A stretch of DNA of 64,000 nucleotides. Source: Thalia democratica. Lineage: Eukaryota. Made by a program: the position numbers and the translations under genes. Shown here piece after piece: positions 1 through 64,000 of the stretch (position 1 is its first letter; every line of letters starts with the position of its first letter). The notes under the pieces were generated by a model. It did no database searches. It saw only the letters and a list, made by a program, of their open reading frames with translations, and was not told the DNA's origin. The stretch is from contig OZ241829.1 in assembly GCA_965202585.1 (NCBI GenBank), forward strand, positions 49,228,001 through 49,292,000. Reading direction: 5' to 3'.

Positions 1-235
1 TAAAAATTATAAAAATTAACATTGACTGTTAAATATGATATCAAAATAGTAATACACTAGACGTTTACTTAAACAAAAACAAATTTTATCTAATAAATGC
101 TTACAATCAAAAATTCAACAAACACATGTAAAACTAATGTAATGTCTCCAAATTATTCACGTTAAAAAAACTAAACTAAAAATTAAACGATCTCTCTTAC
201 TTGGTTACTAGTAAGCATGTTTTCGAACAGTTAAG

Positions 236-442
236 AAAAAACTAACAAGAGAATAAAAATGTACAGTTGGTATTTGAACAACACGATGATTAGTCCGTAT
301 TCGGTCGGACGTAATTTTGACGATAAAGGTGAAGATTTGTTCATACACAAAGTTCGGTCAAACGATAGTGGCCTCATAACTTGTGTTGCAAGTAATGGTG
401 TTGGAGAACCAACAAAAGCATCTATCAGTTTGATTGTTCAGT
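236..442 (+). CDS. Turtle-like exon, Ig domain C-terminal half
   Basis: YSWYLNN...DSGLITCVASNGVGEPTKASISLIVQ; donor gttggt at 443; 5' boundary uncertain because of an in-frame stop at 232-234. Confidence 0.75.
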
Positions 443-3400
443 GTTGGTTTTAAGTATTCTTATATAAGAAAAACTATTGATTGACAATAAGCAGAATTGA
501 AAAGTTTAATAACTCATAAAATTTTAAATTTATTTAAACTAATATATTAACTTCTGAATAAAATTTCTTTTTAAATAAAAAAATAATTTCAAAACAAAGA
601 TTATATTTTATAAAACCATTTTCAAAGATATTTACCAAATTGTTCTAAAACAAATTTGAGAACAAGTAGCGTATAGTATTTATTGTAAACTAGAGGTTTT
701 TACTTCGCTTATTATTTTATTAGTGACTTAGATATTTTTCTTTAAAGCCAGTTTACGGAATAAAAATATAGCAATATTTTTTATTTATTAAGATTTAAGT
801 TTCTGATAGCTTTTAAATTTATATTTTTATTTAACAAACCTATTTGTTGCCATTTAAGGGTGTAATTAGTTCTAAAATCAAAGATGTCTTTAAAAAAAAA
901 TTTGCGAAAATCTAATTAAAACCTCTTAGACGTCTACTATGGTAACTTTTAGAAAATTTTATGAAAATGTTTTTAAAACTTATTCAAATTAGATAAGCTA
1001 ATTTATGTATTTTTGTCCGTAAAATTTTGTTCCTTTTACATATATTATACATGGACTTTCTTTTAAACTTAAAGTAAAATAAATTTATGTTTTACATGTG
1101 AATAAAACGTTAAAACACTAATTGTTTTAGATATAATGGAAACAATAAAAGTCATTGTAAAAAGAATTACTCTTAAGCTATGTATTTCTAAAAGAAAACT
1201 ATTTTTTAAATTTAGGTCGACCACTAAAAGATTTTATAAAAGGATAAATAAACTTTTAAAAAAATAAAATGTTTCAAAAAACTTTAGATAAAAAAAAACA
1301 ACAAAGGTAACATTCTACTTATTTTGAACTAAATATATAAATTTTTTGAAAACGTTAAATGATTCATTTTGTTATAAAGTGCTGATAAAGTTTATGAAGT
1401 AACCTTTGCAAAAAGGGCACTAGATAAAGTGAAAGATCGATCTGTTTTAATATGCAGCTACGTTGCATGTATATTTAGCAAAATAGAAAAAGAATTAAGG
1501 CTGGAAAAGTAATCTAGTCGGATGAAAGCCGATTACTCGCTGCCATAGCAACTCGAGGCGCCGCGTTGGTGCCGCAAAATTTGTTTTTGATCGCTCCTAA
1601 ACATCGCAAAATCAATACGACCATCAGCTTTGTTATCTAAACCTCTATAGAAAAATATTACTCGCTCGAGTCTACTTTAGTATATTTCTTTATAAAAGCA
1701 ATATGTTAAGCAGATAACTAATGTAGATTAACTTTGCTATACTTGCAGTCAAGGCTAAGCCGCTTCAACTACCAGCCACTCAGTACGCTGGTTTAGGACT
1801 GACCATTACTCTGGACTGCCCTGCGTTATCTGTGCCTCCTGTTACCAGTGTAGATTGGTTTAAAAATAATCAAAAGCTTAAACTTTTTAAGGTTTGAATG
1901 TTAGAAAGCGTTGTTATTATAAAAAATAAGCGTATTTTTATATATTTAGATACATAAAGTTTTAGGTTAGATTTTTAAAGTTCATATCTTTCTATTTAGC
2001 AAACTAAACATCTAGTTATCTACAAATAAATGGAAAAAAGTTTTGTAATCTTTTTTTGATAAGATTAAAAACTTTTATTTATTAAACTAATTGAACTGTA
2101 AATAAAACCGACCTTCTCTGAACATTAATATAAAGGTTTATAAAGTTTGACTTTTTAATAACATAAAACTTTTAGTTTTTATATAAAAAGTGTTTGTAAA
2201 TAAAATTATTTAATTAGTGTACTAAGACATGAAGCATGAGAGCAAAACTATAAGTATAAATTAAAAAAATTAAAAAGGTCTTGGCTATGGAGATATAAGC
2301 CATTGACTTAAAAAGCATTTAATACTTTGTTTTATTTCAAGATCAATATTTTTTACGTTTATTTCTTTATTTTATACAAAACAGACAGACCAGCACCGTA
2401 GTTTGCCTTACGAAAAACACAAGTACATGGAAACTGCGCAATTTAGTTTAAAAATTTCTACGGTAACCATCTACGACCATGGAAAGTATTCTTGCTCCCC
2501 AAGAAACATACGAGGTAGCTCAGGTATGTCAAATCCAACAGAAGTCATAGTGGTCAAGCCTCCTAAATTTTATTTACGACCAAAAGAATATTATCTCTCA
2601 CAACAAGGCAAAAAGCTTGTTGTTCCTTGCAGTGGTGATGATTCGCAAGGCTCCTTAAAATGCAAAGTAAAATGGAAAAAAGTCAGTTAACACTAAATGA
2701 TCTTGTTTAATTAAAAAACAACTATTTGAGTTAAAAGATTTAAAACAATACTAAGACATTTTTATACAATATACAATACATGCTATATACATTTTAGGAA
2801 CATAAACGTTTTTTTTTTGTTTTTTTAGATTATACGATAACACTATTTTAATAATTTATTTACTATTAAACAGGTTTCAAGCTTAACACAACAACAAAAG
2901 CAAGTATCGTTTACATACAACGATTCAAGGTTATATATAAGTTCTTTGCGCAAAGAACACCACGGAGAGTGGAGATGTATAGTTTCAAATATAGTAGGAA
3001 AAATACAAACATCAGTTTTTATCACAGTAAACAGTAAGTTTGAACAAGTCTCCATTGAGAATACTAAGTTATCTTTATAAGGTTTTGAGATAGATGGTTT
3101 TTTTTTCAAATCTTGTTTTCTACTAAATTATACAAAAGCTTCAAACACCGATAGAAGAATTCAAAGTTAAAAAATATGGTTATAAACACTGTAGAAAACT
3201 CACTTAAAATGTTTTTAAAAAACAGTCTTATAGTGTTCAAAATCAAACTGATACTAAAAAGGTTAAATATAAAGATTAAACTCAGTAATTTATTTGTTTG
3301 AGTAGTTTTTGAGTTGTATCTCATTGTTTAAAGAAACTTTTTACATAATCACACGAAAAAAAACAGTTGATACACATTTGATAATCTTTTCATTCAAAAA

Positions 3401-6400
3401 TAAGAGCAAACCGATCTGTAGAATATTCAAAGAATTAAGTCATAGAGTTATTTATCAAAAAATATCTAAATTATTTTTTTTTTAATTTACCAGTAATAAA
3501 AAAATATTCTAAGTTTTTAAAAGTGTTAAACTTTTTTTTTAACTTTAAACAGTTATAGTACTTTACTATTTTTTACTATTTTAATATCAATTTATTTTAT
3601 TCCTAAAAAAATACTTACTAATAAGTTTAGTTTTTTGTCTTAACAACGTTATCTGCACTTTTCAAGATTAAATGAATTATTTTATGTGAATAAAAGATAA
3701 AACATTCACCTTTTTTATTTCTATTTTTGTGTTTAAACAAAGATTTTATGACTTTAAAAAGTAATTGGTACTGAGGTAAAAAACTTTTATATACCTTATC
3801 AAATTAAATTTTGTAAGCACATACCATTGTTTTCCTATTTTTGTTCTAAAGATTAATTTAAAGGAATTGTTTAAACTAAAATCATCATTTATTCTGTAAT
3901 AAGTTGTTTTTAAGCCCATAAATACTATTTATTTATAAATTCCAGTTTATATATGCTTTTATTTTGTTTAAAGCATACAGTTAACTCAGTAAAAATATTT
4001 TACTTTAAAATTTATTACACTTCTATGATTCCTTTTTTAGTTTTATTTAACTTGACTAATACATTTTGATAGTACTTTAAAAAAATCATTTTAAAAAAAT
4101 CTTGTATACTTTTTAGTTTTTAAGAAAAAGTATAAGATAAAAGGGTTTTTAGTAAGTTTTTATTAGAAAGTGCTACAAAGTTTAATGTATTAAAGTTTTA
4201 ATAAAAAGGAAACTGTTATTTAACTGTTCAACAGAAATTTTTCAAAGAAAGTTTTTCTTAGTTTTAAATTATGTCAGACTAAAGCATATCTAAGGTCGTT
4301 ATATTAGTACTTTTACTAATTTTTAATTTTTCTTCAAAATATTATAGATAAAAAATGTAACGAGGCTAAACCTTTTTGCATTCTTTATTGTATTTAGGAA
4401 GTCGACATGATACTGTTTAGTAAACATTGAACATCATCTGAGTAACTACAAAACTAGAAAAAAACGCTAGTCAAGATGCTACAGAGCTTCATATTTTTCG
4501 AAAATGTTAGTATGACTTTTTGTTTTAGATACAACACCACATGCTGTTGAAAACCAGGAGGAAATATCATCGACATCGTCTTCAGTAAAAGTTGGATGGA
4601 AACCTGGTTTTAATGGAGGATATAGACAAAGCTACCAAATTTGGTAAAAAACTCCTTCGTTAATTAAAAATTTGTTTGTCTTAATTTATTTTAATAAAAA
4701 TTTGAATTTTCGATATTAAGTTTTTGTTTTTTTTTAGATACAACTTTGTTATTTGTGTAAATTTTTCAATCCTTTAAACCAGTGCTTCTGAAATGGGGTT
4801 CCGCAACGCCTCTCAGGGGTTCCGCGAAGCCTTTCGAAATTTAAAAAAGAACATTTATTTAATTAAACATTTTATGTAAAATTAAAACTAGGGGTTCCGC
4901 GGAAGAGTTGAACTTTGGAAAAGGGTTCCGCCACTAGAAAAAGGTTCAGAAGCACTGCTTTAAACTTTTATGCTACAATTTTTTTTTAATACAATTATCT
5001 AAATAAATATATGAAACAAGGTTAAAGTTTTTTGTATTTAGGAATATTGAAACTTTGTGAATAGTTTTTTTTTTTAAGTTTATAAAAGCTTTTTATATGC
5101 TTTTTACAGGTACAAAGAGCATGGTGGTAAAAACTACACCTGGAAAATATTTCAGGTCAGTAACAAATTTGGAAAAAGTCCGACATCAGCAAATATTACT
5201 GAGCTGAAAGAAGTGACGACTTACGACGTATCGATTGTTGCTGTTAACAAAATAGGCATTGGCTACTTTAGTCCTACATTTCAAGCTGTTACTACAGGTA
5301 AAAAGAAAATTCTAAGCTTATTTGTAACGATTGTGACTAAATTTCAAGAAGTAAATCGATTATGTTTTATATTAACTTATCAAAAACTAAAGTAGTTTTG
5401 GAGATTTTAAATAAAACAAAACTTGTATTACTCAAATTAGGAATTTAAAATAATTTATTCTTAATATTTAAAAACATTAACAATAAGGCATTTTTTTAGT
5501 CATATACTTTTTTATTTACAGTTTAAAATACTAGAATTCAAATGTATAAAATTTCAATTTTTAATTTTAAATACCAATTATAATGCTAATCTTCGAGCTT
5601 AGTGTTGTTTACTTAGCAGCTAATGAATGATTAAAACAAATATATACTTTAAGGCGACAACAATAAATTTTAGCTCGAAAAAATTATTAAGTTTTTTTAT
5701 CGTAAACTTTATGTTTAATCATACCTTACGATTTAATGTTTATATAAGAAGTTATAGAGTAAAGTTTTGTATATTTGATTAACTTTATTTTTACTTTTAA
5801 GCTTATATTAAAAAAATTGTTAACCATAATTAAAAAAATTAAAAAAATATTCTTATTAGTTTTAGTTTATAATTATAATTAACCTTTTTAGGATTTATAT
5901 ATTTTTGAAGCTAAGCGTTAGTAAATTCTGTAAATATTTTAAAAGAAAGTATAGAACGTATGTTTCCCTAAAAAAGAAGAGTTTAATCTTAAAACTTTAG
6001 TTTTTTAGTTTATACTACTCTTATCTAAAAAATGTTCTTTATTTTATCATACAAATAAAGTTTACACATTTTCGCGCGAAATCATCCGTCTATTTTTTTC
6101 TTTTCGTGTCATGACGTAGGTGATTCCCCTACAATGCTGCACGTTTAAATGTTAAATAATTAATCAGCAGTGTGACTTTAGCATAAAATTAGAGCTTTTG
6201 TACTGAGCTGACTGTATGCTGTGCATGTGCGAGTGGAGCGGCTTGCGGCCGTAGGAATGTCATTAAAGCCAAAATTACTTTTTTATCATTTCAAGATTTT
6301 CAGTGAGTTTTTTTCAAAGGTATCACTTATTTGATAGTGATGGATGGTTTGTTAGTGTGCGATTCATTAAATTATTTAAAAACTGTGCATAGATAGATTA

Positions 6401-9400
6401 TGTGTTTTAGGAATGTCTGAAGTCCATTAAGTAAGTTAAACAAAAAGTAAATTCGCCCCCCTATTAAAAGTATAACTTAATGAGTATAAACAAATACAAC
6501 TAGATGTTTTGGAAATTAGTAATTTTAGATGTGGAGAACTAAAACTGCTAACATAAAGTAAAGTAAAGAAAAATTATTTTTACGTTAAATGCTTAAGATA
6601 AAGAATATAATGATTAGATTTTACAAGAATAGTATATTTAAACTGTTTCAATTTTATTACGTAAGTACAATAAATTTTTACATTTGTTTAAAACTTTTAG
6701 TAATAATATATACAAATTTTTTTGTATACAAAAACAATTTTTGTTAATAAATTAAACTTAAAACAATTCATCCATTATTTTTTATTTATTTTTCGTACTG
6801 CTTTAGATTGCAAAATATTTGTTTTTCAGTTGTTTAAGCTTTTAAAAAATATTTAAAAGTATAAGAATTTAATAAAAATAATTTTTTAAGAGCTATTTAG
6901 AAATTTTTTGATGTAGAATTTTAAAAGGCGACATAATGTATGTAACACAAAATTAAAAAAAAAAATCTTAGAAGTTAACCAGTTATTAAGATTTTAAGAT
7001 TAAATCATCAATGTCGCTAATTTAAGAAGTAAAAAATTTTTTTGAACTATACATTTTAGATAATGAAGCAAAGAACTTTAAAAAAAATAAAAAAATTCCT
7101 TCGCCGACTAGCTTCTTTTGTGGAAAAAAAGATAATGGTCTTATATTTTTGAAATGGACAAAAATTCCCAAGTCCTACAATGTGACAGGATATCTAATTG
7201 AACAAAGACAAGCTCCTAACAATAGGTCAGCTTTAATAACTAAAATAGACAAAGTTTTTATGATCAAAAATTGTTTTTTGTAAAATTAAATAAGTAAACA
7301 ATTACAGTTGTCTGAAATACTTTTTTCTTAATAAAAATTTGTAGCTCTGACAGACAGGTTTAAAAATGAATTTAAGAGCGTAAAAAAAAGCTACTGGCAA
7401 TATTTAACTCATGTGAAGAAAAACATTAGCTACTATGTTATCAAAAAAAATCAAATTTTCAAAAACAAGTTTTATCAGTTTCAAGTGTTAGGTATAGCTG
7501 AAAACAGTTGGGGAAAACCAAGTACAGTAGTCAATGCTTCTACGAGAGGTTGAGCTTTGTTTAAACTTATTAAAATACTGTATCAAGATAACCGAACTAT
7601 TGTAACTTTTATTTTCTAATACACTTCTCTTAGACACTTTTTTTTAGTAGATACTAAACATTCTAACTAAAAAATTATATATCTAAAAACATTGAAGGTA
7701 AATAAGTAACACAAACGTTAATTTTTTAAAGAAATGCTACGCAGTTTTCTAAATTGAGCAGTTTTAAAAAAAGCTTAAAATAAACAGCTAAAAATTAGTT
7801 TCATAATCAAAACCTAAACTAGTTCGCATATTATGTACAGATATAGTTTTATACGTAACTTAAAACATTAATAGTAACTTAATATTATATTAACACTTAT
7901 AATAAAACTAACAAGTAATATAACATCAGTCAACTAAAAAAACAGCTTTTTTTTCTTTGTTATCTACTATTTAGCCTAAATCTTAAGTGTTCATACTAAA
8001 ACTATAATATTTATAACACTATTTTTTTACTTAAATAATTCCAGAATTTTTAAAATTTATTTAGTAAGGATATTGATAAAGTACGCATATTGAACCAAGG
8101 CAAAAGTTTGTTACTTACGCTAATTGCGTACTTTACAGTTTAGAGATAAATGTATCCTTTTCACACGAAATAGTAGCTAATGGCTACTAATTTAAGTAAA
8201 TATATAATACTTTTTTTTCTCATAAAATGTATGTTTTATATTTTTTATCATACTAAGATATTCTATTTGTTCATATAACTTTTTAATTTAATTTTAAAAG
8301 TATCATGATTAAAAAAATATGCTTATTTTGAAGTTTAGTATGCATTTTAGGCGTGTGCGTACCTTGTCGATGTCTCTACAGTACAATTTCATTATATAAA
8401 AGCACTAACAGAAACATTAAATACTTTCGAAATTATAAACTTAAAAAAAGCTTAATTCCATAGTTTATTTATTTTCTAGGAATATCCGTTTATAGCGAGT
8501 TAATTGAAAATGACAAAAGCAATAAAAAATTGATTGCAACTGCTATTTCTCTTAGTATGTTTTTTATAATATCTATGTGCATCGTCGTTTGTTTAATTTT
8601 TAGAAAAAGTACCAATATCACAAACAACAAGACTATTTCTGAAGGTAATTTTCTGTTTGATATTTATTAAAAGTATTCAGTATTACAAAATAAACCAGAA
8701 AAATAAACACAAATATGAATTTTTAAAGAGCTGAAAAGTGTATATATATTTATAATTTTATAAGTAAAACTATGCTTTCAATCAAATATGTAGACTAGAG
8801 TTAAAAAATTATCTAATATACTAGCCAAGTTTACGAGAAAGAATCTTTCGTGGGTCGTGTATTGATGAAAAGCTACGCTGTAAAAGATTAGAAAAAATTA
8901 AAGCCAAACTGTTATGTAATGATCTTTTATTAAACACTTTTGTATACTAAAAATCAAGCTAAATGCATATTTCATAATGTTTTGTATATATAAATAGGCT
9001 AGCGGACCGTATAAGTGTACCAGCAGGAATCAGCCTACTTAAAATATAACTAACAAATTAAAAAGCAAGCGTTTATAACATGTCATATACTTATAGTCTA
9101 CTACTTACATTTAAGTTACAGTTAACTGACTGATTATATCTAAAAAGATTAATTATTCAAAGCATGTAATGTTAACTTATAAACTTTTAATGATGTAAGG
9201 AGATATGTTGACCTAAAAGTTTAGAAATGTAAAAAACTTGAATCTTTTTAATATTTATGAAGGTCAGCAAAAACCTTGGGCTTGGCCATTACTTAAATAA
9301 AATATCTACAAGACTAATTCTAAATTATAAAATTACTTTTTGTATAAAACTTCTACTCCATCCGATTCGATATAACTTTAAGTTAAAAGTTTTCTTTACA

Positions 9401-12400
9401 ATTTCATGGCGTTTTAGTTAAACGTTTTAATCTCATGTTAGCATAAATATTTGATAGCTAAAGTTTTACATAAAAAGAAAAATTCTCATTTTTTCACCTT
9501 AATCGCTTTTTCAGTGAGAAAACTAACTTAAACGTTTTTTAATGGTTGATGTAGAATAAAACTATAAAAAACATCTGTAAATACTTACTTGACAAGCTTT
9601 ATTGAATAGAGTTTAAGATGCTTGTAATAAAATGTTGTTTAGTATGTGATATATACTTAGTCTTATTTGATAGTTTTAGTATAACAAGCAAACATTTAAT
9701 ATAATTTTTTTTTTAAATTGCAGAAATATTAGAAAATGATTCAGCTATCCATGCAAAAACGTTAGTTATTTTATAATTAATAAACTTTAAAACTTAAAAA
9801 TTTTAATTTAATTAGCTTTTATAGGGAAACTTTGGTCAAAAATTCTTGCTTAAAGCAGCTTATATCAATAACAAGCTCAAATGAATCAATACATTCAAAA
9901 ACTTCAAACTTAAACGAGCTTTCAAAAGTACTTTTTAATGAAGGTTACTTGATTATCTACGTTTTAATACATCTATAAATATGTATACACTCATTAGTTA
10001 TTTTAACTTTATATATATATATAAAACGGAAAACTTGAAAAATGTTAAGCTAAAAGTTTTAAACTTACTTTCAGGCTAACAAAAACTGATAACTTATTAT
10101 TCTGTTAGAACAAGAAAAAGGAAGTCTGCTAAATTCCAGTCTAAATTCTAACACTATACCAAAAAACTATAAGTTTAACAAAGGTGGCTTTAATTCTTTA
10201 TTTAAAGACAGCAGCTCGTCAACAGACAACGATGTAGACGAGGTGGTGGCTATGAGAAAAAAAGAACTTGCAAGCAAAATTTTTCATGACAATCAAAGAC
10301 ATCATTTTCATACTTTAGGTTGTTTGTTTGTCATAAATAGTATTTTTTTAAAAAATAATCATCTGTATGTACAATTATGTATTGCAATACGGTTGCATCT
10401 AACTACTAAATGAATAATATAGCCCTTAGGTGTTAACATAAACTATTTAAGCAATTTTTGTTATTACTTTTAAGATTTTAAATCTCGTGTGAATCAAGAG
10501 ATGAGGCCGTTAAAATCTAATCTTATACGAGGCTCTCCCAACTCATTTGAGAATAAAAACAATGAAGTAATATTCGCCTTAGTAGGAAACTCGTCATTGT
10601 TACCTGAAAAGAACCTTCCACGTACGAACCTGCAGCTGAAGCACCGAGATACGACATTTAGTCAAATGCGATCTTCAGTGTACAATTTTGACAGCTACCA
10701 AAATAGATTTTTAAACGTTAAAAAGCCAAGTTTAGTTAATTTACCGTTCCAATACAAACATGAAGAAGATGATGCTACTGTTGAGATTGACTGTAGCAAG
10801 TCTGATGTTAAGATTAGGCTTCATAAAAAGAATCCAACAATATTTTCAAACAATAAACACACATTTAAAAACAAAGAAGACAGCCGAAGATATAAAATTG
10901 GTTAGTTTTCGAATTAGTAAAAAAAAAAATTAAGTTAGTTTGTAATATAAATTGAAGAAAATGTTATATATTTTTTTATGTTGTTATAAGTATTATATAA
11001 CTAATTAAACTACCTACAGAGTTATTATCGTTCAATAAAACTCTTTAACAAGTTTATCTGTTTAAACAACTTTTATAAATATGTTACGCTTATCTTTAAT
11101 CTTTAAAATAATCATGATAGAAAACTAAAGTTTTTATTTGTAAAAGTCTTAATATCACATCAATATTGTTTTGTTTGACATTTTTGTTAATAGATTACTC
11201 AATTAAGATAAGTAGTTCAATCTATTTTAGATAAAAACTTTCTATTAATACCTAAAAATTTAATCTTAAAAACCGTGCTTTTTTATTTAATAATTGATGT
11301 ATAGTTTGTTTTAAAAAGGATCTAATAACGTTGAAGTAATCCAAAGAAGACGATCCTTATCTCAGCTTCATGTAAGTTTTGTTTTCTTCTATAATTTTTA
11401 GTGTTGAAATTTTTCTAAAGCAAAATACGAACAGAAACATTTCTTTTATAGGTACAGTTTGAACTTTTGTTTTTACATAGCAATGTTGACATTATTACTT
11501 ATGAAACAGAATACTGAATACTTGTTGATGCACAAACTAAATTTAAAGTATTTTAAAACTACTATAACTAAATAGCTTTTTTTAATAAATTTATAGAAAA
11601 ATATTCTATTTTTAGTTAAATCAAATATGTCTGATATTTTAAATCCGAAGTAGTATAGAGGAGTATTTATTAAAATATTCTTTTTTAAACAAAACGAACG
11701 CTTCATAGATACTTTTATACAAACTTATAATAACTTATTTTTTTAAAGTTTTAATAATATTTTTTTATACAAATATGATAAATTTAGAACACTAGTTTAT
11801 AAAGTTTAATCTCTATTGCTTGCATAAAAACTTATATTTATTAAAAATTTTTATGATTTAAGTTAAGTAAAGACCTCATCAAAATCAGTGAATAATCATA
11901 AACAACTTGTTTCTGTATCTATTTTTTAGCTTATCCGAGCTAGTTTACATTAAACTTTTTACGTAGCTTTTTGAAATTTTTCTAAATCTATTTTTGCCAA
12001 CATAAAGTTATGGTAAACATGTAACAATGGTTTCAGTTTTTAAAACATTAATATGTATAAGCATATTTCATTATTTTGTCTAGTAAAAATTTAGTCCTTT
12101 AACTTAAATGTTTTATTAATTAAAATTTTTATGTTTGAGAAATTTTTTGATAGTTATAGATAGATATACTAATATATAATTAAATACAAAATTAACTTAA
12201 TTTAAAACTAACACAAATTATTGTAAATTAACTGATCAATTAAACTTTAAACTACATACTTTAAATGCTTGAATTAGTTATGAAAAGTTTGAAAAGGAAA
12301 CACTAGTTTTATATATTTCAAAATATTTACAAAATAATCTAGTTTTATTTTGATTAAGTAAAATATTACCTAGTTATTTATCGATTGATTTTTTAGTATA

Positions 12401-14672
12401 AATTAGACATAAACTCTTGTGTACTTTAAGTATTATTTAGCAGCGGCTTTCAGAATTTAAATAAAGTTTATATTTTCTTTAACTTGTTAGTAATTTTTAA
12501 ATTACAAATATTTATTTAGGATAACTCATTGTAAGCATTTTTTAATATTATAACAATAGCTTTATTAAACTTTAAGGGATAAATAACTTGATTACTTTAA
12601 TGTAGGACTTTTTAAATCTGAGTTATAAAAACTAATTTAACTTTTTTTTTCAAAACCATTTTATTTTATAGTACTCTTACATAATTTTTAAATAAAACTT
12701 TTATAATTTTTTTTATAGTAATCTTCTGAATAAAAATTTAAGATTTTATTAGGAAAAAACCAATGAAGTAAAACTAGCGAGTCAAAAAGCAAAAATTCCA
12801 TCGAGATCTGTTTCGATTGAAGCACTTTTGAGTCCCAAATGGTTGCGTAAAAATGGTAGGGTTAAAGTTATAGCACAAAAGGCTAAAACTGAAAACAAGT
12901 TGAATAAGTCTAGATTAAAAGGAAAAAAATGTTTGCTTCCTACTCCAAAACTAATTAGTATTTCGGAATTGTGTCATTATAGCAGAAACTATAAAAACTC
13001 TAACGTAAAGGTTACAAAAAATATCGAAGACAAGGCCACATTAGAATCTGATCTGTCAAAAAACTTATCACCTCAAACTGCTCAAAAATCTGTTCGTTTT
13101 GCAAAACTTTCTTTATCAGAAGGTAATCATAGATTGAACTCTTTAAAAAAATCAAAATTAATCATTCAACAAAAACCAGGAGGTAGATTTCATTCTATAT
13201 TAAAACGCACAAACACACAGGACTCTAAAGTAAAACAAGCCGAAAACTTCATCACAACAGTATCAAGTTCGAACAATTTTTCACAGGGTAGTTTTTTAGA
13301 AAAGTACTATCTATCAAAATAGATATTAGCATTTTACTAAAGTTAAGCTTAATGAGTGTCTTTTGTGTAGTTTATATATTTGTTTTTGAATAATAGATGT
13401 TGTAATTTAATTTAAATTTTTATGTTTTTTTTTTAGAAAAACACTTTCTATACTATTTTAAACATAGTAAACGACTATTAGTTTAAACTTTAACATTATA
13501 GCTATAATTACATATAAATAAACACTTTATAATTTCCATCTTGTAGATAGAGTTATAGTTTTGTAAGGCTAACTTATGCAGATTTTTGTAAAGTTTGGTA
13601 AAAACTAGCTTTAACTGTGTGTAACTAGATTTTTGACCAAATTATATTACTGAAAATAACATTTTTTTTAAATAAATCTTCTACGTTGTAGTCTTTTTTT
13701 ATGAGATAAAAATATCATCTAAATATCTAAAGTAATTTAAAGGCTTATGTATATTCTTAAATAAAATAGATTCAAAATACCCGACGAAAATGGTTAAAAG
13801 GCTTTTAATGTCAAAATAACAAGTAAAAGACATTGATAAAAGCCTTTTTACCAGTGTCCTACTTATTGAAACGATTAACATTTGTACCAACGAACTTTAC
13901 AAATCAAATCTTAACATACTTATTACCCCCAAAGAAGTAGTAAAGAGCATTTTATACATGTCTGTGAAGAATATTTAATTCTTACTTTACAATTTTATTT
14001 ATAGACAAACTGATGGCTCGGCATGGAGAGTCCTTTAGGTCCTGTATTAGTGAATATTTTCATTTGGTATTTTGAATCCATTTTATTTAAGAATACAGAT
14101 AAGCTGTTTAATTACTTTAGATATGTAGATGATATCTTTATATTAAACAAAAAAGACTACAACGTAGAAAATTTATTTATTAAAATTTCTAACCTATTCC
14201 CTAACCTACAGAAAATAACATTAATTGAAATTAAATAAAGTTAGTTTAATTGTGTATAAATTTTTTGATTTTAATGTTGCATCGTTTTTACAAAAATACT
14301 AAATTCTAGGTTTGTCAAACCAGTCAAATGTTTCAGAAGCAAGTTCTTCAACTTCAATTTCACCAGTTGGGTTTTCTTCATTAATTGCTAACCGAAAAGA
14401 TAGGTAAAGCTTACATGTAGTTCTTTTTTCAAGTTAACTTTTTTTTTAATAAAAACTAGTTTTGATATATTTTTAGCAAAGCATGTATTTATTAACAAAC
14501 ACAACTTTCTACTTTTATTTTACGATGGCAAAACAGAAATAAGACGAAAGACAACTCTTCCGTGGAAGACAACTATGAATGGGATTCAGAGTATGCCATA
14601 GAATCTGAAATATTGGAAGCATTAAAGAAAATTGAAAATCATCAAACTTTAAATCTTTTCTCAGAAGTATGA
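236..14672 (+). CDS. Turtle/IGSF9-like Ig + fibronectin type III single-pass adhesion receptor, 5'-partial; join(236..442,1749..1891,2385..2681,2874..3033,4529..4643,5110..5297,7060..7225,7358..7548,8480..8644,9724..9760,9825..9943,10109..10318,10475..10900,11319..11371,12753..13287,14310..14403,14537..14672)
   Basis: All introns are GT-AG and phases close: 3242 nt = 2 + 1080 codons including the stop. Ig motifs (DSGLITCVASN, DHGKYSCSPRN, HHGEWRCIVSN), two FN3 domains (WKPGFNGG; TYDVSIVAVN; YQFQVLGIAEN), a TM helix and a long Ser-rich tail ending ...FSEV*. Domain order and linkers (QY...DCP; YSCSPRNIRGSSG...VVKPPKF) resemble Turtle/IGSF9 as I recall them. Confidence 0.8.
1380..1540 (+). mobile_element. 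Degraded Tc1-like transposase fragment
   Basis: gga aaa gta atc tag tcg gat gaa agc = GKVI*SDES, matching the Tc1 W..V.WSDES motif with a stop codon. Confidence 0.45.
1749..1891 (+). CDS. Turtle-like exon, Ig domain N-terminal half
   Basis: ttgcag acceptor; KAKPLQLPATQYAGLGLTITLDCPALSVPPVTSVDWFKN; donor gtttga. Confidence 0.75.
2385..2681 (+). CDS. Turtle-like exon, Ig/Ig junction
   Basis: aaacag acceptor; TIYDHGKYSCSPRN...KPPKFYLRP...VVPCSG...VKWKK; donor gtcagt. Confidence 0.8.
2874..3033 (+). CDS. Turtle-like exon, last Ig domain C-terminal half
   Basis: RLYISSLRKEHHGEWRCIVSNIVGKIQTSVFITVN; donor gtaagt. Confidence 0.8.
4529..4643 (+). CDS. Turtle-like exon, FN3-1 N-terminal part
   Basis: ttttag acceptor; TTPHAVEN...VKVGWKPGFNGGYRQSYQIW; donor gtaaaa. 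Confidence 0.8.
4780..4957. mobile_element. hAT-type MITE, 178 bp, in a Turtle-like intron
   Basis: 13-bp TIRs CAGTGCTTCTGAA; perfect 8-bp TSD CTTTAAAC at 4772-4779 and 4958-4965; four internal GGGTTCCGC motifs. Confidence 0.9.
5110..5297 (+). CDS. Turtle-like exon, FN3-1 C-terminal part
   Basis: ttacag acceptor; ANITELKEVTTYDVSIVAVNKIGIGYFS; donor gtaaaa. Confidence 0.8.
7060..7225 (+). CDS. Turtle-like exon, FN3-2 N-terminal part
   Basis: IPSPTSF...LIFLKWTKIP...VTGYLIEQRQ; donor gtcagc. Confidence 0.75.
7358..7548 (+). CDS. Turtle-like exon, FN3-2 C-terminal part
   Basis: SYWQYL...NKFYQFQVLGIAENSWGKPSTVVNAST; donor gttgag. Confidence 0.75.
8480..8644 (+). CDS. Turtle-like exon, transmembrane helix
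   Basis: LIATAISLSMFFIISMCIVVCLIF followed by the RK stop-transfer pair; ttctag / gtaatt boundaries. Confidence 0.8.
9724..9760 (+). CDS. Turtle-like 37-nt cytoplasmic exon
   Basis: ttgcag|AA...AC|gttagt; phases fit both neighbours. Confidence 0.6.
9825..9943 (+). CDS. Turtle-like cytoplasmic exon
   Basis: Open in the required phase (ETLVKNSCLK...LFNE); ttatag / gttact boundaries. Confidence 0.6.
10109..10318 (+). CDS. Turtle-like cytoplasmic exon
   Basis: EQEKGSLLNSS...DSSSSTDNDVDEVVAMRKKE...; open in the required phase. Confidence 0.65.
10475..10900 (+). CDS. Turtle-like cytoplasmic exon
   Basis: Contains ORF 10489..10905; ttttaag / gttagt boundaries. Confidence 0.7.
11319..11371 (+). 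CDS. Turtle-like cytoplasmic exon K (duplicated at 25105-25157)
   Basis: aaaag|GATCT...CAT|gtaagt; GSNNVEVIQRRRSLSQLH. Confidence 0.7.
12753..13287 (+). CDS. Turtle-like basic/Ser-rich cytoplasmic exon L (duplicated at 27296-27830)
   Basis: attag acceptor in frame with ORF 12828; donor gtagtt at 13288. Confidence 0.65.
13660..14240. mobile_element. Penelope-like reverse transcriptase relic with an inverted partial copy, in the intron between exons L and M (duplicated near 28200-28780)
   Basis: Plus strand DIDKSLFTSV...RQTDGSAMESPLGPVLVNIF...YFRYVDDIF (RT motifs A, B, C in PLE style); minus strand YFRYLDDIF at about 13680-13800. Confidence 0.8.
14310..14403 (+). CDS. Turtle-like cytoplasmic exon M (duplicated at 28852-28945)
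   Basis: ttctag|GT TTG TCA...GAT AG|gtaaag; GLSNQSNVSEASSSTSISPVGF. Confidence 0.65.
14537..14672 (+). CDS. Turtle-like terminal exon N with YEWDSE motif and C-terminal S-E-V (duplicated at 29079-29214)
   Basis: RNKTKDNSSVEDNYEWDSEYAIESEILEALKKIENHQTLNLFSEV*. Confidence 0.65.
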
Positions 14673-16823
14673 ATAAGACGTACAGTTTTTTAAAATTAAA
14701 CTATTTTTACAATGATTGAACTTTAAAGTTTCTTACAAGTTGTGATTAAGGAAGTAATAACTTTTTTTATTGATCTTTTTTTTATATTATGCTTATAAAG
14801 TATACTGAACTTAAAAACAATTAACTATAATATTTATTAAAAATATATATTTGTTTAATTATTTAAACTGTATACTGAAAGTATTTGTATGAATATAACT
14901 TTCTGAAAAGTAAAAATCTCTAAACATTTCAAAAATTCAACTTATTGAAATTCTATTTCACACTTTTGAATAAGCTTCATAAACTTTGATAGAAGTACAT
15001 AAACTTAAAAAAATTAAAAAAACTAAGAATAAAAGCATCTAATTTCTAATCTACTGAAACATATTTCTTAGCCTATTTTATTAGAAAAAAATTCAACAAA
15101 AAAGTTTGAAATAATTTAAGTTATACTCTAAACGTACGTAAAGTACAATTATATCTAGTTTTTTATACGTAAACTTTTATACGAAAGCTAGGTTTTTAAT
15201 ACGATCTAAAATTACGTAAACTATGCAGGTTAGTAAACTAAAAAAAAAGAATAAAACAGTTTGCTAAAATAAAATAAAAAATTAGTAAATCTTATACATT
15301 GTGTATGTTTTAGATAGGGCAGCTTTTTATAAGAAAAAGGTGAATTTTCTTATAAAAACTTGGTCGTGGGCCGCATATAATAGTTTTAGCAACCAGTAGA
15401 AATAATAACTTAATCGGTAAATATATCAAAAGTAATAGATAATAAATCCTCCAGTAATTACTATTTGTTAAATTTAGCCTCAATGTCGGTTTTCTTAACA
15501 AAATTATTTTCGATCGTTTTAAAAAGGTACATTTGTATGGTGAAAAGTATATCGCGGGTTGCATGTTTTTGTTTTGAGGGCTGCAGTGTTTATCGACCTC
15601 TGTTTAGAAGATAAAATAATAATTTTTGGTTGTTTTTGTTATTAAAACTCAGTTCATAAATGACACCTTCTAGATTAAATACTATTGTTAACGATAAGAA
15701 TGAGATTTTTTTAAGTAGTTAGAAAACTACTTTAAAAAATTTTAATTAAAAACTGTTGTATGCTAAATCCCTTATGTAAATCTGCTACTTAAATAATACA
15801 AAACAACTTTTATCGAATAGTTTAAGTTAATAAATGATTAAAACTTTTAGGACTTGCGTTTTAAAATAGAAAAGTTTGCAAAAGAAATCACCATATGTCA
15901 AGACTCGTCAGCTAACATTTACAAAAAGAAAATGCAATCTAGCAAGGTTTTTATAATTTTAAATTGTAAATTCAAATTGTATCCATTGCTTTAATAACAT
16001 AATAAAATTAATTACATCAAAATTCTAAACTTTAATTTGACTACCATAAAACTTTTATGTCAAAAATGTTTTCAAGTTACTTATTAATAATAACAGTAAA
16101 CAATTTTTTTTTTAATATTACTTTCTTATTCACCAGTATTCAAAACTGACTCTACAAGACTTGTTTAATTATATTAATAAGGCTTGTATACTTTTTATAT
16201 TGCTTCTAAACAAAAGAGCAGTTTTCATACATACATCATATCTATTTATAACTTCAATTTAAATAATGTTGCAACTTTATGCACAATTTTTTTAGCTTGG
16301 CAAGGTTTCTTTTAAAAATACTTCTTGAGACTTCTGAAAAAGGTGGTTATTAAAAAAACTTGCAGAGTACAGATTTTTAACTATTGAAAACTTGATAAAG
16401 CTAATAGACATTGTAAAAATAATTAAAAATTAAAAAAAATTGTATAATAGCTTTAACTTTAAGAGTTTATTTTCTACTTGTCTAGCTCTACCGAAAAACT
16501 ACTAAAAAAGTATGACTTATAAAGAAAAAAAATTAATTTATATAAAATAAATAATAGTATTATTCGTTATTGACAACTCTATAGTACTACTTAAAAAAGT
16601 TTTTAATGTGTTAAAAATACTTAATCTTATTTTCTTTTATGTTCTATATACATTTTAGTACTTAATAAAGTAACACTTTGACTTGTTAGGCATCAAGTAC
16701 CTCATCTGAAACATCCTTTTTAGATCCTGACTTAAAATCAGATTTAGAAAAAAGGTAAGCACGTTGTACTTTTTTAACAAAATAAAAAACTTACTACCAA
16801 ATACAGTTTTTAAATTTATTATA

Positions 16824-16940
16824 TGTCCTGGGCATGACGTTAAACTGTTCTGATGTATGACTCGATAACCGAAAGGTTTTTCGTGCACAAGGTCCTTGGA
16901 CCAAACCTTTTGAGCGTATTTTTTGTCGTTCAATAAACAA
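16824..16940 (+). repeat. Unclassified hairpin-bearing interspersed repeat, family H (duplicated at 31333-31449)
   Basis: gtcctgggcatgacgttaaa...gactcgataaccgaaaggtt...cgtgcac...ggtcc...ggacc...tttttgtcgttcaataaacaa. Confidence 0.7.
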
Positions 16941-19900
16941 TATATGAAGTAGGAGACAATTGTTTAAAAGCTAATAAGCTAAAATTCATAATTTTAGTAT
17001 TCTAGTAAGTTTAACGTCTTAGTTAGATGATAATAACAAAACTACTGTCGAACACAAAAATAAACAAGTAAGTATCAGTTTTTTAATATTGTTTTCTTAT
17101 GTTGTTATCATCAGATTATGAAATTAAAACTATTAAAAGAATAAATTAAACTCCAAACAACTTACAAACTTTATTTTTAATTAACTATGCTGCAACAAAC
17201 AAATGTTAACACTTTATTTTTAGTTTCTTTTAATAAAATTTTAAATGAATCTGACAAAAAACATAGCTAAATTAAGGTCTAATAACAATAACCGGTACAT
17301 AGAATTTTTTTCAAAACCTTTGAGACATAGTGTTTAGCTTGCGCAGTTGTTTAACAAAAAAATGTAGCATAGACACATGTTGAACAACTGTACTTACTAA
17401 AATATTTTTTTAAATTAGCTTTGATTTTTTTTTAATTTAAATGGACTAAAACTACTTACATTAGAAAATACATTTCTGGGCAGTAGACTGTATAACATTT
17501 AATCGTTACTTATGATTTAGTTTTATCAGTAGTTATAGCCCAAAACTTTTACAATAATCTAATTTAAACAATGTCTGTGTATAACAAAACTAGATAATAA
17601 TTGTAATTTGTTTTATTTAAAATAACTTATAAAAATATGATAATTTAAATACTTAAGTCTTACAACAAAAATTCAGATTACATCAATGTTTCGCAACTAA
17701 TACAAAAAAGTTAAAACTGCTACAAGAGTTTTGGTACTGCACAAAAACAGAACTTTGATTTTTAAAAAATTGTAAAAAGATAAATTTCAAGCCATCAATA
17801 CTTAATGTTTTATACTACAATTTTTTTTTAATTTTGTACACTATTTCACAAAAAAAAACTAACTAACTATTCTTTAAAACTACATATTTTATTACGCAAT
17901 GTGAACCAGATCATATCAAAGTTCTGCTATGTACTTTGAAAATTAAGTAGATTTTTTAATAAACTTATATTTTTTTGAATTAATAAATTTTTACCAGCAG
18001 CTTAATTTTACTAACGTTTTTTGTTTGAAAATTTACATCAAAATTGTTACCCCATTAAGATGGCTTTTAAAAAGTTTTAAAACTTATACAATAGTTATAA
18101 AACTTATAAAAATTGTATCTGAAACTAAGACGATCATATGGATTAGCTATGTTTCAAACACACTTACGTTATATAAAAACAACTGTATTAATATGAACAT
18201 CGAGCAGAATTTTAGTTTACTAATATTTACATTTCCCATAATAATTAACTTAAATTATTAGCTGCTTTATGTAGCATGGTTTTAAATTAACTTTTATTTT
18301 TAGATGTGCACGATTAGTTCTACAGTTTGAAAGATTTAGACAAAAGACAAACTCGGAATCTTTATCTGAAAAAGAAAAAATCAAAAAAGATTCGTTCGGC
18401 TGATAGTACAATAGACTTAAAGTTTGAATGTATAAGACAACTGTCGTCTTTAAGTTTATAGCTTGCGATAGAAAAATAAATGCATTATAAGTGCTTGACC
18501 ACAAAAGTAACATATAGTTACTTTAGAGTTAGATCAGTGTTAGAAACAAATACAAATTGCCTTAAGTGAAGTATTGCTGTATTTATTTTCTAACTTTAAG
18601 ATTTAAATAATTTTAAACATTTTTTAAACTTTGAATACTAGGCTTTTTGAAAATAAAGCTACTCGAATACCTCTATTTGTTCAAGTTCTTCACTAAAACT
18701 AAACTGCATACTGTTGTTCATTGAAAAATTGTTTTTAGAAAATTATTAGTACGTTTTTGTTAAATTTCGAATAAAAAATTAAAAGCTCTTTTGCTGCTCT
18801 TATTACTACTAATTCTATTCTTATTTAGTTAAACAATTTGAAAAATTCAATTTATGATTTATTTTGATACTCTTTTGTTTTCTATTTTTGTTGACAATTG
18901 ATATTTAAACAACAGTTATTACAAAAATTGTTACATCTACATTAAATCTTATTGAATAAGTTGAATTACCCAATTTATTTTCTGTAAAACTTTTGTATAT
19001 CTTGGTATGTAGATTTGTTAAAGATTGAAAACCAAACGAAAACGGCGTTAAAAAGTTCAAAAGTTTCTATTCTATATTAAAAAACGCTTGTAAAGTAAAT
19101 AAACAATATTTTAGTTGAAAAAATTTAGTTTGTCGCTAAAAATTCTTATAGTAGTAAAATTCTTAAATATATTTTTATATTTGTTTCTAAAGTTTTATAG
19201 GGTTTTAACTTAAAAAATTATAAGGCTTCATATCAACTAAGAAAAGTGTTTAATACTTATACCTGGTAGAATTTAGATTTAGATAACGTGTTAAACATGT
19301 AAAATTTTAGGTAATTTTTTTTTGTTTAGCATTTACAAAAATTATTTACGTTCTACAACTGAATTATACGAATATAGTCAAGTAGTACTTGTATTGCATA
19401 AAGCTATATTTTAGTTTAAAATTGATTGCAAATTACAAAGTTCAAACTAAAATCAATACTACCTACATTTAGTTTTGTTGTACTTTATTTAATAAAGTAA
19501 AGTTGAATGGCCTTTTTTTTACAATTTTTCAATAAACAATAAGTAAAAAATTTAATTAATTCAATCACCAGACATCGTAGGTAATAAAAATAGTAATTTT
19601 GAAAATTTGACGTTAAAATTTTTGACTTCGAAACAAAGTTAAATTTACAGCTATAAATTTTTACAAGTTAGAAGAACAGACACATAAAATAATAAAAATT
19701 GATCTCTTTAGTTCAAGATTTTAAAGGTATGAAGATAAATGTACAAAGACTTAACAATTAAGTCTACTAATTTTAAGAAGAGTTAAGTAAGTTTTAGTGT
19801 CAAATAATATTTTAACTGATATTTGTTTACTTTTTCTTTAAACAGCAAAATACTAAGCAATCATCTAAGTTATCTTTAAATTTCATAAAGTAAACGCAAA

Positions 19901-20519
19901 AACGTTTAATTCCGTACTTTAAATATCTAACAAAGAATTATATAAAGTTTCTTTCTACCTAAAAGTTTTAACACATTAGAACTTTTCGATCCATGTTTTA
20001 GGACTTAAAGTTTCCCATTAAACACAAATCCCCTGCCCGCGACTTACTAAATTCCATTTGTTTGTAAAAAAATCCAATATTAGTAAAACTTTTTTTGTCG
20101 AGTTTTACAAATATGCTGTTGGTTTAATTGAGGGGTCGACAGCTTTTTAAAATCTTTAATTTTCTTACAAAAGTTTGGTCGCGAACAGCATTATTTAAAA
20201 AAAAAAATTGCGGTTTGCAATCTTTTATAATAACTAAAATAGCTAAGAAAGAAAAAATACCATTTCAAAAAAAGATGTGATACAAGCAATAGTAAAGCAC
20301 AACTTATTACTAATTATCTAATTAAAATCCTAGTTACAAAATTTCACATCAAATTTTATTTCAACGGTTTAATAAAAGTTTTTTTTGACTAAGAAAAACA
20401 TTGCAAGCCGAAGGTTTTTTTTGCCGCACTTTTCCGACACCTATTTTAAATGTAAATAACTAAGTTGTTGTTTCAAAGATAGTATCTTTATAACTTTAAT
20501 GTTTAACAAAATACATTTC

Positions 20520-21370
20520 ATTTTCTTTAAATTTATTTAAGTACTTTCAAGTAGGACTCGTCAGAAATAGTTTCCTACTGAATTGGAATGAATACAAATT
20601 GAAATAAAATTATACTGCAGTTTAAAGTTTTAAGATATAAAATGACGTAATAATCAAATGTTAAAAATTAAATAAGTGCTAGTGCTAAACAAATTTGGTA
20701 TACTAATAAAACTCGGTAGAATTAAAACAATCTAAATAAAGAGGCGATAAAAATTTTAAATTAAAACTATGCATAAAAATAAAGTTTAACAAGAAACTAA
20801 TTACTTTAAAATTACTAATATAAGGGTTTAAAAAGTCTAGTTTAGTAAACGAACTTTTTCTGCTTACATAAACTGGGCCTTAAAAATTAAATACATAAGG
20901 CTTCCAGAATATGCAATTGAAAAGAGTTCTCCGCTCTCACTAAGACTGAAAAATTGTCCTTTTTATAATTTTGCCCAATCGCCGAGAAGTATTTTTTAGT
21001 TGGTTTCTCAGAACGGCCATCAAACCACTTTTTCAAGACTTTCGGAACATGTTGATCGATTCTTACATGAAACCTTTGAGATGTTTTTCCCACGTAGTCA
21101 CTACCACAGTGACAACTAAACTTATAGATGATGTTACTTTTTTCATGGGTGGGAGAAACGTCTTTGTAAATTCCACTTAGAGGTCGATCAGTATACAAAA
21201 CTGTTCATAAATGAACAGAGCTGAAAACTTGGCTTATTTCCTCTGAAGTTTTCTTAGAAAACCTCTCAGAAATTTTTCCAAGGTAAGGAAGTTTTAAGTA
21301 TACTGGACACTTCTGAGGGCCAATCATTTTTAAAGCTGTTGAACTTCTAGCTCTTGTTATAACTTTGTTT
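20520..21370 (-). mobile_element. Penelope-like element 3' relic: linker, GIY-YIG endonuclease and 3' region with hammerhead
   Basis: Minus strand GPQKCPVYLKLPYLG...SNIIYKFSCHCGSDYVGKTSQRFHVRIDQH...LEALCI, with stops; hammerhead motif about 320 nt downstream. Confidence 0.85.
20534..20569 (-). ncRNA. Minimal type I hammerhead ribozyme candidate (PLE-associated)
   Basis: Minus strand UAUUU-CUGACGA-GUCCUACUU-GAAA-GUAC-UU/AAAUA: 5-bp stem I, intact CUGANGA and GAAA cores, palindromic stem III (AAGUACUU), CUU cleavage triplet; stem II reduced to a G-U pair. Confidence 0.6.
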
Positions 21371-21718
21371 CGAAAGTTTTAAATAGAAATAATGTCTTTA
21401 CTACTTATTGTTCAGTTCAAAGTAAAATAGTTTATAAGCAAAAATGTTATCCTAATGCAAAAATTTTTATCTTTTCTGTATGTTAAGTAACTTCTCGCTT
21501 GAGTATGCACTACTGGTTCAGTTCGCACATTGTAGCCAAAAAACGATACCTGAAAGTAGCAGTACAGGATTATTATATATTAAAATATTTTTTATGTATT
21601 AAAGTTGCATAAAACAAAAACTAAAGGAGTCTTAAAAAGTTGTTATCAACTCAAAAGTTGTACATCAAATGCTATATTTAAAACAAACACATCACAGTTT
21701 ATATAATATAAAAACTAA

Positions 21719-21836
21719 CAGTGCCCTATACAAGACGTTAAAAGGTATCCGTGGTGTACGACTCGATAACCAAAAGGTTCTTCGTGCACCAGGTCTTAAG
21801 ACCAAATATTTTTAGCGCTTTTTTTCGTTTAATAAA
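21719..21836 (+). repeat. Family H repeat (duplicated at 36228-36345)
   Basis: cagtg...caagacgttaaaaggtatccgtggtgtacgactcgataaccaaaaggttcttcgtgcaccaggtc. Confidence 0.75.
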
Positions 21837-22080
21837 AAATAAGAGTGCAATTGACACTTGCATATCTAATCATTAAATCATTGGAATAAAGAATATTTTT
21901 AGCTTTATGTTAAAATTTAGACAAACGAAAATAAGGATCAATTCAATAGACATTTACATACTCAATAATTGAAACATAAATATAAAAAACATATAAAAAG
22001 TTATAATATATTTTAGTTATCTAACGAAAATAATGAACAATGTAATTGAAATTAATTTAGAACTAGATGCTCTTGTAAAC

Positions 22081-22678
22081 GGGGACGTGTAAAATATGCA
22101 CGAAGACACTTTTGCACAAAGGGTCAAATATGCACCAAGGGTCACTTTTGCACGAAGGGCCATTTTTGCACGAGAGCAAAAAAATTAAAGTAAAAAAAAA
22201 TAGTAATAATAAATTATTTGAAAAAAAACCGACCAAAGGTAAGGGTTAAAAATAACAGTGATAAAACAAAAAACAAAAAGGATTATTTTTTTTTAAATAC
22301 CGACCAAGGGTAAGGGCTAAGGATAACAGTAATAGCAAAAAAGAAATAAAAAATAATAAAAAACAAATTGTAATTATTGAAAAAACTATAACAAGCATTA
22401 AAAATAAATAAAAACCAAGTTACTGACCAAAGGTAAGGGTTAGAGGTAACAGTGATAGTTGAAAAGTATAAAATATAAATTAATTTCTTAAAAAATAAGG
22501 TAAAGTAAAACAAAAAGTTACCGACAAAGGGTAACGATTACAGGTAACAGTTATGGTAATAATAAAAAATATAACTAAACAAAATTAATAAATCAATTAT
22601 AATAAAATTTACAATTTAACCCGTACAAAAAAGTCTTTAAACAAAAGTGTTCCTTTGTGCATATTTGATACCTACCCC
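22081..22678. mobile_element. Unclassified non-autonomous DNA element with degenerate GGGG...CCCC TIRs and internal tandem repeats (duplicated at 36590-37187)
   Basis: Left end GGGGACGTGTAAAATATGCACGAAG versus reverse complement of right end GGGGTAGGTATCAAATATGCACAAAGG; subterminal TTTGCACGAAGGG repeats; four ccgaccaaaggtaagggtta...aacagt units. Confidence 0.6.
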
Positions 22679-23449
22679 TTGAAACATGTCTGTTAGTGGA
22701 GCTTGTCATTTAGATATATCAGATACTTTTTTTTATTTGCAAATTGCTTTCAATATATTCTGAAATGTTTAAAAGCTAATTTAGCTCTCTTTCGTTGTTT
22801 TTACCGGCAGCTACTTGCATTTCTACTAAAGACAGCTCTTCTTCTAGAATGACAGTCTTTGTGTAAACGTTATCAAAAGTACTTTCAGCTTTGAAAGTAT
22901 GACTGTTGCTACCAACATCAACTAGCTCATCCTAATCTGATGTTATATTATATTCTTAATTTACTATTGCTGTTCAAAAAACGGTTTGCATCTTCTGATA
23001 TTGTTTCTTGGAACTTTTGACTTTTTCATCATCTATGCCTAAAAATTCCTCAATATCTTTATGTGTGGCTTTAATGTTAAATTTTTTTTTAATCGCAAAA
23101 AATCATTGTTTTCAAAGGTCCCTGTGACAGCATCACTTAAACTTATACTTATTTCTGTCTTTTGTTTTTGTGGTGAATGTTTTGTTTTTGGGATCTTTTA
23201 TATTATAGTAATCAGTAAATTTTAGTGGCTTTTAAAGTATTTGTGTTTGGTTTAATTTAAGTAAATAGTGACCAGGATTTCCTGAGTGCGTACTGCCAGT
23301 TGGCTATGCACTTTTGCGCTGTGTTCAAAGTGCATATCAAGAGGTAGGTAACTTTAATTTTAAAATGAGTAAAAATGGCTACTCAGGCTTTATGGTAGTT
23401 AACTAGTATTATAGTTTGTTGAACGACATATAAAAGCATAAAATATTTG

Positions 23450-23536
23450 GTTCCAGGACCTGGTGCACGAAGATCTTTTCAGTTATCGAGGTCGCACACC
23501 ACGAATACCTTTAACATCTTGTCCAGGACAACACTG
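23450..23536 (-). repeat. Family H repeat, reverse orientation (duplicated at 37959-38045)
   Basis: Reverse complement cagtgttgtcctggacaagatgttaaaggtattcgtggtgtgcgac...tcgtgcaccaggtcctgg. Confidence 0.75.
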
Positions 23537-25104
23537 TATGTATAGTAGAAAAGTATAACTGTATACACATAACAGAAAAGATTTTCAAAACATGAATGTG
23601 TGACTAAAAATAAACTTTAATATCAGTTATCATCGACATTAGGCATTTGAGGTATGTATGGAAAAAAAAAATTCCAAAGTGTAACTTAACATTCTCCTTT
23701 TATTCAAGTTGAGAACTTTGATTGCCAATCTTAAAGTATAAAATACCCAAAGTGTAACTTAATAGTTTGATTTTCAATAAGCTTCTTTAAAGTCCTTAAT
23801 TTTTAAAACTTAAACGTGCACAACTTTTATTTTCTTTTTTGTGATATCAGTTTCTACTTTGTTTTAGTTTTTATTCAGTGAGTTTTAGTAAACTTTTATT
23901 AAAAATAAAAAAAATTAGGATCTAGTTTAAAGTACTTGATTTTTATAAGTAAATTATTATTATCTATAAGCAAACTTAAACAAGTTCAACACGCAAAAGC
24001 TAATTCTTTTTTATGTTTTAATCAAATATTTTAAAGTGTTATACTTATAGTTTTAGTTATGTATAATATTTAAATGTTGATAAAATATTTAAAAATGTTC
24101 AATAACACTTCTCTATCCTAATTTTCAATTTGTTTTTTTTTTACCATGTATTGGTTCCTAGGCCTTTAATGAAATTGAAAGATTATTCTTTTTTTTTATA
24201 TTCTTACATGACTTGATTCGAATCAGAATGACTACATTCTAAATTAAAATTTTAAAAGAAATAAAATATTTCAATAAATTTTTTGATTTCTAAAAATATT
24301 TCTATTATTAATGAGTTTTAGCCAAAAGTATTTATTTGTAGGTTTTTAAATATGATAGCATTAACTAAAAAACTGAAAACATTTTTGCAAAAGTTTTAAT
24401 TTTAATGATATATGCTAACAAATATTCTCGTTTTTTTTTAAGTTTAAACTAGCTTGGATAAATTAATGTCAAATTTTAACTATAAAATCAAACTGGACTG
24501 GACAATGTAATTACAAGCAAAACAGTTATCAAACTAAACATGATAATTTAATGTTTTAATTTTAATGATTTTTAAACATGATTTTAAACATTATTTTTAA
24601 ACATGATAATTTAACTAAACGTGTTTTAATTTTACTTTAAATATGCTAAAGTTTTTCATAACATAGATTTTTGAGTATAAAACTTTTATTATATTAATTA
24701 AATTTGTTTTATATTTATAACTAATAAAATTATATCAAAAAGCATGGTTTCTCAAAATGTGTTCGAGTACAAAAAAGTACTTCGTTTTTTATTTTTTGTA
24801 CGAAAAAAACTTTTATAATTATACTCGATAATTGCAAAACAATGAAAAAAGTCTTATTTTATTACACTTTACTTTTTTAACAACTTTTTGTTTTTTTTTT
24901 GTTTTTGTTTATACTAATAAAGTATTAAAATTACTTTGGTAATGAATCTTATCAATTTTAACAGCAAAAACTTTCTTTTCTAGTAATCAACTTTTAACAC
25001 TATAAGTGGTGTGCGACTTAATAACTGAAAAGAGTCGAAAGGTATTTAATCTTAAAAACCGTGCTTTTTTATTTAATAATTGATGTATAGTTTGTTTTAA
25101 AAAG

Positions 25105-28100
25105 GATCTAATAACGTTGAAGTAATCCAAAGAAGACGATCCTTATCTCAGCTTCATGTAAGTTTTGTTTTCTTCTATAATTTTTAGTGTTGAAATTTTT
25201 CTAAAGCAAAATACGAACAGAAACATTTCTTTTATAGGTACAGTTTGAACTTTTGTTTTTACATAGCAATGTTGACATTATTACTTATGAAACAGAATAC
25301 TGAATACTTGTTGATGCACAAACTAAATTTAAAGTATTTTAAAACTACTATAACTAAATAGCTTTTTTTAATAAATTTATAGAAAAATATTCTATTTTTA
25401 GTTAAATCAAATATGTCTGATATTTTAAATCCGAAGTAGTATAGAGGAGTATTTATTAAAATATTCTTTTTTAAACAAAACGAACGCTTCATAGATACTT
25501 TTATACAAACTTATAATAACTTATTTTTTTAAAGTTTTAATAATATTTTTTTATACAAATATGATAAATTTAGAACACTAGTTTATAAAGTTTAATCTCT
25601 ATTGCTTGCATAAAAACTTATATTTATTAAAAATTTTTATGATTTAAGTTAAGTAAAGACCTCATCAAAATCAGTGAATAATCATAAACAACTTGTTTCT
25701 GTATCTATTTTTTAGCTTATCCGAGCTAGTTTACATTAAACTTTTTACGTAGCTTTTTGAAATTTTTCTAAATCTATTTTTGCCAACATAAAGTTATGGT
25801 AAACATGTAACAATGGTTTCAGTTTTTAAAACATTAATATGTATAAGCATATTTCATTATTTTGTCTAGTAAAAATTTAGTCCTTTAACTTAAATGTTTT
25901 ATTAATTAAAATTTTTATGTTTGAGAAATTTTTTGATAGTTATAGATAGATATACTAATATATAATTAAATACAAAATTAACTTAATTTAAAACTAACAC
26001 AAATTATTGTAAATTAACTGATCAATTAAACTTTAAACTACAGTAGACTACCGCTTAAGTACGCACTTTTTTTGGTACGCACCCCGCCTTAAGTACGCAC
26101 TTATCCAGAAAGATAAAAAAAATATTTTAAATTTTTTACATATTTCTTATAGTTTTTTATAAATAAAACTAAACTTAGCTTAACTAGCAATCTATTCAGA
26201 ATAAAAAAAAATCTTGGATTTATTTCATCATTTCAAAAAGTGTGAGCTGCTTGGTTTTCTTTCTGTGCGAGCCCTGCTCAGATAAGGCTGCTTTGTTTAG
26301 CAAACGTTGATATTTTTCATAGGTGCTTTTTAGCTTGTGACAGAGCTCAGGAGCTATACCAAGTGCTGCTTCACTAGAGAGCTGACACTCTGTTTCCACA
26401 GCTTCAGTGTATAGCTTGGTGTACCCACGAAATTGACATTGATTAGATCCTGCAGCCATCTCATTATTTTCTTCATCATTAAAGTGAATAGCAGCACTTG
26501 GTTTAATAGGTGTACAAGGTCTTCAACATCTACCTCCTTTACAGGACTTGAGTCATCTTCTTGATCGACAAATTGAATTTTTAGACCAGCTTTTCGAAAG
26601 AAATTTTGGATCGCTTTAAACATTATTTAAAATAAAAAGACTTGTTTATTTGGCTTAATTATTTGGTGGCTAGTTGTAAGAAAGAAAACAAACAACTAAG
26701 TTTCATATTATACTATGTCGTCAAAAAGTACGCACTACCCGTGCTAAGTAAGCACTTTTTGGTCGGGTTCAATTTGCGTACTTAAGCGGTAGTCTACTGT
26801 ACTTTAAATGCTTGAATTAGTTATGAAAAGTTTGAAAAGGAAACACTAGTTTTATATATTTCAAAATATTTACAAAATAATCTAGTTTTATTTTGATTAA
26901 GTAAAATATTACCTAGTTATTTATCGATTGATTTTTTAGTATAAATTAGACATAAACTCTTGTGTACTTTAAGTATTATTTAGCAGCGGCTTTCAGAATT
27001 TAAATAAAGTTTATATTTTCTTTAACTTGTTAGTAATTTTTAAATTACAAATATTTATTTAGGATAACTCATTGTAAGCATTTTTTAATATTATAACAAT
27101 AGCTTTATTAAACTTTAAGGGATAAATAACTTGATTACTTTAATGTAGGACTTTTTAAATCTGAGTTATAAAAACTAATTTAACTTTTTTTTTCAAAACC
27201 ATTTTATTTTATAGTACTCTTACATAATTTTTAAATAAAACTTTTATAATTTTTTTTATAGTAATCTTCTGAATAAAAATTTAAGATTTTATTAGGAAAA
27301 AACCAATGAAGTAAAACTAGCGAGTCAAAAAGCAAAAATTCCATCGAGATCTGTTTCGATTGAAGCACTTTTGAGTCCCAAATGGTTGCGTAAAAATGGT
27401 AGGGTTAAAGTTATAGCACAAAAGGCTAAAACTGAAAACAAGTTGAATAAGTCTAGATTAAAAGGAAAAAAATGTTTGCTTCCTACTCCAAAACTAATTA
27501 GTATTTCGGAATTGTGTCATTATAGCAGAAACTATAAAAACTCTAACGTAAAGGTTACAAAAAATATCGAAGACAAGGCCACATTAGAATCTGATCTGTC
27601 AAAAAACTTATCACCTCAAACTGCTCAAAAATCTGTTCGTTTTGCAAAACTTTCTTTATCAGAAGGTAATCATAGATTGAACTCTTTAAAAAAATCAAAA
27701 TTAATCATTCAACAAAAACCAGGAGGTAGATTTCATTCTATATTAAAACGCACAAACACACAGGACTCTAAAGTAAAACAAGCCGAAAACTTCATCACAA
27801 CAGTATCAAGTTCGAACAATTTTTCACAGGGTAGTTTTTTAGAAAAGTACTATCTATCAAAATAGATATTAGCATTTTACTAAAGTTAAGCTTAATGAGT
27901 GTCTTTTGTGTAGTTTATATATTTGTTTTTGAATAATAGATGTTGTAATTTAATTTAAATTTTTATGTTTTTTTTTAGAAAAACACTTTCTATACTATTT
28001 TAAACATAGTAAACGACTATTAGTTTAAACTTTAACATTATAGCTATAATTACATATAAATAAACACTTTATAATTTCCATCTTGTAGATAGAGTTATAG

Positions 28101-29214
28101 TTTTGTAAGGCTAACTTATGCAGATTTTTGTAAAGTTTGGTAAAAACTAGCTTTAACTGTGTGTAACTAGATTTTTGACCAAATTATATTACTGAAAATA
28201 ACATTTTTTTTAAATAAATCTTCTACGTTGTAGTCTTTTTTTATGAGATAAAAATATCATCTAAATATCTAAAGTAATTTAAAGGCTTATGTATATTCTT
28301 AAATAAAATAGATTCAAAATACCCGACGAAAATGGTTAAAAGGCTTTTAATGTCAAAATAACAAGTAAAAGACATTGATAAAAGCCTTTTTACCAGTGTC
28401 CTACTTATTGAAACGATTAACATTTGTACCAACGAACTTTACAAATCAAATCTTAACATACTTATTACCCCCAAAGAAGTAGTAAAGAGCATTTTATACA
28501 TGTCTGTGAAGAATATTTAATTCTTACTTTACAATTTTATTTATAGACAAACTGATGGCTCGGCATGGAGAGTCCTTTAGGTCCTGTATTAGTGAATATT
28601 TTTATTTGGTATTTTGAATCCATTTTATTTAAGAATACAGATAAGCTGTTTAATTACTTTAGATATGTAGATGATATCTTTATATTAAACAAAAAAGACT
28701 ACAACGTAGAAAATTTATTTATTAAAATTTCTAACCTATTCCCTAACCTACAGAAAATAACATTAATTGAAATTAAATAAAGTTAGTTTAATTGTGTATA
28801 AATTTTTTGATTTTAATGTTGCATCGTTTTTACAAAAATACTAAATTCTAGGTTTGTCAAACCAGTCAAATGTTTCAGAAGCAAGTTCTTCAACTTCAAT
28901 TTCACCAGTTGGGTTTTCTTCATTAATTGCTAACCGAAAAGATAGGTAAAGCTTACATGTAGTTCTTTTTTCAAGTTAACTTTTTTTTTAATAAAAACTA
29001 GTTTTGATATATTTTTAGCAAAGCATGTATTTATTAACAAACACAACTTTCTACTTTTATTTTACGATGGCAAAACAGAAATAAGACGAAAGACAACTCT
29101 TCCGTGGAAGACAACTATGAATGGGATTCAGAGTATGCCATAGAATCTGAAATATTGGAAGCATTAAAGAAAATTGAAAATCATCAAACTTTAAATCTTT
29201 TCTCAGAAGTATGA
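25105..29214 (+). CDS. Second, intact copy of Turtle-like exons K', L', M', N': join(25105..25157,27296..27830,28852..28945,29079..29214)
   Basis: No coding differences from copy 1 noticed and splice sites intact; the copy has no upstream exons of its own. Confidence 0.55.
26041..26799 (-). mobile_element. Internally deleted pogo/Tigger-type (Tc1/mariner superfamily) non-autonomous element, 759 bp
   Basis: Perfect 25-bp TIRs CAGTAGACTACCGCTTAAGTACGCA; TA TSDs at 26039-26040 and 26800-26801; subterminal AAGTACGCAC repeats; minus-strand transposase C-terminal relic (IQNFFRKAG, acidic stretch, KQLTLFEMMK). Confidence 0.9.
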
Positions 29215-32200
29215 ATAAGACGTACAGTTTTTTAAAATTAAACTATTTTTACAATGATTGAACTTTAAAGTTTCTTACAAGTTGTGATTAAGGAAGTAAT
29301 AACTTTTTTTATTGATCTTTTTTTTATATTATGCTTATAAAGTATACTGAACTTAAAAACAATTAACTATAATATTTATTAAAAATATATATTTGTTTAA
29401 TTATTTAAACTGTATACTGAAAGTATTTGTATGAATATAACTTTCTGAAAAGTAAAAATCTCTAAACATTTCAAAAATTCAACTTATTGAAATTCTATTT
29501 CACACTTTTGAATAAGCTTCATAAACTTTGATAGAAGTACATAAACTTAAAAAAATTAAAAAAAACTAAGAATAAAAGCATCTAATTTCTAATCTACTGA
29601 AACATATTTCTTAGCCTATTTTATTAGAAAAAAATTCAACAAAAAAGTTTGAAATAATTTAAGTTATACTCTAAACGTACGTAAAGTACAATTATATCTA
29701 GTTTTTTATACGTAAACTTTTATACGAAAGCTAGGTTTTTAATACGATCTAAAATTACGTAAACTATGCAGGTTAGTAAACTAAAAAAAAAGAACAAAAC
29801 AGTTTGCTAAAATAAAATAAAAAATTAGTAAATCTTATACATTGTGTATGTTTTAGATAGGGCAGCTTTTTATAAGAAAAAGGTGAATTTTCTTATAAAA
29901 ACTTGGTCGTGGGCCGCATATAATAGTTTTAGCAACCAGTAGAAATAATAACTTAATCGGTAAATATATCAAAAGTAATAGATAATAAATCCTCCAGTAA
30001 TTACTATTTGTTAAATTTAGCCTCAATGTCGGTTTTCTTAACAAAATTATTTTCGATCGTTTTAAAAAGGTACATTTGTATGGTGAAAAGTATATCGCGG
30101 GTTGCATGTTTTTGTTTTGAGGGCTGCAGTGTTTATCGACCTCTGTTTAGAAGATAAAATAATAATTTTTGGTTGTTTTTGTTATTAAAACTCAGTTCAT
30201 AAATGACACCTTCTAGATTAAATACTATTGTTAACGATAAGAATGAGATTTTAATTAAAAACTGTTGTATGCTAAATCCCTTATGTAAATCTGCTACTTA
30301 AATAATACAAAACAACTTTTATCGAATAGTTTAAGTTAATAAATGATTAAAACTTTTAGGACTTGCGTTTTAAAATAGAAAAGTTTGCAAAAGAAATCAC
30401 CATATGTCAAGACTCGTCAGCTAACATTTACAAAAAGAAAATGCAATCTAGCAAGGTTTTTATAATTTTAAATTGTAAATTCAAATTGTATCCATTGCTT
30501 TAATAACATAATAAAATTAATTACATCAAAATTCTAAACTTTAATTTGACTACCATAAAACTTTTATGTCAAAAATGTTTTCAAGTTACTTATTAATAAT
30601 AACAGTAAACAATTTTTTTTTTAATATTACTTTCTTATTCACCAGTATTCAAAACTGACTCTACAAGACTTGTTTAATTATATTAATAAGGCTTGTATAC
30701 TTTTGATATTGCTTCTAAACAAAAGAGCAGTTTTCATACATACATCATATCTATTTATAACTTCAATTTAAATAATGTTGCAACTTTATGCACAATTTTT
30801 TTAGCTTGGCAAGGTTTCTTTTAAAAATACTTCTTGAGACTTCTGAAAAAGGTGGTTATTAAAAAAACTTGCAGAGTACAGATTTTTAACTATTGAAAAC
30901 TTGATAAAGCTAATAGACATTGTAAAAATAATTAAAAATTAAAAAAAATTGTATAATAGCTTTAACTTTAAGAGTTTATTTTCTACTTGTCTAGCTCTAC
31001 CGAAAAACTACTAAAAAAGTATGACTTATAAAGAAAAAAAATTAATTTATATAAAATAAATAATAGTATTATTCGTTATTGACAACTCTATAGTACTACT
31101 TAAAAAAGTTTTTAATGTGTTAAAAATACTTAATCTTATTTTCTTTTATGTTCTATATACATTTTAGTACTTAATAAAGTAACACTTTGACTTGTTAGGC
31201 ATCAAGTACCTCATCTGAAACATCCTTTTTAGATCCTGACTTAAAATCAGATTTAGAAAAAAGGTAAGCACGTTGTACTTTTTTAACAAAATAAAAAACT
31301 TACTACCAAATACAGTTTTTAAATTTATTATATGTCCTGGGCATGACGTTAAACTGTTCTGATGTATGACTCGATAACCGAAAGGTTTTTCGTGCACAAG
31401 GTCCTTGGACCAAACCTTTTGAGCGTATTTTTTGTCGTTCAATAAACAATATATGAAGTAGGAGACAATTGTTTAAAAGCTAATAAGCTAAAATTCATAA
31501 TTTTAGTATTCTAGTAAGTTTAACGTCTTAGTTAGATGATAATAACAAAACTACTGTCGAACACAAAAATAAACAAGTAAGTATCAGTTTTTTAATATTG
31601 TTTTCTTATGTTGTTATCATCAGATTATGAAATTAAAACTATTAAAAGAATAAATTAAACTCCAAACAACTTACAAACTTTATTTTTAATTAACTATGCT
31701 GCAACAAACAAATGTTAACACTTTATTTTTAGTTTCTTTTAATAAAATTTTAAATGAATCTGACAAAAAACATAGCTAAATTAAGGTCTAATAACAATAA
31801 CCGGTACATAGAATTTTTTTCAAAACCTTTGAGACATAGTGTTTAGCTTGCGCAGTTGTTTAACAAAAAAATGTAGCATAGACACATGTTGAACAACTGT
31901 ACTTACTAAAATATTTTTTTAAATTAGCTTTGATTTTTTTTTAATTTAAATGGACTAAAACTACTTACATTAGAAAATACATTTCTGGGCAGTAGACTGT
32001 ATAACATTTAATCGTTACTTATGATTTAGTTTTATCAGTAGTTATAGCCCAAAACTTTTACAATAATCTAATTTAAACAATGTCTGTGTATAACAAAACT
32101 AGATAATAATTGTAATTTGTTTTATTTAAAATAACTTATAAAAATATGATAATTTAAATACTTAAGTCTTACAACAAAAATTCAGATTACATCAATGTTT

Positions 32201-35028
32201 CGCAACTAATACAAAAAAGTTAAAACTGCTACAAGAGTTTTGGTACTGCACAAAAACAGAACTTTGATTTTTAAAAAATTGTAAAAAGATAAATTTCAAG
32301 CCATCAATACTTAATGTTTTATACTACAATTTTTTTTTAATTTTGTACACTATTTCACAAAAAAAAACTAACTAACTATTCTTTAAAACTACATATTTTA
32401 TTACGCAATGTGAACCAGATCATATCAAAGTTCTGCTATGTACTTTGAAAATTAAGTAGATTTTTTAATAAACTTATATTTTTTTGAATTAATAAATTTT
32501 TACCAGCAGCTTAATTTTACTAACGTTTTTTGTTTGAAAATTTACATCAAAATTGTTACCCCATTAAGATGGCTTTTAAAAAGTTTTAAAACTTATACAA
32601 TAGTTATAAAACTTATAAAAATTGTATCTGAAACTAAGACGATCATATGGATTAGCTATGTTTCAAACACACTTACGTTATATAAAAACAACTGTATTAA
32701 TATGAACATCGAGCAGAATTTTAGTTTACTAATATTTACATTTCCCATAATAATTAACTTAAATTATTAGCTGCTTTATGTAGCATGGTTTTAAATTAAC
32801 TTTTATTTTTAGATGTGCACGATTAGTTCTACAGTTTGAAAGATTTAGACAAAAGACAAACTCGGAATCTTTATCTGAAAAAGAAAAAATCAAAAAAGAT
32901 TCGTTCGGCTGATAGTACAATAGACTTAAAGTTTGAATGTATAAGACAACTGTCGTCTTTAAGTTTATAGCTTGCGATAGAAAAATAAATGCATTATAAG
33001 TGCTTGACCACAAAAGTAACATATAGTTACTTTAGAGTTAGATCAGTGTTAGAAACAAATACAAATTGCCTTAAGTGAAGTATTGCTGTATTTATTTTCT
33101 AACTTTAAGATTTAAATAATTTTAAACATTTTTTAAACTTTGAATACTAGGCTTTTTGAAAATAAAGCTACTCGAATACCTCTATTTGTTCAAGTTCTTC
33201 ACTAAAACTAAACTGCATACTGTTGTTCATTGAAAAATTGTTTTTAGAAAATTATTAGTACGTTTTTGTTAAATTTCGAATAAAAAATTAAAAGCTCTTT
33301 TGCTGCTCTTATTACTACTAATTCTATTCTTATTTAGTTAAACAATTTGAAAAATTCAATTTATGATTTATTTTGATACTCTTTTGTTTTCTATTTTTGT
33401 TGACAATTGATATTTAAACAACAGTTATTACAAAAATTGTTACATCTACATTAAATCTTATTGAATAAGTTGAATTACCCAATTTATTTTCTGTAAAACT
33501 TTTGTATATCTTGGTATGTAGATTTGTTAAAGATTGAAAACCAAACGAAAACGGCGTTAAAAAGTTCAAAAGTTTCTATTCTATATTAAAAAACGCTTGT
33601 AAAGTAAATAAACAATATTTTAGTTGAAAAAATTTAGTTTGTCGCTAAAAATTCTTATAGTAGTAAAATTCTTAAATATATTTTTATATTTGTTTCTAAA
33701 GTTTTATAGGGTTTTAACTTAAAAAATTATAAGGCTTCATATCAACTAAGAAAAGTGTTTAATACTTATACCTGGTAGAATTTAGATTTAGATAACGTGT
33801 TAAACATGTAAAATTTTAGGTAATTTTTTTTTGTTTAGCATTTACAAAAATTATTTACGTTCTACAACTGAATTATACGAATATAGTCAAGTAGTACTTG
33901 TATTGCATAAAGCTATATTTTAGTTTAAAATTGATTGCAAATTACAAAGTTCAAACTAAAATCAATACTACCTACATTTAGTTTTGTTGTACTTTATTTA
34001 ATAAAGTAAAGTTGAATGGCCTTTTTTTTACAATTTTTCAATAAACAATAAGTAAAAAATTTAATTAATTCAATCACCAGACATCGTAGGTAATAAAAAT
34101 AGTAATTTTGAAAATTTGACGTTAAAATTTTTGACTTCGAAACAAAGTTAAATTTACAGCTATAAATTTTTACAAGTTAGAAGAACAGACACATAAAATA
34201 ATAAAAATTGATCTCTTTAGTTCAAGATTTTAAAGGTATGAAGATAAATGTACAAAGACTTAACAATTAAGTCTACTAATTTTAAGAAGAGTTAAGTAAG
34301 TTTTAGTGTCAAATAATATTTTAACTGATATTTGTTTACTTTTTCTTTAAACAGCAAAATACTAAGCAATCATCTAAGTTATCTTTAAATTTCATAAAGT
34401 AAACGCAAAAACGTTTAATTCCGTACTTTAAATATCTAACAAAGAATTATATAAAGTTTCTTTCTACCTAAAAGTTTTAACACATTAGAACTTTTCGATC
34501 CATGTTTTAGGACTTAAAGTTTCCCATTAAACACAAATCCCCTGCCCGCGACTTACTAAATTCCATTTGTTTGTAAAAAAATCCAATATTAGTAAAACTT
34601 TTTTTGTCGAGTTTTACAAATATGCTGTTGGTTTAATTGAGGGGTCGACAGCTTTTTAAAATCTTTAATTTTCTTACAAAAGTTTGGTCGCGAACAGCAT
34701 TATTTAAAAAAAAAAATTGCGGTTTGCAATCTTTTATAATAACTAAAATAGCTAAGAAAGAAAAAATACCATTTCAAAAAAAGATGTGATACAAGCAATA
34801 GTAAAGCACAACTTATTACTAATTATCTAATTAAAATCCTAGTTACAAAATTTCACATCAAATTTTATTTCAACGGTTTAATAAAAGTTTTTTTTGACTA
34901 AGAAAAACATTGCAAGCCGAAGGTTTTTTTTGCCGCACTTTTCCGACACCTATTTTAAATGTAAATAACTAAGTTGTTGTTTCAAAGATAGTATCTTTAT
35001 AACTTTAATGTTTAACAAAATACATTTC

Positions 35029-35879
35029 ATTTTCTTTAAATTTATTTAAGTACTTTCAAGTAGGACTCGTCAGAAATAGTTTCCTACTGAATTGGAATGA
35101 ATACAAATTGAAATAAAATTATACTGCAGTTTAAAGTTTTAAGATATAAAATGACGTAATAATCAAATGTTAAAAATTAAATAAGTGCTAGTGCTAAACA
35201 AATTTGGTATACTAATAAAACTCGGTAGAATTAAAACAATCTAAATAAAGAGGCGATAAAAATTTTAAATTAAAACTATGCATAAAAATAAAGTTTAACA
35301 AGAAACTAATTACTTTAAAATTACTAATATAAGGGTTTAAAAAGTCTAGTTTAGTAAACGAACTTTTTCTGCTTACATAAACTGGGCCTTAAAAATTAAA
35401 TACATAAGGCTTCCAGAATATGCAATTGAAAAGAGTTCTCCGCTCTCACTAAGACTGAAAAATTGTCCTTTTTATAATTTTGCCCAATCGCCGAGAAGTA
35501 TTTTTTAGTTGGTTTCTCAGAACGGCCATCAAACCACTTTTTCAAGACTTTCGGAACATGTTGATCGATTCTTACATGAAACCTTTGAGATGTTTTTCCC
35601 ACGTAGTCACTACCACAGTGACAACTAAACTTATAGATGATGTTACTTTTTTCATGGGTGGGAGAAACGTCTTTGTAAATTCCACTTAGAGGTCGATCAG
35701 TATACAAAACTGTTCATAAATGAACAGAGCTGAAAACTTGGCTTATTTCCTCTGAAGTTTTCTTAGAAAACCTCTCAGAAATTTTTCCAAGGTAAGGAAG
35801 TTTTAAGTATACTGGACACTTCTGAGGGCCAATCATTTTTAAAGCTGTTGAACTTCTAGCTCTTGTTATAACTTTGTTT
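35029..35879 (-). mobile_element. Duplicate of the Penelope-like GIY-YIG relic
   Basis: Same sequence as 20520-21370 at offset 14509. Confidence 0.85.
35043..35078 (-). ncRNA. Duplicate minimal type I hammerhead candidate
   Basis: Identical to 20534-20569. Confidence 0.6.
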
Positions 35880-38800
35880 CGAAAGTTTTAAATAGAAATA
35901 ATGTCTTTACTACTTATTGTTCAGTTCAAAGTAAAATAGTTTATAAGCAAAAATGTTATCCTAATGCAAAAATTTTTATCTTTTCTGTATGTTAAGTAAC
36001 TTCTCGCTTGAGTATGCACTACTGGTTCAGTTCGCACATTGTAGCCAAAAAACGATACCTGAAAGTAGCAGTACAGGATTATTATATATTAAAATATTTT
36101 TTATGTATTAAAGTTGCATAAAACAAAAACTAAAGGAGTCTTAAAAAGTTGTTATCAACTCAAAAGTTGTACATCAAATGCTATATTTAAAACAAACACA
36201 TCACAGTTTATATAATATAAAAACTAACAGTGCCCTATACAAGACGTTAAAAGGTATCCGTGGTGTACGACTCGATAACCAAAAGGTTCTTCGTGCACCA
36301 GGTCTTAAGACCAAATATTTTTAGCGCTTTTTTTCGTTTAATAAAAAATAAGAGTGCAATTGACACTTGCATATCTAATCATTAAATCATTGGAATAAAG
36401 AATATTTTTAGCTTTATGTTAAAATTTAGACAAACGAAAATAAGGATCAATTCAATAGACATTTACATACTCAATAATTGAAACATAAATATAAAAAACA
36501 TATAAAAAGTTATAATATATTTTAGTTATCTAACGAAAATAATGAACAATGTAATTGAAATTAATTTAGAACTAGATGCTCTTGTAAACGGGGACGTGTA
36601 AAATATGCACGAAGACACTTTTGCACAAAGGGTCAAATATGCACCAAGGGTCACTTTTGCACGAAGGGCCATTTTTGCACGAGAGCAAAAAAATTAAAGT
36701 AAAAAAAAATAGTAATAATAAATTATTTGAAAAAAAACCGACCAAAGGTAAGGGTTAAAAATAACAGTGATAAAACAAAAAACAAAAAGGATTATTTTTT
36801 TTTAAATACCGACCAAGGGTAAGGGCTAAGGATAACAGTAATAGCAAAAAAGAAATAAAAAAAAATAAAAAACAAATTGTAATTATTGAAAAAACTATAA
36901 CAAGCATTAAAAATAAATAAAAACCAAGTTACTGACCAAAGGTAAGGGTTAGAGGTAACAGTGATAGTTGAAAAGTATAAAATATAAATTAATTTCTTAA
37001 AAAATAAGGTAAAGTAAAACAAAAAGTTACCGACAAAGGGTAACGATTACAGGTAACAGTTATGGTAATAATAAAAAATATAACTAAACAAAATTAATAA
37101 ATCAATTATAATAAAATTTACAATTTAACCCGTACAAAAAAGTCTTTAAACAAAAGTGTTCCTTTGTGCATATTTGATACCTACCCCTTGAAACATGTCT
37201 GTTAGTGGAGCTTGTCATTTAGATATATCAGATACTTTTTTTTATTTGCAAATTGCTTTCAATATATTCTGAAATGTTTAAAAGCTAATTTAGCTCTCTT
37301 TCGTTGTTTTTACCGGCAGCTACTTGCATTTCTACTAAAGACAGCTCTTCTTCTAGAATGACAGTCTTTGTGTAAACGTTATCAAAAGTACTTTCAGCTT
37401 TGAAAGTATGACTGTTGCTACCAACATCAACTAGCTCATCCTAATCTGATGTTATATTATATTCTTAATTTACTATTGCTGTTCAAAAAACGGTTTGCAT
37501 CTTCTGATATTGTTTCTTGGAACTTTTGACTTTTTCATCATCTATGCCTAAAAATTCCTCAATATCTTTATGTGTGGCTTTAATGTTAAATTTTTTTTTA
37601 ATCGCAAAAAATCATTGTTTTCAAAGGTCCCTGTGACAGCATCACTTAAACTTATACTTATTTCTGTCTTTTGTTTTTGTGGTGAATGTTTTGTTTTTGG
37701 GATCTTTTATATTATAGTAATCAGTAAATTTTAGTGGCTTTTAAAGTATTTGTGTTTGGTTTAATTTAAGTAAATAGTGACCAGGATTTCCTGAGTGCGT
37801 ACTGCCAGTTGGCTATGCACTTTTGCGCTGTGTTCAAAGTGCATATCAAGAGGTAGGTAACTTTAATTTTAAAATGAGTAAAAATGGCTACTCAGGCTTT
37901 ATGGTAGTTAACTAGTATTATAGTTTGTTGAACGACATATAAAAGCATAAAATATTTGGTTCCAGGACCTGGTGCACGAAGATCTTTTCAGTTATCGAGG
38001 TCGCACACCACGAATACCTTTAACATCTTGTCCAGGACAACACTGTATGTATAGTAGAAAAGTATAACTGTATACACATAACAGAAAAGATTTTCAAAAC
38101 ATGAATGTGTGACTAAAAATAAACTTTAATATCAGTTATCATCGACATTAGGCATTTGAGGTATGTATGGAAAAAAAAAATTCCAAAGTGTAACTTAACA
38201 TTCTCCTTTTATTCAAGTTGAGAACTTTGATTGCCAATCTTAAAGTATAAAATACCCAAAGTGTAACTTAATAGTTTGATTTTCAATAAGCTTCTTTAAA
38301 GTCCTTAATTTTTAAAACTTAAACGTGCACAACTTTTATTTTCTTTTTTGTGATATCAGTTTCTACTTTGTTTTAGTTTTTATTCAGTGAGTTTTAGTAA
38401 ACTTTTATTAAAAATAAAAAAAATTAGGATCTAGTTTAAAGTACTTGATTTTTATAAGTAAATTATTATTATCTATAAGCAAACTTAAACAAGTTCAACA
38501 CGCAAAAGCTAATTCTTTTTTATGTTTTAATCAAATATTTTAAAGTGTTATACTTATAGTTTTAGTTATGTATAATATTTAAATGTTGATAAAATATTTA
38601 AAAATGTTCAATAACACTTCTCTATCCTAATTTTCAATTTGTTTTTTTTTTACCATGTATTGGTTCCTAGGCCTTTAATGAAATTGAAAGATTATTCTTT
38701 TTTTTTATATTCTTACATGACTTGATTCGAATCAGAATGACTACATTCTAAATTAAAATTTTAAAAGAAATAAAATATTTCAATAAATTTTTTGATTTCT

Positions 38801-39514
38801 AAAAATATTTCTATTATTAATGAGTTTTAGCCAAAAGTATTTATTTGTAGGTTTTTAAATATGATAGCATTAACTAAAAAACTGAAAACATTTTTGCAAA
38901 AGTTTTAATTTTAATGATATATGCTAACAAATATTCTCGTTTTTTTTTAAGTTTAAACTAGCTTGGATAAATTAATGTCAAATTTTAACTATAAAATCAA
39001 ACTGGACTGGACAATGTAATTACAAGCAAAACAGTTATCAAACTAAACATGATAATTTAATGTTTTAATTTTAATGATTTTTAAACATGATTTTAAACAT
39101 TATTTTTAAACATGATAATTTAACTAAACGTGTTTTAATTTTACTTTAAATATGCTAAAGTTTTTCATAACATAGATTTTTGAGTATAAAACTTTTATTA
39201 TATTAATTAAATTTGTTTTATATTTATAACTAATAAAATTATATCAAAAAGCATGGTTTCTCAAAATGTGTTCGAGTACAAAAAAGTACTTCGTTTTTTA
39301 TTTTTTGTACGAAAAAAACTTTTATAATTATACTCGATAATTGCAAAACAATGAAAAAAGTCTTATTTTATTACACTTTACTTTTTTAACAACTTTTTGT
39401 TTTTTTTTTGTTTTTGTTTATACTAATAAAGTATTAAAATTACTTTGGTAATGAATCTTATCAATTTTAACAGCAAAAACTTTCTTTTCTAGTAATCAAC
39501 TTTTAACACTATAA

Positions 39515-39615
39515 GTGGTGTGCGACTTAATAACTGAAAAGAGTCGAAAGGTATGTTCAACAAGTCCTTAGACCAAACTTTTCTCAGCGCTTTTCTATCG
39601 TTTTATAAACAACAT
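39515..39615 (+). repeat. Diverged family H repeat containing the right duplication breakpoint
   Basis: gtggtgtgcgacttaataactgaaaagagtcgaaaggtat|gttc...agtccttagaccaaac...tatcgttttataaacaa; truncated at 25045 in unit 1. Confidence 0.65.
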
Positions 39616-40270
39616 ATTTCAAAAAGCTTGAAAAGCACGACACAAAGTCTGACTTTTTATTTATTTGTTTTTATTTATTTTTTTTAATAAAAAAACATCA
39701 GAACTCACTCTCCTTGCTTGTAGAAGCACGTTTCTTGTACAAAAAATACTAACTTAAACTAATTTTAAAATGTAAGTGTATTGAATTATTACTTTTAATG
39801 TAAAATTTAATTTAAAACACAAACTATATACTTCTATGTTAAATTTAATAAATATAAGCTTAGTATAGCGTTTTAAATTTTCTTAACGCTAAAATTATAA
39901 TTTAAAAAGTTTTACAACTATTAGTAGAGTAGATTATTTCAGTTCTTTATGTATAAAGTAAACATTTAGCAAATACATGATTATCTTTATACCTTTTCAT
40001 CAAAATTTGTTTGTTTAGTTTTACTTTTAAAATACTTGTATTAATTTTAAATAAAATTTGAAAACAAAAACTTAATTAACTAAAACATTTTAAATGTTTC
40101 ATTCTAAATAAATAAAATGTTGGAATATTTTTCTTTGTTGTTTGTAAAGAATTGTTTTTTTTCTGTCATACTTCAAACCTTCTTTGTGTATTTTTTTTAT
40201 AAGAAACGTTTAATCTCGGTTGTATTTTTTCTATATATAATATATCCAGTAATAAAAATGATGTACATTT

Positions 40271-40600
40271 TGTCCTGAACAAGACGTTACAGTTCTGGAC
40301 AAGACATACAGTCCTGTAAAGACGTTATAAGGTATCCGTGGTGTGCGACTTGATAACCGGAAGGTTCCTTGTGCACCAGGTCCTAGGACAAAATACTTTG
40401 AGTGTCTTTTTTTGTCGTTCAAAAAATTTAATTTTGAATGGTGTAATTGTTTCACATACGCTTAGATGTTTATAAATGTCCTCGACAAGTTATTAATCTG
40501 TATTGTAGTGTATAACTCGATAACCTAGGTTTTTTCATGCACCAAGTCCTTGTACTAAACTTTGTTTGGGGTTTATTTTTTGTCGTTCAATGAACAATTA
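40271..40600 (+). repeat. Two family H copies, the first with a triplicated 5' start
   Basis: tgtcctgaacaagacgtta / cagttctggacaagacata / cagtcctgtaaagacgtta, then the full hairpin at 40340-40377; second copy at about 40500-40596. Confidence 0.7.
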
Positions 40601-42267
40601 ATTAAAGTAGAATTTGTAAAGCTTGTTACTAGGTATTATAAAAGTCATAAAGCCTGAAAATAAACAAATAATTATTCACATCATCGTAAAGTTTGTTATT
40701 TTTTTCGTTTATTTACAGATAGTATGAGAAAACTAAAATCATAGTATTACGTACTTTTACATCTACAAAAACTTTTTTTTATTGTCGAAGTGGAGAAAAA
40801 CGCTTTTTTGATAAAAGTGTTTTGGGTTAAAACTGTGTTCAGAGCTACATTACATTCAGTATTAAACTCGATGTCTTGTGACTTCAATTTATACAAAGAT
40901 CTTTCACACATGAGTAATTGCTCTTTTTTACATATTTGCATAATATATGAAAGTCTGCATTTAAAAATTAAATCAATTATTTGTCAAGTGTCACAAGTTG
41001 TGACTCACTAATCTATTGATGCATTTAGTTTGACAAGTTTTATTTCAACTGTTTTAAGCTCACTTTAATAACTTAAATTGAATATGTCATTCAATGAAAA
41101 ATTTAGTACTGAAAGAAGTCTCACCAGGGTTTTTTTGATAAAGGGTTAGGATTAGTTTTTAGTTTTATCTAGGTTAGTTAAAAATGAAAGTTTGCTTTTA
41201 TTTTGTTTATAGATGATTTTGTTTTGTTTTTAATTAAAAGGTTAAATTTAAAAAATAAATTTAAAGATAGGGCAGGTGGAATAACACATGATAAGCTTAA
41301 ACTCACTTACTTGACCATCAGAAAACGTTTATTGTTGCTGAGGGGAGAGTCAGTTTTGATGTTTTTCTAACTTAAAAAAAAGTCAACACTTTTTTTTTTG
41401 TTTAAAATAATTAGCATAATGTAAACTAGTAGTCTTAAACCTTTCCAAAAGCTGTTCATAATAATTTTTTTAAAAGTAAATTATGTGCACATTAAACTTT
41501 GAAAATATATAATATTAAAAAAGACTGTTTTTATTTTATATTTTTTTATGGTAGAAAAACATCATACTTCCTCTTCTCTCTACAACATAAACGTTTTCTG
41601 TGTCTCATTTTATTATAACTTATGTTACAACTGTTTTTTATAATAGATAACAACAAAAAATCTCACTTTAAAATTGTTTTCAACTTGATCAGTTTGCTAT
41701 ACTGAGTAAAATTATTTCTGTGCGTAGTGCTGCTCACAGACCACTGATGTAAACTAGCTCATCTGGCTTTTTTTTTTTTTATATTGATTAACTGAAAAAT
41801 ATAAACAGATTCACAATAACAAAAATTCAGTATCTTATTACTTCATATGTGTTGACCATCTTTTAATGTTCAACTCAGAAAGTTTTCAAAGCCATCATTG
41901 GGATCCCTATGCCATCAGACCACACAATTTAATCAATTAGTTTCTAAGATTTAATTTTAATTCAAATGTATGTATGTTTTTTAATATTAGTTCTATTTTA
42001 CTTTTACCAAATATAGTTTTAATTACACTTATTTTACTTAAATTTTTTCCATCATTAGACAACTTTTTGTTTGGGTTTTGTCAAAAATTTCAATGCATTT
42101 AAATATTTTATTAATTAAATAAGTAATCTACTGTATCTATATGACTAAGGGTTTTCCTACCTAGTAACACATAAAGTTATTACAAAAGTTGAATTGAATA
42201 AATTCAAATAGTTAATATAGTTATTCCTAGGCTAAATAGCAAACTGAAGTATAATTATTACTATAAT

Positions 42268-42741
42268 CAGGGTTGCCAAAAACTTAGAAAAACCAGGGAA
42301 TTTATAATTTGGGCAAAAAAAGCCTGGAATTTAATAAATAAATAAAAACTTTTGTTTTCAACAAAGTTTACAAAAAACTTGAATTTCAAGATATGTTTAC
42401 ATGAAAAATATTGAAATTTTGATAAGATACAAAAAACATATCTAATACAATAACTTTTTTGTATTATTTAGAACTTTTTATTATTATAACGCACTTTTAA
42501 AGTAAAATTACAGTATCTTTTTAATAATTTTACATGATAAGTGTCTAAGACAGTTTTTTACTTTGAAATTATTTTTATTCTTAAAATGGACAAAACTTTT
42601 AAAGAGCAAAACAAAATAATATGTTTAACTCTAAAAAAGACATTTTTAAGTAAATAAAATAACCAAGGAAACTTTTACTTTCAATAGTTTAGAAGAAATT
42701 TTAAAAACCTGAAAAAATCTTAAAAACCTTTGGCAACCCTG
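42268..42741. mobile_element. Probable hAT-type MITE
   Basis: 13-bp TIRs CAGGGTTGCCAAA; subterminal aaaacct/aaaccagg repeats; no clean TSD. Confidence 0.7.
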
Positions 42742-43974
42742 CATAATGAAATAATGGATAAAGTATCTTAAATCATAAAACAAAAGGTTTTTCTTTGCTA
42801 TAGCCATTAGAATAAATCTTTCAGCAAGTAAAATATTTTAAATCTGCAACCATTATTGAATTCCTTAATCAAAGGGTCAGAAGTTGAAATAATATTAATT
42901 AAAGATTTTTTTTAATATCAGACTAGTTGAAGAAACATTTTGGTAAAATTAAGAATACCACCAATTTCAACTGAAAAAAAACATTATTTTAAGTTTTATA
43001 GTCTTGAAATTAAGTTTGTAGATTTATTTTAGCTTACTACACCCATAATTTTTTTTTATAAACTTGTGTTAGCAAATTTGAAAATGAACTTTTAAACTTT
43101 ACTTTATAAATTGTCATATCTAGCTGATGTTCATAAATTACTTGCTAGTAGTCTACTAATATAGATGCTAACAAAACAAGTTTATTAGAATATACAATAA
43201 AAATAACAATTTGCAAACTATTTTACTATGGAAAGCTTAATGAATGACTCTGTTGAACTTAATTTTTTTAACATAGAGAAATTATGTCAGTTGATTAAAG
43301 CAAGTACTATGCAAAACGTTTTTATTATCATATCTAGCTCATAAATAACTTAGAAGCAGTTTATGTAGAAAAGGTTTTAGAATAGACCTAATAGAATAAA
43401 AATTATTAAAAACACACTAGTTAACTAATAAACTATTTCATATATATAAAAAACCCTATGGCTTCATATGCTAAAAGTCAGATTGTTATATTTATTTCTC
43501 TTACAAAGGTACAATGAATATGGTTTTATAGCTATTTTAAATTACAGTGTAAAAGCAAGTAATTATTTTAAAGCACTGGTTTCAGTGATTGATGTAGATT
43601 TGTAAAATAAAAACAACAAGGTTTAAAATTTAGTATTTGAACCTGTAAATTTATATTTATATAACACTTTAAAAATTATTTTTTGCAAATTTAAAAGTAT
43701 TTTTTTATTGACCTATATTTTATATTTTAAAAATTCATTTAAGAGACAGTTATTTTGATAAAAAATTTTAGGTTCTTCTATAGCCCTAATGTCAAAAACA
43801 GTAAACTAGCTCGCAATTTAATACTAAAAAATGCTATAAATCTATAACAATACTGTTTAGTTAGATTATTTTTAGTTATTATTTATTTCGGCCATCGTCA
43901 ACAAGTTGAGATGTTTTATGCCATCGAATATAAATAATGAACGTCACCGCACAATCAACAACAACAGCATCCGA

Positions 43975-44030
43975 GACAATCCTACGAGACCGGTTTCGTC
44001 CTTATTAGGACTCATCAGGCAGGAATAGTT
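43975..44030 (-). ncRNA. Inverted second hammerhead copy with a 2-nt (UC) insertion at the cleavage site
   Basis: Reverse complement reads AACUAUUCCUGC-CUGAUGA-GUCCUAAUAAGGAC-GAAA-CCGGUC-UC-GUAGGAUUGUC. Confidence 0.75.
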
Positions 44031-44288
44031 GCAAGAAACCGTTGTTGTGGTCTAACCAAGCGGGCTTAAGTACGAAGTTGACGACTTGTTGACAATGGCC
44101 ATAATAAATACTGGCTAAAACTGATAAAACAAGCGTGGAGAGTAAAATCTCACATTAAGCTGACAATGTCTAAGACGTTGGGCTGTGAAGATTTACCTGC
44201 GTCAATTTTTTGGACTTTACCCACAAACGGTCGCTTCAGTACTTCAAACTTAAGCCCGCTTGGTTAGATCACAACAGCGGTTTCTTGC

Positions 44289-44342
44289 GACTATTCCTGC
44301 CTGATGAGTCCTAATAAGGACGAAACCGGTCGTAGGATTGTC
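44289..44342 (+). ncRNA. Type I hammerhead ribozyme with intact core
   Basis: GACUAUUCCUGC-CUGAUGA-GUCCU(AAUA)AGGAC-GAAA-C(CG)G-UC/GUAGGAUUGUC: stem I with an internal loop, 5-bp stem II, palindromic ACCGGU stem III, GUC triplet; predicted cleavage after 44331. Confidence 0.88.
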
Positions 44343-44930
44343 TTGGATGCTGTTGTTGTTGATTGTGCAGTGAAGTTCATTGTTTATAGTTAGATTATTG
44401 TAAGACATGTACTTTACCAATCAAACTATATTAATAAATGTTAAAATTCAGATTAATTAACAGATATTTTTGTATTTTGTGTGTTTTGTATTTTCACCTG
44501 TAAGAGAAATTCCTTTCATTTTCAACACTTTAAGATACCAAGTAAGCAAATGTAAGTTTTTTTAATTGTTTTCTTTCAAGTTTTATTAATTTGTTTAATA
44601 CTATAAAATACATTAAAAATAAGCTACAAAGTTTTTTTACTATGTAAGCAAAATTGTTTTAGTAGTATTTTCTTTCAAATGAATTATTATTATTTTTTTT
44701 TTTACTTATTTCTATACCCACACAAAGTCACACAAAATATTTCTACAATTTATTAACGTTGTAATAGTTAAATACTTCTTCTTTTTTTTAAGTTAGTTTT
44801 CAGTGTATTTATTTGTTAGCTATAACTGTATTATTTTAGATGAATCAATAAGCAAGGAGTTCACTTATATTTCTTCTTACTTGGCTTCTTAAAGGATATT
44901 TAAGTGAATGACGTACTGCAATACATAGGA

Positions 44931-45355
44931 ATGGAGGCTTCTATGTCATTATGTCACTTTTGTGATAACCACGGTCCTACTGTAATGTTAACTACTCAAA
45001 AGATGTCAACAGTTTTGTATGAAAACGAACATTTTCAGCATGCAAGTGATAGTGGATTTAGCTCATCATCTAACAGCCCATCATTGACCAGTGGTGGCAG
45101 TTCAAATAGCTCACTTGCTGATGAAAATAAAAACAATTGTTTAAAAAATGAAGTTTTAGGTTTTAGTTACTTTGATAACTCTTCTTCAACAACTTCTTTA
45201 AGATCTTCAACTTCAAAAAATATAGATCCTTGTGACCTTTGTGAATCACTTCCTACTCTCCAAGACAGTGAAAAGTCTGTTGGTTTTGTCACCCATGATA
45301 AAAACCTTTCTATTACTTATGTTACCTCAAGACAAGCTTCAAATATAATTACAAG
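44931..45355 (+). CDS. FLCN: FLCN coding exon 1
   Basis: ATG at 44931 aligns with the orthologous start; donor gtttgt at 45356. Confidence 0.9.
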
Positions 45356-48300
45356 GTTTGTTTAGTACAAAACTCTTTTTTTTTTTCTTCAAAACTATCA
45401 GTTTGATGAAAACTTCTGTATTAAAGTTATTGGTTTAAAATCTGCTATATAAATTTTTAATACTTTTTGTTGGAAATATTCTCTCAATATAATGTATTTT
45501 TTTTTACTGAAAATGTACAAGTGTTTCGAAAGAAAGTAATATTTTTTTAAATTTAAATGAAAATAATACCTTTTTAAGGTTGTATTTTTATGTTATGTTG
45601 CTTTTATTTATTAAAAAAAATCAGTGGTAGGTGTTTGGTATAGTTTACTTTTGTGTACTATTAACCTATTTCTAAGACAGTTTTCTGTAAAAAACATGTC
45701 TAAGTGTTGTTCAATTAAACACTTGAATAATATTTGTTTGTAAAAAGAAGGTAAAGTATTATAAACTGTCCGCAATCAATTTGGTTGTTGAATAACTTAA
45801 GTATAAGCCTGGGTTGCCACACATTCAGGTTACTCAGTATACTATATGGCTCATTAACTACTTTTAAATATTTGTTACAGGCAGTTGTTAAGGCAAGCAT
45901 CTATTGCAAGCTTAACAAGTGAGGTGTGTCCAAGTAAAGAAGGAGCTTTTATGTTTGGCTTACAAAATGACTGCTATGTTATAGCCTATTTGTTCTCATT
46001 AAAAGATTTTCAATCTAGAGGAAGCAAACGAATTTACACACTTATTTACACATCCAGTGATAAAGTTTTTTTGATGCAATCATTTCAGTTTATCAGCAGC
46101 TGTATGGATGCTATTGTGAAATATCTTAAAGTTAGTTATTGAAACTTTTTATTCAAATACTGAACTAAAAAACTACTATTTTATATTAAGTTACAAATTA
46201 TTGTAAGTGTTACTTATCGTTTTTCAATGTATGAAATGATTTAAAACAAAAAAAAAACATTGTTTGTATCAAATGTATAAAGAAAAACTAATTAGTTTTT
46301 AATTTTCTAAGCAAATATCTTGAAGAAATTTTTCTATACGTTTTTCCTTTTTGTTAAAAACTATATACTTTTAAAGCTTTCAATGTTTGTTTATAATACT
46401 TACAAATGTTTTATTGTTATTTAGTCTAAATGTTTTATTCTAAGAAAAATTAGATAGTTTATTAATTATAAGCGGAAATTCTACAGTATTGAAAGTTAGT
46501 TTAATGTTCAACAAAATAATAATCCGCTTATGTCATAACTTTTTATCATGACAATAAATTAAACCAAATTTCATTCGAACATTTTTAGTTTTTTTAGTTT
46601 TAGTAAAACAGTATAATTAAAGGATAGTTACAAATATTTTTTTATAAAAAAGGAAAAAAAATGTTAAATTCAAAGCAAAAGTTTCATATTATATTTTTTA
46701 TACTTTGTTTAATTTTTAGTTGAAATTAGTCAAGCTGTTTTTACGCGCTTAGTCTTGTGATTTAAAATATGATGCAGTCACGTGTTTAGTTGTAAAGTTA
46801 CTTAGGGGTTGCAATTTTTATCAATTTAAATATTATGTTAAGTTAAATATTATGCTTTTGTTTTACTGATGCGCTCTTAAACAATGTTGTTTATGGTAAT
46901 ATAGTATATAAATTATCTAGAGAGTGGTATAGTAAAAAATAATAATATACTACATAAATATTTCTCAATACATTGTAGTTTAAATAAGTTTACTTTGGTA
47001 ATAAATAAATATTTTTCGAAGCATTTATTAAAATTTGCAAAAGAAAAGTTAAATTTCAAAACCTTGCTTGTTCGTATTTTTAATAAAACCTTAAGTTTTT
47101 TGTAGTTATATGCAGTTCAAATAAGTTTTTATAACCACAATTATTTAAAAGTTGTATTGGGAACTTAAAATCATTTGTCAACAATAATTAATTTTAGATT
47201 TTTTTTTTGTTTGAATATAAAATTTCATTTTATAAGACGTATTATGCTTACTGGTTTGATAATAATTTTAATTGGTTTACATACTAGTAAATTATACCGA
47301 AGTACTTGTTAATATAAAATACTTTTGTTTTCTCCTACCGCTTAAGTTATGCATGATTTAATAATAATCAAGTTTAGTTTTGTCTATTTTAAATATAAAA
47401 ATATTAAGTTCTTATAATAATAAATTTTTGTAGAGTTAATATTCAAATACAAACTGAAAAGTTTTAGTTTTTAATTAGTTTATATAAAACTATCATTTAT
47501 TAAAAAAAAAAGTTAAACAGCAATGTTCTAAAAATATCTTTTTGATTTTAAAGTTAATTAACAAAAAAAAAGTAATTTGATGTTATTTTACTATATCTAG
47601 CAATCACAAAAGTTTTAATCTTCGTGACAATTTCAATTGCTTTATGTCAACATGTTTTTCAAGAGTAGTTGAAACTATTTGCTGTTTAGTGTACTGTATA
47701 ATTATACTATATTTTTAGAAATGTTCAGAGAAGGTTTTTTCTAAAGAAACTTCAGCCCAAAGACAATGCAGATTCAATTTTTGCGGTGCTTCTATCAGTT
47801 CTTATATAATGTCTAATGTTCAAAACCATTCACAACGCATGACTACCGCAAGACCACTCACCCAAATTTGTAATTTAACTGGTAAGCTTTTTAAAAAACA
47901 ACCTAATTTTAACATTTGTTTTGATAACTTAGATATCTGATTGTCATCAAAACTTTTAAATATTTCTTTTTAGATGTTGATTATTGAAAGTGTTGTTAAA
48001 TTTTGTTGAATAATAACGAGACGAACAAAGTAATATTAAATTGTTCTTGAGATAAACATTTATATCTAAAATAAATAGATTTCACTGGCCGCAATTTTTT
48101 TGAATTATTGTAGTGAGTTATATAAAAACTCTTCTAAACCAAAAACATAATGCAATAAAAGGCACTTGTAAAGATTAGTCATTAAATTGAGAGCATATTA
48201 GTAAGTTTTTACCATAAAGACCTTTTTTTTTGTAAATGATATAGTTTAGCTGAAAATTACTTTGCGGCCATAGAATTTGGTTTTTGAGTCCTGCGGGCCG

Positions 48301-51300
48301 CAGTTTGCCTGGTTCATGACTTCAAAAAAGCTTTCATAATTTGGAATGAATAAGACTGGAATTTTGAGTATTAATTTAGTTTAAAAATCATGTCACACTA
48401 AAAGTTATTTTAATTCATTAAACAGATAATAATAAATATGTGAATTTGATTGATTAAGTTTATATATTAAGATTAGTTATCAGTTAACCTTAAGCAAATT
48501 TAGGCAATTTAAACTAAATTGAATTGAAAACAAACGCAGATTTGTTCTCATATCTGCACAAGAGCTTCACATGGGTCCTTAAGAAGACAAGAGAGCGCCT
48601 AAAAGAATGTTTTCAACATGGCAGCCCATTAGAAGACGAAGTTGTTAAAAGAGAAGCTGCTGTTGAACCCGACAACAGTTTTAAAATAAAGAGTTTGATT
48701 GAAATAACTCCAAACAATTCCTCGTTTAAATCTCTCCGTGATGTGAGACAGGTAAATATTTTGTCTTATGAAACTTAAATAAGCTTATATGAATATTCAA
48801 AATAATTTTCCCTTTAAAGTTTTTTCTTATAAAATTTCAGTTCAAAGTTTCTTATTTTTTATTAATTTAAATTTTTGTTCATTATACAAAACTAGTAGTT
48901 CGAAAAGTAAGAGAGCGATATCGCCCGCTTGGTAAATTGTATCTTTTTGTATGAGAAATTGGTTCCACATTAATGATTATTGTCGGAAAAGAGTATATGT
49001 CGCCCTCTTTGGAAAACTTCGTATTAAAAAGTACCAAATTTCGTTCGATGTAACTAAGTGTTATCACGTTTCGCTTGTTTTCAAAGCTTAATAAATTAAA
49101 TATATCATTTAATGACCCAGTTTTCTTAAACAAACTATATAGATTCTATTTAATTTTTTTTAAGCTTATTATTTGAAATTATTTATGCATGTTTTAAAAA
49201 TGATAATACTACTGTAAAATTAAACAATAGTAAACTTGGCTAAAAATAATGTTAGCAATCATAAAAACTTATAGTTAGCTCTACTTTTTAACTTATACTC
49301 AATAGTTAAGTAAATATTTTTTTTTTCTTTTCTATAAAAGATCTTTATATTTTATTTGTTCTTTTATCAACAATAAATTTACCATTGTTCATATAATTGA
49401 TAAGTTTTTTATTTAATTTTTTAAGTTTCTTGAAATAAAACCTTTCTAATTTTCGAGAGGCCATATCTCAAAAAATAGTAGAAGCTAAAACCATAAAGTG
49501 TTATAAAAGTTTTATATAAGAGCAAAAATAATAATCACTAACTAAGTCCAGTAATTGTACTAACTGTGTAAAAACAGGCTTAAATACTTTATATCTTTAC
49601 AACTAGTGCAATAAATATTAAATTGATTAATTTATGTATTGCTCTGTATCTACTGATGAAAATACTGTAATTATATCTGAGTTTTTGCACTGAGTGTCTT
49701 TTGTATATTGTTTAAAATTAACTTCGACTTCAAATGTTTGTATTATTAAAAAAGATTATTGAAAGTCAGTTGTACAGTTTTGTGTTAAGCTTTTGGTTAC
49801 TCAAGCTAAAGTAAAAAGGAAAATTTTGTTGGTTAATTTTTTAAAAGAATGAAGCATATAAATGGTGAGTCCTAAGTGGGTTTTAGCTTGAATTAACAAG
49901 TCTAAATTAAACTTATTAACTAAAACTGAACTTTTTTTTTTGAAATCTGAAATATCAAAATATGAACTTAGAATTGGAAGTTTAAAGTACGTATATGAAA
50001 ATAAGTTGTGCTGAAAATTTCAATTAGGAGAGATTTAATATAATTAAAAGTTATATTTTAAAATGTACCGTGTTATAAAAAATTTTTTTTAAATTTAGGC
50101 GATGGGTCCCTACAACTTTCGTTTGATGATGTTTAATTTATTGCTTGGTAATCAACTAATTTGGATTCACCCGATGGAAAACTCACAAAAACTTATGACA
50201 TCATCAGCATTACGCCTCATTTCCTCTGTGCTCCCTGTTGGATGTTACAAAATTGTAACGTCATCGCAGAAGTACGTCAATTCCTACGCAGCTACTTTGC
50301 TAGGAATAGGAAAAGATGTCAAAATACCCAAACACGTGACAAATAACTTGCAGCATCACGTGATAGTGGATGTTTCAGATGAGGGAAAGTACAAAGTGAG
50401 TTCATCCCTACCTTCATCAACAGACCAAATGCCCAGTTACTTGAACAAACTGGAAAGTTTATTAGTAAGCGATCGCTATGATGAAAACATTTTCAACCAG
50501 GCAATGCAAGTGCACAAGGAGAGATGGATTAAGTGAGTTTTGTAAATGTTACAACATATATTATAAAGCTACACTGCAGCATGCTTGTAGTTTTTTGAAT
50601 ACTTGTAAAAGTCAAACTTAATGTTACTTTTTTTTTAACTTTTATGCTCCGTCATATAAATTAATACTAAAAATAAGTCACTACTCTTATAAACTGTTTG
50701 AGTATATATTTTAAAATTTAAAAACTGATCTTTTATAATTTTTTATTTATTACTCGAGAGAATAGGTATGGGTATTTATATTTTAATTTAGAACTATACA
50801 TGATATCTAACAACATAAGTTTATTGTTTTAATTGTAATTTTAGTTTAACTTCATTAAAGAATAGCTGATTTTTGTTAAAGCATACATATGGTTATTAAA
50901 TCAACAGAAATTTTTGTGACTGAAACTTTAATAGAGTTTACAACATATTAAGATAAGTCAGTATAACTTTACTTTGTTATTTTTAATTTTTCAAACTCTC
51001 ATGTTTGTCTGATTTTTAAAGCTCAGTTTACTTTTTTTAGATACTTATTTTATGTTGTTTATTTCATTAACAATTATACTTTTTATAATAGTAAAAAGTA
51101 TTCATAAGTTATTCCACATTTCGTAGTTGAATATCTTTCATATTCTGAATTTTATAGAAATTTTATAGAAAGTGATTTAATATGAGATTTTTTAACACTT
51201 ATATGAGCTAAAAAAGTTGACAACCTTTACAAATGTAGAAGTTGTTGTTCAACTTGTCATAATTTTAAAGAGGCGTATTAGATTCACTGATAAAGTTTGT

Positions 51301-53253
51301 AATGTCTCAATATATTTTTATTTTGTTTTAATTCCCTGTTTGTGCTAAATTATACAAAAAAGGGATACTAAGTTAAAATTTAATTTTTCTACTAACAAAG
51401 ATGTTATTTAAAATGATTGTAATTTATATAAAAGAGTTATTGAAAAAGTTGAAAAAAGTGATGATAAAATAAATATATTTTTAACTTACTACATTTTTCT
51501 GTATTTTTTATCATTAGTTTAATTAAATTTATATTTAATTTTTTTTTTATAATTAAAATAAGATACTAAATATAAAACATTTTTTAATTTCATAAACTTA
51601 TTAATAATTACTAATATATTTTAATGCTTTTAAAACTTTATAAGTTATTTTTTATAATATTTAAAAGTTTTTATTTTATTTTACTTAAGTCATTTAAAGT
51701 TTAAAGTATGAATTAAACAGAAAGTTAAGAAATATTTACGATCTATTTTTACAATTAGTATAATAAAAATTTGTCATTCTATTTTTAAAAATAAAATAGT
51801 TTAGTTTACAAGGATTTAAAAAAATATTCTCTTGAACTTATTTTGTATTTTTAAAGGTATTAACGATACATTACAAGATTTATTTTAGTTACACAATATT
51901 TTTTGTTAATCCAACTATTAAACTCTAAGTAATATACTTTTATTTTTCCGTTTTATATTTCATGAAAGACCTGTTTTTTTTAACTTTAAAATAATTTAAT
52001 TCAATTTCATACCATCGCAAAATTAAGTGCAAAGCATTAAGCACGTTTTAAGCTCGTGATAGGCATTTTCTTCATTGTCTTTAGTTGTTCAGTCATGTGA
52101 TGTCGCTCGTTTCCAAGTAGTAAACTGCTTAGCATTCTGTTTTACGTAAGTGTTTCTAGCATGAATCTTACATAAGGTAGTTGCTACATATAGTTTAGTT
52201 TTTTCGATAATTTAGAAATTGAACTATTACATTAATGTACTTTAAAAGTTACTAATCACAAGTTTCCGCTTAAAAAGCCCAACAGTTACATAATATAAAC
52301 TTAAGTACTTTGTTTAATAGGTCAAAAATTTTCTTTTTTATTGTTGTATTGAAATTATACTTTTTAAGTTTACTTCTAAAATAAGTACGTAAATTTTTGT
52401 GTTACTAATAAGTATTTAAAAAGTCCTTATCTGCTGTATTTTAAAAATTTTCAAATTTTTTTTATCAACATTAATCCATTACAAAAATAGTTATATAACT
52501 TACTTGGTAATGAAGTAAACTTTTTTTGTGTTCAAATATAAGTATTCTGTTAATACATAAAAAGTACTGCTAAAAAAATTTTGAAAAAAATATAGTACAT
52601 TGTATTTGATTATGTATAGAATACTTTCACTACTCCTAAAAGTTTCAATGCATAGTAAGGTATTTAAGCACACGTGCATACTTTAAAAAACACTGGTTTG
52701 TAATTATAATTCATTAATACTTTGCTTAATTCTCTCCGTTTATTTTAGATTAATTTGTTGTGTAAAATTTTTAAGACATCTCAGATAATGTTTGGTTGAT
52801 TTTATTTAGTGATGACTCAGAGTTGTGATACTAATGTTTGAATTTACAACAGATAAAGATTTTTAACGAACTAAGTAAACAAAGTTGTAATTTTTTTTTA
52901 TATATAATATTACGTCTTATGATATTATATAATATGTTTTACTATTCGCGAACTGCTAAAAGTGCAGCTTTATTTAGCTAATTAAATATTGAATAAAAAC
53001 TGGTTGGTCTAATTAATTTTATTATTTTTTCAGTTTTGCAAAAGTACTCTACAAGTTTGCCCGTATCGACAACCACTCCTCTCAACTTTCCAAGAAACTC
53101 CTCCGCGATACGCTTCACTGCACTAACCACAATGACGTCACAATGTGTAAATTTTTCATGACAGGTATTTCGCAGCAGTTTAAGTTGCAATTACGACGCA
53201 GTAGAAGAGAATCGGCTACCAGTTTGAATTTTCAGAAAACTACTAATACCTGA
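44931..53253 (+). CDS. FLCN: Folliculin; join(44931..45355,45881..46130,47719..47881,48540..48751,50099..50532,53034..53253), 567 aa
   Basis: N-terminus MEASMSLCHFCDNHGP matches FLCN MNAIVALCHFCELHGP; CDLCESL; LRQASIASLTSEVCPSKEG; DFQSRGSKRIY (Arg codon 46017-46019, at the position of the RagC/D GAP arginine as I recall); YLHKSFTWVL; FKSLRDVRQ; LLLGNQLIW; KFFMTGIS. All introns GT-AG; 1704 nt. Confidence 0.93.
45881..46130 (+). CDS. FLCN: FLCN coding exon 2 (longin domain)
   Basis: ttacag / gttagt boundaries; SLTSEVCPSKEGAFMFG. Confidence 0.9.
47719..47881 (+). CDS. FLCN: FLCN coding exon 3
   Basis: ttttag / gtaagc boundaries; KCSEKVFSKE...TARPLTQI. Confidence 0.85.
48085..48320. mobile_element. 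Degraded hAT-like MITE in FLCN intron 3
   Basis: ggccgca / tgcggcc / gcgggccgcagtttg subterminal motifs typical of hAT MITEs; related motifs at about 15365-15590. Confidence 0.4.
48540..48751 (+). CDS. FLCN: FLCN coding exon 4
   Basis: cgcag / gtaaat boundaries; DLFSYLHKSFTWVLKK...SFKSLRDVRQ. Confidence 0.85.
50099..50532 (+). CDS. FLCN: FLCN coding exon 5 (DENN domain)
   Basis: atttag / gtgagt boundaries; FNLLLGNQLIW...PSYLNKLE...KERWI. Confidence 0.9.
53034..53253 (+). CDS. FLCN: FLCN terminal coding exon
   Basis: tttcag acceptor; FAKVLYKFARID...CKFFMTGISQQFK...*; absent from the ORF track because it has no start codon. Confidence 0.85.
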
Positions 53254-55289
53254 TGAAACAACTTAGATTTGTGTAAAAATAAAAACTAAATGGCTTAAAA
53301 GTAAATATTTTTAAATTAGGTAATAAAAAACTCTTTTCAATCTTGTGATATTAGTTGTTTTTAATGTTTATTCTATATAATCAGAGTTTTATTTGAGTTA
53401 ATATTTTACGTAAGTTTTTAATTATGAGATTTCAAAACAATAGTTTTAGGTTTTATGGTTATAGTTTTTGACCTCAATATGTATATAGTTTTATAAAATG
53501 CCAAGTTTTTAGTTTAGAAAGTTAAATTTTAATTTTGTTAAGTTGTTTTATTTGCGTTCTAATTTTACTTTGTTTTGTTTTTATTTATAGTGCGGTTATA
53601 TATATAACAAGCAAAAAATTTATTTTTTACAAAAAAAAACAACTTATAGGGTGCTGTTACATCAGAAGTTTTTTTTTGAATTTTTTATCTGTTAATTTCT
53701 ACGTCATTCATTGTTTTTTTGTTATTTATTTCTACTATGAACTCTGTGAGTTTAATTTGGTTTTATAATGAATTAGTTATTAAGTTTTAACTTCAAGAAA
53801 TTTATAGGAAATTATATGGATACTTTATATTTTCTGAGCTTTAAATTTTTTAATCACTTAAAAACTATATGAGCGTGAAGCACATTTAAATTAAGTTTGA
53901 TATGTATGCAGTTTATATTTACTGCTTCACTTGAAGTATGTTTTTGGTGTTTTTTTAAGTTTTGTAATTTTAATAAAGTTTGTATCTTTTAATTACTATT
54001 AGAATCTCAATATCAAAAGTTTTGGTTTTTGTATAACTATTTAAACTGATTAAACTTTTGTGAAATTGATTTACATTGAATAGATTTCTTTTTACCTCAC
54101 TTTTATTTGTTCGTTATTGGTTTTATTTATTAAAATTAAAAAAAAACTAAACTTTTGAAATATATAATGTGTATTGAAGGTATGCGTGATTTTAAGTTGA
54201 AAAAAGTAAAACAAGGCAAACTTAATTAAATATGTAAAATTTATTTAAGTCAAGTTTGTTTGAAATTAATCTACTACTGAAAAATACTACTAAAAGGAAC
54301 TTCGCCTTATCCCATAGTACAGGATTGGTAAAAAACCTGCAATTTCAAAGAATTTTTATATGTAAAGTTATAAAATTTCGGGAACTGCGCAATTCCAACC
54401 CGATCAATTCCAAGAACCGCTTACCGACCAAGGGTTAGGGGTAATAGTGATAGTAAAAAGTAAATAAACTAAATAAAACCTTTTTTTTTTAATGGTTGGA
54501 ATTGTGCGGGTGAGAATCAGGGGTGTAGTGGGACACTGGCGCATGCGTGCCTCCTAAAAAAAGAAGAAAATCATGTATTATCATTATCCGTCAAGCATTT
54601 TATTTTTATGGCTAATTAGTTTTTTTCGACTATTATCGAACTTTTTGAATACCAAGTATACATAGCCGGTGCGCAGAAAACATTGTGTACCGGCTTTGAT
54701 GCTAAACTTCATAAGGATTTTTTTTAAATTCATGATCTCAATATAAACTAAGATTCAAAAAAAGCTCAGTGATCTTTGTGCACCGTGGTAGTATAACAGT
54801 TATAACTAATTTTTCTACAAGGAAAAATACTAACATTTTGTAAACAAACCATCAAGATAAAACATATCCTATGATGGTAATGATTCAAGAATAAACAAAT
54901 TTTCATAAAAAAATTAATAAATAACTATTAATAAAATAAAAACAAATTAATAAAGAAAAAATATAAGTAATTATAATAAAACCGATGAAAAAACAAGTTA
55001 ATAATAATCAAAAACTGTTTGAAAGAGTTACAAGTTTTTGTTTATTTCATGTAGACGCCGTTTTGTCTTTTCCTCAGTGTTAAACAACTAAATATATAAG
55101 ACAGATTAAGTAATAAGATATATATTAACAGTTATACATTAAAAACTACAAATTACAGTTATAAGGTTAACAATGCACATAAACATTTATACATGACAAA
55201 AGTATATATATAACCCATCGAAAATGCTTAATGTGTGGGTGAACCGGTTTAGTTAATTGTTTATTTAAAATTGGACTCTAATGTTTAAT

Positions 55290-55560
55290 CAAAATAGCTT
55301 CGCTGATCAGAGTTTCAAACTTTTTTCTTCATTCTTTTAAAATACCAAAATTGTTAACAGTTATTCTTTCATTTTTACAAATACTAATATGGTCAGATAC
55401 AGCTGTTTTTCCTTTTCTATCTTCTTTGACTCTTTCTATTAGTGGTCTCGAAGTAAATCCAACATATTGGATGCTCTTATACTTAGAGCACTTATATTCG
55501 TAGACCACGTTAGATTTCGTGAGATGTATTGTCTTTGTGTTCCTAGTTACTTGCAAAACA
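55290..55560 (-). mobile_element. Penelope-like GIY-YIG endonuclease relic
   Basis: SNVVYEYKCSKYKSIQYVGFTSRPLIERVKE. Confidence 0.75.
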
Positions 55561-56284
55561 TTTTATTTCAATATAAAAGTTGTTGTTTATTACTAATTAG
55601 TAAGTAACTAGGAAGTAATTAATATTTTTATGTTAGTAAGTTTATATTTGTGAAAGAACAGAGACAAGAACCGATTTTTTTAAACAGCTGTTGTTGTTTA
55701 AAAAATGCTTTGTTTTAAAATAAATTATTGTTTTTTTTAAACAGTAACTTGAATTTTTTTTGTAATAGTAACTTTAAATTATTTTACATGAAGTACTTTA
55801 AACAAAGTGCTCTGGTTGTGTAACTTGTGTTGCATGCATATATTTCTTAATTGCTTTTTTTAGTTGGTACTTTTTTCTGTTTATCTTAATATATCTATGG
55901 TCAGTTTTGTGTGTGTTTATTCTGATTATGGTTGGCTGGTTTTAGTCTGTTAATGGGGAAATATATCTTTATGGGTGTGCGTGATTGTTTATTTGCTTTT
56001 TTCCAGTTTTGTTGTATTTTATTTGTTAGCTGTATATATTAATTACTGTAGCATAACAATAAGATAACTTTTTTCTTACTTTTATTAGACTCAACTTAAA
56101 TCTACTAATACAAGTTTCAGAAACTACTTTTTTTTTAATAGTTTTTAATTTTATTTCATTTTAAATTTTATGAGTAACATTTTAGTAAAACAGTTACTTA
56201 ATAAGTTTTAAGATAGTTTTTTAGTGCTAATGTGTTCATTAAAATAATAATTTAATGCATTTTTTCATCAACTGATTGTGAGTT

Positions 56285-56454
56285 CACTCTGGTGACAGTT
56301 ATCACATGATTGGATTGTTGGTGTGATTTTTTTGTTGTAACACCGGTGAACACTTACTTGGGGATTTGGGCTTTATGATTTTCCCACACTTTGTGGTTTT
56401 TTTTGTTGAGATTTTAGCCTTGTGAGTGTTCTCCAAATGGTGTGTCACCAAGTG
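56285..56454. repeat. Fold-back element, possible MITE
   Basis: Ends CACTCTGGTGACA and TGTCACCAAGTG; internal ggtgaacactta / tgagtgttctcc inverted pair. Confidence 0.45.
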
Positions 56455-59400
56455 TTTTTTTTTTAAGATGGTTTTTTGTTTATTTTATTTTTGGATTTTC
56501 AAAGTTAAACATTAATTGGGCAGGTAAAATTACACATGATGTAACACACTCATTTTTCCCTAGAAAACGTTTATCGTTGCAAGGGGTCTCGTGTCAGACT
56601 GATATTTTTTATCATAAAAAATATAAAGTAAATTTTACAATTATTATTAAAAAAAAAGGTTTTTATATAAAAGTTTTCAATTAGGGAATTTTTTTGAAAT
56701 TAGTAAATTTTGAGCAGTAGAAAAAATCGATCGTACAGAAAAAAAAATCATCAAAATTCTTGTTATTAAATAACACATTTAAAATAGCTTTACAGTATCT
56801 TTTCAATTATGTTATACTATTTTAGAGATTTTTTTTTACCTTAGATTTAATTTTATTAAATAAATAGACAAAAAAAAAATGTTCTTTGAAAACCTGTAAG
56901 AAGTTAGGAAAACATTGAAAAAATTTCAAAAACTATATGGTTTTCTAAAGTTTTTTTGTTCATAATTCAACTTAATTCGAATATCTTTATTACTTACTTG
57001 ATATTTTCTACCTCTATTTGTTTATAAATATATTTCTAAAAGTTAGAAAAATATTGAATTAGAAGTGATCAAGTTTAAAACTTACTATATTAGAAAGTTA
57101 TAATAAGAAATAAATCTAGTTAAAAATTATAGTAAACCGTTGATTAACACTATTGTTTATTCAAAATTATTAGTAGTTAAAAGCTAATATACATTTTTAT
57201 TACAGCTCACCAAGCAGCACTAAAAAACGTTTAACTTCGTCAATAATTCTAAAATGTTGGTTTCGTACCACTAGTCCTGAAACAGAATCAAACAATGTTA
57301 ATTTTCCTGAAAAAAAATTAAACTCCATGACCATAAAACATTAAAAGAAGGTAAGTAGAAATTATATCTAAGGTAAACCTGGTCAACTTGTAAGGCTCAG
57401 CAAAAAATAACTTAAAAACAGTTGTTTAATGTTCGTATCAAAATTACTTACTCAATTTTATGCATATGGACTAAATAAGTAAGTAAAACAATCAGTAATT
57501 TAAAAATTGTTTGAGTTGTTTTTAATTGTTAGCAAAAAAGAATTACATTTTCTTAGTAGACTTAAGAATATAGTTTGGTATCTTATTTAGTATTATTTCA
57601 TTACACAAAAAAAATCTTTTTTAATGATTGCTATTTTTATATGATATATAACCTACTAATAGTACATTAAATATTACTAAAAAGTTGTCTGCATGAAACA
57701 TACAAGTACATTGGAAAATGTAAAAAATAAAGAAGAAATTATTTTTTAAAACAGTTTTATTCTGGGTCAAATAATATTTTAATATTTCTAATGTACAATT
57801 TTTTCTACTATTTTTATTTAATGTATAATTCCTACTAACTAAATTTGAATAGTTATTGAAATTAATAATACACATGAAATATGTTGAATCAATTATAACT
57901 TGAAGAGTTGTATGCAGTTATAACTTTAACAGTTAATAATCTTTTAGCTCGAAAATAATCTTAAACTTCAAAAAAATTAGGTTTAAATTAACATAGCTGA
58001 AATAATTATATTTAAGAGGAGGTAGCTCGTCTTATTTATTACTCAATGTTTACTTTAATTGCTATATAAGGTTTGTTTTTTACAAATATTCAAAGCGGCT
58101 TCAAAACAACATGTATTAGAATATGTTACAAAAGTTTAAAAGTTAGAAATAGATTGAGTGTTTTAAGTAAAACTAATTAAAGTAGTAATCAACATATTTT
58201 ATTTGCTTTAAAAACGTATGAAAATTTAATTTATAAATTATCTTACCTTGTAGATTATTTTAAGCCATAAATCAAACTTTTGTTTTCTTTTAGTTGTAAT
58301 AAACTTAAAAGTATTGTACTTGATTGAGAAATTTGTAACAAATTTCGAAAAAAGATACTTTAAATTAAAGATAAACAATAATATATAAAGTCAATTATAT
58401 TACACACTTCTGTCTAAACAAATCTTAAAACTGTTTAAATAATAGTTTAATAAAGTCGGCGATGTCGTCCCTTTGTTGGACATCGACGTGAAAACTTTAT
58501 TATTTTCACTTCAATAATCCAAAAGTCGAGTTCATAAATAATTTTATTTTTGAATCGTTTTCTTTTTATTATCAATAATTCTTAAAATCATAAAAAATTT
58601 TTGATTTTAAAAACATAGTTTCGAACAAATAATAGCAACTGCTAGTCGACACATTTTCCTTAATGCAGTGTAGAATTAACTACCAATCACGCCGGGTATC
58701 ATGCTTCAATCAGGATGTTATAATTAGAATCATACCTTGATCATGCGCGGAACTGCTATGCAATCTAAAGTTCCAGAAAAAGAATCGAAAAACTATAAAT
58801 ACGTCCAATCAGAGCGTGAATTAGGGAATTTACCTCGAAACAAGCACGAAGCGAAACTCTGCTGCTCGCAAATTTGAGCATAAGTTGCCATCTTTGAAAA
58901 GCTAGATGATCTCCGGCCAAACCTTCTTAAACAAGTTTTTGTTTGTTTGTCTGAAACATTAACTTTATACTTAATTTCATAACTTCGTAGTTTTTATATC
59001 TTGTTTTATATACGCTTTATATACCTACTTTAGCAACGTCGACGGGGCGTACAACTCGATTTGAGTTGTTAACGTGCCATACTCATAAGCCAACGCGTAC
59101 TATAGCAGACTAGCTGTCCTCCAGCAACAACTTCCAGTTTGGATCAATTTGAACGTTGAACTCGACGCATAAGCCCACGCATTCGGTGGCAAAAACTTAT
59201 TATTTTTCATTTTCTTTATTTCAATGTTGTATCTTTTTATCTCGCGCGCTCTATATCCGGTGTCAATGATGAAGTATAAGTCCCTACTTTTTGAACCAGT
59301 AAACTGTACGAGTAACCATTTGTTACAGCACAACTAGAATTGTGAACTGCAAGAAGCTTTCTCAAGTAGTAAACCCTTCTTATTGTGTCATTGGTTTTAT

Positions 59401-61699
59401 TGTATAATAAAGCATATAGATACTTTATAGTCTATATTTAAATTTATACTATATGTAAAATAAATAGGGTATTAGCTCTTAAACCCTCTTGCACTCGGTC
59501 GCAGACCGAGGTATCAACTAAAGATAAAGATGGCCTCGAAGCTACTGCTAATCTGGCTCCTGTCGAAACTGCCAAACCTGTTACAAAGGCGGTTTCACAT
59601 AAATCTAGAGACCCAAGTAGCGCGGAGTACATCACCTTGGGAGCGGTTTTGGCATTCAGAGGCAGCAACTAGTAAGAGGGACGAATTGTAAATTGGCTTA
59701 TTTAGTAAAGAGCAATACCCTAGTAAAAGAAGCGATTTTTTTTTTTTTTTTGCCAAGTGTTCGATTATGAAAAAAATTGGTAACCCTGATTAAAAAATAA
59801 GCTAGAATATATATGTTTTGATTTTGTTGTTGCCGACTACAAAATAAATAAAAAACAGCAACATTTTTTCAAACTTTAAGAACTTTTGCCATTTCCGACA
59901 ATCTAAGCAACGCGTTTTGTAGTAAATCTTGCATTCTGTGTTACAAAGATTAACAACTGCCAACAATTATAAAAAAATATATGTTGTCGCACGCATTTAC
60001 TACTTTTTTACTCATTAGGATGGTTATTAGGTCGATTCAACTGCTAATGAATACGTTTAAAAAATTTTTGGTATGACATTTAGTGTTTTTTTTTTATGTT
60101 GTGCTTTTAATAACAAAAATTTTTTTCATCTTGATTAATAAAGTGTCAGCAAAGTATACAATAACCTCATTGAGTGCAGAATATAATGATATACGTGAAT
60201 TAGTTAAGCAAACTCTTTACTTCTAAGAATTCATCAAAAAAACATTCAAATCACAAAAATTTAAAACATTCAAATGTTTTTTCTAGTTTAATTCACATAA
60301 ATGTTTAAACTTAAAATATTTTTTTATACTAACTCTTAATTTTAGCATTAAGTTTTTACTAGTAAAAATAATTTACTTATGATTTGTCTGTGTTATCAAA
60401 GCAAAAAGAGTTTTAAAAATCTAGAAAGGTTAAAGAAAACTCCAAGCAACTAAGTTGAGTGTTGTCTACACAGTCTTTAGTTGAATAGAACAGGTTTAAG
60501 TACTCTGATCACTTCTATCATTGATTATATTAACAACAGCGCATGAAAAGTTGATATTTAAAGGAAAATGATCACGGGTTGGGACTGAGCGGTTCCATTA
60601 TAAACTTAACCCTGATTTTACAGGGTTCCGAATAATTTTTAATTTTTTCTATATCTAAATTTCTTCCAGGTTTTTGAATGTACAAGTTTTTTTCACCATT
60701 TTTAGTATAAGGTTAATTTAAAGTAAAAAATGTCTTAAGCAGTATAAAAATCTTTAAAAGATACTGTAACACTACTTTTAAAAAGTTATAAAAAAAATCA
60801 AAAACAAAAAAAATTATTGTGTAAGATAGTTTTATTGTATCTAATAAAAATTTCATTTCTTTACATAAATAAACTGTTTAAAATTCCAGGACTTTTTTCA
60901 GTTCCCTAAATTCTAGGTGTTTTAGCCTAAATTGTTAAATTCCAAGACTCTAAGTTATATCATAGATTTTCGTATCCAGTCTACATTTAATTCTTTATAT
61001 TATAACCCTCAGCTTTTGATACTAACACGTTTCCTGGTTTGTGTTGGCATGATATGTTATTCGGCTCAGGGTTACTTGTTGGTATGTAGTTACTAGCATC
61101 CAAAACCTTTTCAGTGGCTTGAGTACGAGTTGCGTGCTCAAAAACTAATCTCGAGCGGTCATAGGCTGACAAAGGTATGGATTTCTTGCTGCTAGCACTC
61201 ATATATCAGTGACTAGTGCTACTAATCGTGTTAATGAAAGTAAGCTACAAATAAAATTACTCTATAAGAGGTTTAGTATAGCCTAGCCTATAATTAAGTG
61301 CTAGAAACATAACTGAAGCTTAACTAGGTTAAACTCTAGTTGTAAACAATTGCGAATTAACACTCCATATTATTATATAATTTAACAATCTACGATCCTA
61401 GAAAAGAAACAAAGTGACTAGTTAAGTTGAAATTAGTGATGTTGTCAACAATATAAATCAATGCCTAACAACAAATAATACTTAGTAAGCGAATCAAAAA
61501 TACGTCTCAAACATAATCAAAACTAGTGCTCGAAAACTAAGCACATACGCCTACACACGCTTGACCTTGAAAAACAATACGAAAACACTAACATCTATTC
61601 TGTCTCACGTGATTTTCATACCGATTCTGCGTGTGTTTTACAAATCTCCTTCAGAACGAGACATAGCAGATATGCTTACAATATGTAAAAATTCCATGT

Positions 61700-61915
61700 T
61701 TTTTAGGGTTTTTTGTTCAAAATTCCAGGTTTTTTTAAACGTCTTAAATTCCACGTTAAATTTTGGTAAAATTGCCTATTGCAGGTATTTTAGCAATTCT
61801 GGAAGTTTTAAACTAAAATTTTTTTAGTGGTTTTTGTTCGAAACTCAAAAAATTTCCCAAAAATCCAGGAGTCTTTTGCCTAAATTTTTAAATTCCAGGT
61901 TTTTTGTCAACCCTC
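61700..61915. repeat. Degenerate AAATTCCAGG short-repeat array ending in a caaccct TIR-like end; similar units at about 60880-60950
   Basis: Repeated aaattccagg / aaattccac / aaatccagg units; terminal ttgtcaaccct resembles the CAGGGTTG family. Confidence 0.45.
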
Positions 61916-62084
61916 ATACAAAGCAGCTCCGCACATTCTTAAGACTTCTCACGTGTCATCACTTATGTAGACCGATCAAAAATTTTTACTTAAAACAAGC
62001 ACAAAAATTTCATATTTTTCAAATAGTTTATTTGGGCTTAAAACTATTACTTTTTATAAATTCTGATCAAACGAGCGTAGACTA

Positions 62085-62325
62085 TAATCTCACAGTAAGC
62101 TGACAATGTCTTAGACATTGAGATGTGAACAATTTACATGCGTCAATTTTCGGGCTTTAGCTTTAGTGCTTATGTAATTTAAAACGCTTGGCTGGACCTC
62201 AACAGCGTTTTGTAGCGACTATGCCTAGCTGATGTGTCCTAATATAGACGAAACGTATCGTAGGTTGTCTCGGATACTGTTGGTCGTGTGGTGAAGTTCA
62301 TTATTTATTATTGATGGCGCTAAAC
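62085..62325 (+). mobile_element. Diverged copy of the same PLE 3' end / pseudo-LTR family
   Basis: Colinear with 44147-44390 (aatctcaca...agctgacaatgtc...gcgtcaattt...gactat...gtgaagttcatt) and with the 43907 end (gatggc...aaacatctca). Confidence 0.75.
62217..62269 (+). ncRNA. Degenerate hammerhead
   Basis: CUGAUGU-GUC(CUAAUAUA)GAC-GAAA-CGUA-UC-GUAGGUUGUC; core A9 changed to U, stem III mismatch, stem I closing mismatch. Confidence 0.5.
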
Positions 62326-63003
62326 ATCTCAGATGAGTTAACATATAACCAGTAAATTACTTAAAGCTTTTACTTAAGTATTTATTTCTAGCCTATAATG
62401 TTTGTACATGAATCAGATAATAGCATTTTATAAGATCACGCGTCCGATAAAACAAATTACCGTCCCGATAACTGAAGTATTTTGCGGACTATCAAAATTT
62501 AGTATAAATTATTAGAAAAAGTACGTTCAACTCAAAGATGATTGAAAATATTTTCATAACTAGCATAACTGCTTACTCACGATAAAGTTAAACTTACACA
62601 AAATATATAGAATAAAAATTTATAAAAATTAATTTTAACAACCTGTAAGGGTTTAAGATATGTCACAGGCTTTATTGCTTAACTGGCCGGACCTGACCCG
62701 CAAGGCGTTGTTTAACAACACATTTACAAGCTAACTTGCAACCACAACGAAAAATTTAAATAATATATAATTCCTCCCAAAGTTATGTTGTTAATACTTT
62801 GGAAAACAACCACATTACACAAATGCTGTCCACAAGTACATTAAACTAAAACCATTTTAACGATAAGTTATAGAATACGTTTTAGTATATTAACTTGTAA
62901 TTATTTTCGGTAGTCATATCAAGTCTGATTTATATTTTCAACTATTTGAAACCATAAAATGATCTAGTTTTATACTACAGTCGTCATGTAGTATCTGAGA
63001 TTC

Positions 63004-63300
63004 ATGTTGCGACTTCGCGTTACATACTGTGTAATAATATTGTTTAGTTTACTATTAAAGTTTTTGTTATACAGCGGTTCAACTTTCTTAGTAGTTCTAT
63101 TTTTACATTTATATTTTATTTGAATACAATGCAAGTCTGAAGTTTGTTGTAAATTTTAATTTCTTATCATAATTGATCGGTCATAAATAAATTAGTTATT
63201 AAAATGAGAAAAAAAGAAGCAGCTTAAAAGAAATCTACGAATGATATTTATGTTGTAGGTAACTTTGCAGAGACTCTTGATCCTACGGCGAACCAAATTG
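63004..63300 (+). CDS. Possible first exons of a downstream secreted or membrane protein gene: 63004..63076 + 63259..63300
   Basis: MLRLRVTYCVIILFSLLLKFLLYS then GNFAETLDPTANQI is signal-peptide-like; the second exon has clean ttgtag / gtatgc sites, the first donor (gttcaa) is weak. Confidence 0.3.
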
Positions 63301-64000
63301 GTATGCAAGTTGGATAACAAGCTATCAAAATGGCTACATACTAAAACTAGTTAATTTATTCATTTTTTTCCTAAAAATTGTACTGATGTGTTTTATCAAC
63401 TATAGATATCATATTAAAATATTTTTTATCTTAGTTTTAAACAAAATGAACTTTTTGTATTTTTTTGATTTATTTCGTTATGTTTCTTTCGGTTTAAATG
63501 ACTTAGGTTTTGATTAATAATAATAATTCTATTTCAGATTTAAAATATGAGAAAGAATTGACTTCTAAACTAAAATAAATGCAATTTGTGATTAACTAGC
63601 AAATGTATAATCTAGTTCATAATTTAGCTAATTAAATACAAAAATGTATGTTTATAGGAAAAAAAAATAGCTAGTCAAAGATTTCAGAATGACATACAGG
63701 TACTTAAAACAATTTTAAAACAGATAAAAAAGTTTTTAACTGAATAATATTTTCATAAATTACTAGTATTTTGTTATAAGTTTTATTTAACAAAAAAATT
63801 AAGGAATGTGCAAAAAAACGAATTTTTTTAATTTATAACGAATATGATTTATAAAACACTTAGAATGAAACAATTTAGGCATGTATTTTAGCAGCAAAAT
63901 ATAAAATACTTCGTTAATAAGTTTAGACTTACTAAACTGCTACTAAATATTTAACTACAACTTTTTTAAACAGTTTTATGAACGAACATAGTATGAAAGA

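Follow-up and report, generated by a model that had tools for sequence, protein, structure and literature searches.

The question raised by this locus is how two copies of one segment, arranged in tandem and nearly identical, come to differ at a single site, where the upstream copy reads TACATA and the downstream copy holds a 759-bp transposable element. Was the element present before the segment was duplicated and then lost from one copy, did it reach the other copy later, or is one of the two states a product of other processes or of the assembly? The window, that is the whole stretch of 64,000 nucleotides that was analysed, corresponds to C5:49228001-49292000 of an 801-Mb assembly and is AT-rich (G+C about 25%). 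Positions given below are window coordinates unless a contig or locus is named, and the features are collected in Table 1. The comparisons discussed here make it very probable that a transposase excised a pogo-type element from unit 1 recently, after the tandem duplication.

Self-BLAST and MAFFT alignment delimit a tandem duplication of 13.8 kb in the window, present in exactly 2.0 copies. When the element is set aside, unit 1 and unit 2 differ by 4 substitutions (0.03%), two 1-bp indels and one 34-bp indel. With C805, an unplaced contig described below, used as the polariser, the changes derived in unit 1 are the loss of the element, an added T at 13425, a T at 16196 and a T at 22354. Those derived in unit 2 are a T at 28603, an added A at 29558, a C at 29795 and the loss of a 34-bp palindrome. 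Such small derived changes number about three in each unit, and this distribution fits two genuine paralogues that have evolved independently for a short time.

The 34-bp indel is a near-perfect palindrome with 15-bp arms and a 4-nt loop, and ATTTT direct repeats lie on either side of it. It was considered as a member of a repeat family and as the footprint of another element, but both were rejected as the genome has it at this locus only. Its absence from unit 2 is likely to be the result of slippage between the 5-bp ATTTT repeats after the duplication. An additional insert of about 170 bp in C805, able to form a hairpin, adjoins the palindrome, has the 8-bp direct repeats ATTTTAAT on both sides and is missing from both units. 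This insert was rejected as an abundant hammerhead retrozyme because Rfam gave no hammerhead match; its only Rfam matches were sub-threshold and miRNA-precursor-like, as expected of a long hairpin. One ORF of the duplicated unit and its duplicate in unit 2 give a weak, below-cut-off GIY-YIG match (16.6 bits), which fits a Penelope-like element relic, and no other Pfam domain was found in the ORFs of the unit. The footprint itself is positioned in non-coding AT-rich DNA.

Table 1. Coordinates of the features at the duplicated locus and of related sequences elsewhere in the genome (columns: feature, position, strand, remarks, basis).
Unit 1	11258-25043	.	bears footprint	self-BLAST, MAFFT
Unit 2	25044-39554	.	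bears element	self-BLAST, MAFFT
2-bp AT microhomology	25044-25045		tail-to-head joint of unit 1 and unit 2	
Excision footprint TA-CA-TA	12253-12258	.	TA 12253-12254, CA 12255-12256, TA 12257-12258	
Left TA of target-site duplication, unit 2	26039-26040	.		
Non-autonomous pogo-type element, 759 bp	26041-26799	+	internal-deletion derivative	
Left TIR, 25 bp	26041-26065	+	CAGTAGACTACCGCTTAAGTACGCA	
Transposase gene remnant	26220-26623	-	about the last 135 codons, one frameshift, lacks catalytic residues	translation
Right TIR, 25 bp	26775-26799	-	perfect complement of left TIR	
Right TA of target-site duplication, unit 2	26800-26801	.	followed by ctttaaatg as in unit 1	
34-bp palindrome	15705-15738 (unit 1)		present in C805 (L037 ~9330-9365); absent from unit 2, at 30247/30248	
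Hairpin-forming insert of C805, ~170 bp	L037:9150-9320	-	strand relative to window	
ORF with weak GIY-YIG match	20887-21195	-	duplicate in unit 2	
Mini element, 70 bp	L045:301-370 (C1:25574667-25574736)		TA-flanked	
Second pogo family element, 2,231 bp	L048:547-2777 (C7:5404528-5406758)			
HTH-only frame	G000 C9:10405266-10405742			
HTH-only frame	G000 C7:34405530-34406012			
HTH-only frame	G000 C6:15480794-15481267			
HTH-only frame	G000 C6:15468910-15469419			
HTH-only frame	G000 C2:42325278-42325463			

The terminal inverted repeats (TIRs) of the element in unit 2 match each other at 25 of 25 positions and begin with CAGT, and subterminal repeats of the TIR inner half, with the motif GTACGCAC, come after the left TIR. 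The transposase gene remnant is collinear with the C-terminal parts of both L022, another copy of the family, and the full-length pogo transposase P0001. The same 759-bp variant occurs at three loci (the window, L003 and L004), all of which are TA-flanked and differ by 5-10 bases (0.7-1.3%). Three insertions of this defective variant imply that the variant itself has been mobilised in trans.

At the corresponding site unit 1 reads aaacTA-CA-TActttaaatg, within aaacTACATActttaaatg. This sequence is made up of both TA copies of the target duplication and a CA that equals bases 1-2 of the left end of the element. The only difference between the units at the site is that unit 1 is without element bases 3-759, a 757-bp gap, and the identical flanks of the gap extend over 999 bp (left) and 1168 bp (right). 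The joint of the gap is blunt: it cannot be shifted in either direction, which means that microhomology is absent. The hexamer TACATA occurs 40 times in this AT-rich window and is thus too common to be informative in itself; the evidence is the paired comparison of the two units. The initial annotation had placed TACATA in unit 1 where unit 2 keeps the element, which holds to the base. It had also classed the scar as a Tc1/mariner end-joining footprint, in which both TAs are left with two terminal bases of the element, and the Tc1 literature agrees (PMC12632400).

Which of the two states came first can be judged from other copies of the locus. There are only three copies in the genome: unit 1, unit 2 and the unplaced 36.6-kb contig C805. 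The contig starts to align with the window at position 1 and remains collinear across the left flank and into one unit, with 99.3-99.5% identity, and judging from this collinearity it is the alternative haplotype. C805 is occupied: the element sits at the same TA and has the same orientation. A three-way alignment gives 53 substitutions in 13581 positions (0.39%) separating C805 from both units and 4 (0.03%) separating the units from each other, which places the coalescence of units 1 and 2 about 13 times more recently than that of either with C805. Only 2 of 759 bases distinguish the element copies of C805 and unit 2, which suits alleles related by descent. Differences between C805 and unit 2 also occur close to the element, 35 bp on its left side and 25 bp on its right, and at these positions unit 1 agrees with unit 2. 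Since these flanking variants are common to the two units and not to C805, the scar arose on the haplotype background of unit 2.

The site is occupied on three haplotype backgrounds, namely unit 2, C805 and that of an independent sample (X6). With C805 and X6 both filled and the units only 0.03% apart, these comparisons point to the occupied state as ancestral and to unit 1 as the copy that lost bases 3-759. Unit 1 apart, neither TACATA nor a single TA was seen at the site in the genome, C805 or X6, and no never-occupied single-TA site was found in the genome, while JGI metagenome contigs gave 0 matches. The proposal that the element is older than the split of the units is borne out by its presence at the exact site in C805 and X6. 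The excision had also been described as very recent, and in relative terms it is, as the units differ by 0.03%, the haplotypes by 0.39% and the 759-bp insertions by 0.7-1.3%.

Read-level evidence was taken from Logan contigs and unitigs, which are built on a 31-mer graph and in which contig depth gives no allele fractions. X4 and X5 are two runs of one sample that contain 99% and 95% of the words of the window, and this sample is probably the source individual. In each run one contig contains the joint 26042->26800, that is the 757-bp skip. Among the unitigs of X4 and X5 one ends exactly at 25045, another consists of 25044-26042 (999 letters), and the next begins 30 letters before the joint. 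The break at the unit end means that the tail of the unit continues both to a unit head and to the right flank, and the break at 26042 means that TACA continues both to G (the element) and to T (the scar). Such breaks indicate that the reads contain the duplication joint as well as both the filled and the footprint alleles; the short joint-spanning contig itself is not among the matches listed for X4 and X5. X6 comes from another study, has another organism label and is about 99.3% identical at the locus. One of its contigs begins outside the unit, passes 25044 and reaches the left TIR unbroken, and another exits the right TIR, so X6 represents a third haplotype, and a filled one. The X6 contigs contained no footprint joint and no duplication joint. 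Mis-assembly, which had been named as a possible source of the unit 1 sequence, is unlikely for the footprint, given that contigs of X4 and X5 hold the joint and stop exactly at the duplication boundaries.

A related possibility is that the footprint is real and that the tandem duplication is an artefact of the assembly, in which a filled and a footprint allele of one locus were joined in series by the assembler; one of them could be a somatic variant in the sequenced material or belong to a third haplotype. A copy number of exactly 2.0 and the very high identity of the units are in keeping with this. C805 stops about 170 bp short of the unit end, so it does not show the arrangement on the other haplotype, X6 is without the duplication joint, and the read-level support consists of contigs. 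However, the X4 and X5 unitigs stop at 25045 and start at 25044, which requires tail-to-head k-mers in the reads. A 2-bp microhomology at the joint is typical of real duplications, and with C805 as reference both units show derived substitutions of their own, so that an end-to-end artefact appears improbable. Slightly less probable still is a deletion of the 757 bp that was independent of transposase, for example by hairpin formation of the 25-bp inverted repeats during replication, followed by breakage and end joining at the base. Inverted repeats are prone to deletion, unit 2 also lost its 34-bp palindrome, and searches of the assembly found no intact cognate transposase. But both breakpoints of the 757-bp loss fall within 2 bp of the element ends, and the product is the canonical Tc1-type footprint with both TAs kept (PMC9976928, PMC12632400). 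Slippage would instead have used the TAC direct repeat and left a single TA, in the way that the palindrome was lost via ATTTT.

The reading in which TACATA is the original empty site and the element reached unit 2 later draws only on the frequency of the hexamer in the window. An insertion at either of its TAs would give TA-element-TACATA or TACATA-element-TA, not the observed TA-element-TA. Unit 2, C805 and X6 are all filled although the units coalesce far more recently with each other than with C805, and the few differences between the C805 and unit 2 elements are those of alleles by descent. A later arrival in unit 2 is so improbable that it can practically be set aside, and the possibility of TACATA as the ancestral empty site, which had been put forward for checking, is contradicted by the filled state of C805 and X6.

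Recent excision by a transposase raises the question of the family to which the element belongs. The 25-bp TIR, with at most 2 mismatches, was found 1288 times in the forward and 1301 times in the reverse orientation in the genome (2,589 in total) and a reversed control gave 0, which corresponds to about 1,300 family copies. TA flanks were seen in all cases examined: the window copy and its C805 allele, the insertions of the 759-bp variant at L003 and L004, and a 70-bp mini element. This mini element, the smallest copy and an extreme case of internal deletion, consists of hardly more than two 25-bp TIRs. The family copies examined are internal-deletion derivatives of 650-1750 bp, every one of them a deletion derivative. 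Interrupted gap repair after excision yields such internal-deletion series.

The DDE_1 domain is found in relatives within the family, and the window copy retains only the part beyond the catalytic domain. L076 has an open frame of 231 aa that matches Pfam DDE_1 (PF03184) with 80.5 bits, and L022 has a frame of 282 aa covering the end of DDE_1 and the C-terminus (PF03184, 24.2 bits). A PF03221 match (C2:47613627-47613803) lies directly upstream of a family-type DDE fragment. In the representative-protein library the full-length relatives have at most 55% identity, and there are also short fragments of 78-90%. The nearest full-length relative in this library, P0001, has 552 aa, is 52% identical over the DDE region and contains CENP-B_N, HTH_Tnp_Tc5 and DDE_1, with both HTH domains present. 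The DDE_1 relatives, the domains of P0001, the TA duplication and the CAGT-type TIRs place the family in the pogo superfamily, of which, on these sequence features, it is a newly described member. Two family copies on small contigs were considered as further polymorphic sites, and neither gave footprint information. One is a 1.2-kb copy inside another repeat (L023, C242:26593-29927); in a 90-94% paralogue of that repeat (C5:80576124-80578154) the flanks are adjacent, as an unoccupied site of a paralogue would have them. For the other copy there is no allelic partner.

Where could the transposase have come from? An excision that followed the duplication means that a suitable enzyme has acted since the duplication, and the view that a pogo transposase was recently active in trans follows logically from this. 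The search that the initial annotation had recommended, for a full-length element with the same 25-bp TIRs and an intact DDD ORF, found none in the assembly. Six-frame searches of the genome with two family-specific fragments and P0001 as queries found no intact cognate transposase; the family-type matches are all partial or contain stops, with longest open frames of 231-282 aa. Whole-genome Pfam scans with DDE_1, in which, as in the six-frame searches, all candidates were scored, and with HTH_Tnp_Tc5 also found no intact family transposase, and TIR pairs 2.5 kb and 1.7 kb apart (L043 and L044) contain no transposase ORF. Several stop-free frames of 263-437 aa, the longest of them at C2:42325278, match only the N-terminal HTH part of pogo transposases, with no DDE_1 match nearby. 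Judging from their domain content they may represent host genes that arose from the DNA-binding domains of pogo.

The top DDE_1 matches were rejected as the cognate source as they belong to a different family and are without the TIR of the window element. This second pogo family is represented by a 2,231-bp element in L048. Its TIR, CAGTGCTTCCTCGCTAATCCGG, begins with CAGTGCTTCC, and the inner half is repeated three times subterminally; this subterminal motif differs from that of the window element. The intact pogo ORFs, of up to 541 aa (L048), all belong to the second family and have CENP-B_N, HTH_Tnp_Tc5 and DDE_1. The L048 protein is about 39% identical to the window family over the DDE N-terminal fragment and 32% identical to P0001 over the whole protein. 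There are about 30 copies of the second family, 95-97% identical to L048, and with this divergence of 3-5% it looks older than the window family. The enzyme of L048 would, by these sequence comparisons, be a poor fit as the source for the window element. One conceivable reading is that the approximately 1,300 MITE-like copies are still being mobilised without an intact transposase of their own family in the genome, either by the 541-aa enzyme of the older family or by a rare or polymorphic master copy that was not assembled. This reading is doubtful, and the sequences examined give no support to cross-mobilisation; if it were true, a non-cognate enzyme or a missing master copy would be a sign that a planktonic marine animal has a live pogo transposon system.

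The following history of the locus is proposed. A non-autonomous pogo element would have entered at a TA long ago, before the sampled haplotypes split. The 13.8-kb segment with the element would then have been duplicated in tandem on one haplotype, and a pogo-type transposase supplied in trans would later have excised the element from the upstream copy. In this excision the 5' cleavage would fall two bases inside the element and the 3' cleavage at the element ends, so that the first two element bases remain attached to the flanking DNA, where they presumably form a 3' overhang of 2 nt like that of Tc1 and Tc3. End joining without homologous template repair would keep both TAs and one CA, which gives TA-CA-TA. 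The CA scar hints at cleavage two bases inside the 5' ends in this pogo lineage, as in Tc1 and Tc3, although the stagger is read here from one footprint and a single event cannot fix it. To our knowledge there is little direct evidence on such cleavage geometry for pogo elements. The sequence comparisons show the two states and their polarity, the identical flanks, the read support and the pogo nature of the family; the cleavage geometry, the repair route and the identity of the enzyme are inferred, and its present activity is conjectural.

The locus is a new example of a well-known phenomenon, and the understanding of how such elements work is unchanged by it. It offers a natural and internally controlled case of cut-and-paste excision, with a filled and a scarred paralogue, a filled alternative haplotype and a filled independent sample. 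The activity of a DNA transposon in the species is dated by it to a time later than a duplication that is 0.03% diverged, and it counts as evidence, of moderate interest, that DNA transposons have moved recently. The young and abundant family provides a lead towards an active pogo transposase. A puzzle is posed by the combination of many young non-autonomous copies and a very recent excision, yet no intact cognate transposase in the assembly.

Similarities with several known systems can be recognised. The product is identical to that of Tc1 of Caenorhabditis elegans, where both TAs and two terminal bases of the element are left and where 73-78% of somatic excisions give TACATA or TATGTA (PMC12632400). 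Unlike Tc1, the window element belongs to the pogo lineage, with DDE_1 (PF03184) remnants in the family and a CAGT-type TIR, and the scar is a natural allele, fixed in the assembly in a tandem paralogue, that was neither induced nor somatic. With Passer, an active pogo element with footprints of 0-4 bp (PMC9976928), it shares the TA target, and P0001 has the pogo-type architecture. Unlike Passer, no intact family transposase was found here, and the activity is read from one scar. The pogo-related MITE Emigrant, for which natural empty sites keep TIR bases (PMC1636448), forms with Lemi1 of Arabidopsis a similar system of non-autonomous deletion derivatives that have a TIR and subterminal repeats of its inner half and are mobilised in trans. 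In mPing strains the complete cognate autonomous element is absent (PMC1636448), and the present genome, in which no such element was found, resembles mPing without Ping. In contrast to Emigrant/Lemi1 and mPing, the element described here resides in an animal genome and keeps a recognisable C-terminal coding remnant.
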